Positions 1 to 64,000 of a DNA stretch of 64,000 bases are shown here, in pieces; position 1 is the stretch's first letter, and the number at the start of each line of letters is the position of its first letter. The stretch lies in NCBI GenBank assembly GCA_038143065.1, contig JAYQLI010000035.1, positions 672,001 to 736,000 of the forward strand, in the 5' to 3' direction. Position numbers and translations under genes: made by a program. The DNA comes from Rhodospirillales bacterium. GTDB lineage: Bacteria > Pseudomonadota > Alphaproteobacteria > Bin95. A model generated the notes under the pieces. The model was not told the DNA's origin and did not search any database. It worked only from the letters and a program-made list of their open reading frames with translations.

Positions 1-2
1 CT

Positions 3-785
3 TTACTCTCGGCGACACTGGCTTATGCCGCCAAAAAGAATATGGACAGCTTTGCTAGCGCCACCTTCTTCACAACGCTTGTTGACTTTGAAAAAGCTGG
101 CGAACTCTCAGTCTTTGTTGACGAAGATCAAATTCAAGCCATTGAACGTAAAATGCGCGACAAAGGCTTTCTAGACGGTGCTGAAATGGCGTCAACTTTT
201 AATAGTTTACGCTCTAACGACCTAATTTGGTCTTTTGTAGTAAGTAATTATCTAATGGGGAAAGAGCCCTTTCCTTTTGATTTATTGTTCTGGAATTCTG
301 ATTCCACACGGCTCCCTGAAGCAATGCATTCTTTTTATCTCAGAAATATGTACCAAAAAAATTTGATGCGTGAGCCAGGCGGTATTTCTATGGGTAATGT
401 ACCAATTAATTTAGGCGATATTGATGTTCCAACATACTTTCTAGCCACTAAGGAGGATCACATTGCTCCATGGCCAGGCGTTTATCAGGGTATGAAACGT
501 TTTGGTGGTGAATCAAAATTTGTGCTGGCTGCCTCAGGACATATCGCTGGGGTAATTAATCCTCCTGCTGCAGAGAAATATAGCTACTGGACCAATGAGA
601 AAAAATTAGATGAGCAAGGGGATTGGCTGGAAAGCTCTGTCGAAAAGCCTGGCTCTTGGTGGGTTGATTGGCAATCTTGGATCCTAAGTAATACCGGTCT
701 AAAAGTTCCGGCCCGTATTCCTGGTAAAGGTAAGTTAAGCAGGATTGAAGCTGCGCCAGGCTCCTACGTTAAAGTTCGATCATAG
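3..785 (+). CDS. phaC: Class I poly(3-hydroxyalkanoate) synthase, C-terminal part (open at left edge)
   Basis: Frame is open from position 3. It shows LRSNDLIW, FDLLFWNSDSTRLP, catalytic EDHIAPW and SGHIAG, and C-terminal GSWW and APGSYV. Confidence 0.93.
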   Translation, partial: LLSATLAYAAKKNMDSFASATFFTTLVDFEKAGELSVFVDEDQIQAIERKMRDKGFLDGAEMASTFNSLRSNDLIWSFVVSNYLMGKEPFPFDLLFWNSDSTRLPEAMHSFYLRNMYQKNLMREPGGISMGNVPINLGDIDVPTYFLATKEDHIAPWPGVYQGMKRFGGESKFVLAASGHIAGVINPPAAEKYSYWTNEKKLDEQGDWLESSVEKPGSWWVDWQSWILSNTGLKVPARIPGKGKLSRIEAAPGSYVKVRS

Positions 786-841
786 CGTATTCGCACTCTT
801 AAACAGAATTACCTGCTAACACCTAAATTTTTAGGCTGGAT

Positions 842-875
842 CTAAAACTGTGGCTTAACAGTCCACAGTCTTTAG
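842..875 (+). terminator. Hairpin downstream of phaC, possible terminator
   Basis: ACTGTGG (847-853) pairs with CCACAGT (863-869), extendable by CTAAA/TTTAG. The U-tract is weak. Confidence 0.35.
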
Positions 876-913
876 TGTAGCTAGCACTTAATTCGCGGAT
901 TATAAGCGGTCCT

Positions 914-1878
914 ATGATAATGCCTTCTGCTGAATCGCTGTCCTCTCGCCACCTTATTGGTATCGAGGGCCTTTCGCCCGCTGAAATTGGTTTGCTTCTG
1001 GATTTATCTGATCGCTATGTCGATTTTAATCGTAGTGCAAACAAGAAAGGTGACGCACTACGTGGACGAACAATTATTAATGTTTTTTTCGAAAACTCGA
1101 CACGTACACGCACTTCTTTTGAGCTGGCTGGAAAACGCTTAGGAGCGGATGTCATCAATATCTCTCCGGAGGTGAGCTCTGTTCGTAAAGGCGAGACACT
1201 CCTCGATACAGCTTTAACTTTGGATGCAATGCATGCCGATCTATTGGTTGTTCGACATCCTGAATCTGGAGCCGTTGGCCTAATTTCGCAAAAAGTGCGC
1301 TGCTCAGTTGTTAATGGTGGCGACGGCGCACACGAGCATCCAACACAAGCTCTTTTAGATGCCCTTGCAATCCGTCGACGTAAGGGAAAACTCTCCGGCC
1401 TAATAGTCGCGATATGTGGCGATATTCTTCATAGCCGGGTTGCCCGTTCAAATATGATTTTGCTTCGAACAATGGGTGCAGAAGTAAGGCTGGTGGCACC
1501 CCTACTCTTTTACCAGCTGAGGTAGAAAGATACGGAGTAACCGTCCATACTAACCTTTCAGAGGGTTTAAAAGATGCAGACATCGTCATGATGTTGCGCC
1601 TTCAGCAAGGACGGATGCGTGGAAGTTTTGTCCCCTCCACAACTGAGTACTTTCGATTTTTTGGTTTGGACAGCCAAAAGCTTGCGATGGCTAAACCAGA
1701 CGCCCTTATTATGCACCCTGGCCCTATGAATAGAGGTGTCGAAATTGACTCTGATGTGGCTGACGACATTAATCGCAGCCTAATCCAAGAACAGGTAGAG
1801 ATGGGCGTTGCAGTACGCATGGCATGTCTTGACCTGTTAACCAGAGATCTCACGGGTAATGAGGGGCCGGCAGAATGA
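914..1878 (+). CDS. pyrB: Aspartate carbamoyltransferase catalytic subunit (frameshift near 1500)
   Basis: [34 protein letters not shown] and [12 protein letters not shown]. Adding one C to the C-run at ~1499-1502 gives [11 protein letters not shown] and joins ORFs 914..1525 and 1588..1878. Confidence 0.95.
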
Positions 1879-3168
1879 AGCGTATGTTCTTTCAGAATGC
1901 CCGAATTTTAGACCCAGCGAGTAATCTGGATGTCGTTGGTGGACTTCTCGTTGAGAATGGAAAAATTGCGGATCTTGGTCCAGATCTTGGAGATCCACCT
2001 CTAGATGTCGAGGTTTTTGACTGCAAAGGTCTTTGTCTCGCCCCCGGCCTCGTAGATATACGTGTTCACCTGTGTGAACCAGGCGAAGAACACAAAGAAA
2101 CCATCGATGGCCTTTCTGCCTCAGCAGCTAAAGGAGGCATAACAACATTAGTTGGGCTGCCTAATACTGAGCCTCCAATTGATGACGCTGCAGTCGTAGA
2201 GTTTGTTGCAAGACGTGCTCGCGAAGTTCGTGGAGTGAAAATTTTTGTCTACGGCGCCGCCACTAAGGGCTTTGACGGGAAACGCCTCACTGAAATGGGA
2301 TTATTAAAAGAGGCTGGAGCAAGAGCCTTTACAGACGGCAATATTGCTATTGCAGATGCCATGATGATGCGTCGCGTTCTATCATACGCTAGTGGTTTTG
2401 ACGCCCTAGTCATCCAGCACCCTGAAGAGCCAACACTAACAGCGTCTGCGGTAGCAACTGAGGGTGAATTTGCGACCAGATTAGGTCTATCTGCGGCACC
2501 GGCCTCAGCAGAGGTCATGATGGTGGAACGTGACATCCGACTTGTTGAAATGACAGGCGCTCGCTATCACGCCGCACATATTTCGACTGCTGCCACCGTC
2601 GATAAAATTGCAGATGCAAAATCACGTGGCCTGAATGTTAGTGCTGATACCGCTCCAGCGTATTTTGCCCTAAATGAAACTGAGATTTTAAAATATCGAA
2701 CTTTTTCAAAACTATCACCGCCACTGAGATCAGAAGATGATCGTCGATCTATTGTTGAAGCTCTCAAGGCAGGAACTATCGACGTCATCGCAAGCGATCA
2801 CTGGCCTCAAGACCAAGAGTCAAAGCGTCTACCTTTTGCTCAAGCCAATCCTGGTGCTGTGGGTGTTGAAACTCTGCTGCCAGTGTGTCTCGAACTCGTG
2901 CATAAGGGTGAAATTGGATTACTCGACCTTCTAGGAAAACTGACAGTAAACCCAGCAAAGCTTCTTGGCCTTCCAGGAGGAAGTTTAAAGGAAAGGCGGT
3001 CCGGCAGATATAGTTGTGTTTGATATTGACCGGCCCTTCAAAGTTGACTCAGACAAACTTAATTCAAAATCAAAAAACTCAGCATTCGATGGTCGTCCTG
3101 TTCAAGGAATGGTCATGGTAACTATGGTGGATGGCCGTATCGTCTATGATGGACGCATCTCAGAATGA
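1875..3168 (+). CDS. pyrC: Dihydroorotase (PyrC/PyrC'-type; frameshift near 2990)
   Basis: [27 protein letters not shown] and ASDHWP. The C-terminus ADIVVFD...[10 protein letters not shown] continues in another frame to TGA 3168. It overlaps the pyrB stop. Confidence 0.92.
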
Positions 3169-3776
3169 TATACCCCTTAGGAGGTTGGGATTTCATTTGG
3201 CCTTTAATCTTCGGCTTCCTTGCAGCCTACGTACTAGGCTCAATACCGTTCGGACTTATATTAACAAAGCTATTTGGTGCTGGAGATATTCGAACAATAG
3301 GTTCCGGTAATATTGGCGCGACGAATGTTTTAAGAACAGGCCGAAAAGGTTTAGCTGCTTTCACGCTTATTCTTGATATTGGAAAAGGTACCACTGCTGT
3401 TGCCTTAGGATGGCACTTCGGTGGTCCAGACTTAGCCACGCTGGCTGCCTACGGAGCAGTTTTAGGACACTGCTTCCCTATATGGCTTAAATTTAAAGGC
3501 GGAAAAGGTGTTGCAACCTTTTTGGGTGTTGGGTTTGGACTCGCAGCACCAATCGGGATAGTTGCAGCTGCGGTTTGGATAGCTTCTGTAGTCTTCTCAA
3601 GAATATCTTCTGTAGGTGGTTTACTGTCCGCAATATCAGCACCAGTAACAGCGGCTCTAATTGGTGACAGGCAATTGACGGAAGCTACAGCCCTTATAGC
3701 GATCCTTATTATCCTTAGACACAAGGAAAATATCCATCGCATTATCCGAAAAGAGGAACCAAAAATTGGAGAATAA
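3165..3776 (+). CDS. plsY: Glycerol-3-phosphate 1-O-acyltransferase PlsY
   Basis: YVLGSIPFG, GSGNIGATNVLR, GHCFP, FKGGKGVAT and RHKENI motifs. Confidence 0.96.
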   Translation: MIYPLGGWDFIWPLIFGFLAAYVLGSIPFGLILTKLFGAGDIRTIGSGNIGATNVLRTGRKGLAAFTLILDIGKGTTAVALGWHFGGPDLATLAAYGAVLGHCFPIWLKFKGGKGVATFLGVGFGLAAPIGIVAAAVWIASVVFSRISSVGGLLSAISAPVTAALIGDRQLTEATALIAILIILRHKENIHRIIRKEEPKIGE

Positions 3777-3880
3777 GGCATAACAAAACGCGTTGGCCTT
3801 GTTCCTCTTAACCCAAGCAATTTAGCCTAGATAATCTGTTTCTTTATTTTTAATAAACCTTCGCTTGAGTGATGAGCTTA

Positions 3881-5107
3881 TCATTTCCACTTCAGTTTTG
3901 GTTCAAAACCAAAACAACGTGCGGAGTTCATTCCTAGAATATTTCGTTTGGCTTCTTCGTCTAACCAGTCAATTTCAGCGATGACACGCGGTGCATCAAA
4001 ATCGAAGTGCGGCCAGTCCGATGCGTAAAGTAATTGGGTCTTAGCATTAATCATCTCAAAGGTAGCCTTGAGACCCACCTCACTAGACTTTTCCATTGGC
4101 TGACAAGTGTACCAACAATTTTGGCGCATATAGTCAGAGGGCATTTGCTTTAAGAGAGGCGCCTCGGACATCCTCATTAAATATTGGTCATCGAGGCGTT
4201 GCATTACAAATGGAACCCATGCAAGACCACTTTCAATCCATACCGATTTTAGATTAGGGAACCTCTCTGGAATTCCATTGAGTATCCAATTCGTCATATG
4301 AACGATATTGCACCACGCAAACCCAAGTGCATGCATTCCGAGAAAACTATTACATGTTGCTAACGAAGGGTCTTGCCAGTGGTAGCCCGCATGAAAAGCA
4401 ATTGGTTTTCCAGTTTCCTCAATCATTCGTTAAAGTCGCATATTTTCATTTGCGTGCACTGGCTTGTATCGAGTTGAGGTTACCGTAAATCCGATAACGC
4501 CAGGTTTATCTGCAAAATCCTCAACGGTACGACAGGCATCTTCAGGCGAGTTAAAGGGAAGAAGTGCCAATGCTCCAATTCCATCATCGCCAGGGGTTAC
4601 TCGTTCTGTCAGCCATCGATTATATGCACGAGTAAGCAACACCTCCATTTCCACTTGAGGGTGCATCCCCAGAAAAAGCATCGGGGTAGGAAAAACCACC
4701 ATTTTATCGATGCACATAGCTTCCATAGCGCGACGAGTTAAGACGACATCTCTATGAACGTCGCCTTCTTCCACCTTCTCACGCTGACCAGATTGATGAG
4801 GAATTCGACCCCCTACATCCTGATATCGAAGACCAAGGTCTCCATTTAATCCATAAGGTGGCGCCCCAAAACGCTCTTTTTGATAAGTCATTGCTTGATG
4901 ACGAACTACAGGGTCTTCTATGTGTTCGATGACCTCGTGCCAGTGTACAGTCTCTAAGTGGTGGGCATCGATGTCGCAGATAAACCAATCCGCAAACCCC
5001 ATTTTCCGGGCGTCTTCACGAGCAGGCGCGAGGTAATCGCGAGTATCAGTATAGACGTCCATTTCCTGGACGGGCATTACCTTTGGCGAAATTATATTTG
5101 CGTCCAC
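3881..5107 (-). CDS. Amidohydrolase_2-fold protein, probable dinuclear oxygenase (in-frame TAA at 4430-4432)
   Basis: ORFs 4430..5107 and 3881..4426 are in the same frame (MRL*RMIEE). Motifs are DIDAHH, RAYNRWL, FHAG, IESG and ASDWPHFDFD. Confidence 0.85.
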
Positions 5108-5143
5108 TGCCTGTCTCCTTTCTAGAAGTACTTTAACAACACA

Positions 5144-5512
5144 CTAATCACCGAGAGGCTCTGGTGGGAGATCATGATAATCTTCTGGACGACGGCGAGA
5201 CCAGAGGCCAAATTCCATTGGTCCTAATCTTAGAGCTCTCAGGATCTCTGTGACGGACGTTAAAGCCTCGGTAGGCGTTAAGATCTCGTCACTCTCACCA
5301 AGCACTGCTTTAGGGCTCCGCATCTCTCCATCAGCTTTTGCAGCATAAAGTTTTAATGCTGCCGTCATAATCCTTGCAACTGCCACATCTGAAACACGGC
5401 CCGCCTCGCCCTCTGCGAGAAGAGCTTTGGCATCTTCCCAGACGCGGCCAGACATTGCTTCTAGATCTGCTGCTGGATCGTTTCCTTTAAGGATATCCTT
5501 AGATGACGACAT
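5144..5512 (-). CDS. Small uncharacterised helical protein between Rieske and amidohydrolase genes
   Basis: Clean ORF whose likely start (MSSSKD, 5512) overlaps the Rieske stop, followed by a short gap and RBS before the next gene. Confidence 0.75.
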   Translation of the reverse strand: MSSSKDILKGNDPAADLEAMSGRVWEDAKALLAEGEAGRVSDVAVARIMTAALKLYAAKADGEMRSPKAVLGESDEILTPTEALTSVTEILRALRLGPMEFGLWSRRRPEDYHDLPPEPLGD

Positions 5513-5872
5513 AAACATCACCATCTTGGACCTGGGTTGGATACCCTTCGAGGGCCATTATTTTCACGTCCGATGCACCAGCGAATTGCCCAGTTCGTAT
5601 GTCGAACTCAAGCCCATGCCACGGGCAGACTATATGAATGCTCTCTTCATCATAATCCCGCCCCTACTCTTCAAGTCAGCATCCAGGACCTCAATTACTT
5701 TATTAAAAATTCTTCCCTGACAGATTGGACCACCTTGATGTGGGCACCTATTTTTCCAGGCATAAAACTCATCGCCAATACGAAAAATACCAATTTGTTC
5801 GCCATCAGCTTCAATGACTATTTTTCCGCCATCTTCAATCTCACTTACTTGGCTTACTCGTATCGTTGGCAT
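5499..5872 (-). CDS. Rieske [2Fe-2S] ferredoxin (frameshift near 5662)
   Basis: CPHQGGP, then after one extra G in a G-run, VCPWHGLEFDIRTG, ending GDVYVVI* at 5499. Confidence 0.88.
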
Positions 5873-6039
5873 TGATTATCCCACTGGAATTTTGAAAATC
5901 AGGAAGTAATAATCTCCATTAAGCCCTCAGCGATCAACTGATCTTGCACAAATTACTTAATTTTTGCTCGAATTAGCAAACTTCTGGCCTGATAGGCCTT
6001 GTTCCATCGGCCCACGAACTCAAGAGCTATCAATGGAAA

Positions 6040-7197
6040 TTATTTAACTGGTGGTGTGTGGAGAACCTGTCCTGGATAAATAAGATCTGGATTAGTTACC
6101 TGATCTCTGTTTGCAGCAAAGATCACAGTATAGCGAAAACCTGATCCATACGTGCGCCTTGCAATCCGCCATAGACTATTTCCGGGTTGAACCACAACTA
6201 ATCGCCCCTTAGGAAATTTCTGGACTAATTCATCGGGGGCAAACGGCATACTTGCGGTAGAATATTCATCGCCCAAAGAGGCTGTAGCCACAATTTTATT
6301 GGCCCCATCAGCCATACCCTCGATGGTTGTGAGCGACCATTGCCCCTGATCATCAGTATCGGTCGAGCCAATGGTCCGACCATTTACTTCAATACTTATC
6401 TTCGAACCAGGTTTAGCTTCCCCACTAATCGCTAAACGTCCTTTTTCGTCATAATCAATAATTTTTATCTTGAGTAGTTTGCCTTCAGCACTCTCTTTAG
6501 AGGCGTTAGAGTTTGATACTGACGCGTTATCTCCACTTTTTTGAGCTGTATCTAAGGGTCTTCTAGATAAAGGTTCTTGCAATATTCTAGATACAGTATC
6601 TGCAGTATCTTTCTGCGCCACAATCAGGGCCGGGCCTCCAGGAAATCTCGAGATAACTAATCTTTCGGAAGCTACCTTTATTTCACCGCCGGGAATTTCT
6701 TCTGCAACTAATGCCAGTACACTCTCTCCCTCAGGCAAGGGAGCATTTGTGAGAATAGTGAAACTTCCATCTTCAAGAGATAATGTTTCTCCTACTACTG
6801 AGCCATCCAACTTCTTTAGCCAGACCCGCACATTACGAAATGCACGACCTGAGAATACCCCATTCCCAAGCTCATCAACTTCTGCCACATCAAATCGAGG
6901 TAGATTATTGTTTTCTCCTTTATCACCGCTATCAATTTTAGAGGAATTTGAGCTTTGACTGGTTGCTTTGACGTCCAGTTTGGTCTCATTAGACCGGCTT
7001 AAGACTTTTTGAGCTTCGTTGAGTGCCTTCTTTAGGGATTCATTATTAGATTGTTCAGTTGCGATAGTTGGCCGAGGCGACATCACAACTTTTTCGCCTT
7101 CGCCATCGGCTGGCTCATTTGTTATTAATTGGCTGTAATAAACACCGCCGATTATTATCCCTATTGTTAGGAGTCGAGCCCACCAAGACCTTTTCAC
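6040..7197 (-). CDS. Membrane-anchored LysM peptidoglycan-binding protein with Ig-like repeats
   Basis: N-terminal transmembrane helix, two beta-rich repeats (VFSGRA, ISGEAKPG), and C-terminal LysM VVVQPGNSLWRIARRTYGSGFRYTVIFAANRDQVTNPDLIYPGQ. Confidence 0.88.
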   Translation of the reverse strand: MKRSWWARLLTIGIIIGGVYYSQLITNEPADGEGEKVVMSPRPTIATEQSNNESLKKALNEAQKVLSRSNETKLDVKATSQSSNSSKIDSGDKGENNNLPRFDVAEVDELGNGVFSGRAFRNVRVWLKKLDGSVVGETLSLEDGSFTILTNAPLPEGESVLALVAEEIPGGEIKVASERLVISRFPGGPALIVAQKDTADTVSRILQEPLSRRPLDTAQKSGDNASVSNSNASKESAEGKLLKIKIIDYDEKGRLAISGEAKPGSKISIEVNGRTIGSTDTDDQGQWSLTTIEGMADGANKIVATASLGDEYSTASMPFAPDELVQKFPKGRLVVVQPGNSLWRIARRTYGSGFRYTVIFAANRDQVTNPDLIYPGQVLHTPPVK

Positions 7198-7316
7198 GAC
7201 GTCAAACCCTCCCGCGAAGCGTGCTTTAAGCGTTTTTCAGCCAATGTTACATAATGCACTGCAATTACTGTTTTTATAAGAGGACTCATGTCACAACAGC
7301 TCAATTGGTTCATTCC

Positions 7317-7868
7317 ATGACAACAAAATTTAACGTCTGCGTGTTCTGTGGTTCCAGAAAAGGCAATAATTTGGACTTTCGCACCACCGCGGTAGCTACT
7401 GGAACGGCTATTGGAAAACGTGGTTGGAGATTGGTTTACGGCGGCGGTGGCGTAGGCTTAATGGACGAGGTAGCGAATTCGACCATCGCAGCGGGAGGTG
7501 AAGTAATAGGAGTAATTCCAGAATTCCTTCGCATCCGCGAAGCTGGGCACGAAGGCCTTCATGACCTAATCACAACATCAGGGATGCATGATCGAAAGCA
7601 AATTATGTATAGCATCGCAAACGCTTTCCTGATCTTACCTGGTGGTGTGGGAACTTTAGATGAGACAATTGAAATTATAACCTGGAAGCAGTTAGAACTT
7701 CATAAAAAGCCTATCATTCTTATAGATACAAACAATTTCTGGAGTCATTTCTTAAAAACATTGGAAAATAGTGTCGATAACGGTTTCATGGATAAATCTA
7801 TTTTTGATTTGTTTGAAATAGCTCCTGATGTAGACGCCGCAATAGCCAAGATTGAGACGACATTGTGA
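7317..7868 (+). CDS. LOG family nucleotide monophosphate nucleosidase (TIGR00730-like)
   Basis: VCVFCGS, VYGGG, MHDRK and PGGVGTLDE. The start is uncertain (ORF open from 7254). Confidence 0.92.
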   Translation: MTTKFNVCVFCGSRKGNNLDFRTTAVATGTAIGKRGWRLVYGGGGVGLMDEVANSTIAAGGEVIGVIPEFLRIREAGHEGLHDLITTSGMHDRKQIMYSIANAFLILPGGVGTLDETIEIITWKQLELHKKPIILIDTNNFWSHFLKTLENSVDNGFMDKSIFDLFEIAPDVDAAIAKIETTL

Positions 7869-7898
7869 ACAATTCTAAAACACAAGGAATAGAAGTGC

Positions 7899-8267
7899 GT
7901 GTTTAAGTATCATGGGAGCTGCCATTGCGGCGCTGTGGAGATTGTTATGTCTAAAACATCTCCCATACAAAATATAACTGAATGCAACTGCTCCATCTGT
8001 CAAAAAAAAGGTATTTTGCACGTAGCAATACAAACCAATGAGCTCAACATACTTAAGGGCTCAAATTCTTTAGCTATGTACCAATTCGGTTCAAATGTAG
8101 CTGAACATAAATTTTGTAAAAGATGCGGAATACATATTTACGGAACGCCAAGGAGCGCGCCAGAACGACTGACTGTGAATATTCGCTGTCTTGATAATTT
8201 CTATGAAATAATCTCTACAGCTAAAATAACTAAATTTGATGGGAAAAATCATCCAAAAGATCAATAA
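7899..8267 (+). CDS. GFA/CENP-V family zinc protein
   Basis: GSCHCGAV, CNCSICQKKG and HKFCKRCGI. Confidence 0.9.
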   Translation: MFKYHGSCHCGAVEIVMSKTSPIQNITECNCSICQKKGILHVAIQTNELNILKGSNSLAMYQFGSNVAEHKFCKRCGIHIYGTPRSAPERLTVNIRCLDNFYEIISTAKITKFDGKNHPKDQ

Positions 8268-8342
8268 AATTATTGTTTTACAATAAATTCCTAATTTAAT
8301 TTTTGATCAGAAAACCTCTTTAAAATCCCCATCACTCATTAA

Positions 8343-8829
8343 TTATTTTGGCTTTAGATAATGGAGCTCGTCACCCGTCCATCCAACACCGTTGGGTACC
8401 GTATAATAGAAATCAATTGTCATTTCTTTAAACAACCAACCTGCCTCCGTTCGATGATAGACATCATCATAACGACCAGAAACAAGATATGAGACACCAA
8501 ACCTGCCATATCTAGCCTCTAGATAAGAATGACCAGTTCCCCGATCTCCATCCACAAATATTCTATGGCTATGAATCATCTGCTTTATAAAAAATCGGTC
8601 TCTCTTCCCCCATACCCTGGAAAGTAGCCTCAATTTCAGCCTTTCCACGGCTTTGGGATAAGTATCCCAATTTTACATAGGCATCTTCAGTAAAAAGCTT
8701 TGCAATATCGCTGTACCGTCCATCATTTATTGCAGCATGATATGAGTCTCGCAGTGACCTTATCTCTTCACGGTCTTCGAGCATTCTAATTCGCGCTTCA
8801 AGTCTCTTTATGGTTTTATCATCCGACAT
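8343..8829 (-). CDS. NTF2/SnoaL-like protein (frameshift near 8605)
   Basis: RIRMLEDREEIRSL, LFTEDA and, in the second frame, GRYDDVYHRTEAGWLF. Confidence 0.82.
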
Positions 8830-8893
8830 TTTTAAATCCGGCCCTTGGAATAAACTGATATTTATATTCTGAACTATATAGAGGATTTACCCA

Positions 8894-9706
8894 ATGCGCT
8901 TCTGGTACCAAAGTGTAACGAGAGAAGGATCATTTCCGAAGTACCGGGCAACACTACAGCGCCTCATAGACGCCGCAGCCGGGTCAAATTTATCGGTCGA
9001 TGTTCATGGAATCAGACGCCAAGGTGGTACGGGTGATCAGTATCGGTACCTTGCATTTTTAGAAACTGTTGAAATTTTGGAGAACGTGCATCGTGCCCAG
9101 CAAGAAGGCTATGATGCATTTTTAATAGGTAACTTATTTGATCCCGGACTTCGCGAAGCTAGAGAAATCGCAGACATTCCAGTGATAAGCCTAGGTGAGA
9201 CCGTACTTCAGACTGCTGAAACAATGGGAGAAACACTTGGATTTGTTTCAATAAATAAAAAATTTGAGCCACGCCTTTGGGATGTGATTAATCGCCGTAG
9301 GCTGGCAGATAAAGTTTCTAAAATTTCTTCCATGCAAGTACCTTCTATGGCCGAGTTAGAGGCAGCGGGGTCTAGCACTGACGCAACAGATGCTCTGCTG
9401 CAGAGGTTTATTAGAGCCGCGGACGAAACAGTAGATGCTGGCGCCGAAGTGGTTATTGCTGCAGGTGGCGTTGTAATGGCAATTGTAGCTGATCAGGGCA
9501 TCCACAAAACAAGTAAAGGAGCCCCAATTATTAACGGTGTTGCAGCTCTAATCCAGCAAGGGAAAGCAGCTGTTTCACTCCGCAATCTCATGGAAGGATC
9601 CTATACATCCCCTATTCTATCCTTTGCAAAACCAAGCGACAATGAAACGATAGGTTTCCGTAAAGCATATGGTCAACGTGTGTACCCAGGCGTTAAAGGA
9701 GAATAA
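8894..9706 (+). CDS. Asp/Glu/hydantoin racemase-fold protein lacking catalytic cysteines
   Basis: EGYDAFLIGNLFDPGLREAREIADIPV and GAEVVIAAGG match the family scaffold. The ORF has no Cys. Confidence 0.82.
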   Translation: MRFWYQSVTREGSFPKYRATLQRLIDAAAGSNLSVDVHGIRRQGGTGDQYRYLAFLETVEILENVHRAQQEGYDAFLIGNLFDPGLREAREIADIPVISLGETVLQTAETMGETLGFVSINKKFEPRLWDVINRRRLADKVSKISSMQVPSMAELEAAGSSTDATDALLQRFIRAADETVDAGAEVVIAAGGVVMAIVADQGIHKTSKGAPIINGVAALIQQGKAAVSLRNLMEGSYTSPILSFAKPSDNETIGFRKAYGQRVYPGVKGE

Positions 9707-9710
9707 CAAC

Positions 9711-10493
9711 ATGGAAATGAACCGAAGGTTTGCTGGTAAAACCGGAATTCTAACCGGTGGCGCTAAAGGCATAGGCAAGGCCACATCTCTCCGATTTTTG
9801 GCGGAAGGCGGCAACCTTGTTGTGATCGATAAAGAGCCCGAAGACGGGGAATTTGCAAACGCTCTGCGAAATGATGCAGGTGCCTCAGCCAACCGACTCT
9901 GTTTTATTCACTGCGAGGCTACCGATGAACATCAGGTGAATGAAGCGGTAGCTAAAGCTAATAAAGAAATCGGCGTACCTGATATCCTAATCAACAATGT
10001 TGGATTTGGCGGCAATCCAAGGCCAATCGAAGATCTGAGTCTTGATGAATGGCGTCAATTTCAAGATATCAATTTGACTAGTGTTTTTCTCCTCACGAGA
10101 GCGATTGTTCCAGGCATGAGGGAGAAGGGTTATGGACGCATTGTAAATCTTGCATCAATTGCCGGGCGCAGCATTTCTGAAATTTCCAATCTTCATTACT
10201 CAACGGCAAGGGCTGCTGTCCTAGGTTTCACCAGAAAACTAGCATTTGAAGAGGCAGCATACGGGATAACCATAAATGCCGTAGCTCCAGGCACAGTTTT
10301 TACAGAGCGAGTGGAGACCCGATACCGCGCCCTTCCTGAAGATGAACAGATATTGCGCATGGAAGAAATACCTATGAAACGAGCAGCAAGACCAGAAGAG
10401 ATTGCCTCTGCCATTCTTTTTCTTGCTTCTGATGACGCCAGCTACATCACTGGCGCTGCATTAGATGTTAATGGTGGTCGTTTTATGAGTTAA
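9711..10493 (+). CDS. Short-chain dehydrogenase/reductase
   Basis: TGGAKGIG, NNVG, GRIVNLAS, YSTAR, NAVAPG and YITGAALDVNGG. Confidence 0.92.
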   Translation: MEMNRRFAGKTGILTGGAKGIGKATSLRFLAEGGNLVVIDKEPEDGEFANALRNDAGASANRLCFIHCEATDEHQVNEAVAKANKEIGVPDILINNVGFGGNPRPIEDLSLDEWRQFQDINLTSVFLLTRAIVPGMREKGYGRIVNLASIAGRSISEISNLHYSTARAAVLGFTRKLAFEEAAYGITINAVAPGTVFTERVETRYRALPEDEQILRMEEIPMKRAARPEEIASAILFLASDDASYITGAALDVNGGRFMS

Positions 10494-10628
10494 CAACCAA
10501 CAAATTTAGATTTGGGGCTTACATTAATCCGCTACGATTTGACCTTATGGAAAAAGTCGGCGTCAGAGCCTATTTCATGATAGTGAGCATCATCAGTCTT
10601 GTTCCAGCGATAAAAGATTTTAAGCAGC

Positions 10629-11863
10629 ATGAACCGTGAAGATTATGAAGCTTTTTTCCAAAGTGGAATTTCAAACCTTCAAGATGAAGGTCGCTATCGT
10701 GTTTTTGCAGCTTTAGAGCGTTTAGCAGGACAGCACCCCCGCGCTATCTGGCATCATCCTGACGGTAGCAAAGCGAAACATCATTAACTGGTGTTCCAAT
10801 GATTATCTTGGAATGAGTGAGCACCCCGATGTAGTTCGAGCCTCTGAAAGTACTCTCAGAACTGAAGGCGCAGGAGCTGGAGGAACACGCAATATAGCAG
10901 GATGCAATCATTTTCATGTTGAATTGGAGCAAGAACTAGCTGATCTCCATGGGAAGCAAGCGGCTCTGCTTCTAACCTCTGGATATGTTGCAAACGAAGC
11001 AGCCCTTGGTTCTGTGGGCGGCATGCTTCCAAATGCTGTAATTTTTTCAGATGCCCTTAATCATGCTTCGATGATTGCTGGAATAAGAACAAGCCGCGCT
11101 GAAAAGCATATTTTTAGACACAATGACATGACAGACTTACGTCGTCTCCTGCAGTCAGTTGATCCAGCGCGTCCTAAAATAATTGCCTTTTGAATCCGTT
11201 TATTCAATGGACGGTGATATTGCCCCAATTTCTGAAATCTGTGACCTAGCAGAAGAATTTGGAGCCCTTACTTATTTGGACGAAGTTCATGCTGTTGGAA
11301 TGTATGGAGAACGCGGCGGAGGCATTGCTGAACGTGACGGTGTTATGGACAGAGTGGACCTGATAGAAGGCACCCTAGCCAAAGCGTTTGGGGTTGTTGG
11401 CGGTTACGTAGCCGGAACTGCAGCTGCCATCGATTTTATCCGGTCCTATGCTGCTAGTTTCATATTTACCACTGCTCCTGCGCCAGCTTTAGCGGCGGGT
11501 GCGCTGGCTGCTGTGCGTCATCTCAAATTAAGCGGGCAAGAACGCGCAGCTCAGCAGAAACAAGCTCAGTTAATGAAAGACAAACTTTCTGCTGCAGGTC
11601 TTCCGCAACTGCCTTCTGTCAGCCACATAGTTCCCATTCCAGTGGGCGATCCTAAACTTTGCAAGCAGGCCAGTGATATCCTACTGGAAGATTTTGGAAT
11701 TTATGTTCAGCCAATAAATTACCCAACCGTACCCAGAGGTACAGAACGACTACGTTTTACACCTGGCCCAAATCATGACGACCGAATGATCGATGAAGTC
11801 GTCCGCGCCCTTAGTGATGTATGGCATCGTTTAGGTTTATCGTTTGTGGAAGAAGCGGCTTAA
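10629..11863 (+). CDS. hemA: 5-aminolevulinate synthase (frameshifts near 10775 and 11190)
   Basis: [61 protein letters not shown] and [14 protein letters not shown]. Confidence 0.95.
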
Positions 11864-12086
11864 TACGCTTTTGCAATCTTTTGGAATATTAACCCCAGAA
11901 ACGGCTTCTTTTTTGCCTTTAATTGTAGGGCACAAAAGTAAGTGATATCGCAAATCAAATTACAGCCTTAATCGACATTACTTTGACAAATAAGTTAGGC
12001 AACAATTTAAAAACAACATTCAAAAACTAACGACTTTTGGGTTTCAGCATTCGCTCAGGCATCGTAGGCTTTTAGCATGATGTCAC

Positions 12087-13664
12087 ATGGATACTTTTAG
12101 AATGCTTCATACTCCCGAAACATTTGTTCCAACAAAAGCAGTAGTTCGCTCATCTGGCGGAATAGTAGCAGCTCAGCACTGGGAAGCAGCAGAAGCCGGT
12201 GCTGCAGTCCTAAGGGCTGGAGGAAATGCAGTTGATGCAGCAATTGCCACTGCATTGGCTATCGGCTGCGTAGAACCATGGATGAGTGGCATTGGTGGCG
12301 GCGGTTATATGCTTATTGGGCTTGCTGGGAGCAAAAAAGTCTATCAAACAACTTATGGAATGATTGCTCCTAAAGCACTTGATCCCGCTCGTTATCCATT
12401 AGCAAAAGAAGGAGTAGCTCCAGCTGACTTCCTGTTCGTATGGCCTCGAGTAGAAGATGATCGGAACGTGCTTGGTCCGGAAGCCGTTTGCGTTCCTGGA
12501 GCGGTTGCCGGATTTTCCAGTGTTTTGGAAAGGTTCGGCACACTTTCTTGGCGCGAAGCAATTCAACCAGCCATTTCTCTTGCAGACAAAGGAATGCCAA
12601 CAGACTGGTATCAGACACTCCAAATTGCTTACGGGGCTGCAGCAGGGCTAGGAAAATTCAGCGAAAGCGCAAAGACATATCTGCCTGACGGCACACCACC
12701 AGTATCTCTTTCATCCCATTCGCCCAATAGAATTAAGTTAGGAAATTTAGGTAAAACTTTGCGGCGATTGGCTGAAGCAGGCCCAGAAGATTTTTATGAG
12801 GGCAAGATATCAGAATTAATTCTTGCCGACCTCAAAAACTCAGCATTTCAAGCTTCTGATCTGAGTGACTACGATGCTCCCATCACAGAAGTCGAAGGTA
12901 TCGAGTATCGTGGTAAGCGTATTCATCTTGCCAGTGGACTAACAGCTGGGCCCACATTTGCGCGTGCATTGAGATCTATTGAACAAACTATAGATCCAAA
13001 TAAGCCATTAGGGGTCGACGCGTATGTCGCTTGGGCGGAAGCGTTGAAGGAAGCATATGAATACCGTTTTAGAGTGTTAGGGCATGCTGCTCCAGCAGAT
13101 GAATTAGCATGCACCACCCACCTGAGCGTCGTAGACCGTGAAGGTAATATGGTATCGCTTACAAACACTTTGCTGGAAAGATTTGGGTCGCGCTATATGG
13201 GCCCAGAGACAGGTATTTTATTTAATAACGGAATGATGTGGTTTGATCCTGAACCAGGGAAACCAAACTCTATTTCTGCAGGCCAACGCCCACTCTCCAA
13301 TATGTGTCCAACAATTGTCACAGAAAATGGATTGCCTGTTTTTGCGTGTGGAGCCTCTGGAGGACGACGAATTGTTCCGGCTTGTTTTCAATTAACCTCC
13401 ATGGCCGTTGATTTTGGGATGAACCTAGAAGAGATCTACTCAACACCAAGATTGGACGTCTCCGGCACTGATGGGGCCATGGCTGATGCTCGACTTTCAA
13501 GTAAAATTATCGAGGCAGTGGGTTCAAGGATGCCCATCCAAGCAACCTTTCAATCAATAGGAACCCGCCCTTTTGCTAACCCACAAGCGGTAATGCGAAA
13601 GGGTAGTGAAAATTCTGGCGCCGCTGTTATAGAAATGGCCACCTCAGCAGCGATATCCGAATAA
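12087..13664 (+). CDS. Gamma-glutamyltransferase family (Ntn hydrolase)
   Basis: GGNAVDAAIA, EPWMSGIGGGG, nucleophile TTHLSVVD, LFNNGM, RPLSNMCP and GASGG. Confidence 0.9.
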   Translation: MDTFRMLHTPETFVPTKAVVRSSGGIVAAQHWEAAEAGAAVLRAGGNAVDAAIATALAIGCVEPWMSGIGGGGYMLIGLAGSKKVYQTTYGMIAPKALDPARYPLAKEGVAPADFLFVWPRVEDDRNVLGPEAVCVPGAVAGFSSVLERFGTLSWREAIQPAISLADKGMPTDWYQTLQIAYGAAAGLGKFSESAKTYLPDGTPPVSLSSHSPNRIKLGNLGKTLRRLAEAGPEDFYEGKISELILADLKNSAFQASDLSDYDAPITEVEGIEYRGKRIHLASGLTAGPTFARALRSIEQTIDPNKPLGVDAYVAWAEALKEAYEYRFRVLGHAAPADELACTTHLSVVDREGNMVSLTNTLLERFGSRYMGPETGILFNNGMMWFDPEPGKPNSISAGQRPLSNMCPTIVTENGLPVFACGASGGRRIVPACFQLTSMAVDFGMNLEEIYSTPRLDVSGTDGAMADARLSSKIIEAVGSRMPIQATFQSIGTRPFANPQAVMRKGSENSGAAVIEMATSAAISE

Positions 13665-13666
13665 AA

Positions 13667-15031
13667 ATGAATGAGCTACCTAGTAATCCTCAAGATCTCC
13701 GGGTTCCAGATCCAGGCATTCGAGCATTATTTAAAACAGATAGCCGTTGGCAAGCATGGCTAGATGTCGAAGTGGCGCTGGCTAAAGCTCAAGCAAAGAT
13801 AGGGATGATTCCATCGAATGCCGCGGAAGAAATATCTAAAAAAGCAGATCTTTCACTTTTTGATAGACAAAAATTAGCTGATGGATTTCTCCGCAGCGGA
13901 CATACGCTAACTCCTTTGATTTGGGAGTTAGATCGGCTTTGTGAGGGTGATGCTGGTGGTTATGCGCATTGGGGTGCAACCACACAAAATATTGTGCAGA
14001 CAGGGGACCTTCTGATTCTTCGAAAAGCTGGCGCAATTTTTCGAAAGCAAATATCAGATCTTTTATTTGTAATGGCTGATCTTGCGGAGCATCATGCGGA
14101 GACAGCCATGGCTGCAAGGACACATGGTCAGCACGCAGTCCCCACAACATTTGGTGCAAAAGTTGCAGTTTGGCTTGATGAAATTTCACGGCACGGAATA
14201 CGGCTTTCAGAAGCGTCTCCCAGAGTATTTCGAGCAATGCTGGGAGGAGCAGCTGGAACTCTCTCATCCTTTGGAGCAGATGGCTTTAAGCTGCAGGAGG
14301 TATTTGCTGCAGAACTGCAAATGACAGCGATGGCTGTGCCAAGCCGCGCAGAAGGCGATCACTTATCTGAGTATGTTTTATTACTTGGCTTAATGGCTGC
14401 AACTACAGGAAAGATTGCTCGAGAAATTTATACCCTCCAAAAGCAAGAATTTGGAGAGTTGGAGGAACCAACGCCTGAAGGCTCTGTGGGATCAAGTACA
14501 ATGCCACAGAAAAGAAATCCATTTATGGCACAAGATATTGTTGCTCTATCTTCAGAAATAAGGATGCAAGTACCTTTAGCTCTTGAAGCCATGCAAACGG
14601 AGGACGAAGCGGATCGTGCGACTTCTTTACAAATACGCCAAGCTACTGAAAGAGCATGTGTTGCGACTGGGGATATGTTCGCTCGAATGAAAATAATTAT
14701 TTCCGATTTGAGTGTTAAACCAGAACGTATGAGGCAAAATTTAGATTTAACTGGCGGACTTATCATGGCTGAGCCCGTCATGTTGGCTCTTGGTAGCAGT
14801 ATTGGAAGACAGGAGGCTCATGACATTGTTTATGATGCAGCTCAAGCGGCTGCACTTGGCCAGAAAAGTTTTGCTGATTTATTGGCAGCCGACCAGAGAA
14901 TTTCAGCAAAACTCTCAAAAAATGACATCAAAAACTTACTGAATCCCTTAAGCTACGTTGGCTTGTCGCCAGAACTTGCGCGGCGCGCTGCATCATCCGC
15001 TAGAGACACCGCTGCCGAATTATTAAATTAA
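13667..15031 (+). CDS. Fumarase/aspartase superfamily lyase (adenylosuccinate lyase / PcaB-like)
   Basis: HWGATTQNI, ARTHGQHAVPTTFG and GSSTMPQKRNP signature. Confidence 0.88.
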   Translation: MNELPSNPQDLRVPDPGIRALFKTDSRWQAWLDVEVALAKAQAKIGMIPSNAAEEISKKADLSLFDRQKLADGFLRSGHTLTPLIWELDRLCEGDAGGYAHWGATTQNIVQTGDLLILRKAGAIFRKQISDLLFVMADLAEHHAETAMAARTHGQHAVPTTFGAKVAVWLDEISRHGIRLSEASPRVFRAMLGGAAGTLSSFGADGFKLQEVFAAELQMTAMAVPSRAEGDHLSEYVLLLGLMAATTGKIAREIYTLQKQEFGELEEPTPEGSVGSSTMPQKRNPFMAQDIVALSSEIRMQVPLALEAMQTEDEADRATSLQIRQATERACVATGDMFARMKIIISDLSVKPERMRQNLDLTGGLIMAEPVMLALGSSIGRQEAHDIVYDAAQAAALGQKSFADLLAADQRISAKLSKNDIKNLLNPLSYVGLSPELARRAASSARDTAAELLN

Positions 15032-15059
15032 GAAACTGCTAAATCAGTTCCAACCTGTT

Positions 15060-15711
15060 TCAAAATACTCCAAATTTTTTGAAGGCATCGACCGGATCCA
15101 TACCTGCCATAAGTGCAGCACGCATATCCGTTTCCGTACTAGCCTTTGTTTCAGTAGCTCGAACAGCTCCTCAGCCATTAATTGAGGAATAACAACCACA
15201 CCATCAATATCAGCCAGAACATAGTCCCCACTGGCGATCGTTACCCCACCAATAACAATCGGTTCGCCCATGCTTTTGGCCTTCCAGCGGCCAACAATGT
15301 CCTTCGGAGTGTTAAATCTACAAAAAGTAGGAAACTGGTTTTCTTTATGAATGAGACGTCGCGGGCCGCCCCATCGACAATGTAACCTCGCACCCCTCTT
15401 TTCATCAGGACTTCGGAAGAAAGTTCACCCATCAATGCTACTTCAAAGGTGTTAGGCTGGCACACTAAAACCTTGCCAGATGGTGCCTTTGAAAGAACTG
15501 TCGCCCAACTTAGCAGAGTTTCATAGTCGTCCTGCCCAAGCTCGAAGTGACCATCGATAGTAAAAATCTCTCCAGCAAGCTTCTGACCAGGATTGAGTGA
15601 AGCAATCCCATGAGGTAACACGCAGTTATCATGTCCCATTGCCCGCAATGCATCATATACTGCGCTTGCATAAAGCTTCTCTAGCCTTTTGGTTAAATCC
15701 ATAAAAGCCAC
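15060..15711 (-). CDS. RraA-like / HMG aldolase family protein (two frameshifts)
   Basis: ALMGEL, YIVDGAARDV and GDYVLADIDGVVVIP. The corrected frame ends KFGVF*. Confidence 0.82.
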
Positions 15712-15897
15712 ACTCCTACCTACAAAAATACTTTTGCCATTTATTAATGCTTAATGCGGTGAGACTAACGCCTTTTTATATTCTCACCAGAGTTATTGAA
15801 TTTTATAGCCTAAAGGTATTTACCTTTTAAACGCTAACATAAAAGGCAGATCACATTTGGAAAATAATAAATATTTTTATATATTTAAAAGATTTAC

Positions 15898-18800
15898 TTA
15901 AACTCTTATCGAAGATTTAAATGCAGTTTGCATTATATAGACACCGACTTTTTTGAGATCATTACCAATAACTACAAGTGCAGGGACCACAAACAAAACT
16001 AAAAATGTTGCAACTAACAAACCAAAGACAATTGTTACGGCCATGGGAATAAGGAAACGTGCCTGCAAGCTCGTTTCAAAAATCATCGGTGTAAGACCAC
16101 CAATTGTAGTAAGTGAAGTTAAGAGGACTGCCCTTAGTCTATCCACACTGCCTTTAGCCGCTGCCGTTATAAGGTCCTCCCCATCAGCACGACGTCCATC
16201 AATTGTGATGATCAATACGATGGAATCATTCACAACAATCCCTGCAAGCCCTAAAAGGGCAATCATGGAGAGGATAGTCAAATCAAATCCCATAAACAGG
16301 TGCCCAAGTGTGGCACCAATAAAAACCAAAAGGTATGATAAGCATCACTGCTATTGGTCGACTAAAACTACCAAAGACCCAGCAGAGCACGATATACATC
16401 AAAACTAGACCAATAATTGCGCCAGTTTTCATATCCTTAAACGTACCCTGTTGCTCCTCTGCCTTACCCGCAAATCGGTAACTTACCCCATACTTTGCTG
16501 CTATTTCTGACAAACCATCTTTCTCAAGTGCGGCTAAAACATCATTACTGGTTGTTACTGCTTCGTCGATTTCGGCAGTAACAGCAATCCGCCGCACTCC
16601 GTCTTCACGCTTTATCTGAGAAAAACCAGCAGTTTCTCTAAATTCTACAATTTCACTTAAGAGGAATTTGTGTCCCGCTAGGAGAACGGAGATATAAATC
16701 CCGAAGAGGCACATCAGTCAGCGCTTCCTCATTAAGGCTAACTCTTACGGTCACCTCATCATCCCCGCGTGCAAATCTTTTTGCAATCGCACCTGAATAG
16801 GAATCCCTGACCTGACGGGCGACATTTTCCGTTGTGAAACCAAATGCCCGTCCCTTGCTGCTCAACACGAGCACAAGTTCAGGCTTGCCGTACGGCATAT
16901 CGTCTTCAATAGCACTGGTGCCAGAGTAATTAGAGAGCAACTGCCTAACTTCCTGAGCAGCACCTTTTAGAACTGCCGGATCACCCCCTGACAGCCTTAC
17001 GTCTACTTCACGTCCAGGAGGACCTCCCTGCGCAGGTGTTAGAGTCAGACTTTCAACACCAGCAATTGGTGGTAATGCCGCCTTCCATGCAGATAGAAAT
17101 TCATTGGTCCTAACAGATCTCCGGTCGGCTGGAATTAGTTCGAGAAAACAGAGCCTATCTCGTCACCAGTTGATCCGCCTCCTTGTTCACGTCCAACTGA
17201 TGCACCGACCTTTGCAAGGGTCTGACGAACGAGAGTTCCTTTGTTAAAACCCAATGCTTTCTCTGCTGTGTATGCCGCACTTTCAATAGCCCACACCGCT
17301 GTTTCGGTTTCACTACGCCCTCCGCCAGGAGCAAGTCGGACATTTGCGTAAGCCACATCTGCCTCAACAGATGGGAAGAAATTGAAAGCAACACGACCAC
17401 CAGCAACAAGACCAACTGATATAATCAAAGCCGAGACGGCAACAGCCATGGTTATGTATCGAAACTCGATAGCCTTAAAAACAGCATTTTCGAAATGACC
17501 GGAGCGAAAACGGTCAAACCAATTATTAAAAGAAGCACGAAAACCAGTTTTGCTAACAAAGGAGCTACTCAACGCACTTTTCATATGGCCTGGCAACGCC
17601 AAAAAACATTCAATCAAACTTGCTAGAAGAGCCGCAACAACAGCCATTGGAATGGCAGCAATTATAACCCCGATAAGGTCCCCTATTACAAAAAGCGGCA
17701 AAAAGGCTGCTACCGTTGTTAATGTTGAACTAACGACAGGGGCAGCCATTTTACGAGCGCCCTGCTCTGCTGCGTCTAGCGCCGATAAGCCTTTGCGTCT
17801 TAAGGCCTCTGCATGTTCACCGACAACGATTGCATCATCAACGACAATACCAAGTACAAGGATTAGACCAAACAGGCTTATCATGTTTACAGATTGCCCA
17901 GATAACCACATCACTGATAGAGCTGCCATAAGTGATGCGGGTATGCCAATCGCGACCCAAAATGCAACGCGGGCATTGAGGAATAGGAAAAGCACAAGCA
18001 CTACTAGCACGAGCCCACCCGCACCATTTTTCACTAGAAGCCAAATTCTTTCTTTTACTAAGTTGGACTCAACGCCGTATTTTTCGACCCGAAGTTCTGC
18101 GGGGAGAGTTGGCAAAGTCTTTTCGAGATAATTATCAAGGAGTGCAGCTGTCTCCAGACTATCCGCCGTCGTGGCACGCTGCACCAAAAGCACAATTGCA
18201 GGTTGGCCAAAATGCGATGCACTTACTTGATCTTTGTCATAAGACTCTCGAACTAAAGCAACATCAACAATGCGAACCTTGCCCCCTAAATCATTATTTT
18301 TCAGTTCAATAGAAGAAATTTCTTCTGCAGTCTCTGCCAGACCTAAACTGCGTATTTGACGAACACCTCCCGCTGTTTCTCCCGAAGGAACATCTTGAGA
18401 AGCTTTGAGTAATAGCGCTTGCGACGTCCCCCACTGTTAGGTCCAGTGCGCGCAGCCTGAACGGATCGACTTCTACAGAAATTTCCGGATCGCGCATTCC
18501 AGAGAATGAAACCCGGTCGATCCCGGCCTTCATCATTTCATCGCGCATGCGTTTTCCTAGGGTCCTCAGGGCTGCTTCTGAATAAGGACCAGAAATTGCG
18601 ATCCGTGCTATCGTGTCATAACGAACGATCCGCGCCACATCAGGCTGCTCACTGCCTTCAGGTAAAGTTGTTGCGCGGGCAACAGCAGCATCGACATTTG
18701 CAAAAGCAGTCTGCATGTCAGCGCCTTGTTGAAATTCTACTATGACAGAAGCTGCGCCCTCTCTCGCTGTAGAGCGCACCCGCTTAACATCGTCTAAAAA

Positions 18801-19069
18801 GCGAACCTCTCGCTCAATTGTTTGTACAATAGATAGATCGACATCATCCGCAGATGCTCCTTCCCAACCAATATTTACTGAGACGATATCAATCCCAAAG
18901 TCAGGAAAGAATTGAGTATTCATCCTCCATAAACCAGCCAATCCAGCAATTATCATGATAGCCATGACTAAATTAGCGGCTGTAGGATGACGAGCAAAAA
19001 GACTTATGAGCCCCCTCTTGGTGTTAAACCAACCAATTCCTCTGAACTGGAATTGTTGGGACTATTCAC
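15898..19069 (-). CDS. RND efflux permease, AcrB/AcrD/AcrF family (several frameshifts)
   Basis: FARHPTAANL, GIVVDDAIVVGE, GIVVNDSIV and RLRAVLLTSLTT across ORFs 18306..18965, 17135..18193, 16653..16940, 16283..16714 and 15898..16329. The start is approximate. Confidence 0.9.
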
Positions 19070-20301
19070 GGATCTGAACCTTTTAAACCTGGAGCTATTT
19101 CGGGAATGCGTTACAACAAGCCTACTGTCTTCAGCTATGTCTCCTGAAATAAGTGCATCAAAACGATCCAGGGTTAGCACTGAAATAGATACTTCTACCA
19201 AGCGCCCATTGTCGACGACATATACTCGTTCTGAGTCATAAACAGCACTCTCTGGAACTCGAAAAACATTTTCATAAGAAATATCTGGGGTGCGCGCTTC
19301 TACAAATGCACCAGGGCGCAAATCGTATATATTCTGGCCTCCACTGATCGGTGCATAAAGCCAAACACCACCCGAAGTGGCATCAAATTCTCCTTGAACA
19401 CGAGATAAAGTAGCATTGAGTTTGATTAGGGTTTCACCCGCTCGCCAGATAATTTCAGCAGGCCGCCCCTGAAACCCACCATTTACGGCAAGCCTTCCAA
19501 CTGAGCGTCGCTCATGTGGAAACGGGCCTCTAAACGCTCTCCATCAATCAATCTTGCTATCTTGTCAGAGCTACTAACACGTTTCCCAATCGCTGCAGAA
19601 ACATCAACTAAAATGCCATCAAATGGGGCAAGTAAACGCGTCTCTTCAAGATCACGTTTAGCTCTTTTCAATCGCACCTCCGCGCGCGTCACGCTAGCAG
19701 TAAGACGTGAAATCTGTGCTTTCAAACGAGCAATTGTCTCAAAGCGCACCACTCTATTTTGTCTGGAAGAAAGATAAGCAAAACGCGCGTCATCAACACT
19801 TTTCCCTGATACCACTCCATTGCCTAACAGACTTTTCTTCCGATCAAGGTCTATCTTGCGAAGTGTCTCTTGCTCTTTATCAAAAACGACAAGCTCCTGG
19901 TTGGCGGCAAGGTCCGCCTTAGCTTCTTCAAGTGCTGCATTTGCTTCTAAAACAGCAGCTTCTGCATCAACAACTTCTGTTTCGTATTTGAAGGGATCTA
20001 CTGCAACCAGTAATTCACCCTTTTTAACCCGTCCTCCAGCGTAGAAATTTGATCCAGTTTCGACGACACGGCCCTCAACTAATGGACGAAGATCAGAATC
20101 TCTTGACGAAGTAATTCGTCCAAAAAGTTTTAGGTTTGGTTGAAGATTAGTTCGCTTGATTGAGATAGTGTCCACCACCCATTCACGCTCTTCAGCAGGA
20201 TTAGACGCAGCCTCCGGTTTTGTGAGGACCAACAGAGCAAAAAGGCCCCCTGCGCCGCCAAGCAGCGCAAAAACAACAAGTAATTGGACGAGCTTCTTCA
20301 A
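19062..20301 (-). CDS. RND membrane fusion protein (frameshifts)
   Basis: N-terminal membrane anchor, VEGRV, coiled coil, LLAPFDG, RPGAFVEA and VPESAV. It lies directly upstream of the RND permease. Confidence 0.88.
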
Positions 20302-20501
20302 AAAATACTCCTCGGCCTAACCAAATCTGTGGTCTAGGCTCAATACGGCAATTCGATATGCCTGGGAAATTATAATTTCGCATCTACCAAGATGCAGAAT
20401 TCCAATCACCAACAATGATCATCTGCTTAGAAATCTCTGTTAGCATTGCTGCCCGTTAAAGATCCCTTGCTACATTGAGTTCTATCACTAAGAATTACGC
20501 A

Positions 20502-20834
20502 ATGAATTCAACATCCGATCATCAAAAACAACAATTTCTTAATTCTTCAGCTTTAGAAGTTGTAGTGGAATTACAAAAAGCGGAGTTAGATCGTCTCCTT
20601 GCGGAAAATAAACGGCTGCATCAACGGATAGATCAGTTACTTCAATTGCAAGAAAGAGAGCAGGTCCTGCGTCAGCAGCTGCAATCTGTTTTAGGAAACC
20701 CATCAAAAACGACTCAGCTCCCGAATACACTATCATATGGCAGCGAAGTTCAATCCTTACAGACACGATATGGAAGGTTGAAAGATGCCTTAGGTGTGCT
20801 GCTTGTAGCGCTAGAAAAACGTTCTAGAGGTTAA
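20502..20834 (+). CDS. Small coiled-coil hypothetical protein
   Basis: Heptad-like L/Q/E/R-rich ORF filling the gap between the MFP and Rieske genes. Confidence 0.6.
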   Translation: MNSTSDHQKQQFLNSSALEVVVELQKAELDRLLAENKRLHQRIDQLLQLQEREQVLRQQLQSVLGNPSKTTQLPNTLSYGSEVQSLQTRYGRLKDALGVLLVALEKRSRG

Positions 20835-21222
20835 CTATAACAAACTCACCCTCTGTGGTCACATCTACTGTTTCGACTTCAAGCTGCTGAGCGTCTCCCA
20901 CCTCAACATCGTAGGAATGAGTTTTCCAGCGATTTGGATCAAAACGAGACTTTCCAGTTCGGAGATCAAACTCCCACCCATGCCATGGACATCTAACAAT
21001 CTCACCCCCACGACTATAGCTATAGCAACCTGGTCGATCTGCTTCGACTAGACCAATAACAACACCTTCGGACAATAGCCCCCCCATATGTGGGCAGGCA
21101 TCACGCAGGCCAAAATATTCTCCAGCAACATTAAAAATTGCAATTTTACGCCCCTGAACCTCAACACTTAGTCGCGCACCCGGTGGTATATCCATTACCT
21201 TTGCGGCTATGTGTTTTGCCAT
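20824..21222 (-). CDS. Rieske [2Fe-2S] ferredoxin
   Basis: CPHMGG and CPWHGWEFDLRTG, with a long insert between the two ligand boxes. Confidence 0.93.
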   Translation of the reverse strand: MAKHIAAKVMDIPPGARLSVEVQGRKIAIFNVAGEYFGLRDACPHMGGLLSEGVVIGLVEADRPGCYSYSRGGEIVRCPWHGWEFDLRTGKSRFDPNRWKTHSYDVEVGDAQQLEVETVDVTTEGEFVIVNL

Positions 21223-21226
21223 GTGA

Positions 21227-22335
21227 TTACACCCTGTAGAGCGAACGGGCGTTGTCTATAAAGAAACTTTGTTTCTGTTCATCGGTAGCGCGAGGAAGGG
21301 GAATACGGGTTGGATCATCAAAATCCCAGTGCGGATAATCCGTTGCAAAAAGTAACTTTTCCCACCCAATCCACTGAATATATCTTTCAAATGGCCTCGC
21401 CGATCTGGTTCCTCAAATGGTTGCGTCGTATACCAGATATGATCTGCCATATATTCTGAGGGAGGGCGTTTAACGTGCAGCAACTCCTCTCTATTTTGGG
21501 CCCATATTCTATCTAAGCGCCATGAGAGTGCTGGCGCCCAGGCAAAACCCGCCTCTACTATTATCAATTTTAATTTAGGCCAACGCTCAAAGACGCCTTC
21601 CATAACCATTGATGTGACAAGAGACTGAGCGGACTGAGAATGTCCCACCATATCTTCGGTATAATAACTAGGCCAGCCACCCCCAGTTACGGGCGTACCA
21701 CCAAAACCAAAGGCATGAACGGCGAGTGGAAGATTAGCTTCCACACAGGCATTAAAAATTGGCCAATATCGTCTATTACCCAAAGGTTCAGAGGTTCTAA
21801 TCAACATAAACGCTTGTATAAAATTTGGGTCGCCTGCTCGGCGCTCAATTTCTTTTGCTGACAGAATAGCGTCTTCATAAGGCAAGCAAACTGAGCCTTT
21901 GAGACGTGCTTCTTTGGATGTCCATTCCGCGATCTGCCAATCATTTATGGCCTTGCAGTACGCAGCTGCAAAATCGGGGTTTTGCAGGCCTTGGCCCGAT
22001 TTGAGGGGATTTAAAACGCCTAATTCAATATTATAGCGATCCAGGTGATGTTTTCGCATAAATTCTAAGTCAGAACCTGGCTTCTCTCCATTAGGCCCAT
22101 AGGCGTCTCGCCTTGCGGCATCTGGCTGCCCTTTTGGATAAGCAGGTCCTGCTTGGTATGGCTGGCGCAGAAGCATCCCATAAGTTTGATAATGGTCACG
22201 CCAGCGCTTTTCCAAAAATGGAAAAATTTCTTTCTCAACTGATTTTGGGCTTGGATGAATATCGCAGTCTGCGATCACTAGCTTTTGATTTGCAGGCATC
22301 GTGGCCGATGCTTTGCCGATAGTTTCGACACTCAC
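21227..22335 (-). CDS. Amidohydrolase_2-fold protein, probable dinuclear oxygenase catalytic subunit (frameshift near 21380)
   Basis: ADCDIHP, VHAF, VEAGFAW and TTQP. The corrected C-terminus is [15 protein letters not shown]...NARSLYRV*. Confidence 0.88.
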
Positions 22336-23402
22336 GTTACGGCCTCCTTCAATCTAGGATAGGTCTTGAGTGGATTATCATAGCACATTTTATTCATTAG
22401 CGCCTCTGAAATGCCATTTGGGATGGCATTTGTACCTTCATAGTGCCAATGAGGGTAATCACTTGAAAAACGCAGCATCTCATCGCTATCAAGGTGATTA
22501 ATCAATTTTTCTAAATCTTCGGGTCTAGGTGGAGCATCTGATGGCTGAATAGTCAGTCGAAGATGGTCTTTAGCAATTTCTAGTGGGTGTCGGTCGACCC
22601 AAGGGGTCTCCATGCGCAAGCCACGCCAGAACTTGCCAAGCCTCCAAAGGTGTGAGGGCAGCCAAGCAAATCCAGATTCTAAAAACACCACCTTCAAATC
22701 AGGAAATTCAGCAAATACACCCTCGGTTATCAAGCTGGTAAGCGTAGTTTGAAATGCTTGAGACTGGGCAGCAGAATCTTCTGCATAGTATGTTGGCCAA
22801 CCTACCGATGTAACCGGATGTCGGTATGCACTTCCGGCATGAATCCCTATTGGCAGGCCACATCTTTCTGCAGCGCGGTAAATTGGCCAATAGCGCCGGC
22901 GCCCGAGAGGCATCTCATCCATAACCAGCATCAGGACCTGAACGAAACGGCTATCATTAGACATCCGCTCTATCTCAGCTGCAGCATAATCAGGGTTTTG
23001 CGGAGGAACAACTATCGAGGCCCGGAGGCGTTCATCCTTGTCTAACCATTCAGATACTATCCAATCATTTACGGCACGAGCAAACGCGTAAGCCATATCT
23101 TCAGTGTATAAAAGTTGCACTCCATAGAGGCAGTTACAAATAGCAAATTTTACTTGGAAGCCGTCCAATGCCTCTTTTTGCAATCGTCCCAAATCCTGGC
23201 CGGCTTTACCTGATTCCGGTTTCCAATCTGGTCGTGCTGTAACGGGTGCATTTTTAGGATAGCTGATAGAGTCCAGTTCATGAACACCTTGTTGCACAAC
23301 CATGTCACGCCAATGATCATCTAAATAAGGCAACAATGCCTTAAGGTTTGGCACAGCTGGATGAATATCACAGTCGATAGCACCGATAGGAGGATGAGGC
23401 AT
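22332..23402 (-). CDS. Amidohydrolase_2-fold protein, probable partner subunit
   Basis: IDCDIHP, IHAG, LESGFAW and SSDYPHWHYE. Its stop overlaps the next start by 4 nt. Confidence 0.88.
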   Translation of the reverse strand: MPHPPIGAIDCDIHPAVPNLKALLPYLDDHWRDMVVQQGVHELDSISYPKNAPVTARPDWKPESGKAGQDLGRLQKEALDGFQVKFAICNCLYGVQLLYTEDMAYAFARAVNDWIVSEWLDKDERLRASIVVPPQNPDYAAAEIERMSNDSRFVQVLMLVMDEMPLGRRRYWPIYRAAERCGLPIGIHAGSAYRHPVTSVGWPTYYAEDSAAQSQAFQTTLTSLITEGVFAEFPDLKVVFLESGFAWLPSHLWRLGKFWRGLRMETPWVDRHPLEIAKDHLRLTIQPSDAPPRPEDLEKLINHLDSDEMLRFSSDYPHWHYEGTNAIPNGISEALMNKMCYDNPLKTYPRLKEAVT

Positions 23403-23406
23403 TTTT

Positions 23407-24243
23407 TTAGTCCTCTTCTGGGCGAGAGCGCCATTCCTCGGCATCAAACGCAACATGTTCCCCAAAATGATGAATAGTGGTCTCATCAGGAAGTGTTAAT
23501 TTTGAGAACTGTGCATCGGCCGATGAAAGATGAACAACGCGAGACTTTGTCTGAAGCCATTTTGTTGCAGGTAGAAGTGTTGACTGCCGCTGAGTTACGT
23601 CCATCACATAATAATGATGCGGGATGACTACTTTAGGCTTCAAGTGCTCAATTATGCTGTCAATCATTTCAAATCCCATCACATGCTGGCTATCGTCAAC
23701 CGGCAGCAGAACGATGTCTATATCCCCAATCATTTCCCAAATATAATCAGGGGGGTTGTGTCGATTATCACCCCAATGAAGAAAGCGAAGACCACCCGTC
23801 TCAATAACGACTAACACATTATCCCAAGATCTAGGATTATCAGGCGGCTCAATGTTAACTCCATTGAAACGTTTATGAATTAACTTGAAATCGTATAAAG
23901 CTGCACTTGCGTCCGTAGCATGTTTATCGGCAATACCTTCAATTGAAAGGTCAAGAAAACTGTATCTGCCAATTGGCCTATCTAAAAGTACGTTTGCATC
24001 TAATCTATCAAGAGCGTCATGATCAAAATGCGCATGGGTTGAAACCCCTATATCAACACTTGTGAGTGGAATATCTTTAAAATACCAATCCCAGGTTCTA
24101 CTCGGATGATTACGCCAAGGGTCAATCATTACTGTCAGACCTTGCGGTGTTGTCAGTCTGAATGCACTCGATCCAAAATAAGACACTGTTACAGTACCAA
24201 AGTCTTCTGGTCGCCCAATCCCAGCCTGCTGTTTGAGCATCAT
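23407..24243 (-). CDS. Metallo-beta-lactamase-fold hydrolase
   Basis: MIDPW, STHAHFDH, LHWGD and VIPHHY. Confidence 0.85.
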   Translation of the reverse strand: MMLKQQAGIGRPEDFGTVTVSYFGSSAFRLTTPQGLTVMIDPWRNHPSRTWDWYFKDIPLTSVDIGVSTHAHFDHDALDRLDANVLLDRPIGRYSFLDLSIEGIADKHATDASAALYDFKLIHKRFNGVNIEPPDNPRSWDNVLVVIETGGLRFLHWGDNRHNPPDYIWEMIGDIDIVLLPVDDSQHVMGFEMIDSIIEHLKPKVVIPHHYYVMDVTQRQSTLLPATKWLQTKSRVVHLSSADAQFSKLTLPDETTIHHFGEHVAFDAEEWRSRPEED

Positions 24244-24304
24244 TGAATTATGATTGCTTGTTCGAAGCCAAGATGTGAGACCTGGAATAGAGCTTACGCA
24301 TGAA

Positions 24305-24995
24305 TTAGTCCTCAAAAATAGCAACTGCTCGGATAGGACTTGCAGTACCCCCGGATCTTCAATGGAAAACCCACAAATCGAAACCGCCCTTCACCGACTA
24401 ACCTTTCTAAATTCCAAAGACACTCAATATGCGTTATTCCTCGCTCTCCGCACGCAAGATGCGCTTTATAATTCGCAGCACCCTCAGGAGCTGGGCTGAT
24501 TGCTTCCACCCCAAATTGACGGATATTTTTGTCTGCAAGCCAATGGACTGAGTTGACATGAAGCCCTGGAAAATCATGCTGATATCCGGGAGTTCCCCAA
24601 AGTCGGGCATTTACTCCCATATGCAGGAGCACGGTATCACCCTCTAGGATTGGCGCTCCAGCAGCTTCCAATGCGGCCTCCATCTCTTCCACTGTTATCT
24701 CATGCCGGAGTTCAACATGAGATAAATCCAGACAAATACCGCCTGTATAAAAATTTTCTAAGGGCATTTCGTCTATAGAGGCCGCTCCAGGCCTAGGGTC
24801 AAAGTGGACGGGTGCATCAATGTGGGTTCCGGCATGATCAGACATAGAAATCGACATCGCCTTCGAAGAAAATTTAACACCACCCGCTTCCTTAACCTCT
24901 TCATGATCATTCCATGTTGTCATTACCACTGGAGGATGCGCAGGATGGGCGGGAGTTCGATGGTATATTTCTCGTGAAAGATCGATAAAACGCAT
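24305..24995 (-). CDS. Cyclase / kynurenine formamidase (KynB-like) family metallohydrolase (frameshift near 24350)
   Basis: FIDLS, HAGTHIDAPVH and HIECLWNL. The corrected end is FPLKIRGGTASPIRAVAIFED*. Confidence 0.88.
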
Positions 24996-25092
24996 ACAGT
25001 ACTCCATTAAATTCAGAATAAGATTATTGTCATAAAGCTTACACAAATAAGATCTAAGCAAGGATCTTCATAATAGTGAAGAGTGAACGAAA

Positions 25093-25674
25093 ATGTCTGG
25101 CCTAGCGCCATTAGTTTTAATTGTGGGGCCAAGTGGGGCCGGAAAAGACACCCTTTTAGAAGGAGCTAGTCAGGTCCTAGCACCGACCGGACAATTTTAC
25201 TTTTCGGGACGGAAAATAACGCGCCCCGTTTCCGCGGAAGGCGAACAACACACTGAAATAAGTCGAACAGAATTCAATCAAAAGGAAGCTGAGGGAAAAT
25301 TTCTTCTGTCCTGGCGAGCCCATGGTAATTGCTACGGCGTACCGAACACACCATCAGAGGAAATGAGACAAATTGGCAAAACGGTGGTGGCAAGCGTTTC
25401 CCGCTCCGTAATAGATGATGCTAGCGCAAGGCATCAGCCTGTCCATGTAATTTACGTTACAGCACCAAAATCACAGCTTGCTAAACGATTAGCTCTCAGA
25501 GGGCGGGAAACGGAGGCAGAAATATTGGAAAGGCTTAACCGCGCAGGTGAGCTTGAGGTAAGCGGTAAGAACGTAACAATAATCACAAATGACCAAGATA
25601 TAGAAACAGGTATCTCCAAGATGATAACTGCTCTACAAATTGCCTCAATTTTGGAATGGGAACCGGCGGAGTAA
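25093..25674 (+). CDS. phnN: Ribose 1,5-bisphosphate phosphokinase PhnN
   Basis: VGPSGAGKDTL, RKITRP, WRAHGNCYG, SVSR and LALRGRE, next to the phn operon. Confidence 0.9.
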   Translation: MSGLAPLVLIVGPSGAGKDTLLEGASQVLAPTGQFYFSGRKITRPVSAEGEQHTEISRTEFNQKEAEGKFLLSWRAHGNCYGVPNTPSEEMRQIGKTVVASVSRSVIDDASARHQPVHVIYVTAPKSQLAKRLALRGRETEAEILERLNRAGELEVSGKNVTIITNDQDIETGISKMITALQIASILEWEPAE

Positions 25675-26340
25675 TTTAAATGGCGTACCAAGGCCTGGTT
25701 GCTCATATAAGGCCAATCCGGATATTTCTGTTGGTCCAATTACCCCAGCTGTTTGTGCAGCGTCCGATAAAGCTTCCTTTAGCCTGGATCTAAGAGCAAC
25801 TGTTTTCACAGCGTTTGTTAATGTCATATGAAAACGAAAATCCTCTTTAACGTATGGGTAACCCCAGTTTTGAAGATTTTCTTCCTGTCTGGAAGTTAGG
25901 CTGACCGACCGTCGCTTCCTTAGCTCCTCGTCTGTTAGAGGCGAACGATATAGGTCAAAAAACTCTACCGCCTCAGATGCAAGGCTATCCATTTCTGCTG
26001 AGGCATGGCCAAGCGCAAACGCGATAAAGTTTCCAATTTCTGATGGACTAGCCAAGGAACACACAAACGATTTTCTAGCTGATACAAACTCGTCCAAAGA
26101 CTTTATCAAATCCCCCAAATCAAAAGGATTGGATAATCGAAATGGCGGTTTAATTGTTGCATGGAAACCATAAAGACTTGGAGAGCTTGTAAGCTCGTCA
26201 ATATCGACATCTTCGAGGCCAATTATCGATGGTCGCCTTAGTTCTTCACCTGTTTCAACATCCCGCCCCAACCAAGAATTACCAAAGCTCCACAGAGCGG
26301 ATCCACGCGGTGGCGCGAAATAGATTGCATACCGCTTCAT
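25645..26340 (-). CDS. DUF1045 2H-phosphoesterase of phosphonate operons
   Basis: RYAIYFAP, YGFHATIKPPF, WGYPYV and FRFHMTLT. ATGA overlap with phnM. Confidence 0.9.
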   Translation of the reverse strand: MKRYAIYFAPPRGSALWSFGNSWLGRDVETGEELRRPSIIGLEDVDIDELTSSPSLYGFHATIKPPFRLSNPFDLGDLIKSLDEFVSARKSFVCSLASPSEIGNFIAFALGHASAEMDSLASEAVEFFDLYRSPLTDEELRKRRSVSLTSRQEENLQNWGYPYVKEDFRFHMTLTNAVKTVALRSRLKEALSDAAQTAGVIGPTEISGLALYEQPGLGTPFKLLRRFPFQN

Positions 26341-27470
26341 GCGGCTTGCACTCCAGACACCCATGTTCCTCTTACGATTGCAGATCTATCTATTTTGCGC
26401 ACACGCACAAGATCCGCACGTTTTCCAACTACAATCTCTCCACGATCAAAGTGACCAAGCATTTCTGCGGGATTTTTAGAAACAGTAGCCACAGCCTGTG
26501 GTAATTTCATTACGTTCAGATCATCCAGCTTAAATGCAGCCTGAATGAGACTAATTGGTGCATAATCTGATGAGAGAGCATCCAGCAATCCAGCCGATGC
26601 CAAATCTATTGCTGAAACATTACCGGAGTGAGAGCCACCACGAGCCACATTCGGCCCTCCCATAACAGTCCTCATACCAGCTTTTTTAGCAGCCTCTGCG
26701 GCTTCCATTGTAGTTGGAAATTCAGAAATCAGAATATTATCGCTAATTGCTTCAAGAACATGATCAGGAGTGGTGTCATCATGGCTAGCAACTGGGCCCC
26801 GACCTTGCCATAGATCTAGAATCTTTCTCCGGTTTGCATTTACATTTTTGCTCGCAGACGCAATACGCGAGGAAACATATTCTTCAAATTCCTTGTCCGG
26901 CATATTTTCATTTTTATAAACCTTAAACGATTTCAAATCGCGCCATTGCCGCTGCCCTGGCGTATGATCCATGAGAGAAATTAATCTCACTACGGGGTCA
27001 TTTGCATAGGGTTTAAATAGCTCTGGAGCGATGTCATCAGCAATTTCACACCTCAAGTGCACATAATGATCGGCGCGAAACAATCCTTCTTGCTTGGCTT
27101 GCGCCACAGCATCCATGACTGTCTTTAGAAGGGCTCGGCGGTAATTCCTATCCAAATACTCTCCAACCGCGATAGCATCATAAACAGTTGTTACCCCGGC
27201 GGCCGTCATTTGCGCATCATGAGCAAGGATAGCTGCCAAGGGTGATGGCCAGAGGATACCAGGTCTAGGTACCATATGCTTTTCGACATTGTCCGTATGA
27301 ATTTCTATGCATCCGGGAAGTAAAAAATCTTTACCAAGATCTTGGGAACCAGCGGGGATTTTATCACCCTCCCAAATTTCTTGAATTTTGCCACCTACTA
27401 CTGAAATTCCACCATGAAACACAGCATCTGCTGTCACAACATGTGCATTTGCCAATACGATATCAGACAT
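26337..27470 (-). CDS. phnM: Alpha-D-ribose 1-methylphosphonate 5-triphosphate diphosphatase
   Basis: EIHTDNVE, HLRCE, MDHTPGQRQ, ASHDD, EFPTT, RGGSHSGN and LSSDY. Confidence 0.96.
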   Translation of the reverse strand: MSDIVLANAHVVTADAVFHGGISVVGGKIQEIWEGDKIPAGSQDLGKDFLLPGCIEIHTDNVEKHMVPRPGILWPSPLAAILAHDAQMTAAGVTTVYDAIAVGEYLDRNYRRALLKTVMDAVAQAKQEGLFRADHYVHLRCEIADDIAPELFKPYANDPVVRLISLMDHTPGQRQWRDLKSFKVYKNENMPDKEFEEYVSSRIASASKNVNANRRKILDLWQGRGPVASHDDTTPDHVLEAISDNILISEFPTTMEAAEAAKKAGMRTVMGGPNVARGGSHSGNVSAIDLASAGLLDALSSDYAPISLIQAAFKLDDLNVMKLPQAVATVSKNPAEMLGHFDRGEIVVGKRADLVRVRKIDRSAIVRGTWVSGVQAA

Positions 27471-28177
27471 CAGGCTGCAGCCTTAAATTGAGAAACATCA
27501 AATAATCGGTCAGCAAAACGGTCACGCGCTATCTCATCATGGCAAATGGCCACTACAGCTGCCCCTCGTTTTTTTGCTTCCAAGATGAGCTCGATAGCTG
27601 CTTCCCTATTTGCAGCATCAAGCGAGGCTGTAGGCTCATCCAACAGTAAAATCGAATAAGGCCGCACAAGCCCCATTGCGATATTAACCCGCTGTTGCTC
27701 ACCTCCGGAAAAGGTTGCGGGCGGAACATTCCAAAGATGTTCTGGAAGATTGAGCCGTCTTAAAAGTCCTGCTGCAGCTTCAATAGCTTCCTCAGAAGAA
27801 CTACCAGCAGCAATTGCCACTTCGGCGACTAGATCAATCGATGAAATTCTTGGGATAACCCGCAGGAACTGACTGACATAACCGATAGTTTCCCGACGAA
27901 TTTCAAGCTTTGTCCTTGCCTCGACAGAAGCAATATCTACCCAATTTTCATGATGATTGATTAGGATTTTCCCTGAAGATGGAAGATAGTTTGCATAAAG
28001 ACTTCTAAGAAGCGTTGATTTACCAGATCCTGAACTGCCAACTAACGCAACACATTCACCTGATGCCACATCGAAAGAGACGTCTTGAAAGACGGGCAGT
28101 TCAATCCCCCCTCGTCCATGCAAAGTAAAAGTCTTATGCAGATTTTGAACCCGAAGCTTTGAAAGGTTTTGAGTCAT
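27470..28177 (-). CDS. phnL: C-P lyase system ABC-type protein PhnL
   Basis: KTFTLH, GSSGSGKST, GYVSQFLRVIPR and PATFSGGEQQRVNIA. Confidence 0.95.
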   Translation of the reverse strand: MTQNLSKLRVQNLHKTFTLHGRGGIELPVFQDVSFDVASGECVALVGSSGSGKSTLLRSLYANYLPSSGKILINHHENWVDIASVEARTKLEIRRETIGYVSQFLRVIPRISSIDLVAEVAIAAGSSSEEAIEAAAGLLRRLNLPEHLWNVPPATFSGGEQQRVNIAMGLVRPYSILLLDEPTASLDAANREAAIELILEAKKRGAAVVAICHDEIARDRFADRLFDVSQFKAAA

Positions 28178-28946
28178 GCTTGTAAAACCGATGAGACAAG
28201 AAGTTGACTGTAGGGATGCTGAGGGTCATCAAGAACTTGATCAGTTAGACCTGATTCTACGACACGCCCCTGACGCATAACCATCAAACGATCTGATAAT
28301 AGACGCACAACCGCCAGGTCGTGAGTTACAACCACCGCCGCAACGCCTAAATCACGGACCAAACCCCGCAAGAGGTCCAGCAGCCTTGCCTGAACTGTGA
28401 CATCCAAGCCCCCAGTGGGCTCATCCATAAATACCAGTCTTGGCTTAGATACGAGGATACGAGCAATTTGCACCCTCTGCTGCATACCTCCTGAAAAGGT
28501 ACGCGGTAAATCGTCAATACGGCCTGACGGTATTTCAACTCGAGTTAGCCAATCTAGGGATTCCCCACGTATTTCGGAGTAGTTCCGAGCGCCAACTGCC
28601 ATTAGGCGCTCTCCAACATTTCCACCAGCTGACACGTTCATCCGAAGTCCATCGCGGGGGTTTTGCCTAACTATGCCCCAATCTGTCCGCATAAGAAGTC
28701 TTCGTTCAGGCTCTGATAGGCTAAAAACATCGCGAAGCCCCTGTCCACCCGCATCAAAGCGAACAGAGCCTTGTGAAGGTTCAATCATTCCAGAAAGGCA
28801 ACCTAGCAACGTTGATTTTCCCGATCCAGATTCACCAACAACTCCTAAAACCCTCCTGGGTAGAGACGAAAGGAAACGTCTTCACACCCTAGCTGGCCTC
28901 CTGCATACGAATGACCGACGGACTCAGCTTCAAGTAATGCGTTCAT
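28174..28946 (-). CDS. phnK: C-P lyase system ABC-type protein PhnK (frameshift near 28850)
   Basis: QNPRDGLRM, FSGGMQQR, DEPTGGLDVTVQARLLD and LDDPQHPYSQLLVSS. The N-terminus is in ORF 28845..29078. Confidence 0.94.
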
Positions 28947-28950
28947 TAAT

Positions 28951-29858
28951 TTAGCCCTCCGTCGGAACAAAACCCATATCGGCTGCATCAGAAGCTCGCG
29001 ACCCTGTATGCCCAGCAGCACGACGTTCTCGGCAATGATCACTGTCAGAACACACGAACATATGATCACCTTTGTCATCTAAAATTACCTCATCAAGAAA
29101 TACCTCCTCAGCTCCACAAAGAGCACAAGGTTTATCAAAACGCTGAGGCTTAAAGGGATGATCATCGAAGTCGAGACTACGAACACGTGTGTAAGGAGGG
29201 ATTGCGTAAATTCGCTTCTCTCTTCCCGCTCCAAAAAGCTGTAATGCAGGCATCATCGCCATTTTTGGGTTATCGAATTTGGGAATGGGAGATGGCGACA
29301 TTATGTGTCGAGCATTGACCTCAACCGGGTAGTCATAGGTCGTAATAATCTCGCCATGCCGTGAGATATCTTCGTAAAGCTTTACGTGCATCAGGCCATA
29401 TTCTGAATAAGCATGTAACTTTCTAGTTTCAACTTCTCGAGGCTCAAGTTTCCATAGAGGCTCAGGTTGAGGAACTTGATAAACAAGGATTTTGTTTTTC
29501 CGTTAACTGCTTTTCAGGTATGCGATGTTGAGTTTGTATAAGAGTTGCTTTGTTTGTTTCTTCAGTAGTTTGAACGCCCGCAACACGTCGAAAGAAGCGC
29601 CTAATTGAAACAGCATTAGTTGTATCATCGGCCCCTTGGTCGATAACTTTCAACGTATCGTCACTACCAATTATTGAGGCTGTAATCTGAATGCCGCCCG
29701 TTCCCCAGCCATACGCCATTGGCATCTCACGGCCTCCAAAGGAACCTTGATAACCAGGAACGGCGATCGCCTTTAAAAGCGTCCGCCTTATCATTCGCTT
29801 AGTCTGCTCATCCAGATAGGCGAAATTGTAGGTACCATCTACAGAGTGGAATGCTCAT
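28951..29858 (-). CDS. phnJ: C-P lyase radical SAM subunit PhnJ (frameshifts)
   Basis: YNFAYLDEQTKRMIRR, GWGTGG, KVIDQGADDTTNAV, SPIPKFDNPK, and the cysteine motif CALCG...FVCSDSDHC. Confidence 0.95.
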
Positions 29859-29862
29859 GAAT

Positions 29863-30957
29863 TCATTCAGCTACCTCCTTATCGTGAGTGGTCAACACAT
29901 CCTCACGGAGACCACGGAGTAGAGAAAGCTCAGATTGGAAATCTACATAGTGTGGAAGCTTCAAATGACTTACGAAGCCTGCAGCCTCGACATTGTCGCT
30001 ATGAGCAAGGACAAATTCCTCATCTTGAGGAGGATGAACTCGGTCCTCACCCAGCTCGCTAGCTTTGAGCGCACGGTCAACAAGAGCCATGGCCATCGTT
30101 TTTCGCTCCGATTGACCAAAAGCAAGGCCATACCCTCGAGTAAACATGGGTTGAATATCTTTTGTCCCAGTAAACTGGTTGATCATCTGACATTCAGTTA
30201 CTTCGATTTCACCAATTGAAATTGTAAAGCCGAGCTCTGGTGGCGTGAATTGAACCTCAACAAAACCCATCCTTATCTCGCCAACAAAAGGATGGTTCCT
30301 GCCATATCCTCTCTGCGTGGCGTATCCCAAAGCTAATACAAACCCCTCGTCACCGCGGAATAAGTTTTGTAGTCTCTGATCACGGTTAGCGGGAAATGAC
30401 ATTGGTTGCCGGCCAAGATCAAAAGGCTCAGCCTCAATCTCTTCTCTATTTTCAGCCTGCATGAGGCCCTCTGCGCCTAATATGTCAGTCACGCGAGGCA
30501 TGGTTTGCTCAGTAGCAGTTGCCTCTGGCGCTGATGTAGCATCAGCACTCTTTTTAACGAGATCAAAATCAAGCAGTCGATGAGTATAATCGTAAGTTGG
30601 ACCTAAAATCTGACCACCTGGTATATCCTTAAATGCCGCTGAAATACGCCGACGGATAATCATTTTAGATGTATCTAGTGGCTCAGCAGCACCGAAACGC
30701 GGCAGCGTTGTACGAAATGCTCGGAGAAGGAAAATAGCTTCTACCATGTCCCCTTGAGCTTGCTTGATCGCCAAGGACGCAAGGTCTGGATCATATAAAG
30801 ATCCCTCAGTCATAACCCTATCGACAGCACGTCCAAGTTGGTTTCGCACTTGATCAGTGCCGAGCTCAGGAACAGCAGTATCACCCCTTCTTTCCTCAGC
30901 TATTAGCTCGTGAGTAGCCTCTATGGCTGACTCACCACCTTTGGTCGCAACATACAT
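29863..30957 (-). CDS. phnI: C-P lyase subunit PhnI
   Basis: MYVATKGGE, EAIFLLRAFRTTL, PGGQILGPTYDYTHRLL and GFVSHLKLPHYVDFQSEL. Confidence 0.96.
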   Translation of the reverse strand: MYVATKGGESAIEATHELIAEERRGDTAVPELGTDQVRNQLGRAVDRVMTEGSLYDPDLASLAIKQAQGDMVEAIFLLRAFRTTLPRFGAAEPLDTSKMIIRRRISAAFKDIPGGQILGPTYDYTHRLLDFDLVKKSADATSAPEATATEQTMPRVTDILGAEGLMQAENREEIEAEPFDLGRQPMSFPANRDQRLQNLFRGDEGFVLALGYATQRGYGRNHPFVGEIRMGFVEVQFTPPELGFTISIGEIEVTECQMINQFTGTKDIQPMFTRGYGLAFGQSERKTMAMALVDRALKASELGEDRVHPPQDEEFVLAHSDNVEAAGFVSHLKLPHYVDFQSELSLLRGLREDVLTTHDKEVAE

Positions 30958-30961
30958 CGTC

Positions 30962-31550
30962 TCAGACCTCCAGAGGTTGCGCAGAAACCCCGCGCGGTAG
31001 CGCTAGCACTGCATTGTCTGCAAAAAAGAAAACATCAAAGCCCAGTGGGTAGAGAGAATTATTGTCCGCCCAAATCCCCCAAAACTTATTGTTCCCAATG
31101 TCTGGGGCGATTCTGTTGCTCAACTTTATTCCTGGACCAGAAGCATCTATCGGCGCACCATCTGTAAGGCTTTCACACGCAATTAAAAGTGTCGCTGACC
31201 TATCCGGATACTGGTCAGTGCCAATTTTGAATTGCTGGAATGGCGCTGAAGCAACATCAAAAATAATCGCGAAGTCAGCGTCTTCCGGCCTAGGCGATAT
31301 CCGACAGCCCGTAAGGAAATTTCAGGTAATGGAGGGCGTCAGGATCTTCACGGTCAAGCCAGACTGCAACATCACTGTCCAAAAGAGTGAGGCACCCAGC
31401 CGCAAGAGATGATGACCATCCTTTTGGATGCCCCTGCGGCCTTACAACTTCCAGTACCCTCCCGGGAAAAGAGATCGCCTCCATTATAGAGCGAAAAGCT
31501 AACTGCGTTCCAAAAACTGGTTCGTCAAATCCAGCAGCTAAAGATACCAT
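30962..31550 (-). CDS. phnH: C-P lyase subunit PhnH (frameshift near 31315)
   Basis: FRSIMEAISFPG and LTLLD. The second frame gives GTDQYPDRSATL, GPGI, YPLGFD and LALPR. Confidence 0.9.
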
Positions 31551-31552
31551 CG

Positions 31553-32027
31553 CTAACTCTCCGCCCTAACCATGGTGAAAAAGTCAACTTTGGTAGCGCC
31601 AGCCTTCCGACGAGCCTTTAAATGACGTGCACTTTCTTCATCTTTGAGCGGATTAATAATGGATCTTAAGATCTCTTCCCTCCTGTGCGTTTGTAATAAA
31701 GCATCACAAATAGCGGCGGATTTAGCTTTTTCGATATCCCGACCCTGGACATATGCATGTCCAACAATATTAGGCGATGAGTTAAGAGTTACTGCGCAGC
31801 GAGTAACGCTCATTTCGCCAACGGAGAAATACTTGGCCGGTACCACCTGCACGCCCACGCGTCATCACCGCTCCAACCTCTGGTTGCCTCAACCAATTAA
31901 ACTCAGGCAATTCGCCCAAGCTTTTGATTAATTTGGCCAACGATGAAGCAGATGCTCTTGTGAGCACACCCATCCATTCCGCTCTTGAGGCGTTTGCGGA
32001 TTGATCTGGATCAAACTGTTCGTCCAT
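31553..32027 (-). CDS. phnG: C-P lyase subunit PhnG (frameshift near 31830)
   Basis: RAEWMGVL, PEVGAVMTRGRAGGTG, GEMSVTRC, GHAYVQGRD and ATKVDFFTMVR. Confidence 0.93.
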
Positions 32028-32042
32028 GGAACACCTTCAAAT

Positions 32043-32062
32043 TTGTCTAGACATCTAGATAA
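32043..32062. promoter_or_regulatory. Putative PhnF (GntR/HutC-type) operator
   Basis: Perfect palindrome TGTCTAGACA (32044-32053) overlapping ATCTAGAT (32053-32060) in the divergent phnG/phnF gap. It fits the HutC-subfamily GTnTAnAC pattern. Confidence 0.65.
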
Positions 32063-32116
32063 CTTGAAGTTAACTACATCTACGTAGTCTGTAAACCGGA
32101 AAAAGAAGACAGTTTT

Positions 32117-32859
32117 ATGACAATTAAAGAGCAAAGCACTTCCACACTTGAACGGGGAAGTGGTGAAGCATTGTGGAAACAGATTGCTAGTGAGTTAGAA
32201 AACGACATCAAAACTGATGCTTATTCAAAAATTGGTCAGCGACTACCAACAGAACAGGTCTTAACTGCTCGGTTTAACGTCAACCGTCATACAGTTAGGC
32301 GGGCCATTCAATCTTTAGTGGAAGATGGCCTCGTCCGCACAGAACAAGGTCGCGGCGTATTCGTAAACACAGAAGTCGTTGAATACCCACTTGGAAGACG
32401 TGTCAGATTTAGCGAAAGCCTATCTGCGCTGCAAAAATCACCAAAAGGAAAAATACTCTCAATCATCAAATGCAAAGCCCCAATAGATGCGCTGGAAGCC
32501 CTGGGTTTAAAAATGAACAGAGTTTGTGGAGGGTAGACAGATTGGGATTTAGTGATGAAACAGCAATAGCTCTGTCTTCGCATTATTTCTGCGCTGAACG
32601 CTTTCCTAAACTTAAGGCTGTTTTCAACGAAACAAACTCAATAACAAGTGCTCTCAATGCTTTGGGTGTGGCGGACTATGAAAGGAGAGAAACACGTATA
32701 TTGGCACGACCAGCTACTGCCGAAGAAACCCGTTTTCTAGAATTACCAAGAGGCAGACCAGTCCTTATAACAGAGGGCATAAACATCGATACCGAAGGAG
32801 CCGTAATCGAATATAGCATTGCACGTTTTGCGGCAGACCGGGTGCAACTTGTTACATAA
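32117..32859 (+). CDS. phnF: Phosphonate metabolism regulator PhnF, GntR-UTRA (frameshift near 32515)
   Basis: LPTEQVLTARFNVNRHTVRRA, RTEQGRGVFV, RVRFS, GVADYERRETRI and ARFAADRVQL. Confidence 0.93.
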
Positions 32860-32935
32860 GATTCCTTAGATCTCAGGAAATAATGCTCTTCGGGAAAATG
32901 AGAGCTGACTTTATTGGAAAGATAAGCTCACTCGA

Positions 32936-33718
32936 CTACCTATAACCACCACCACCATTTACATAGACTGTGTCAGCTGTCATGTAGCTACAGGCATCAG
33001 AGCACATAAAAAGCACAAGCTCTCCTATCTCTTCAGGACGGCCAAGCCTTCCCATTGGGACATCAGCAACCGCGCGAACACGGGCTTCCTCGTCACCTCC
33101 CGCAACATCTTCAAAAGGTGTGTCGATTGGACCGGGAGAAATTGATAATGCCCTTATACCTCGACCCGCAAATTCCCGAGCCACTCCCATGGTAAGGGTA
33201 ACTACCGCCCCTTTTGCAGCTGCATATGGAATTAATCCACCAGCTCCACCTCGCTTGTGAGACATGGACGCCGCATTAACAATCACCCCTCGCCCTTGAT
33301 CCAACATGTGCGGCAAGATTTCCTGCATACAGTAAAAGACACCAGACGCATTGATCCCCATCGCACCATCCCAGAGGGCATCATCTATCTCAAGAAACGA
33401 TGCACGCCTAAGAGCTGAACCAGCACAATTAAATTGAAAATCGATGATTCCAAATTCCTTAATGGCTGCAGCGAACGCACTCCTAACCGAAGACCGATCT
33501 GTTACGTCCATGTGAACGGTGAAACAGCGACCTCCCATTTGGCGAATAGCTTCAGCCGTTAGTTCAGCGCCGGTCGTATTAATATCAGCCACTACTACGT
33601 TTGCACCCTCTCGGGCAAAAACCAGCGCAGTCGCTCTACCAATTCCGCTCGCAGCACCTGTAATGATGATAGTTTTATTCAAAAACTCATCGGGCAACTT
33701 AGGCATTACAGGCTCCAT
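32936..33718 (-). CDS. Short-chain dehydrogenase/reductase
   Basis: TGAASGIG, YAAAK, SPGPIDT and VNGG. Confidence 0.92.
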   Translation of the reverse strand: MEPVMPKLPDEFLNKTIIITGAASGIGRATALVFAREGANVVVADINTTGAELTAEAIRQMGGRCFTVHMDVTDRSSVRSAFAAAIKEFGIIDFQFNCAGSALRRASFLEIDDALWDGAMGINASGVFYCMQEILPHMLDQGRGVIVNAASMSHKRGGAGGLIPYAAAKGAVVTLTMGVAREFAGRGIRALSISPGPIDTPFEDVAGGDEEARVRAVADVPMGRLGRPEEIGELVLFMCSDACSYMTADTVYVNGGGGYR

Positions 33719-34001
33719 CTAGTTAACACTTAATATCAACGCTACTGCTCATGCTAGAGTGCTTAGCGTAATTACGCTCTTAACCAGGAGCTAAGGCAGA
33801 ACAAACCTCTAACTCTTCAGAAGAATTATCTCACAAGGGTGCAGAATTAGAATAACGATCAGATCCTGCAAAGTCTTAGTACCAAGCGCAAAATATCCGA
33901 TACGCCATGTCACACTCCCTAGGATTTTCTCCTAAATCTATAAAAGCTTTTACTTCTAACCCCAAAAAGAATAGTCGCGCTCGGATAAGCAGAGACACGA
34001 A

Positions 34002-34382
34002 ATGCCCATTTTATATAAACAGAAAATTGGATTTAAGAGTGCTATCACGCGTGGCCTACGCCGGCGCTGCCCATCCTGTGGTGAAGGCAGAGCTTTTTCT
34101 GGCTATCTTCAGCCAGTCAGTGTTTGTAGTGTTTGCAGCGCAGCACTTGGAGACATCAGAGCTGACGATTTTCCTCCTTATCTAACAATATTTATAGTTG
34201 GACATATCGTTGTACCATTTGCGCTGATCGCTGAGCAGAATTGGGCATGGTCGATTGTCTTGCATATGATCGTATGGCTACCTCTTACGCTAGCACTTCT
34301 TCTTGCAATACTCCCTTTCATGAAAGGCGCTGCCATTGGGCTAATGTGGCGGCTTGGACTGAAAGGTGATGAACAGCATTGA
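34002..34382 (+). CDS. DUF983 family zinc-ribbon membrane protein
   Basis: RCPSCGEG, CSVC and RADDFPPYLTIFIVGHI, followed by transmembrane helices. Confidence 0.88.
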   Translation: MPILYKQKIGFKSAITRGLRRRCPSCGEGRAFSGYLQPVSVCSVCSAALGDIRADDFPPYLTIFIVGHIVVPFALIAEQNWAWSIVLHMIVWLPLTLALLLAILPFMKGAAIGLMWRLGLKGDEQH

Positions 34383-34831
34383 GTGAAAAGATACCTTTTT
34401 GGCGCGAGAAAAAACTGGGCGATATGACCACTGATGAGTGGGGAGTCCCTATGTGATGGATGTGGGAAATGCTGCCTCCTAAAAGTTGAGTACGAAGATA
34501 CACAAGAAATTCTTGCAACCTCCGTTGCGTGTAAACTTTTGGACTTAAATAGCTGCCGCTGCCAGAATTACTCAGAGCGCAAGAGCTATGTTCCAGATTG
34601 CATTGATCTAAGTAAAAAAAGCTATCCACGTTACCATGGTTGCCAAAAACTTGTGCGTATCGCCTTATAGACGAAGGTAAAGACTTGGAGTGGTGGCATC
34701 CTCTTGTTTCAGGTTCCACAGAAACCGTGCATGAAGCAGGAATTTCTGTTCGCCACAAAGTCATATCAGAAGACGACTTGGAAGATATTGACGAAGACCT
34801 ACCCCGATATGTTGTTGACTGGAAATTATGA
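34379..34831 (+). CDS. YcgN / UPF0260 cysteine-cluster protein (two frameshifts)
   Basis: [33 protein letters not shown] and WHPLVSG. Confidence 0.88.
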
Positions 34832-35516
34832 GCATCTTCCTCTTTCAAACGGTGACATAGCACCAGTTCGCGTGCGCGTTGACGGCAGATCAAAACAAAT
34901 ATCTCTAAAAGTCGAAAAAGTTGGCGGCCTAGTTACTTTAACCGCCCCAACCGCAGCAAAGTTGCCAGAAGCACGGCGTTTTATGAGTAAACGTACACGC
35001 TGGATTGCAGAGCGAAGAGCTGAAGCCCAAAAAATTACTCCCTTTGCACCAGGCTCAGTTATTCCTTTCCTAGGAAATATGTGCACGATCGTTCATGACA
35101 CTGACGCAAAGGATTTGGTAAAAATAAAAGAGGGTCAAATTCTTGTTGGGGGCGTTAGATCATCCATCAGTCGTTTAACAACCCGTTTTTTAAAGTCGGA
35201 AGCACTCCGGCGCTTAACACTCTCGACCAATAAGTATGCCGCATTATCAGGAAAAAAGGTCCTCCGAATTTCTGTGCGTGATGCCAAAACTCGCTGGGGA
35301 AGTTGCTCTGCTGATGGACGCTTATCCTTTTCCTGGCGCTTAGTTATGGCCCCAGAAAACATTCTTGATTATGTAGCGGCCCACGAAGTTGCCCATCTCG
35401 AGCACATGAACCATAGCGATCAATACTGGGCTCACCTGGCAGAAATTTTTCCTGATTTTAAGTTTGCAGAGATTTGGCTTAAGAAAAATGGCCCAAGTCT
35501 TCGCTGCTACGGCTAA
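34809..35516 (+). CDS. YgjP/M48-like zinc metallo-hydrolase (DUF45)
   Basis: [15 protein letters not shown] and [17 protein letters not shown]. Confidence 0.9.
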
Positions 35517-35537
35517 CGATTATGCGAGAGGATAGTT

Positions 35538-36615
35538 ATGACAAACCGTATTGTAATAGCTGGAGCGCTTGGAACTGTTGGAAGAGCTGCCCTTGAACAT
35601 TTTGAGAAGCTAGATGACTGGGAAGTTATTGCGCTTTCCCGACGACCACCAGATTTTGCAAATAAGGCAACCTGGCTGTCCGTAGACCTTCAAGACCCAG
35701 ATGATTGCCAGACTAAATTAGCAACTTTGAAGGATGTCACACATCTAGCCTATGCGGCAGTTTATGAAATGCCAGAGGTTGCGAGGGGATGGTTTACCCA
35801 GGAGCATGCCGATGTAAACCTCACAATGCTTCAAAACCTCTTAAGACCGCTATCCAATGCATCTCCAGACTTAACCCAAATCTCTTCTACAGGGTACAAA
35901 AGCCTACGGAGGGCATCTTGGTCCATTTAAACAACCTGCTAAAGAGAGCGATCCTCGTTATATGCCACCTAATTTTTACTATCTCCAGATGGATTGGCTC
36001 AACGAAGAACGCGCAAGAACAGGTGCCAAGTGGACATGGACGATACTTCGCCCTCAGGTTGTTTGTGGCCTTGCAATTGGAAGTCCGATGAATGTTATCG
36101 CTGGACTGGGCGTGTTTGCAGCTATTTCCAGAGAATACGGAATGCCCCTTCGTTTCCCTGGTGGAGATGCAAGGATCGGTGAAGCAACGGATGCCCGCAT
36201 TATCGCAAAAGCTATTGAGTGGGCCGCAAAAGATAAACGTGCAGCCGACCAGGTTTTTAATATTACAAACGGTGATGTTTATCAGTGGGAAGTAATTTGG
36301 CCACGTAACGCTAAGCTTTTCGATATGGATGTTGGAACTCGACATCCAATTTCGTAGGCACGAACAATGCCAGCAAATGCCCACTATTGGCCTAAGATTT
36401 CACGTAAGCACGGCCTAGAACCTTATTCGTTTGAACAATTAGTACCAAGTTGGGGTTTTATTGATTTTGTTCTGGGACATGGCCAACGCCCTAATCCTCA
36501 TCACATGAGTACTATCAAGGCACGTAAAGCTGGTTTTCAGGAATGCATTGATACTGAAGAAATGTTTGTAGAACTAATTCAAGAAATGCAGGCGCGGCGA
36601 TATCTGCCGTATTAA
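35538..36615 (+). CDS. Extended SDR of the progesterone 5-beta-reductase (PRISE)-like group (frameshift ~35880, in-frame TAG 36355-36357)
   Basis: AGALGTVG, LSRR, LQGTKAYG in the shifted frame, PPNFYYLQ, WTILRP, FNITNGD and STIKARKAGF. Confidence 0.82.
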
Positions 36616-36668
36616 TATAATATTTCACCTACGATAAATTATTTAAGATATTGTATTTTATTGATTAA

Positions 36669-37342
36669 TTAATGCCCTTTAATGCGATCAATTGTTGACT
36701 GCCTTAATCGAATTTTAGTTTCTCCAAAGGCATGTTGATCCAGAAAAGCCAAGCGCGCAGCTGTCTCCAACGCAACATCTAGGACATCATTATCGGTTGC
36801 TTCATCTAAATATCCCGCCTTAACCGCAGCATCGGGGTCGTATAGTTTTGCCATAACCGTGGCGGCTTGAAGTTCGGCTGGATTTAAGCGATCGCGGGCC
36901 AGTTCTAAACCCACATAAGGCAGTGGCAAACCAATGGCTGTCTCATTTAAACCGATTTTGTAGCCCCTCGCTTACCTATCCGCACATCACCTGTCATCAG
37001 AAGTATCGCACCTGCGGCAACCGCATGACCGGTGCAAGCCCAGACTATTGGCTTTGGAAAAAGATAAAGGCGTTGCATTAGATCGGTTCCGAGACGCCGC
37101 ATCCTATCTCTTTCAGCCTCATCCTCCCCTCGTATAATTCGCAGATCGTATCCCCCACACAAAACACCGGGCCTACCATGAAGAACCATTGCTTTTGCTG
37201 CACTCTCAGCGCGATCTAGAGCACCATCAATAGCCTCAGACATCGCGGGCGAAAGAGCATTTGCTTTACCGTCGTCCATGTGGAGAACAGCTATCTCATT
37301 TTGCACTTCAAATTTGACTAGATCGGCCAATTGATCCTCCAA
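36669..37342 (-). CDS. Crotonase/enoyl-CoA hydratase family protein (frameshift near 36960)
   Basis: MDDGKANAL, GGYDL, ACTGHAVAAGA and KIGLNETAIG. Confidence 0.87.
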
Positions 37343-37532
37343 AAATGATTAGCTAGAGAAGAAGTTTCAAAAAATTCAATCCCCAATTTCTTAGTAGTAA
37401 CGAGGCATCCACCAATAATTTCTACATTAAAATAATAACTTACAACAAGACAGACTTCGCAATTTCAAGGCTCTTTCGGTCCATGAATGGGTCTGATAGC
37501 AAGACGGTGTTACCTGTTGCGAGGACAAGGCT

Positions 37533-38284
37533 CTGAACATCGATATTGAAACCGCTGCCGTTATTGCACTTGCTTTTTTCATGGGCAGCCTTGTCAAGGG
37601 CGTGGCTGGTATCGGGCTCCCCTAGTAGCAATTCCAATACTTACTTTTGCAATGGATGTCCGGGATGCAACCCCCATGATTGTTGGGCCTGCAATCATCA
37701 CAAATGTCTTTCAAGTCATTAAGACAAGGCAGGCCCGTCTTCGATATAAAGAAATCACACCAATTATATTTGGTCTACTGATAGGAACATTTGGTGGAGC
37801 TTTGATCGCAGTTTCGGTCAATCCAAACGTGATGGTTGGTATATTGGGTTTTGTCATTCTCGCATTCGTTGCCTTTAGTTTTTCTGGATACATGCCGTCT
37901 ATTCCGCAAAAAGGGCGTCTGCAAATGGGCTTTGCAGCTGGCACGGGCACAGGATTAGTAGGAGGAATGACTGGGGTATTCGGGCCCGTTTTGGCAATCT
38001 ATACCCTCGCCCTCAAAATGCCCAAAGATGCTTTTGTTTGGGCTATGGGCGTACTCTTACTTCTTGCCTCATCTGGCCTTGGCATCTTCTATGCCACCCT
38101 GGGCGCCTTCCCTATCTGGGTTCTCATCGCATCTTTTGGAGCCATGCTGCCTTCTTATATAGGCATTGTTGCTGGAACTCGTTTACGCAAAATTGTTTCC
38201 GAAAAATTATTCAGGAACGTAGTTCTAAGCATTCTTGGCATTATCGCCCTGAAACATGTAGCGAGCGCTTTCGGATTAATTTAA
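37533..38284 (+). CDS. TauE/SafE (sulfite exporter-like) membrane protein (frameshift near 37620)
   Basis: GSLVKGVAGIGLP upstream in another frame, GLVGGMTGVFGP, and multiple transmembrane helices. The start is approximate. Confidence 0.82.
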
Positions 38285-38432
38285 TCAAATTTACCAGTGA
38301 CGCAGTCGTCACAAGATGCAATGATACAGCTTGTGCGTGGAAAAAAACACGCTTGAACAGAAAAGATCCGCCGTCTACATTTCTTTGATTGTAGGTGTAA
38401 GGAAAATGAAAACTCAACGGGGAGGAAACCCA

Positions 38433-39596
38433 ATGAACCGCTCAATCGCCGCTCTTGTGGCAAGCGTTTCAGTAGCAGCCTTTGCAGGCACTGCAATAGC
38501 AGACGGCCATGCTCCAAAGCTGCCACGCTCGAACGTTTGGACCGCATATGATCTTGGCTCTTCTGGCTACGCTGAAGCCGCTGGTATCGCAAACGCATTC
38601 CAGAAGAAATATAAAGCACGTGTAAGGATTATCCCATCAGGAACGTCAATTGGCCGACTTCTGCCACTGACTACAGGTAAAGCTCAGTATGGCTACCTCG
38701 CTAACGAGGCATTCTTCGCCGCTGAGGGAACCTATGACTTCGCAGTTCCTGAATGGGGGCCACAGGACCTTCGCATCATTACAGGCCGCCTCGCTAATGT
38801 GGGTGTTGCGACAGCGAAAGATGCCGGGATTAAGGAACTCTCCGACCTGAAAGGCAAACGGATGGGTTTCGTGAAGGGTAATCCTTCCGTAAATGTCAAA
38901 AACGATGCTTATCTTGCATTTGGTGGGCTGACACGTGATGACATTCAGGTAGTCTGGTTTGGTAGCTATGGCGCAATGAAAACTGCGCTTATCGCCGGTC
39001 AGCTTGATGCCTTTGGATCGGTCACAACTTCAGCTAACATGCGTGAGATCGAGGCGAGCCCTCGAGGCTTGCATTGGCCTAATTTCTGGCCAGACAACAA
39101 AGCTGGTTGGAAGGCTGTTACAGACGTGGTGTCCTTTGCAGCCCCAGGTAAAGAAACCCGTGGAGCAGCTCTTTCTGACGCAAACCCAGCCTGGCTCGTT
39201 GGATATCGCTATCCAATGATCACGACTTATGCTCGGACTTCAGAAGATGATGCTTATAATATGATCAAAGCCCTTGATATGGCGTTTGATGCTTACTCCA
39301 AGACCACCGCATCATCCTTTAACTGGGAAGTTGCCAAGGCTGGTCGTCCACCTTACGACACCCCTGCTCATGACGGTGCAATCCGTTACATGAAAGAAAA
39401 AGGGTATTGGCAGCCAGAAGATCAAGCTTGGCAGGACAATCGTCTCGCTCGCTTGAACGCGGTAATCGAGACCTGGGAAAATGGGCAAGCTGCTTTTGCT
39501 GATATGCGCACTGCAGAAAGAGCCAAAGGCAACAAGGTCGGCAATGATGCCTGGGCTGATTTCTGGACAGATTATCGGGCTAAAAACCTAAAATAG
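38433..39596 (+). CDS. TAXI-family TRAP transporter substrate-binding protein
   Basis: GGAGG RBS, signal peptide, TAYDLGSSGY, IKELSDLKGKR and PAHDGAIRY. Confidence 0.87.
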   Translation: MNRSIAALVASVSVAAFAGTAIADGHAPKLPRSNVWTAYDLGSSGYAEAAGIANAFQKKYKARVRIIPSGTSIGRLLPLTTGKAQYGYLANEAFFAAEGTYDFAVPEWGPQDLRIITGRLANVGVATAKDAGIKELSDLKGKRMGFVKGNPSVNVKNDAYLAFGGLTRDDIQVVWFGSYGAMKTALIAGQLDAFGSVTTSANMREIEASPRGLHWPNFWPDNKAGWKAVTDVVSFAAPGKETRGAALSDANPAWLVGYRYPMITTYARTSEDDAYNMIKALDMAFDAYSKTTASSFNWEVAKAGRPPYDTPAHDGAIRYMKEKGYWQPEDQAWQDNRLARLNAVIETWENGQAAFADMRTAERAKGNKVGNDAWADFWTDYRAKNLK

Positions 39597-39619
39597 TCTA
39601 CTAGTTCAGGAAAACCTTC

Positions 39620-39656
39620 GAAAGGGCTGTCTTTATGGGCAGCCCTTTCTTCTTTT
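39620..39656 (+). terminator. Rho-independent terminator after the TAXI gene
   Basis: GAAAGGGCTGTC pairs with GGCAGCCCTTTC and is followed by TTCTTTT. Confidence 0.8.
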
Positions 39657-39669
39657 ACTCGAGCGTTCC

Positions 39670-39993
39670 ATGTATGAAACAGCACTTGTTTACGTTACCG
39701 CCTCCGATAAAGAAGAAGCGGAAAAAATAGCCAACTCTGTAATAACCGAGCGGCTAGCTGCTTGCGCAAATATTTTGGGAAATGTTTCTTCCATTTTTTT
39801 ATGGAAAGGTGCTATCCAAAACGAGAGCGAAATTGGTTTTTTTCTCAAGACAGCAGTAGAAAAAATCCCACTCTTAACAAAGCGCATTTCCGAACTTCAT
39901 TCCTATGAAAAGCCTTGTATTATCGCAATACCTATAATTGGAGGCAGTGAGCAATTCTTAGACTGGATCAAGACTGAAACACTCCAGCAATAA
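39670..39993 (+). CDS. cutA: Divalent-cation tolerance protein CutA
   Basis: ERLAACANI, SIFLWKG and LHSYEKPCII. Confidence 0.92.
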   Translation: MYETALVYVTASDKEEAEKIANSVITERLAACANILGNVSSIFLWKGAIQNESEIGFFLKTAVEKIPLLTKRISELHSYEKPCIIAIPIIGGSEQFLDWIKTETLQQ

Positions 39994-40060
39994 AATCTCT
40001 CGACCAAACCTAGTATGCTGGCGTATTGTGACGCGTCCTGTTTAGATAAGGCTCCACAAA

Positions 40061-41314
40061 ATGCGCGACTTCTTTCGCGGACCAATGCCCTTTTTATGCA
40101 TTGGCCATTCCTTTGACCATATGTTCATCTTGCTGATTAACGTTGTTGTACTGCAAGTTCAGAGTGAATTTGGTCTTACATTTGGCGAGGGAATAAAACT
40201 TGCCTGGCTTGGCTTGGTGTTATTTGGCCTAGGCGCTCCAATTGCGGGCTGGCTGGCAGATAAATGGTCTGACATATGGATGATGTCCGTTTTTTTCATT
40301 GGCATTGGAATATCTACTCTTGGTGCTGGGCTAGCTCAGACATCAAGCCAAATGTTTGTTTGCCTATCATTCATCGGTTTATTCGCATCAATTTATCATC
40401 CAGTTGGTATTCCCATGGTAATGCGAGTAGCTGGGTCAAAATCAGGAAAAATGTTAGGCATTAATGGCATTTTTGGAAGTTACGGCATGGCCATGGCAAG
40501 TGGCGTTGCTGCTTTAATGATTTGGTTAGTTAGCTGGCGAATGGCCTACATTGTTCCGGGCGCGCTTAGCATTATCTTGGGAATTTGGTTTGCTGTTAAG
40601 TTCCGTAACCAAGCGAATGAAACAAGAGCTGCGCGACTTTTGACAGCCCAATCAGAAGCGCGAAAAGAAGGCCTTGGAGATATGATACGTGAGCTTGGCC
40701 TTAGCCGCTTTCTTCAAATTATGGGCGCGCTTTCTCTCATGACCTTAGGAGCAGGATTGGTTTTTCAATGCATGACAATCGGCTTGCCTAAAATCCTTCA
40801 AGCGCGGGTTGACTTTGTTACTGATGCCGAAGGCGCTGGTTTCGTAGCATCTGCTATCTTCTTCGTTGGCGCTCTTGCCCAACTTGCAGGCGGATTATTG
40901 GCAGATAAATTTCCGCTGAAGTGGTTATTTATTTGTATCTATGGTCTGATGACACCTGCTCTTTTTCTGGCCGCTGTCAGTACCGACTACGTGATGATCG
41001 TCGCAATTTGGATGATTGTCATGATCACCGTTGGCAACCAACCAGTGTCTGACTTTCTTTTCTCAAGATATGTGCCAAAGAGATGGGTCAATACGGCATT
41101 TGGTTTCCGTTTTGCTCTTTCCCTTGGCACTGCAATCGTTGCTGTACCTCTTGTGGGGGAAGTGTTTGACCAGACAGGTGATTTCTACTACGCCTTCCTT
41201 GCTATGGCTGCAGCGGCTGCAATAGCCGTACTATCGGCGCTTATCCTTCCAAATCGTGGAATTGAGGCACCAACTACATCAACCTCTCCTCAACCTGAAC
41301 TCTCTAAGACTTAA
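40061..41314 (+). CDS. MFS transporter
   Basis: About 12 hydrophobic segments, GWLADKWS, ASIYHPVG and GLLADKF. Confidence 0.9.
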   Translation: MRDFFRGPMPFLCIGHSFDHMFILLINVVVLQVQSEFGLTFGEGIKLAWLGLVLFGLGAPIAGWLADKWSDIWMMSVFFIGIGISTLGAGLAQTSSQMFVCLSFIGLFASIYHPVGIPMVMRVAGSKSGKMLGINGIFGSYGMAMASGVAALMIWLVSWRMAYIVPGALSIILGIWFAVKFRNQANETRAARLLTAQSEARKEGLGDMIRELGLSRFLQIMGALSLMTLGAGLVFQCMTIGLPKILQARVDFVTDAEGAGFVASAIFFVGALAQLAGGLLADKFPLKWLFICIYGLMTPALFLAAVSTDYVMIVAIWMIVMITVGNQPVSDFLFSRYVPKRWVNTAFGFRFALSLGTAIVAVPLVGEVFDQTGDFYYAFLAMAAAAAIAVLSALILPNRGIEAPTTSTSPQPELSKT

Positions 41315-41843
41315 GCTCTAGGTGGCGTAATCGTGGGCGTCCATGCACGTGTTCAGCCAAAGGTGTCGTTGGACCACCAGTTCTAACTGGGCGCTCTGCA
41401 AAGCGCCCAAGGGAAATCATTCGATCATACATAACGATCGCTCCAGCAAGCCCTACATTTACGCAGAAGCTCGTCGGAATTTTAACAACATGAGAACATT
41501 GCTCGACCATTTCTGTGGATAGGCTCGCACGTTCAGGTCCAAGCACGTAGGCAGCGCGCATCGGGTGTTTAAAACTTGGTAACTCAATTGCATCATCTGT
41601 AAGTTCGATGCCAATCAGCTGACAGCCCTCAGGAAGCCGCATAGATTGTAAATTTTCAAAATCGTAGATCGGCAAGGAATTGGTTGCGCGACTGGTGTCT
41701 GTCTTACGGCCTTTTCTAGTTGCATACCGCGCACCTACCGTGAAAAGAAATTGCGCGCCAAAGGCGTGTGCGGTGCGCATTAGCGCCCCAAGATTATGCG
41801 CCTTAGAAATTCCTTCCGCGCCTATACCGAAGTACCCTTTCAT
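41304..41843 (-). CDS. SpoU/TrmH family RNA methyltransferase
   Basis: NLGALMRTAHAFG, YVLGPE and FCVNVGLAGAIVMYDR. The likely start is MKGYFGIG. Confidence 0.9.
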   Translation of the reverse strand: MKGYFGIGAEGISKAHNLGALMRTAHAFGAQFLFTVGARYATRKGRKTDTSRATNSLPIYDFENLQSMRLPEGCQLIGIELTDDAIELPSFKHPMRAAYVLGPERASLSTEMVEQCSHVVKIPTSFCVNVGLAGAIVMYDRMISLGRFAERPVRTGGPTTPLAEHVHGRPRLRHLELKS

Positions 41844-41888
41844 TGGTCTATGATTACCTATCAACGAAAAAACTGAAAGGGCATAGAT

Positions 41889-42923
41889 ATGCGCGCCCTC
41901 CTCTGCCGTGATTGGCGACCTTTCAACGACCTTGAAATTGTTGAGCTTCCCGATCCCATACCACCCAAAAAGGGGCTTCGCATACGCGTAATGGCCGCCG
42001 GCGTAAGCTTTGCGCAAAGCCTCGTCGTTCAAGGGAAATATCAAAGGAAACCGCCCCGCCCCTTCACACCGGGGTCCGAAGTTGCCGGAATTGTGGAAGC
42101 TGTTGGGAGCGAGGCAAGTCGTTTTAAAGTTGGCGATAAAGTATTTGCTGTTATCGACTGGGGCGGGCTAGCGGAGAAAGCTGTAGCTCTGGAGGTAAAT
42201 ACTTATTCGATTCCAGAAGGTCTCGATTTTGCCAAAGCTATTTCAATTACTAATTCTTATGGAACATCAGCCGCAGCTTTAATGTGGCCAAATCTTCTTA
42301 ATGTTCAAGCGGGCCAAACTCTTCTAGTCCACGGGGCAGCTGGCGGTGTTGGCATCGCAGCTGTGGAGATTGGTAAGATATTAGGTGCAATTGTAATTGC
42401 GACAGCAAGTTCTGATGAAAAACTTGAAATAGCGAAAAGTCACGGTGCCGACCACGTGATCAACTACAGTAATACATCATTCAGAGATGTCGTTATGGAT
42501 ATCACAAATGGCTTTGGAGTGAATGCTTGTTACGATCCGGTTGGGGGTGATGTTTTTACCCAGTCGTTAAGATGTATGGCTGTGGAAGGCCGAATTATGC
42601 CCGTTGGATTTGCAGGAGGAGATATTCCACAAATCCCAGCAAATATACTATTGGTTAAAAATATAACTGTGACCGGCCTTAACATGGGGTATTACATGGG
42701 GTGGAGCCCATATGACGCACGCTACGAAAGCGAGAGCAAAGTTAGGCCTATTATGGAGAAGTTGGCCCAGTGGACGGTGACAGGAGATATCCGCCCAGAG
42801 TTAGCAGGCGCTTTCCATCTAGAAGATTTCCGAGATGCTATGTCGATGGTTTTAGGTCGAAAAGCCATTGGCCGCGTAGCTATAGCTTTTGATGAGGAAG
42901 CCACCAGATTGGGCTTAGAATAA
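41889..42923 (+). CDS. NADPH:quinone oxidoreductase family (MDR)
   Basis: PFTPGSEVAG, HGAAGGVG, YDPVGG and VGFAGG. Confidence 0.92.
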   Translation: MRALLCRDWRPFNDLEIVELPDPIPPKKGLRIRVMAAGVSFAQSLVVQGKYQRKPPRPFTPGSEVAGIVEAVGSEASRFKVGDKVFAVIDWGGLAEKAVALEVNTYSIPEGLDFAKAISITNSYGTSAAALMWPNLLNVQAGQTLLVHGAAGGVGIAAVEIGKILGAIVIATASSDEKLEIAKSHGADHVINYSNTSFRDVVMDITNGFGVNACYDPVGGDVFTQSLRCMAVEGRIMPVGFAGGDIPQIPANILLVKNITVTGLNMGYYMGWSPYDARYESESKVRPIMEKLAQWTVTGDIRPELAGAFHLEDFRDAMSMVLGRKAIGRVAIAFDEEATRLGLE

Positions 42924-42969
42924 AGATCGGCACAAGTCCCACCGAAAACATAAGAAAAAGGGTAAAGAC

Positions 42970-43713
42970 ATGAAACGATTCATCGGAAAAGTTGCAATTG
43001 TTACAGGCGGAGGGAATGGGATTGGCGCTGCCATTGTCGAACGTTTATCCGATGAAGGCGCTTCAGTGCTAATTGTCGATAGGGAATTGGAATCAGCAAA
43101 AGAAATTGCTCAGAAAACAGGGGCCTCCGTCTTGGCGGGAGATGTATCTGAACCAAACACCGCGCAAAATGCCGTTTCAACGGCCCTCTCCAACTATGGC
43201 AAAGTTGATGTTGTAGTTTGTAATGCCGGAATAACAGACCGTGCCCCTTTCCTTGAAATGACACCAGAATTTTTTGAAAAAGTCATAGGCATAAACTTGA
43301 AGGGAGCATTTTATTTTGCCCAAGCGGCCGCGCGTCAAATGGTGGCTCAGGAAACTGGAGGCCGCATTATTGCGGTTGCTTCTAACTCAGGGATTTTTGG
43401 TGGCCGTGGACGCGCTGCCTACGGAGCAAGCAAGGCTGGTCTGATAAATTTGGTTCAGACAATGGCAATCGAACTTGCCGAGCATGGGATAAACGTCAAT
43501 GCAGTTGTACCAGGACCAACTAAGACGCGAGTCACTAAAACTGCAGATTTACCACCTAGCGTTCAAAGTAGGATGCCTTTGCATAGGTTTGGATCGCCTC
43601 AGGAAATTGCTGCGGTAGCCGCGTTTCTGGCATCTGATGACGCAAGCTTTGTAACAGGCCAGGCTTACGCTGCCGACGGTGGGTATACAACTGCTGGGAT
43701 GATGGAAGGTTAA
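42970..43713 (+). CDS. Short-chain dehydrogenase/reductase
   Basis: TGGGNGIG, CNAGI, YGASK and FVTGQ. Confidence 0.92.
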   Translation: MKRFIGKVAIVTGGGNGIGAAIVERLSDEGASVLIVDRELESAKEIAQKTGASVLAGDVSEPNTAQNAVSTALSNYGKVDVVVCNAGITDRAPFLEMTPEFFEKVIGINLKGAFYFAQAAARQMVAQETGGRIIAVASNSGIFGGRGRAAYGASKAGLINLVQTMAIELAEHGINVNAVVPGPTKTRVTKTADLPPSVQSRMPLHRFGSPQEIAAVAAFLASDDASFVTGQAYAADGGYTTAGMMEG

Positions 43714-43792
43714 GCTGCGCAATATTGTCAATTTTAGTCGTCTAACGCTTGGCTAGATGAGCATTTTCGGCTAAATAACCTCTCCCCGCGCA

Positions 43793-43955
43793 GATGGGTG
43801 CTGGAGCTGAAACGCCCCGACCCAAGGCTAGCGGTTCGATTATAGCATGATGGTGCCAGAAAAAGTGAGCGCCTCGCTATGTGGATCGCACGGGGAAACC
43901 GTGGGTTTCAGATTGCCCCATCCTTCTATATCTCAAGGGCTTACCCCTTGATTTT
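43793..43955 (+). ncRNA. Candidate structured RNA (cis-regulatory leader or sRNA) upstream of gltB
   Basis: Five nested helices and a side hairpin found by eye, followed by the hairpin TCAAGGG-CTTAC-CCCTTGA and TTTT. No family recognised. Confidence 0.5.
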
Positions 43956-44014
43956 GGCTGGCTGGGTTCTAGGAAATCTTAGTATTGAATTTTATTTTTT
44001 AAGGACGATGGCCT

Positions 44015-47000
44015 ATGTCTAAGACGCCTGAAGCCCAGGGGCTTTATGACCCCAGGAATGAGCATGACGCATGTGGTGTCGGCTTTGTGGCGGATGTCAA
44101 AGGCCGAAAATCCCATGAAATCGTTCAAGAAGGCTTAGAAATTCTTCTAAAGCTAGATCACAGAGGTGCTGTTGGCGCTGATCCACTAGCCGGCGATGGC
44201 GCAGGCCTTTTATCCCAAATTCCTGATCAGTTCTTCAGGAAGCAGCAACTTGGGTTCACACTCCTCCTGTCGGTTCATACGCAGTCGGCCAAATCTTTCT
44301 TCCTCAGGACAAAAAGAATTCTTTGGCGCTGGAAAAACTTGTTGAATCTCATTGTCGCGATGAGGGATTAACTGTGTTGGGATGGCGAGATGTCCCGGTC
44401 AATAGCGAAGGACTAGGGGTCTCCGTTATCAAGACTGAGCCAACAACAAAGCAAATCTTTGTAACCGCTGATTATGCAAAGGATGATCAGGATAAATTCG
44501 AGCGAAAAGTTTTTGTTGCTCGCAAGTCCGTTGCAAACAAAATTTCTGGTGAGAAAATGCCCGGATTTGAGGATTTTTATATTTCCTCGATGTCTTCGCG
44601 GACCATTACCTATAAAGGAATGCTACTCGCCGGTCAGGTAGGCACATATTTCCTAGATCTCCAAGATCCTGATTTCACCTCCGCCTTAGCTTTGGTGCAT
44701 CAGCGTTTCTCGACCAACACATTCCCCTCTTGGCGGCTTGCACATCCCTATCGCATGGTCTGCCATAATGGCGAGATAAATACCCTTCGCGGAAACGTAA
44801 ACTGGATGGCAGCCCGTAAGCACGCTATGACATCTGATTTACTAGGCAGCGATTTAGAAAAATTATGGCCAATAATTCCAGAAGGTCAGTCAGACACTGC
44901 TTGTTTTGATAATGCTCTCGAACTGCTTGTCATGGGTGGATATTCCCTGGCGCATGCTATGATGGTGTTAATTCCAGAGGCATGGTCCGGTAACCCTTTA
45001 ATGGATGAGAAAAGACGTGCGTTCTACGAGTACTACGCTGCGGCTATGGAACCATGGGATGGCCCTGCTGCAGTAGCATTCACGGATGGACGACAAATCG
45101 GAGCCACCTTGGATAGGAATGGTCTCCGTCCGGCGCGTTATCTCGTAACGACAGATGATAAAGTTGTGATGGCATCGGAGATTGGTGTCCTTGACATACC
45201 ACCTGAGAAAATAGCACGGCAGTGGCGTCTACAGCCTGGAAAAATGTTCCTCATTGATACGGATGAGGGAAGAATTATTGATGACGCAGAACTCAAAAAA
45301 GAGCTCTCCGAGGCTAGAAATTACAAGGAATTATTATCTAAGACCCAATTCAAACTGAGTGAATTAGCGGGGAGCAAGGTGTCTGCTCCTACCTCGAATA
45401 TTCCGCTGATCGATAGACAACAAGCGTTCGGATATTCGCAGGAAGACCTGAAATTTTTCTTGGAACCAATGGCGGCTGAGGGAGATGATCCAATTGGATC
45501 AATGGGTAAAGATACGCCAATTTCTGTGCTATCTGATAAATCCAAGCTGCTTTACACATATTTCAAGCAAAATTTTTCTCAGGTGACCAACCCACCAATC
45601 GACCCAATCAGGGAAGAATTGGTGATGTCCCTGGTATCTATGATTGGTCCCCGACCCAATTTGTTTAGCGTTGATGATGGTGACGATCCACATTGGCGTC
45701 TCGAAGTTAGCCAGCCAATTTTAACGAATGAGGATCTCGAAAAGATCCGTAACGTTACAGACCTTGTCGGTGACGCATTCCGCACTGCAACCCTTGATGC
45801 GTGCTGGCCAGCTGACCACGGCTTAGGGGGTATGGCAGCTGCAATTTCTCGCCTTCAAAGTGAAGCGGAAAAGGCCGTTCGTGACGACCATCAGAATATT
45901 TTAATTATTTCTGATCGCAGCATGAGCCAGAGCAGTATTCCAATACCTGCTCTCTTGGCTTGTTCAGCCGTTCATCATCACCTTATACGCAAGGGCTTAC
46001 GCACAGAAACTGGACTCGTAATTGAAACTGGTGAAGCGCGCGAAGTTCATCACATGTGTGTTCTGGCCGGATATGGCGCTGAAGCAATAAACCCCTACCT
46101 GGCATTTGACTCTATCCGTGACAGGCTGGACGAATTGCCAGAGGGAGTGAATGAAGAGAAAGCGTTTAAGAATTACATCAAAGCTTTAAACAAAGGCATG
46201 CTTAAAGTGATGTCCAAGATGGGCATCTCTACATATCAATCGTATTCTGGAGCTCAGATCTTTGATGCAATTGGGCTCTCTTCAGAGTTCATTGAAGAAT
46301 ACTTTACTGGAACGGCAACAACCGTTGAGGGCATTTCTGTAGAGGAAGTGGCTAGAGAAACAGTTGAACGCCACGCCCGTGCGTTTAGTGATGACCCAAC
46401 CCTGGAACGGATGCTTGAAGTTGGTGGGGAATACGCTTATCGCATGCGTGGAGAACGTCACGCTTGGAACCCAACAAGCGTGAGGGCTTTACAACATGCA
46501 GTTCGTGGAAATTTACCCAACGAATATAAGACTTTTGCAGACTCAATTAATGAGCAATCTCGCAATCTTCTTACTCTCCGTGGTTTATTTGACTTTAAAT
46601 GGTCTGAACAGCCAATCCCATTAGATGAGGTAGAACCCGCGTCTGAGATAGTTAAGCGGTTCTCTACCGGGGCAATGTCATTTGGATCCATCAGTCGAGA
46701 GGCGCACACTACCCTAGCAATTGCGATGAATCGGATGGGTGGTAGATCTAATACTGGCGAAGGCGGTGAAGAACCGGATCGATTTAAGCCCATGGCAAAC
46801 GGCGACAGTATGCGGAGCCGCATTAAGCAGGTCGCAAGTGGCCGATTTGGCGTCACAACAGAATACCTAGCTAACGCCGATGACATTCAGATAAAGATGG
46901 CGCAGGGCGCCAAGCCAGGTGAAGGCGGGCAGTTGCCCGGTCATAAGGTGGATCGGAATATTGCTGCAGTGCGCCATTCCACTCCAGGAGTTGGCCTGAT

Positions 47001-48605
47001 TTCACCCCCTCCTCATCATGATATTTACTCTATTGAGGACTTGGCGCAGCTCATTCATGATCTTAAGAATGCTAATCCAAGTGCCCGTATTAGTGTAAAA
47101 TTAGTGTCAGAGGTTGGGGTTGGCACGGTCGCAGCCGGTGTGTCGAAAGCGCGCTCAGATCATGTCACAATTTCAGGTTTTGAGGGCGGCACAGGCGCCA
47201 GTCCAATAACCTCCCTCACACACGCAGGGAGTCCTTGGGAAATTGGTCTAGCAGAAACGCACCAGACCCTCGTACTAAACGGTTTGCGCGGCAGGATTGC
47301 TGTACAGGTCGATGGTGGTCTGCGAACCGGTCGCGACGTAGTTATCGGTGCAATTCTGGGCGCAGACGAATTTGGTTTCTCAACAGCGCCATTGATTGCT
47401 ATGGGTTGTATAATGATGCGCAAATGCCATCTGAACACATGCCCAGTCGGCGTAGCAACTCAAAACCCTGAACTCCGAAAGAAGTTCACAGGTACGCCAG
47501 AAAACGTAATTAACTACTTCTTCTTCTTGGCTGAAGAGATGCGCGAGATTATGTCTAAGCTTGGCGTTCGCTCCATGAACGAACTGATTGGCGCTACTGA
47601 ATTCCTAGATATGCGCCAGGCAGTGGAACAGTGGAAGGCAGACGGCGTAGACCTTCGCCGCCTAATATTTAAGCCAACCGCTGCAGATGGAGTTGCTACT
47701 TACAACTGTGAGACCCAGGATCACGAACTAGATAAAGCCTTAGACCAAAAATTGATTGCGGCAGCAAAGCCGGCAATCGACAACGGGGAAGCTGTTGTAA
47801 TTAACACGGAAGTCAGAAATGTTAACCGGACAGTAGGAGCTATGTTGTCTGGCCAGCTCGCAAAGAAATACGGACACGCCGGGCTTCCAGAAGATACGGT
47901 AGCCATCAAGGCCTCTCAGGAGTTGGTGGGCAAAGCTTTGGAGCATTCCTAACTCGTGGTGTTTCTATCGAGCTAGAAGGTGTTGCGAATGACTATGTTG
48001 GAAAAGGACTTTCTGGGGGTCGCATAGCAATATTCCCACCTAAAAAATCACCTTACGCACCCAAAGAAAACATGATCATCGGCAATACTGTGCTTTACGG
48101 AGCGATTGAAGGTGAATGCTTCTTTAGAGGTGTAGCGGGCGAGCGGTTCTGCGTGCGGAACTCCGGAGCGTTTGCAGTAGTTGAGGGCGTAGGCGACCAC
48201 GGTTGTGAGTACATGACCGGCGGCTGTGTTGTGGTATTGGGTCCAACCGGTGTTAATTTCGCAGCCGGAATGTCAGGTGGCCTTGCTTATGTGCATGACC
48301 CTGATGGGATTTTTGCTGATCGTTGCAATAAAGCGATGGTATCACTTGAAAAAGTTGAACCTGCGAAAAATGCAATGACACCACACGACTTCAAAGGTGA
48401 CATGCTCGATCATGATGAAATGCGTCTTAAAACGTTGATTGAGCGCCACGCCCACTACACTGATAGTGATGTTGCTAAGTCATTACTCGCACGATGGGAA
48501 GAAGCTCGTGGGGAGTTCGTCAAGGTAATGCCAGACGACTACCGACGCGCTTTGTTAGAAATGAAGTCTGATCAGACCGAGACCAGGAGCGAAACCCATG
48601 GGTAA
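44015..48605 (+). CDS. gltB: Glutamate synthase large subunit (frameshifts near 44265 and 47915)
   Basis: [50 protein letters not shown] and [11 protein letters not shown]. Confidence 0.97.
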
Positions 48606-50024
48606 GCCAACAGGTTTCTTAGAACTAACTCGTTCCGAAAGAGGGTATCTGCCCGTTGAGGATCGACTAAAAAACTACAACGAATTCGTAGTTCCACTCT
48701 CTGAGAGCGAAGTTCAGAGCCAGGGGGCACGTTGTATGGATTGCGGAATACCGTTTTGCCACAACGGCTGCCCCGTAAATAATCAAATACCTGACTGGAA
48801 CGACCTTGTTTACGAAGGCGAATGGCAGAAGGCTTTAGTAAACCTGCACTCTACGAACAACTTTCCTGAATTTACTGGGAGAATATGCCCTGCTCCGTGC
48901 GAGGAGTCTTTGCGTTCTGAACATCAACGACAACCCAGTTGCTATTAAAACAATTGAATGCGCTGTCGTTGATAAAGGATTTGAAAACGGCTGGATTACA
49001 CCAGAAATTCCTGAACAGAAAACAGGCAAACGTATTGCGGTTATTGGATCAGGTCCAGCTGGCCTTGCAGCCTCTCAACAGTTAGCAAGAGCCGGTCATG
49101 ATGTCGTTTTATTTGAAAAGAATGATCGAATTGGCGGCTTACTACGTTACGGCATTCCTGACTTTAAAATGGAAAAGCATCTAATCGATCGGCGTATGGA
49201 ACAGATGTCTGCAGAAGGCGTGGAATTCCGAACAGGTGTTAATGTTGGCGTGGATATCAAAGTCGACGAACTAAAAGCCAGTTTTGATGCTGTTGTATTA
49301 ACGGGCGGAGCAGAAGCACCGAGAGACCTTCCGGTAGATGGAAGAAAACTAGACGGTGTTCATTTTGCCATGGAGTTTTTACCTCAGCAAAATAAGCGGG
49401 TTGCTGGCGATACCGTGCCTGATGATTTATCTATCTTGGCAGATGGTAAAAAAGTGCTCGTTATTGGCGGTGGTGATACCGGGTCCGATTGTATCGGAAC
49501 GTCCAATAGGCACGGTGCAACCGGCGTAACTCAGCTCGAAATTATGCCAAAACCACCCGTCCAAGAAGATAAACCGATGGTGTGGCCAGATTGGCCGATT
49601 AAACTACGCACGTCTTCTAGCCACGACGAAGGGGCTGAACGGAAGTTTGCCGCGTCCACCCTCGAATTCCAGGGTAAAGACGGTAAGGTAACAGGGGCAA
49701 CCATCTCCGAAGTAGAATGGACAAAAACTGGCCCGCAGCCCATCAAAGGGACAGAGCAACAAATTGATTGTGACCTTGTATTGCTTGCGATGGGCTTTGT
49801 TGGCCCGGTAAAACAGGGCCTAATTGAGGAATTAGGTGTTGATTTAGATCAGCGCGGCAATGTTTTTGCAGACGATTTTTCTTACAGAACTTCTGTAGAC
49901 AAGGTTTTTACCGCCGGTGACATGAGGCGTGGTCAATCCTAGTTGTTTGGGCCATACGTGAAGGACGGCAATGTGCTCGGGCCGTTGATGAGTACCTAAT
50001 GGGTACGTCTAAACTCCCCGTTAA
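48598..50024 (+). CDS. gltD: Glutamate synthase small subunit (frameshifts near 48910, 49940, 50020)
   Basis: [41 protein letters not shown] and [19 protein letters not shown]. Confidence 0.96.
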
Positions 50025-50045
50025 GGGCTTCAAAAACAATATTGG

Positions 50046-50070
50046 AGGCTGCAGAGAGTGCCTGCAGCCT
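50046..50070. terminator. Hairpin between convergent gltD and oxidoreductase genes
   Basis: 9-bp stem AGGCTGCAG / CTGCAGCCT. Confidence 0.55.
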
Positions 50071-50089
50071 TGTCTCGTGCTGATCAGAA

Positions 50090-51082
50090 TTAAGTAAGTA
50101 TCACCTTACCGATAGCATCTCTATCAATCAGCATTTGCAATGCCTTTGAGGCTTCTGATAGCGGGAGTGATGCACTTACAAGCGGGTTTAATTTCCCCTC
50201 GTCAGCAAGTTTGACGAGAACCTCAACATTTTCTTGCGCGATTTCAGGTTGAAACTCATTAAGACCTCCTACGCGGCAACCAACTGCACTAGCACCTTTG
50301 ATGAGTAAGTGATTGGTTTTTGCGAGCGCAGGCGCACCAGCTAAGAAACCAAGGATCAGAATACGTCCGCCCCAATTAATACAACGCGTACATTCCTCAA
50401 AGGCCCATCCGCCAAGGGGATCCCAAAAAACATCCGCGCCCTTGCCTGCAGTCATCTCTTTTATAGTCTCACGAAACCTTCCTGGATTACCATCAGTTGG
50501 AGGCCCATAGTCAATAGCCTCGTCTGCACCAGCCGTAAGGCATGCTGCGCGCTTTTCACCTGAGGACGCAACAGCAATAACACGAGCTCCTAAAGCTTTT
50601 CCCATTTGGATAGCTGCTAATCCAATGCCACCAGCTGCTCCCAAAACTACCAGCGTTTCTCCCTCTTGCACGGAACCACGCTGAACAAGCGCATGATACG
50701 CTGTGGTATAGGCCGAGCGGAAACCTGCTGATTGGGCCATTGTGAAATTGCTCGGCACCTTCGCTAGTTCAGATGCATTGGATATGGCAAATTCTGCAAA
50801 GGCACCCGGTTGGTGTCGCGACATAACTTTGTCACCAAGAGACCAGCCATGGACCCCAGAGCCTATACTAACGATCTCGCCCGCAGCCTCTCCTCCCGGA
50901 ATAAAGGGAGGTTCTGGACGAAATTGATATTTACCTGCAACCATCAACACATCGACGTATTGAACCGCTCTTGCCTCGATTTTTACTAAGACCTCTCCCT
51001 CCTTGGGCTCGGGAACGGCGACATCTTCATGTAAGACCACTGCTTCAGGGCCACCAAATTTCTCACAAATAATTGCACGCAT
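50090..51082 (-). CDS. NADPH:quinone oxidoreductase family (MDR)
   Basis: [24 protein letters not shown] and IGKVIL. Confidence 0.92.
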
Positions 51083-51093
51083 TTCTTTTCTCC

Positions 51094-52827
51094 CTACCAG
51101 CCAAGAGCATAAGCAACGCGACGATGGTCCGCGCCCGCTGCTTTAATTCCAGTTTCACGATCATCACGGATCATACAAATCGATCCAGCTAACCAGGTCC
51201 GCTCTGGCCACTCTTCAACACGGTGTCCACGTGCCGCAAGGCCCCTACCCGTCGCACTATCAATTCGACCCTCAATTTTTAATAACCCAGGATGATAATC
51301 GTGGGGTTCGAAGGAAGATGGAAATGAATAGCTTGCAAATCGCGGTGTTTCCACTGCTTGTTGTGGCCCCATTCCAAAAACTGCTATGTCACAGAACGCT
51401 TGAGCCATTCCTTGTGTTTGAACGTCTCCTCCTGGTGTTCCAAAAGGCAGAAACGTCAATCCATTACCACGGATAGCAATTGCAGGGTTGGGTGTTAAGC
51501 GCGGTCTCTTACCCGGCATAATTGATGAGGGGTGCAATGGATCAGTCCATGACTGCACACCTCTTGGACTTACACTTAAACCAGTACCCGGGACGACGGC
51601 ACCGTTGTAGGACCCATCGGAAGGTGTTGCCGAGAATACATTCCCTTGGTCATCTACAACGCATAAATAACTTGTATCTAAAGACCCACCAGGATGAGGC
51701 TGATCAACAGAAGGCTTAGGGAAAGGCGCTCCATGCCATGGTTCGCCTCCAGCATCTCCGGGCGGTGGCATTTCTGGAAATGCACTACTCATATCGACAC
51801 GTGCTTTTTGACTGTCGGCATAGGCCTCTGAAAGTAAGACCTCAACCGGCACCTTCACAAACCTTGGATCTCCAAAATAAGCATCGCGATCTGCCATAAC
51901 GAGCTTCGTTGCTTCTACATGGGCATGTACATAGTCGACGCTATTCAAACCAAATTGCTTTAAATCAAATCTTTTTAATAAATTTAATTTTTCCATCAGA
52001 GCAGGCCCCTGACACCAAGGCCCACATCCAAAGACCCGCCAATCACCAAACTTCGATGATACGGGAGGCTCAAAACCCACTTGAAAATTGGCCATATCTT
52101 CCATCGAAAGCCAACCACCAACAGAGTCATGATAGTCTGTAATAGTTTTAGCTAGATCACCTTTATAAAAGGCGTCTCTGGCTGCTTGTAAAGCTTGCCG
52201 CCGATCTGAACCGTGCTGAAGCGCTGCATGCTCCTCATCGATCATATACTGCAAACTATTGGCCAATGCTTTTTGGTAGAAAAGCTCACCAACCTGCGGG
52301 GGCTCGCCATTTTCCGAGAGATAAATCTCTGCTGCATGATCAAAAGCAGCATAGTCCTTTCGATTATTAACAATTGTCTGTCTTAAAAGCTCGTTCATCG
52401 GAAACCCATCGCGGGCAAATCGAACTGCATAATGCGCAACGTCCCCAAATGACATGGTGCCGAAGCTATCCAATGCAGCAATCCAAGCTGCTGGTGCTGA
52501 TGGCACGACGGTCCGCATGGGCCCCACAGGTATTGCACCTCCGTGCTCACGACGAAAATATTCGATGTCGGCTTTCGCCGGCCAACCACCCAATCCAGAA
52601 ATCGTTACCATTTGGGCTCGCTTTGCATCCCAAAGTATAATTGGTGCCACCCCAGCACAGCTCACGAGATCCGATTGAAGAACGCCAAGAGCTAACCCGG
52701 CCGCAACGCCTGCATCTATTGCGTTTCCGCCGGCTTGGAGAACCTCAAAAGCTGCCTGACTTGCAAAGTAATGTCCTGATGACACTGCAAAACGAGTACC
52801 TTGGATTTCCGGTCGCTCTGTAGCCAT
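51094..52827 (-). CDS. Gamma-glutamyltransferase family (Ntn hydrolase)
   Basis: GGNAIDAG, DRDAYFGDP, nucleophile DTSYLCVVD, PGKRPRLTPNP and FGTPGGDVQ. Confidence 0.9.
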   Translation of the reverse strand: MATERPEIQGTRFAVSSGHYFASQAAFEVLQAGGNAIDAGVAAGLALGVLQSDLVSCAGVAPIILWDAKRAQMVTISGLGGWPAKADIEYFRREHGGAIPVGPMRTVVPSAPAAWIAALDSFGTMSFGDVAHYAVRFARDGFPMNELLRQTIVNNRKDYAAFDHAAEIYLSENGEPPQVGELFYQKALANSLQYMIDEEHAALQHGSDRRQALQAARDAFYKGDLAKTITDYHDSVGGWLSMEDMANFQVGFEPPVSSKFGDWRVFGCGPWCQGPALMEKLNLLKRFDLKQFGLNSVDYVHAHVEATKLVMADRDAYFGDPRFVKVPVEVLLSEAYADSQKARVDMSSAFPEMPPPGDAGGEPWHGAPFPKPSVDQPHPGGSLDTSYLCVVDDQGNVFSATPSDGSYNGAVVPGTGLSVSPRGVQSWTDPLHPSSIMPGKRPRLTPNPAIAIRGNGLTFLPFGTPGGDVQTQGMAQAFCDIAVFGMGPQQAVETPRFASYSFPSSFEPHDYHPGLLKIEGRIDSATGRGLAARGHRVEEWPERTWLAGSICMIRDDRETGIKAAGADHRRVAYALGW

Positions 52828-52882
52828 GCTAAGTCCTCCTCAACAAATTGATTCTCATAGTCTGCCGCAATCTGGATTTACC

Positions 52883-55016
<2,134 letters not shown>

Positions 55017-55171
55017 TTTTCAAATTTTAAGATATTCATGGAAAGGTCGTCTTCGGATAAATTTAACCTAAACAAAAAAATTCTTTGCCCAAAAACTCTT
55101 CGGCGTTGTTCTTCATTATTATCGTCAATGGCTTCATACTCTCAGGATCTAATTTATAGTTGGAGCACCTC

Positions 55172-56379
55172 ATGCCAGGTCCCTTTAAAGGCCTAAAGGT
55201 CGTAGATCTCACCACCGTAGTAGTAGGACCCTATTGCACACAAATGCTCTCTGACCTTGGTTGCGAGGTAATTAAAGTTGAAGCCCCAGATGGGGATTTA
55301 ACACGTCTCACCGGACCGTCACGCAATCAGGGCATGACGTCTAATTTTATGCAGCTTAACCGCAATAAACGCAGCATTGTATTAGACCTAAAAACGGAGA
55401 CTGGCGCAAAAGCAATGCAAGATCTGCTTCGAGATGCTGACGTCTTTGTTCATAATATGAGGCCAGAACCTTTAACCCGTCTTGGGTTTGATTACCCCAA
55501 GGTCAAAGAGATTAATCCAGAAATTATCTATTGTAACATTTGGGGATTTGGAGTTGATGGGCCTTATGCGGGCCGAGCTGCCTTTGATGACATAATCCAA
55601 GGTGTTTCGGGCCTCGTAGCACTTGAAGGATATGGTGATAAGCAACCGCGCTACGTTCCAATGCTCATTGCGGATAAAACCACAGGTGTCTTTGCCGCCC
55701 TAGCAATCTCTGCAGCCCTTTATCACAAGCTGGCAACAGGCGAAGGTCAGGAAATTGAAACACCGATGTTCGAGTGCATGACTTCATTCACCATGATTGA
55801 GCACCTATCTGGTGAAGGATTTTTGCCAGCCTTGGGAGCAGTAGGCTCTGAACGACACGCGAAACCAATGCGGTGGCCGATGCGAACAAAAGATGGCTGG
55901 GTTTGCATATTGGCTACGAGCGACAAGCATTGGCGTGGTTTAACAGAAGTGGGAAATCGCCCTGAGTTGACCGACGATCCGCGTTATAAAACCCGCCCTG
56001 CACGTCTAGAACGGCGCGAGGAAGTTATAGCTCTAACAGCAGAAATGATCCTCACCAGAAAACAAAAGACCTAGTTGCAGAACTCGCTGAAGCAGGTGTC
56101 CCCTGCATGCAAATTAATTCTCTAGATCAGGTGGTAAGTGATGAACACTTAAATGATGTTGGGTTTTGGCATGAAATGGACCATCCGAGCGAGGGACGTA
56201 TTCGGATGATGGCTCCGCCGTATAAACTGACAAAGACGCCACCGTCTATTCGAACTGGGGCACCAAGGTTTGGCCAGCATACTGCCGAAGTTTTAAGAGA
56301 GCTTGGCTACGGCGAAGAAGAAATCACTGCCATGCTAAAAGCGGGTGCTGCAGTACAGGACAACCGCAATAGCCAGTAA
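55172..56379 (+). CDS. CaiB/BaiF family (class III) CoA-transferase (frameshift near 56060)
   Basis: GPYCTQMLSDLG, NRNKRSIVLDLK, GPYAGRAAFDD and APRFGQHT. Confidence 0.9.
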
Positions 56380-56384
56380 TTCCA

Positions 56385-57107
56385 TCAATACATGTGTTGA
56401 CCGCCATTGATAGAAACAGTGGAGCCAGTAACAAAAGTTGCATTATCAGCCACGAGGAAAAGAACGCCTCTAGCAATTTCTTCAGCATGGCCCAATCTTC
56501 CAACGGGAACTTTTGCAACAATTTTTTCTAGTACGTTAGCTGGAACTGCAGCAACCATATAAGTATCAATGTAGCCGGGCGCGATCGCATTTACTGTTAT
56601 ATTGTAACGGGCCCCTTCTTGAGCCAGTGCCTTGGTAAAACCATGGATTCCAGATTTAGCCGCCGCGTAATTAACCTGGCCATATTGACCCGCCTGGCCA
56701 TTTATCGAGCCAATATTAACGATCCGTCCAAATTCTCTCTCACGCATTGAAGGGAACACAGCGTGAGCCATATTGAAGCAAGACCCAAGATTTGTATCAA
56801 TAACCTCATCCCACTGCTGACGGGTCATTCTCATTAAGGTTCCATCACGGGTGATGCCAGCGTTATTGACTACAATATCGATCGGTCCCTTTTCGGCGAC
56901 AATCTTATCCACTCCTGCCTGGCATGCATCATAATCAGCTACATCCCATTTATATGCCGAGATGCCAGTATCAGCGGTGAACTTTGCAGCTGCTTCATCG
57001 TTACCAGCGTAGTTTGCCGCAACGTCATAATCGGCTTCATGCAGCGCCTCTGCAATTGCTCTTCCTATTCCCCGAGTACCGCCAGTTACGATTGCCACGC
57101 GCGCCAT
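56385..57107 (-). CDS. phaB: Acetoacetyl-CoA reductase
   Basis: VTGGTRGIG, NNAGITRD, SINGQAGQYGQVNYAAAKSG and NGGQHMY. Confidence 0.93.
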   Translation of the reverse strand: MARVAIVTGGTRGIGRAIAEALHEADYDVAANYAGNDEAAAKFTADTGISAYKWDVADYDACQAGVDKIVAEKGPIDIVVNNAGITRDGTLMRMTRQQWDEVIDTNLGSCFNMAHAVFPSMREREFGRIVNIGSINGQAGQYGQVNYAAAKSGIHGFTKALAQEGARYNITVNAIAPGYIDTYMVAAVPANVLEKIVAKVPVGRLGHAEEIARGVLFLVADNATFVTGSTVSINGGQHMY

Positions 57108-57212
57108 AGCTTCTTCCTTCCATGAACCAAACATTGAAACCTATGTAACACCAGTGTTTTTTATTTATTATGTGCCGGGCAAAAGAACACAGTGCTGTTT
57201 GCCGCGCGACAT

Positions 57213-57229
57213 ATTGTGCAGTGCAGCAT
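57213..57229. promoter_or_regulatory. PhaR-type box upstream of phaB
   Basis: TTGTGCAGTGCAGCAT, core TGC-N3-GCA at 57217-57225. Confidence 0.6.
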
Positions 57230-57241
57230 AAATGGATGGCG

Positions 57242-57841
57242 ATGACACAAAAACTCTCAGTATATATTGATTACAAGAGCCCATATGCATTTCTAGCAAT
57301 GCAGCCAGCTCGCGAATTAGAGAAAGAACTTAGTCTACAAATTGACTGGTTACCGTACTCACTTCAGATCGATCAGTACCTGGGAGAAGTGGAGACCCGT
57401 AACGCACATCAGTGGAGAAGAGTAAAATACTCCTACATGGATGCTAGGCGACTAGCAAATGAGCAAGGCCTAATTGTAAGAGGCCCACAAAAGCTTTTTG
57501 ACAGTGCACTGGCTCACATTGGTCTGTTATTTACGAAAATAGCAGGGCCAGACATCCTGAATAGGTATCACGACATTGTTTTTGACGGGTTTTTTAAGCG
57601 TGAGCTAAACATAGAAAACCTATCTGAAGTGAAGAATGCAATAAATCACGCCGGAGCTAAAGTTAGTGAATTTGAAGAATTCCACGAAACGCAAGGGCGA
57701 AAACTCTTAGAACAAACAATTAAAGATGCAGAGGATCGACTTGGCATATTTGGCGTGCCAACATTTGTCATTGGAGATGAAATTTTTTGGGGTGGCGACC
57801 AAATAAATCGCGTACGACACTTCATTGAAAACTTCACCTGA
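57242..57841 (+). CDS. DsbA-like 2-hydroxychromene-2-carboxylate isomerase family protein
   Basis: YIDYKSPYAFL, DARRLA and GIFGVPTFVIGDEIFWG. Confidence 0.88.
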   Translation: MTQKLSVYIDYKSPYAFLAMQPARELEKELSLQIDWLPYSLQIDQYLGEVETRNAHQWRRVKYSYMDARRLANEQGLIVRGPQKLFDSALAHIGLLFTKIAGPDILNRYHDIVFDGFFKRELNIENLSEVKNAINHAGAKVSEFEEFHETQGRKLLEQTIKDAEDRLGIFGVPTFVIGDEIFWGGDQINRVRHFIENFT

Positions 57842-57863
57842 TGCGGCATGAAGGAGATTAATT

Positions 57864-59252
57864 ATGGATGGACTGGTAAATTCACCTGCAGCACGCGACA
57901 AGGCCTACCTTGTCCACCCAATGACAAATCTCAAAAAGCATCTTGAAATTGGCCCAACAATTCTCAGTCACGGGAACGGTGTTCGTGTTTTTGATGACTC
58001 CGGAAAAGAATATATTGAGGGGATGGCTGGCCTCTGGTGCACCTCACTTGGGTATGGGGAAGAACGCCTAATCAAGGCAGCTACCGATCAGATGCGCAAG
58101 ATTGCCTATGTCCAACAGTTCAGACATATGAGTCATAATTCTGGAATTGATTTGGCTGAAAAGCTCGTATCACTTGCTCCAGCTGGGCTAACTAAAGCAT
58201 TTTTTGTCAACTCTGGTTCCGAAGCTAACGACAGCATTGTCAAGTTCGTGCGCTTCTACCAAAACGCCAAAGGCCGCCCAGAGAAAAAGAAAATCATTGC
58301 CCGGATGAAAGGGTATCACGGGACCACTTTAGTTGCAGCCAGTCTTTCCGGCCTGCCTCATATGCATGCCGCTTTCGATCTACCGATTACTGATGTGAAA
58401 CATACCTCTTGTCCCCACTTCTACCGATATGGCTTAGATGGCGAAACCGAAGAAGATTTTGCCACGCGTATGGCTGACGATCTTGAGGCTATGATTTTGG
58501 CCGAAGGACCCGATACTGTTGCTGCCTTTTTTGCCGAACCCGTCATGGGCGCTGGTGGGGTAATAGTCCCTCCAAGTACTTATTTCGACAAGATCCAAGC
58601 AATTCTTAAAAAGTATGAAATTCTTTTTGTAGCTGATGAAGTTATTTGTGGATTTGGCCGAACGGGAAATATGTTTGGAAGCCAGACCTATGATCTACAA
58701 CCTGATTTTGTAACTGTCGCTAAAGCACTTTCATCGGCTTATCTACCAATTGCTGGTGTACTTATGCGCGAAGAGGTTTTCCAAACTATAGCTGAACATG
58801 CTGGACAACTAGGCATTCTAGGCCACGGATACACGTATTCTGGCCACCCTGTTGCAAGTGCAGTCGCCCTAGAAACTCTAAAAATTTATGAAGAAATTGA
58901 TATTGTATCGCATGTACAAGACGTCTCAAAAACTTTCATGGACGAACTAATTTCTTTTGAGGCACATCCTTTGGTTGGTGAAAGTAGAGGAGTAGGTTTG
59001 GTCGGAGCAATAGAGCTCGTCACAGATAAGAAGACCAAAGCACCCATAGATATTAAGGGACCGGGACCGGATTATCTTTACAATAAAGTAATGGAGCATG
59101 GCCTTATCACACGACCTATCGGCAATTCGGTAGCTTTCTGTCCGCCCCTGATAATAGGTCACGATGATATACGAGAAATGTTTGGACGTTTCCGAAAAGC
59201 CTTAGATGAGACACTCGATTTTATGGTCCGAGATGGAAATATTACGGCGTAA
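57864..59252 (+). CDS. Class III (omega) aminotransferase
   Basis: GLWCTSLGYG, SGSEAND, YHG, EPVMGAGG, DEVICGFGRTG, AKAL and HGYTYSGHP. Confidence 0.93.
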   Translation: MDGLVNSPAARDKAYLVHPMTNLKKHLEIGPTILSHGNGVRVFDDSGKEYIEGMAGLWCTSLGYGEERLIKAATDQMRKIAYVQQFRHMSHNSGIDLAEKLVSLAPAGLTKAFFVNSGSEANDSIVKFVRFYQNAKGRPEKKKIIARMKGYHGTTLVAASLSGLPHMHAAFDLPITDVKHTSCPHFYRYGLDGETEEDFATRMADDLEAMILAEGPDTVAAFFAEPVMGAGGVIVPPSTYFDKIQAILKKYEILFVADEVICGFGRTGNMFGSQTYDLQPDFVTVAKALSSAYLPIAGVLMREEVFQTIAEHAGQLGILGHGYTYSGHPVASAVALETLKIYEEIDIVSHVQDVSKTFMDELISFEAHPLVGESRGVGLVGAIELVTDKKTKAPIDIKGPGPDYLYNKVMEHGLITRPIGNSVAFCPPLIIGHDDIREMFGRFRKALDETLDFMVRDGNITA

Positions 59253-59530
59253 TGCAACCTTCCACATAGTCCCAAAAATGCCTCAGATCGGGAGTTGTCT
59301 TACCAGCTATTTTTGCTCTGTCATCCCAACGACGAAGTCTAACTGCATCTTTGCTGCCAGATTTTTGAATAAAACAATCAGCCTCATCTTGATCAAATCG
59401 GCCACCCTGTAGTTCTAGACTTCGCACTGATGCGAAAGATAAAGTGTCGAAATAGCTAGCCTCAGCAAAGCAAAGATACCGTTTTGCATCTACATGCAAA
59501 GCCACTGGCAAAACAACATCCTCTAGAAAT
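59242..59530 (-). pseudogene. phnZ: 3' remnant of PhnZ-like HD-domain phosphonate oxygenase
   Basis: PVALHVDAKRYLC, LSFASVRSLELQGG and AVRLRRWDDRAK. The N-terminal half with the HD motif is absent. Confidence 0.8.
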
Positions 59531-59875
59531 TAGTCCTAAGACGCCAACAAGAACGTTTGAAAGAACGCTCAATCTCTCAACTAAATTGAACTGCTGGAAA
59601 ATAACACCGATATGCCGTCTTACCTCCCGCGCATCAGGGGCAACTTTACCAGCCTGTTGCACCCGTTTACCGAGGACATCAATACGACACTGCCCATTCA
59701 CACGGTCGCCTTCAATGAGTCCGGCGATATGACGGATTAAAGTAGACTTACCCGAGCCAGAGGCTCCAATCAAAGCTACCATCTCACCAGGTTCGATGGT
59801 GAGACTAACCTGGTCTAATGCCTTCTTTGATTTTCCAAACGTTTTCGTGAGCGACTTAACAATGATTGCGGGCAT
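59525..59875 (-). pseudogene. phnC: 5' remnant of phosphonate ABC transporter ATPase
   Basis: GEMVALIGASGSGKSTL, IFQQFNLVERLSVLSNVL. It stops before the ABC signature and Walker B. Confidence 0.82.
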
Positions 59876-59935
59876 GCCAAAACCTCAATGTGACAATCGA
59901 CACCAAGGGTATGCGCGACCAACTAGGACTCTTTG

Positions 59936-59964
59936 GTTACAGAAACGTTAAGATCTTGTTACAC
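59936..59964 (-). promoter_or_regulatory. Pho-box-like array upstream of phnC remnant
   Basis: On the minus strand GTGTAAC-aaga-TCTTAAC-gttt-CTGTAAC, three heptamers at 11-bp spacing resembling the PhoB CTGTCAT/CTGTAAC repeat. Confidence 0.62.
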
Positions 59965-60167
59965 ACGCAAAAGTTCTTTTAATAACGCCGAAACGTTTCA
60001 CTATCGCAGCCGCCTTATTTTGTTTCGATATTACTGCTGAACCGCACATCTTACGCGTGTTGGCACTTGCACCATTTGGCTACGCCGCCTATCACATGAC
60101 CGATCTAATTTTAGTTTCCCACTCCCTAAACCGAACCTAAACCTGCATTCTTAAAAAGATTTAAAAA

Positions 60168-61034
60168 ATGTCTGATCCAGCTACTCAAGCACTCCTAGAA
60201 CGTATCGCAAATGCTCTGGAACGCATCGCTCCTCCTGCTCCCGCTGAGTCAACAATGGAAGCAGCCGATGCCTTTGTCTGGCAGGCAGAAAACAGAAGCT
60301 TACTTCCTGTTAAATCTGTTGCCCGTGTTGAAATTGAACTTTTACGGGGAGTAGACAGGGTTCGTGATATTCTCCTTGATAACACCAATCGTTTTGCTAA
60401 AGGCCTTCCCGCTAACAATGCTTTGCTCTGGGGCTCCCGTGGCATGGGAAAAAGTTCACTCGTCAAAGCGGCTCACGCGGAAGTGAATAAAGACCGCAGT
60501 GATGTTAAGGACAGAGTTGCATTAATTGAAATACATCGCGAAGACATCGAGAGCTTGCCTTCCCTTCTTCGGATTATTGAGGAGAGCGGAAGAAGGTGCA
60601 TAGTTTTCTGCGATGACCTCTCCTTCGACAGTGGTGATGCTACTTATAAATCGTTGAAAGCAGTTCTTGATGGAGGAATTGAGGGACGGCCAGAAAATGT
60701 TCTTTTCTACGCTACCTCGAACCGGCGGCACCTAATGCCACGAGATATGATCGAGAATGAACGTGCAACAGCGATTAATCCAGGAGAAGCTGTCGAAGAA
60801 AAAGTGTCTTTATCCGACCGGTTTGGGCTTTGGCTTGGTTTTCATTCATGTAGCCAGGATGTTTTCCTGGAAATGATTGACGGTTATGCAAAGGCACTAA
60901 ACTTGCAAGTTCCCCAAGAAGAGTTGCGGCGGGATGCCTTAGAATGGGCAACCACTAGAGGTTCACGTTCAGGTCGCGTTGCATGGCAATTTATTCAAGA
61001 TCTCGCTGGTCGACACGGTCATCATTTAAATTAG
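60168..61034 (+). CDS. DUF815 family AAA+ ATP-binding protein
   Basis: NNALLWGSRGMGKSSL, FCDDLSF, YATSNRRHL, EEKVSLSDRFG and RSGRVAWQF. Confidence 0.92.
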   Translation: MSDPATQALLERIANALERIAPPAPAESTMEAADAFVWQAENRSLLPVKSVARVEIELLRGVDRVRDILLDNTNRFAKGLPANNALLWGSRGMGKSSLVKAAHAEVNKDRSDVKDRVALIEIHREDIESLPSLLRIIEESGRRCIVFCDDLSFDSGDATYKSLKAVLDGGIEGRPENVLFYATSNRRHLMPRDMIENERATAINPGEAVEEKVSLSDRFGLWLGFHSCSQDVFLEMIDGYAKALNLQVPQEELRRDALEWATTRGSRSGRVAWQFIQDLAGRHGHHLN

Positions 61035-61165
61035 CTTTTCCAAGAATAAAGCCTGAAACTATTAAACACCATAAATAGGTGACCTCAAGGCTTCGCGGGC
61101 TTGGCTATCCCCAAGCAGTTTCTTATGGTTGTGCGGCTTTAAGATTCGAGTGGAAAGTAAAAACA

Positions 61166-61750
61166 ATGACTATCGGACTTGATGTTCTGACCCTTGAAGC
61201 GGGACACGAGCAGTTAGACTGCGATAAAGACCGATTTTATTTCGTTCGACATGGACAAACAGCTGGCAATTTCAGCGGTATCGTTCAGGTCCCAACTATC
61301 CCTCTTGACGAAACAGGTACTGGCCAGGCCGAGGCCGCTAGTGCACTTTTAGCAGACCATCAGATCGATCTAGTAGTTGCTAGTCCTTTTAAGCGCGCTT
61401 ATGACACCGGCGTTGCAGTGGCCGGCAGTCGTCCTATGACAGTAAATCCCAATCTAGCAGAGCGCCTGTTTGGAGAATTCATGGGAACGCCATCCTCCGA
61501 ATTAGATTGGACTAAGTCTCCTGCCGGCGGCGAAAGTATGGCAGAGTTCCTACACCGGACCCGTACAGGCTTTACTCAAGCGCTATCGTGGCCAGGCGAA
61601 ATAGCAATTGTCGCCCACGGCGGAAATCTTCGCGTAATTGCCGCGGGCCTCAACGTACCGTTAACAGAAACTTCTGTAGGTAACGCCCACCCTCTCCTTT
61701 TTGAGCGGGTCTCAGGCAGCTGGCGTATGACAGAACTTGCGCTAGCCTAA
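61166..61750 (+). CDS. Histidine phosphatase superfamily protein
   Basis: FVRHGQT, SPFKRAYDT, GGES and IVAHGG. Confidence 0.9.
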   Translation: MTIGLDVLTLEAGHEQLDCDKDRFYFVRHGQTAGNFSGIVQVPTIPLDETGTGQAEAASALLADHQIDLVVASPFKRAYDTGVAVAGSRPMTVNPNLAERLFGEFMGTPSSELDWTKSPAGGESMAEFLHRTRTGFTQALSWPGEIAIVAHGGNLRVIAAGLNVPLTETSVGNAHPLLFERVSGSWRMTELALA

Positions 61751-61752
61751 CT

Positions 61753-62346
61753 CTAAGACTTTGTACTGAGCTCTTTTAAACGCTGCTGCATTTCTTCCAT
61801 TTGGCGCTGCAGCTCCTCAATGCCCCCTTCAGCATGTTTAGGTTCATTTTGCTGTTTAGGTTGTGGCTGCATTGCATTTGGCCAGAACGCTTTCATAGCC
61901 TGATCAAAAGCCGCGACGTTCCGTTTTGTCATTTCCTGCATCGCGTCCATTGACGCTCCCACAGGAAAAACACTTCCAAAGGTCCCTTCCATTGTTTTCC
62001 GAACATCATTCTGATGTTCTTCAAACCAAGAAGTCATGTGCTCGAGATATTGAGGCATCATCCAGCTCATACCGTCGCCATACATTGCTATCAGCTGTCT
62101 TAGGAATTTAATTGGCAATAAATTCCCATCGGCCTGCTCAGCCTCTACAAGGATCTGTGTTAGAACTGAACGAGTTAAATCTTCGCCGGTTTTTGCATCC
62201 AAAACAACGAAATCTATATCGTCTGCAATTAGAACTCTTAGATCATCTAGAGTGACGTAAGAGCTTGAATCCGTATTATATAGGCTGCGATTTGCTTATT
62301 TTTTTATAATTATTGGTGCATTTTGATCGCGCGATTGAGCTGCCAT
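61753..62346 (-). CDS. phaR: PHA synthesis repressor PhaR (in-frame TAA at 62296-62298)
   Basis: IKK*ANRSLYNT...YVTL (canonical IKKYANRRLYNT), DAKTGEDLTRSVLTQI and LLPIKFLRQLI. Confidence 0.92.
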
Positions 62347-62385
62347 CTTATCAACCTTTTCTGCTACGCTATAAGCGTCAACAGA

Positions 62386-62401
62386 ATGCTGCATCGCAAA
62401 A
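62386..62401. promoter_or_regulatory. PhaR-type box in the phaR divergent promoter
   Basis: ATGCTGCATCGCAAAA, core TGC-N3-GCA at 62390-62398. Confidence 0.6.
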
Positions 62402-62487
62402 AGATGCTGCTTGGTCAAGTAAAACGCATCAAAACACTTCAGAGATTAGTTGACGCGGCCCATCATAATAGCGTTTTCATATAAATA

Positions 62488-63689
62488 ATGATTACAGAAA
62501 CAAACGATCGTCAGGGACCACGCCCTCTTGCGTTACACGCCTTTGCTGCTTGGCGCGCATATCTATTAGCAGCAACAATACCAAATGCCCCGGAGGGATC
62601 TGACCTAGAGTCCATCGTCATCGAAAAACTAGGCCACTCGCCAAACGAACGTCTAGCGCTTACTGCAGCAGTTTTGTCTGAAACCTGTAATAGATGGAGT
62701 GGTTTTTGGTCCGGGGTTGCTAAATATCGATCTCACGCTTTTAAGCGCCCTTCAGGGCATCAACAGATAGTTTGGCAGAATGGCCAAACATCGATTTTAG
62801 ACTTTGCTCCAGAGAGCAAGGGATCACCAATAATTGCCATTCCATCCCTCATCAACAATGCTGATGTCCTGGATCTTCTACCAGGGCGAAGTCTTATGCA
62901 GGCCTTAGCTGAGGCTGGGTTCAGGCCATTTCTTGTTTCCTGGGGAAATCCAGAGCCTGATGCAATGGATTGGCCAATTGATCGATATGTAAAAGATCGG
63001 CTTATTCCTGGTTTAACTCACATTTTGGAGTTAACAGGGAAGCCCCCATTTTGATGGGGTATTGCATGGGTGGCCTTTTAGCAGCAGCAATGGCGGCCAT
63101 CCGGCCCAATGAAACGAAGGGTTTGGCCCTGCTTGCAACACCGTGGAACTTCCACGCACCGTCTCCCAAGGTCGCCGCCTCAATATCTGATTTAAGCCCG
63201 TGGTTTGCCGAGGCCTCTGCTAAATCAGGCAGCGTTCCTACCGATATCATCCAGACACTTTTCATCGCCCTTGACCCCACTCTTGCTGCACGCAAGTTCA
63301 GACAATTTTCATCGCTCGATCAAACCTCAGACGAGGCACAACTTTTCATTGCAATGGAGGATTGGGTTAACAGTGGGCCCGATCTAGCTTGGCCTGTAGC
63401 TCAGACTGTGCTTGAAGACTGGTATGGTTCTAATTTACCCCATGAAGGTCTTTGGAAAGTTTGCGATAAGGTGATCTCACCTTCATCTATCTCTGGCCCC
63501 ATTTTGGTTGCATCACCATCAAATGATAGGATAGTTCCACCAATGAGCTCTAGAGCTTTTGCCCAAAGTGCAAACAATGCGAAACTACTTGATGTTCAAG
63601 CTGGCCATGTTGGTATGATTGTAGGAAGCCGCTCTAAAACGGGACTTTGGTCTCCATTAATCGAGTGGCTGAAGCATCAAACCGACTAA
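62488..63689 (+). CDS. PhaC-like alpha/beta hydrolase (frameshift near 63045)
   Basis: IPSLINNADVLDL, FLVSWG, lipase-box GYCMGG, EDWVN, DRIVP and GHVG. Confidence 0.85.
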
Positions 63690-63725
63690 CCACCATTGCA
63701 CTTCTAGTTAATTGGAACTAGATTT

Positions 63726-63741
63726 TTGTGCGCTGCAATAT
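63726..63741. promoter_or_regulatory. PhaR-type box upstream of phaA
   Basis: TTGTGCGCTGCAATAT, core TGC-N3-GCA at 63729-63737. Confidence 0.6.
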
Positions 63742-63774
63742 AATTCTTTTTCATAGTCCACAATGGAGCCTGTG

Positions 63775-64000
63775 ATGACAGACGTCGCAATCGTATCAGC
63801 AAAAAGAACGGCTATTGGTACTTTTAATGGGGCATTCTCAACCGTCAGTGCTGATCAGCTTGGCACGGCTGCGGTTAAAGCTGCGATATCTGATGCCAAA
63901 ATCGAGGCATCCCAAGTATCAGAAATGATTTTTGGGCAGGTATTGACCGCTGGACAGGGTCAAAACCCGGCCCGACAAGCAGCCATCAAAGCAGGGCTAC
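63775..64000 (+). CDS. phaA: Acetyl-CoA C-acetyltransferase (thiolase), N-terminus, runs off the right edge
   Basis: [19 protein letters not shown] and [22 protein letters not shown]. It is not in the ORF track because it has no stop in the window. Confidence 0.92.

Follow-up and report, generated by a model that had tools for sequence, protein, structure and literature searches.

The five genes at 20824..24995 raise the question of which enzyme they encode, and of whether the two metallohydrolase genes placed before the others belong to the same system. We analyzed them in the context of the whole 64,000-nucleotide stretch of DNA (hereafter the window). The sequence-only reading had described five co-oriented genes that resemble an AibH1H2-type monooxygenase, and all five were found there on the minus strand: a cyclase-family gene, an MBL-fold gene, two barrels (A and B) and a Rieske ferredoxin. 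Sequence comparisons suggest that A, B and the Rieske gene are likely to provide the oxygenase and the ferredoxin of a multicomponent monooxygenase of the AibH1H2 type, which is placed among the amidohydrolase-related dinuclear oxygenases (AROs). A Pfam scan placed phn genes (C-P lyase) on one side of the cluster and an RND pump on the other. The features are as follows:

24996..25092 (97 nt), no strand: divergent intergenic region from the cyclase start to phnN, presumed promoter region of the cluster.
24305..24995, minus strand: cyclase-family metal hydrolase, frame-broken (Cyclase PF04199, 1.1e-33).
23407..24301, minus strand: MBL-fold hydrolase, frame-broken (Lactamase_B_3 PF13483, 7.4e-23).
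22332..23402, minus strand: subunit A, AibH1-like auxiliary PF04909 barrel, intact, 356 aa (Amidohydro_2, 1.5e-37; PDB match AibH1).
21227..22335, minus strand: subunit B, AibH2-like catalytic PF04909 barrel, frame-broken (Amidohydro_2, 1.8e-34; PDB match AibH2).
20824..21222, minus strand: small Rieske [2Fe-2S] ferredoxin, AibG-like electron donor, 132 aa (Rieske PF00355, 9.1e-15).

Spacers were measured along the frames used by close relatives rather than along the raw ORFs. The cyclase gene starts at an ATG (24995) preceded by GGAG, and its stop codon (24307-24305) lies 3 nt from the ATG of the MBL gene (24301). The MBL stop (23409-23407) is separated by 4 nt from the ATG of A (23402), a start codon that was set by the alignment of 18 sequences. 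The stop of A and the GTG start of B share a 4-nt overlap (22335-22332), and 4 nt lie between the B stop (21229-21227) and the Rieske ATG (21222), so that the spacing claimed earlier for the last four genes agrees with our measurements. Near the cyclase/phnN gap we detected a single weak sigma-70-like match (25099-25070, minus strand); promoter-like matches in 24996..25092 were not above those of shuffled sequences (6 versus 8.5 +/- 3.3 expected). An Rfam search of 20200-25800 gave zero matches at E up to 1.

The best PDB match of subunit A was AibH1 (6m1w_A; E = 2.9e-89, 303 bits), ahead of 8sm7 (251 bits), SfbO (222 bits) and AibH2 (215 bits), with PtmU3 at 43 bits. A carries the motifs DCDIH and E-S-G. 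In the alignment, D24, H26, H201, E255 and D328 of AibH1 correspond to D12, H14, H188, E242 and D315 of A, so that all five ligands (Hibi 2021) are kept. The translation of A does end in SDYPHWHYE, as had been noted; its C-terminal motif (DYPHWH) is without the final D/E, as in AibH1. Moreover, K257 of A aligns with Lys282 of AibH1, a residue that bonds D342 of AibH2 (review PMC12141560), and this lysine is invariant in 18/18 A-type sequences.

Subunit B was closest to AibH2 (6m1w_B; E = 5.9e-70, 239.5 bits), followed by 8sm7 (209.5 bits), SfbO (188 bits), AibH1 (155 bits) and PtmU3 (55 bits). B also presents DCDIH, with E-A-G in the place of the E-S-G of A, which bears out the claim that both barrels have DCDIH and ExG. 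Residues D25, H27, H207 and E261 of B align with D25, H27, H211 and E265 of AibH2. The remaining part of the site is encoded in another frame: the open frame from 22335 runs into an unrelated tail and stops at 21256, the G-run/A-run 21363-21357 lacks one base, and the motif DYPHWD is readable only after a one-base shift. The first 324 residues are thus read in one frame and the final 44 in another, the interface loop falls beyond the break, and Pfam Amidohydro_2 aligns with the B ORF over no more than model positions 2-223 (of 289). The C-terminal piece (21230-21361) resembles the C-termini of AROs (8sm9, 6e-10; AibH2, 5e-4), and its D, H and D (DYPHWD) align with D337, H340 and D342 of AibH2. 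When both frames are joined in the alignment, 6/6 AibH2 ligands (Hibi 2021) and the second-sphere Asp equivalent to D342 are kept. The ten-letter ending quoted earlier for B therefore exists, but it lies outside the reading frame of B. At the gamma positions, B has Ile (gamma1), Trp (gamma4) and Phe (gamma5) and is for this reason predicted to be a low-potential, Mn-using enzyme; it would fit this class by two of the three published criteria (Liu 2026), gamma2 being unmapped.

The small Rieske protein displays the motifs C43-x-H45 and C78-x-x-H81, and among solved proteins it is nearest to the ferredoxins of dioxygenases, for example BphF (3.6e-11). A reductase gene had been described as missing from the cluster, and in a tblastn search of the 64-kb window the reductase that adjoins the triad in locus L029, used as query in place of AibF, gave zero matches; this type of reductase was matched by tblastn in only 4/80 related loci.

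AROs are defined by a PF04909 fold, an N-terminal D-x-H on the first strand and, some 200 residues or more from the protein start, the motif D-x-P-H-x-[D/E], together with a redox-active dinuclear Fe/Mn site and O2-dependent oxidation (Liu 2024, Liu 2026). Both barrels present the fold and the D-x-H (as D-I-H). The C-terminal motif is readable in B only, at the right place but not until the one-base frame change in the assembly is made, and A departs from it as AibH1 does. The features of an AibH1H2-type pair are also present: A is nearer to AibH1 and B to AibH2, the alignments recover a five-ligand mononuclear and a six-ligand dinuclear site, and the order aibH1-aibH2-aibG is reproduced. These results uphold the AibH1H2-type assignment. 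We then compared the cluster with a reference set of 80 loci holding relatives of A of 52-70% identity. In 72 of these loci a co-oriented B comes after A, and the order A-B-Rieske was observed in 47, with neighbors that vary from locus to locus. The sequence D-[YF]-P-H-x-[QH] ends 80/83 A-type reading frames, and DYPHWD is found in 68/80 B-type pieces, the remaining 12 being split or cut. The proposal of an undescribed system does not hold, since AibH2-like proteins beside small Rieske proteins have already been published: Powell 2023 gives 555 candidates, Liu 2024 reported 3,307 and Liu 2026 about 17,000 AROs. The enzyme class is already described, and the cluster adds one further member.

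We infer heteromer formation, metal use and O2 chemistry for these proteins. B would be the catalytic TIM barrel holding a dinuclear Mn/Fe (or Fe2) site, and A its paralogue in an auxiliary role, in which a mononuclear site is buried. If A behaves as AibH1 does, it may keep the C-terminal metal loop of B in position inside a heterotetramer. Electrons would reach the dinuclear site one by one through the Rieske protein, which would receive them from a reductase with its gene elsewhere. Once reduced, this site would take up O2, and a C-H bond of some small polar metabolite would be hydroxylated. Given the spacers of 3-4 nt that connect them to A, the cyclase and MBL genes are probably co-transcribed. 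Genes of the aibD1, aibE, aibC, aibA and aibT types (Hibi 2021, Table 1) were not found beside the cluster, the neighbors of which are the cyclase, MBL, phn and RND pump genes; 2-aminoisobutyrate (Aib) is a very improbable substrate.

Three of the five genes (cyclase, MBL and B) are frame-broken in the assembly by 1-2 nt, all within 4.2 kb. Comparison with relatives of 97-98% identity revealed the breaks in the cyclase and MBL genes, and the sequence-only reading had passed over all three. The cyclase is 98% identical to a relative of 230 aa (P0241) except for its last 14 residues, which are out of frame after a G5 run (24352-24348). The MBL protein is 97% identical to a relative of 297 aa (P0121), whose six-residue start sits in another frame here; its frame changes after codon 6 (about 24285-24281) and a TTG-started ORF (23407-24324) remains open. 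Less probably, the breaks are real and the five-gene cluster was recently inactivated as part of ongoing gene loss in this genome, so that no enzyme is made. If so, the cluster would be a very recent pseudo-operon; the break in B would remove its three C-terminal metal-site residues and the enzyme would be dead. The number of breaks over this short distance points in this direction, as do the AcrB gene of the nearby RND pump, found downstream in at least four pieces (Pfam scan), the split phnJ and phn regulator, and a second ARO-like gene (3881-5107) in which the interruption is an in-frame TAA and not an indel, something that the miscounting of homopolymers does not explain. However, housekeeping genes are split in the same manner and at a similar density across the window (gltB into three pieces, gltD into two and tgt into two), which fits a uniform technical error better than selective decay and makes assembly errors the more likely origin of the three breaks. 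An aminotransferase gene, phnJ and others are split likewise. All three are in or beside short homopolymer runs, and the out-of-frame segments are identical or nearly so to the proteins of intact relatives. Furthermore, the operon is without nonsense codons or larger deletions, none of the ORFs scanned is a transposase, and the match to A or B is split alike in 7/80 related loci.

It is conceivable, although rather doubtful, that all five genes serve one pathway in which the ARO hydroxylates and the cyclase and MBL enzymes open or deacylate a cyclic amide, lactone or formamide product or precursor. Spacers of 3-4 nt and the 4-nt overlap suggest translational coupling. When aligned with their relatives, both hydrolases show invariant metal-binding motifs. 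A contig size of 942,930 bp is common to relatives of A (81%), MBL (65%) and cyclase (85%), and sizes of 1,028,483 and 16,249 bp are common to relatives of A and MBL. This hints at co-occurrence with A among the closest metagenomic relatives only, but equal size does not show adjacency. The two genes are not conserved neighbors: relatives of the MBL gene were found in 0/80 loci and a cyclase relative in one, a weak match of 28% identity about 3.8 kb away, which indicates that the triad works without both in most lineages. The attachment of these genes is confined to close relatives of the window sequence. In addition, both families are widespread alone, with 1,860 (MBL) and 1,664 (cyclase) matches at E up to 1e-10, and neither protein reaches a curated NCBIfam cut-off. 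The cyclase had been called KynB-like. It does share the fold and keeps the His/Asp-rich metal motif, but its solved relatives are all distant (8f9x, 4e-12; isatin hydrolase, 8e-11; KynB, 5e-6) and it scores 57.2 bits against arylformamidase TIGR03035 (cut-off 223). The resemblance is at the level of the superfamily, below the equivalog cut-off, and not that of an orthologue. Likewise, the MBL protein has distant solved relatives (TM0207, 1e-12; UPF0173), and among NCBIfam models it matched only PRK00685 'metal-dependent hydrolase' (44 bits, cut-off 144), with no match to PhnP.

This last result also bears on a role in phosphonate use, in which the cluster would act on an aminoalkylphosphonate or a similar molecule by oxidation or hydrolysis. 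The cluster and phnN point away from each other on either side of the 97-nt gap, with the phn operon next to it, 2-aminoethylphosphonate is reported to perturb the Mn/Fe EPR signal of SfbO (Liu 2024), and Liu 2026 mentions a phosphonate biosynthetic cluster that includes an ARO. However, relatives of phnN, DUF1045 and phnM were found in 0/80 related loci, and adjacency in one genome is weak evidence; we consider this role very unlikely. Finally, it is highly improbable that both barrels are ordinary members of PF04909 without redox activity (a decarboxylase, hydratase or lactonase) beside an unrelated Rieske gene. The family is known above all for enzymes of this kind, and they match both barrels weakly (E = 1e-8 to 1e-5; decarboxylases 1e-7 or worse), but decarboxylases reach 38 bits or less against A and 35 or less against B versus 150-300 bits for AROs, D-x-H and D-x-P-H-x-D are reported absent from characterized non-redox members (Liu 2026), and the Rieske gene recurs in more than half of the related loci.

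The likely ARO assignment can be set against the known systems. The cyclase shares the fold of KynB and isatin hydrolase (PF04199), at only E = 1e-11 to 1e-5. PtmU3 and DitZ, diiron AROs of high potential, also present a PF04909 barrel with a dinuclear site, but the similarity is weak (40-55 bits) and these enzymes present a hydrophilic gamma1 and are usually without a Rieske partner (Liu 2026). SfbO (8SM6) and B6JH23 of Afipia carboxidovorans (8SM7) are closer (188-251 bits): they share the fold, the ligand set, the adjacent Rieske gene and the low-potential signature, with hydrophobic gamma1 and aromatic gamma4 and gamma5. These are single-subunit homotetramers, whereas the present cluster has a conserved degenerate partner (A). 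The closest system is the 2-aminoisobutyrate hydroxylase AibH1H2/AibG/AibF of Rhodococcus wratislaviensis (PDB 6M1W, 8FUL-8FUO). In contrast to this actinobacterium, the host here is an alphaproteobacterium; A is about 42% identical to AibH1 (counted on the alignment), the cluster is without the aibF reductase gene and the aib catabolic genes (dehydrogenases, SHMT-like decarboxylase, alanine dehydrogenase and permease), and two metallohydrolase genes stand upstream of A. Both systems nevertheless present the same order of auxiliary subunit, catalytic subunit and small Rieske ferredoxin, and they match subunit by subunit, with the metal ligands of both subunits, the interface lysine of A and the degenerate C-terminal motif of the auxiliary subunit all in common.

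Five co-oriented genes were identified from ORF calls and Pfam matches at 20824-24995 on the minus strand of the window:

24305-24995, minus strand: cyclase gene (PF04199 Cyclase; Pfam 1.1e-33)
23407-24301, minus strand: MBL gene (PF13483 Lactamase_B_3; Pfam 7.4e-23)
22332-23402, minus strand: A, AibH1-like auxiliary subunit gene (PF04909 Amidohydro_2; Pfam 1.5e-37)
21227-22335, minus strand: B, AibH2-like catalytic subunit gene (PF04909 Amidohydro_2; Pfam 1.8e-34)
20824-21222, minus strand: AibG-like Rieske ferredoxin gene (PF00355; Pfam 9.1e-15)

We measured the junction spacings in frames taken from close relatives. The cyclase and MBL genes are separated by 3 nt, the MBL-A and B-Rieske junctions each present a 4-nt gap, and the stop of A overlaps the start of B by 4 nt. 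The ORFs, Pfam matches and junctions agree with the coordinates, orientation, spacing and motif strings of an earlier sequence-only reading, which had described an AibH1H2-type operon with two additional metallohydrolases. The GC-content across the cluster region is flat (0.455-0.457). An Rfam scan of 20200-25800 returned zero matches at E up to 1, and there is therefore no riboswitch in this region pointing to a ligand; a scan for promoters and terminators gave match counts not above those of shuffled sequence. The cluster is flanked by the following features:

25093-32859: C-P lyase phosphonate cluster, adjoining the five genes, with phnN (plus strand; exceeds the NCBIfam cut-off), a DUF1045 protein, phnM, phnL, phnK (without its N-terminus) and phnI, plus phnJ and a GntR/UTRA regulator, each split in two
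20475-20834, plus strand: candidate gene, a 119-aa ORF with a high content of Leu, Gln, Glu and Arg and a coiled-coil-like look, converging on the Rieske gene with an 11-nt overlap of its 3' end; without Pfam or NCBIfam match
15898-20301, minus strand: RND efflux pump directly downstream of the Rieske gene, with a truncated HlyD-type membrane-fusion gene (19483-20301) and an AcrB gene broken into four or more pieces

The proteins most similar to A and B in a PDB sequence search are the two subunits of AibH1H2. A is closest to AibH1 (2.9e-89; 303 bits), followed by 8sm7 (251 bits), SfbO (222 bits) and AibH2 (215 bits). B, which was searched as two separate parts on either side of a frame break, is closest to AibH2 (5.9e-70; 239.5 bits), followed by 8sm7 (209.5 bits), SfbO (188 bits) and AibH1 (155 bits). 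Scores were far lower for PtmU3 (43 bits with A and 55 bits with B) and for decarboxylases (at most 38 and 35 bits, respectively). These PDB scores, which answer the network test and the refuting condition proposed earlier for the AibH1H2 assignment, place A and B with neither the decarboxylases nor the hydratases, and such an identity is ruled out.

The metal ligands are conserved in alignments. The reported ligands of AibH2 (D25, H27, H211, E265, D337 and H340; Hibi 2021) correspond in B to D25, H27, H207, E261 and the D and H of the motif DYPHWD, whose final D is the counterpart of D342 of AibH2, described as a second-sphere residue (Powell 2023). The reported ligands of AibH1 (D24, H26, H201, E255 and D328; Hibi 2021) correspond in A to D12, H14, H188, E242 and D315. 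The AibH2 loop 336-343 lies at the AibH1 interface, where D342 is bonded to K282 of AibH1 (PMC12141560); K257 of A aligns with this lysine and is conserved without exception (18 of 18 sequences). The translated Rieske protein carries C43-x-H45 and C78-x-x-H81 and is nearest to dioxygenase ferredoxins. At the sequence level, homology, metal ligands and motifs, together with gene order and conservation, mark this as an AibH1H2-type system; the original call was right and well supported.

Three of the five genes contain frame breaks (B, cyclase and MBL) that the sequence-only reading had passed straight through without noticing. The B frame opened at 22335 closes at 21256 with an unrelated tail, and its Pfam PF04909 match spans only model positions 2-223 of 289. 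The ten-letter C-terminal motif string of B is found in another frame only, with one base missing at the G-run/A-run 21363-21357. The 44-residue piece at 21230-21361 matches by itself the C-termini of amidohydrolase-related dinuclear oxygenases (AROs) in the PDB search: 8sm9 (6e-10), 8sm7 (5e-7), SfbO (1.5e-5) and AibH2 (5e-4). The cyclase is 98% identical to its near relative P0241 (230 aa), with its last 14 residues replaced and a G5 run at 24352-24348 two bases short of the relatives' reading. The MBL protein is 97% identical to its near relative P0121 (297 aa), whose six-residue start is found in one frame of the window and the remainder in another, with an extra base around 24285-24281; its bulk is kept open by a TTG-started ORF (23407-24324). 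For annotation, the lesson is that reading through frame breaks can conceal the out-of-frame position of a catalytic motif.

These breaks extend well beyond the cluster. About one third of the window genes scanned carry frame breaks and, from Pfam coordinates, many genes lie in consecutive pieces and several domains are truncated. In addition to the AcrB, phnJ and phn regulator genes, the split genes include:

10813-11863: aminotransferase, two pieces
44015-48605: gltB, three pieces
48598-49942: gltD, two pieces
53905-55016: tgt, two pieces

Housekeeping genes are broken about as densely as accessory ones, the out-of-frame segments of the cluster are still identical or near-identical to intact relatives, and the five genes contain zero nonsense codons and zero larger deletions. 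The match to A or B is also split between two frames in seven of 80 related loci (L002, L005, L006, L013, L021, L059 and L066). Together, these observations favor assembly indel errors, which we consider the probable origin of the breaks. Real gene decay is the less probable explanation, though one that retains appreciable weight: a second PF04909 gene (3881-5107, minus strand; upstream ORF at 5144-5524, minus strand) has D-A-H close to its N-terminus and DWPHFD close to its C-terminus, both motifs of the ARO type, and its frame is cut at 4429-4427 by an in-frame TAA that homopolymer miscounting does not explain. This second gene has no adjoining Rieske gene, and searches with its N-terminal part gave no match in the PDB (E up to 1e-3) or in NCBIfam. 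Runs of at least four identical bases occur in nine of ten junction zones at the other split genes and about once per 60 nt windowwide, and are therefore non-discriminating.

We also analyzed the conservation of the A-B-Rieske triad. Among 8,000 scored candidates, 5,304 were relatives of A at E up to 1e-20; the best were 98%, 88% and 78-81% identical, and the others at most 72%. In species-representative genomes, at least 604 stretches were matched with A and at least 595 encode a relative. We kept the best 80 of these loci, all alphaproteobacterial (Bradyrhizobium, Acetobacteraceae, Rhodopila, Bosea and others), in which the relatives of A are 52-70% identical. A is followed by a same-strand B in 72 of the 80 loci, and B is then followed by a Rieske gene in 47. 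The 83 A-type frames of these loci carry DYPHWQ (68), DYPHWH (6), DYPHHQ (3), DYPHYQ (2) or DFPHWQ (1); two have no motif, and one presents DYPHWD in a locus where A and B run together (L021). DYPHWD was found in 68 of the 80 B-type pieces, and the 12 that miss it are split or cut. Gene order and motif counts in these 80 loci indicate that a degenerate partner with a catalytic subunit is a stable architecture. Some related genomes present tandem A-B pairs (three at 4192-14396 of L002; two at 7305-12180 of L055, with a Rieske gene in between), which suggests that the family diversified by duplication. Since the stretches bearing relatives (at least 595) include cultivable Bradyrhizobium strains, they offer a tractable genetic route to the substrate.

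The two upstream hydrolases do not follow this pattern. Tblastn searches around A in the best 80 loci found relatives of MBL in none and a relative of the cyclase in one (L047; 28% identity, about 3.8 kb upstream). Neither gene is thus a conserved neighbor, as had been proposed for checking, and the implied conserved five-gene unit is not supported. Relatives of A (81%), MBL (65%) and cyclase (85%) share equal-sized longest contigs of 942,930 bp, and relatives of A and MBL share sizes of 1,028,483 bp and 16,249 bp, an agreement that does not imply adjacency; for the nearest clade, it is the sole hint that the hydrolases accompany the triad. Both hydrolases show superfamily-level kinship only with characterized enzymes and score under NCBIfam cut-offs, and the ESM Atlas placed the MBL protein and P0241 in generic 'MBL fold' and 'cyclase' clusters only. 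Two plasmid records matched MBL by tblastn (23-26% identity), in an uninformative context. An identity of MBL as PhnP was rejected by the NCBIfam search.

No ferredoxin reductase was found by tblastn anywhere in the 64-kb window, in agreement with the absence noted previously. Such a gene adjoins the triad in four of the best 80 loci, each time a BphA4-type ferredoxin reductase (Pyr_redox_2 and Reductase_C) beside A-B(-Rieske), which makes this reductase type a candidate third component where the window lacks one:

L029, 13726-14949
L010, 13275-14381
L069, 12681-13799
L077, 9045-7915

Clustering the neighbors of these 80 loci yielded no shared catabolic gene, and relatives of phnN, DUF1045 and phnM were found by tblastn in none of them. 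The neighbors are variable: a Liv-type ABC transporter (L052), a TRAP/TAXI transporter (L009), solute-binding proteins, EamA and CinA and, in Bradyrhizobium, an ABC exporter with HlyD and a tricarballylate-like set.

Few enzymes hydroxylate unactivated C-H bonds with manganese; AROs belong to this group and, to our knowledge, substrates are known for only a handful of AROs. By analogy with the biochemistry of AibH1H2 and SfbO, A and B would assemble into a heterotetramer in which B would build a Mn/Fe (or Fe2) site. The Rieske protein, after reduction by a reductase encoded elsewhere, would deliver the electrons; O2 would be activated, and a C-H bond of a small polar substrate would receive one oxygen atom. 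On a bolder reading, which we regard as unlikely taken as a whole, the Mn/Fe hydroxylase and the two metallohydrolases would constitute, in one transcription unit of this uncultured Rhodospirillales-like lineage, a novel catabolic pathway. Hydroxylating a C-H bond adjacent to a heteroatom would destabilize an N-alkyl compound, a lactam or a cyclic amide, which both hydrolases would then dismantle. With C-P lyase genes next door, an aminoalkylphosphonate-type nutrient could serve as the substrate. If true, the degenerate partner and catalytic pair, found in hundreds of alphaproteobacterial species, would represent a major unassayed family of hydroxylases for small polar metabolites.

The sequence-only reading had presented the cluster as an undescribed catabolic system, yet its class has already been published (Powell 2023; Liu 2024; Liu 2026). 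Full-text literature searches by the name of the class, and by PF04909 together with Rieske, turned up nothing beyond these papers. Powell 2023 reports 555 AibH2-like proteins, with a small Rieske protein co-occurring in 90% and permeases in 40%, and infers a catabolic role toward small molecules of unknown identity; Rieske adjacency raised the candidate count to 3,307 (Liu 2024). AROs are defined by D-x-H plus D-x-P-H-x-[D/E], and the use of Mn is predicted where gamma1 is hydrophobic, gamma2 hydrophilic and gamma4 aromatic, with an aromatic gamma5 at the ferredoxin interface (Liu 2026). The positions mapped in B are Ile (gamma1), Trp (gamma4) and Phe (gamma5). The final D/E is missing from both A (DYPHWH) and AibH1 (DYPHKH), and the A-type auxiliary subunit slips past the published motif filter. 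Compared with the reported aib order, aibH1-aibH2-aibG-aibF (Hibi 2021, Table 1), the window presents A-B-Rieske without the reductase gene. What the cluster contributes to the AROs is a well-defined, heteromeric member resembling AibH1H2, and not a novel class.

Follow-up and report, generated by a model that had tools for sequence, protein, structure and literature searches.

The locus described here raises the question whether the spacer in front of a glutamate synthase operon encodes an RNA that regulates it. Glutamate synthase is one half of the main ammonium-assimilation cycle, and its control past the start of transcription is poorly known in alphaproteobacteria. In the 64,000-nt stretch of Rhodospirillales DNA that was analysed (the window), a short-chain dehydrogenase (SDR) gene at 42970–43713 is followed on the plus strand by gltB, the gene for the large subunit of glutamate synthase, which starts at 44015, and the spacer of 301 nt between them (43714–44014; ORF list and Pfam) contains, on the same strand, the stretch 43793–43955 in which the original prediction saw a multi-helix RNA with a terminator-like hairpin. 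The best reading of the locus is an undescribed, genus-restricted, structured leader of gltBD that acts in cis, and we put the chances that the flagged positions form the heart of such a 5' leader, acting on gltBD expression, at roughly even.

The gltB spacer and its putative promoter

The start codon of gltB, ATG at 44015, was set by alignment of gltB with its relatives and is preceded by the Shine-Dalgarno sequence AAGGA at 44001–05. A small plus-strand hairpin of five pairs (GGACG/UGUCU, 44003–07 with 44016–20), with 93.3% of the cells paired in three sequences, spans this start codon in the RNAalifold consensus.

A promoter-like element is located at 43748–43776 on the plus strand, with the -35 region CTTGGC (43748–53) and the -10 region CTAAAT (43771–76) spaced by 17 nucleotides, an arrangement that we take to resemble the alphaproteobacterial consensus CTTGAC-N17-CTATAT. 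GCTTGGC followed 17 nt downstream by a TA-rich hexamer is conserved in 9/9 leaders of the genus, and a matching CTTGC[CT]-N17 arrangement is found in 7/7 leaders of a sister genus, g2. The element at 43748–43776 was not called in a strict σ70 scan. The conserved block should constitute the gltB promoter with a start of transcription near 43783, so that a leader of about 230 nt (~43783–44014) would be transcribed from a conserved promoter just past the SDR gene. A σ54 promoter was rejected, the GG-GC spacing being 2 nt too short. The 20 nt directly upstream of the -35 region (43734–43753) are 90% identical between the window and G005, a related genome, which makes them the best-kept part of the spacer, and they may constitute an UP element or an activator site.

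Parts of the stretch also occur in 20 listed runs from 14 studies, six of which are RNA libraries. Contigs from 4/4 of the RNA libraries examined (four studies) cover the leader and join the SDR gene and gltB, namely one contig each of 43300–44247, 43597–44247, 43933–44700 and 43899–44018; they cross the terminator-like hairpin, but carry-over of DNA is possible and they show no transcript starts, ends or joints. Contig depth and break points vary by run and are not readable as transcription start or termination. The variants carried by these contigs are of the type found in G008, another related genome.

The reading frames downstream of the leader are broken in the window, gltB into 44015–44371, 44323–47952 and 48072–48605, and gltD into 48598–48948 and 49169–49942, whereas the relatives have single gltB frames of about 1530 aa. 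At position 44261/62 the contigs from 4/4 RNA libraries have one extra base, matching the reading frame of G005, which suggests either an indel of the assembly or a frameshift peculiar to this strain.

Conservation of the leader in the genus

By BLAST the spacer is present in only three of the 61 related genomes searched, its own among them, with an identity of 95% in G008 and 71% in G005. The gltB gene itself was found in eight of the nine other species of the genus (g1), and all eight share the SDR-gltB order with a spacer of about 300–350 nt. The nine leaders of the genus, where G000 is the window, were divided into group A (G000, G008 and G005), group B (G007) and group C (G001, G002, G003, G006 and G009). 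Three blocks are common to all nine, namely the promoter-like block, a pyrimidine-rich block just 3' of the promoter (TCCCCGCG in the window and TTCCTTTGCGG in group C), and the motif GGGG-N3/4-CCGYGGG, which in the window is the 14-nt GGGGAAACCGUGGG at 43892–43905 on the plus strand. As judged from an alignment of nine leaders, all three blocks are shown to be kept throughout the genus.

The 71% identity of the leader between G000 and G005 compares with third codon positions that are 40% identical for the SDR gene and 55% identical for gltB, and judged by this comparison the sequence of the gltB leader is shown to be under selection within the genus. Identity by phase between the same two leaders is 0.70, 0.68 and 0.65, and the leader is therefore without coding periodicity. 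No conserved upstream open reading frame (uORF) was found: the two in the window, of 18 and 34 codons, are truncated or missing in G008 and G005. The original claim of a conserved non-coding stretch before gltBD on the plus strand is thus borne out by selection without coding periodicity or a shared uORF.

Among 113 loci the motif is present in the gltB leader of every member of the genus, and outside the genus only L009 has it upstream of gltB, with two more matches in coding sequence. The leader is single-copy in the 4.63-Mb genome, and the three other occurrences of GGGG-N3/4-CCGYGGG, four in total, are all within long open frames, indicating neither a repeat nor a visible regulon. A scan of a genome collection with the N-terminus of GltB gave 80 loci with a related leader only in L004, where it is identical to the leader of G007. 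The best named match of this N-terminus is from an uncultured alphaproteobacterium and most of the others are from Rhizobiales, Caulobacterales and the like, which puts the genome of the window among the Alphaproteobacteria. A metagenome scan for a pattern of 23 letters taken from around the motif gave two loci, one identical to the leader of G005 and the other an unrelated chance match, and therefore no new leader diversity. A covariance model of the originally predicted fold, run with the filters off against 29 gltB loci (92,518 bases), matched only G000 with 204.6 bits and G005 with 157.3 bits, and the next-best match had 10.6 bits (E = 1.2). The model does not reach past group A, and the arguments for homology between the clades are therefore the promoter, the 5' block, the motif and the similar layout. 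As far as these scans reach, the distribution of the gltB leader is narrow, being limited to a single genus of marine alphaproteobacteria.

The sister genus g2 has a conserved gltB leader core of its own, about 150 nt before gltB, in L093–L098, L104, L008 and L010; the core is thus present in nine loci, eight found by pattern and L104 missed by the pattern but aligning. It consists of GUGUG.UCCG ... CGGACC.GCGCACACG, a C-rich hairpin and then GAUCGCG, and the hairpin sequences vary between the members in a compensatory manner. The g2 leader is like that of the window in having the same promoter type, the same gene, a length class of 240–266 nt and no Rfam match, but its core and helices (GUGUG..CCG with CGGA..CACAC, and the C-rich hairpin) are unrelated and the 14-nt motif is missing. 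It would appear to be another leader motif not described before, associated with the same gene and the same type of promoter. In another genus, g3 (L101–L103, L105, L109 and L111), gltB has a short leader of about 100 nt behind the -10 region CTATAT, which starts with UUUCCUUUGGGCG and resembles the 5' block of group C of genus g1. A pyrimidine-rich 5' end may thus be a feature of gltB mRNAs in the whole family.

Predicted folds of the leader

In the original prediction seven pairs of complementary segments were arranged as nested helices P1 to P5, a side hairpin P6 creating a three-way junction, and a terminator-like hairpin. All seven pairs are present where they were placed, as checked against the sequence and the pair list, and the G-U pairs, which had been said to work on the plus strand, do so on that strand only. 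The minimum free energy (MFE) structure of 43785–43960 reproduces these helices at -62.6 kcal/mol, but its stability is within chance: dinucleotide shuffles have a mean of -56.64 (sd 4.32), which gives z = -1.38 with 21 of 200 shuffles at least as stable, and the minus strand has z = -1.23. Judged on energy alone, the originally proposed structure is not beyond chance.

When the whole leader (43783–44024) is folded, the pairing probability is about 0.02 for P1, about 0.02 for P2 and about 0.05 for P6, and 0.78–0.99 for P3, P4, P5 and the terminator-like hairpin. On the alignment of the three group A sequences the original fold has 89.7% of the cells paired and two compensatory pairs, and its score is reached by 114 of 500 shuffles. 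P3 and P5 are 100% kept in these three sequences by six one-sided changes of the G-U type, P1 and P2 break in relatives, and in G005 P2 loses four pairs and P4 three. The proposal of a structured RNA therefore stands for the central long hairpin (43831–43889) and the hairpin at 43933–43951 but not for the outer helices P1 and P2 or the side hairpin P6, and with these three replaced by better-supported pairings the three-way-junction model was abandoned.

The RNAalifold consensus of the three closest leaders over 43781–44020 instead has two domains joined at the 14-nt motif. It contains 67 pairs with 95.5% of the cells paired and six compensatory changes, and its score is reached by one of 500 shuffles, group A being three sequences of which two are 95% alike, and the consensus folds being scored on the same sequences from which they were derived. 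Slid controls of the consensus are 28–50% paired. The one-sided changes retain G-U pairs where the opposite strand would have C-A. Pairing of plus-strand RNA with covariation is by this alignment supported for the leader, from few and related sequences. Three alternative folds of the leader in the window differ from one another by no more than 3 kcal/mol, and the energy z-scores of single leaders are -1.66 for G000 (13 of 200 shuffles), -3.56 for G005, which beats all 200, -1.40 for G001 and -0.69 for G007.

Domain I (43783–43896) is predicted to be closed by helix H1, in which the pyrimidine-rich UCCCC at the 5' end (43783–43787) pairs with GGGGA at 43892–96, and to contain hairpin Pa and the long hairpin 43831–89. 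H1 pairs in 3/3 sequences with one C-to-U change giving U-G, and has a probability of 0.81–0.94 in the window, with the requirement that transcription, predicted to start near 43783, does so at or before that position. Hairpin Pa (43795–43824, plus strand; 43795–99, 43802–04 and 43806–07 with 43814–15, 43817–19 and 43820–24) has ten pairs, two compensatory changes (UA to CG and UG to AU), 96.7% of the cells paired and a probability of 0.84–0.97; it occupies the 5' strand of P1, and most of the 5' strand of P2 falls in its loop. The long irregular hairpin 43831–43889 on the plus strand, which corresponds to P3-P4-P5, is present in every fold computed, and its helices 4 and 5 together have 21 pairs with seven one-sided changes of the G-U type and two compensatory ones, 95.8% and 97.4% of the cells being paired.

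The motif GGGGAAACCGUGGG would connect the two domains, its GGGGA closing domain I and its GGG opening domain II. The latter (43903–43979, plus strand) is predicted to be a long irregular hairpin with the terminator-like stem at its tip, where helix Pb encloses helix H7 and the apical hairpin. Pb is the closing helix, GGGUUUC at 43903–09 with GAAAUCU at 43973–79 on the plus strand, and its seven pairs are 100% kept with two one-sided changes; in the window alone its probability is only 0.09–0.11. H7 (43917–23 with 43960–66 and 43926–28 with 43955–57, plus strand) has ten pairs with two compensatory changes (AU to GC and CG to GC), one U-C mismatch in the window and a window probability of 0.67–0.95, and it uses the 3' strand of P1 and carries the terminator-like hairpin 43933–51 at its tip.

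In group A other segments pair better with the 5' block than the motif does, 29 such windows in G000, 60 in G008 and 105 in G005, and no consistent anti-Shine-Dalgarno segment was found in this group. A pairing of 43900–43909 (CGUGGGUU/CGUGGGUUUC) with 44007–44017 (GGCCUAUG), which includes the start codon, has a probability of about 0.6 in the window and about 0.2 in G008; it is impossible in G005 and was dropped. A G-quadruplex was considered for the leader and rejected. Position 43891 is missing in one contig each of two RNA libraries (X18 and X19), and its loss would abolish the ACGG/CCGU side hairpin of the original prediction and leave the 14-nt motif intact.

The leaders of group C differ in sequence from those of group A and have a similar two-domain layout. 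The five have their own fold with 82 pairs, 94.4% of the cells paired and five compensatory changes, and 0 of 500 shuffles reach its score. Here GCGGUUA.CC, the 5' block, is paired with the motif's GG.UAACCGC and closes a domain with two inner hairpins, and the GGG of the motif opens the second domain (GGGUGA with UCACCC). For the first 22 bases of the leader, no better partner than the motif was found among about 200–230 windows in G007, G006, G001, G009 and G002, and in G003 the motif is not the best. UCCUU at the 5' end in group C is predicted to pair with the Shine-Dalgarno sequence AAGGA, a pairing that is invariant and therefore carries no covariation information.

The terminator-like hairpin, UCAAGGG-CUUAC-CCCUUGA followed by UUUU at 43933–43955 on the plus strand, was recovered by a scan with seven pairs, four of them G-C, and a loop of 5, and 43933–43951 with the tail TTTTGGCTGG fits the signature of an intrinsic terminator, a hairpin followed by a U tract. 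One such site was found against a shuffle mean of 0.6 (sd 0.8), which is about chance. The stem is 90.5% kept in the three group A sequences, G005 has a GAUUUC tail in place of the U tract, and no terminator-like site was called on the plus strand in the leaders of G005, G007 or G001. With a count at chance level, no site in relatives and a stem that forms the tip of H7, intrinsic termination was not taken as a conserved read-out, contrary to the role in which the hairpin had been put forward.

Alternative explanations and known systems

No regulatory read-out was found to be conserved across the genus. If the flagged stretch is the core of a cis-acting leader, its fold would modulate expression, in the clade of the window most likely by way of domain II, through the elongation or stability of the transcript, and in the other clade most likely by controlling how well ribosomes reach the Shine-Dalgarno sequence. 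A signal of nitrogen status might act on the fold, and the sensor could be a protein, a small RNA or a metabolite.

A true riboswitch, in which domain I or the joint at the 14-nt motif binds glutamine, glutamate or 2-oxoglutarate and alters gltBD expression, appears unlikely to us. In its favour, the leader of this operon, which is central to nitrogen assimilation, is long, selected and structured, and it has a three-way junction as well as a short motif that does not vary. Other lineages, in the account that PMC8632094 gives of them, have glutamine riboswitches or candidate riboswitches upstream of genes for glutamate synthase; having no Rfam match, this one would be a new class. Unlike in known aptamers, however, the sequence and helices of domain I are unconserved between the clades except for 14 nt, and in group C the motif is almost wholly paired with the 5' block and does not form a conserved unpaired pocket; there is moreover no shared expression platform, and the leader is confined to one genus. 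More doubtful still is the wider proposal that the leader is the first of a new class of nitrogen-metabolite riboswitches in marine Alphaproteobacteria, in which the GGGG-N3-CCGYGGG joint and the 5' pyrimidine block would be a switching helix that reads glutamine or 2-oxoglutarate and sets GOGAT synthesis, with the leader of the sister genus as an independently evolved analogue. The terminator-like site suggests another possibility, an attenuator or a small RNA of about 170 nt derived from the 5'-UTR, where 43933–51 with its UUUU would stop most transcripts unless an alternative fold forms. The site is called in the window, its stem is kept in G008 and G005, and the stretch before the Shine-Dalgarno sequence is A/U-rich in this clade, so that there is no obvious translational block. 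On the other hand, the number of sites equals chance (1 against 0.6 expected) with just four U, G005 has the tail GAUUUC, the plus strands of G005, G007 and G001 lack the site, and the stem sits atop the covarying H7, which needs sequence past the U tract; no competing antiterminator pairing above 4 bp was seen by eye, and the contigs of four RNA libraries span the site. The chance that such an element explains the leader is accordingly slim.

The conserved blocks might also act as DNA: a transcription factor could have one operator near the start site and another at the motif, with RNA pairing being incidental. The two best-conserved blocks are in fact mutually inverted repeats, the motif of most relatives contains the palindrome CCGCGG, and the 20 nt upstream of the -35 region are 90% identical between G000 and G005. 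Such operators would leave unexplained the covarying hairpins between and after the blocks and the changes that preserve G-U pairs, the motif occurs between genes only this once in the genome and hence has no regulon, and an operator at about +110 is unusual, all of which makes this reading improbable. Little credence is likewise given to a spacer without specific function, folding as its composition allows and conserved only as promoter and ribosome-binding region. The z-scores of the window, G001 and G007 lie within the range of shuffles and the independent sequences are few, but for most of the 300 nt the identity far exceeds that of synonymous sites, two clades show compensatory changes, and the spacer length and layout are kept throughout the genus.

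A selected, folded gltB leader in this genus and a different one in the neighbouring genus on the same promoter type suggest that control of GOGAT at the RNA level may be common in the family and fast-evolving. The gltB leaders are concrete candidates for nitrogen-responsive RNA regulation, to which a modest weight is given for now.

The original prediction had recognised no known family in the element, and this agrees with Rfam 15, which at the gathering thresholds has no match in the 64-kb window. With E up to 10 the region 43650–44100 gave only HOTAIRM1_3 (E = 3) and sR36 (E = 9.1), both at chance level, and with E up to 1 there was no match in ten related gltB loci. The glnA RNA, the Downstream-peptide RNA, ykkC/ppGpp, 6S RNA and T-box are thus ruled out as far as the Rfam models reach, and the loose likeness to 6S RNA that had been mentioned has no support from Rfam. 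The leader differs from the glutamine riboswitches (glnA RNA and Downstream-peptide) in matching neither model, and is presumably three to four times longer than the known glutamine riboswitch aptamer. A full-text search of the literature found no described RNA element on an alphaproteobacterial gltB.

Like the classical terminator/antiterminator and leader-peptide attenuators of amino-acid operons, the region combines a long leader behind a promoter with a hairpin and U tract that lie about 60 nt upstream of the start codon, but it has no conserved leader peptide, no conserved U tract and no clear antiterminator. A leader-peptide attenuator was rejected because the uORFs are unconserved and the substitutions have no 3-nt periodicity. 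An intrinsic-terminator attenuator lacks support in that no terminator is called in the leaders of G005, G007 or G001 and no competing pairing above 4 bp is visible by eye. ANTAR target RNAs consist of two hairpins, each with a hexaloop whose first base is A and whose fourth is G; no such hexaloop hairpin is found in the three group A leaders and none is shared genus-wide. A search for PF03861 (ANTAR) had no match in G000, which is uninformative as 0 of 14 control genomes matched either.

Riboswitch-like RNAs have been placed on the amt genes of Pelagibacter, and not on gltB, in what PMC3870248 says of them. Glutamine riboswitches are sometimes associated with glutamate synthase genes, as noted in PMC8632094, and the same account contains one of the closest known systems, the gltD motif RNA. 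This candidate riboswitch from Selenomonadales and Veillonellales has 95 representatives, and glutamine has been suggested as its ligand and a cis action proposed (PMC8632094). The leader of the window is not a gltD motif RNA, its gene being gltB and its host an alphaproteobacterium and not one of the Negativicutes. As the gltD motif is presented in PMC8632094, both are structured RNAs with a promoter before them, directly upstream of a glutamate synthase gene, but the gltD motif belongs to another phylum, precedes gltD instead of gltB, and is followed by a hairpin that occludes the ribosome binding site. With nine species against the 95 representatives given there (PMC8632094), the leader of the window is set apart from the gltD motif by its host and its gene, and not by a comparison of consensus.
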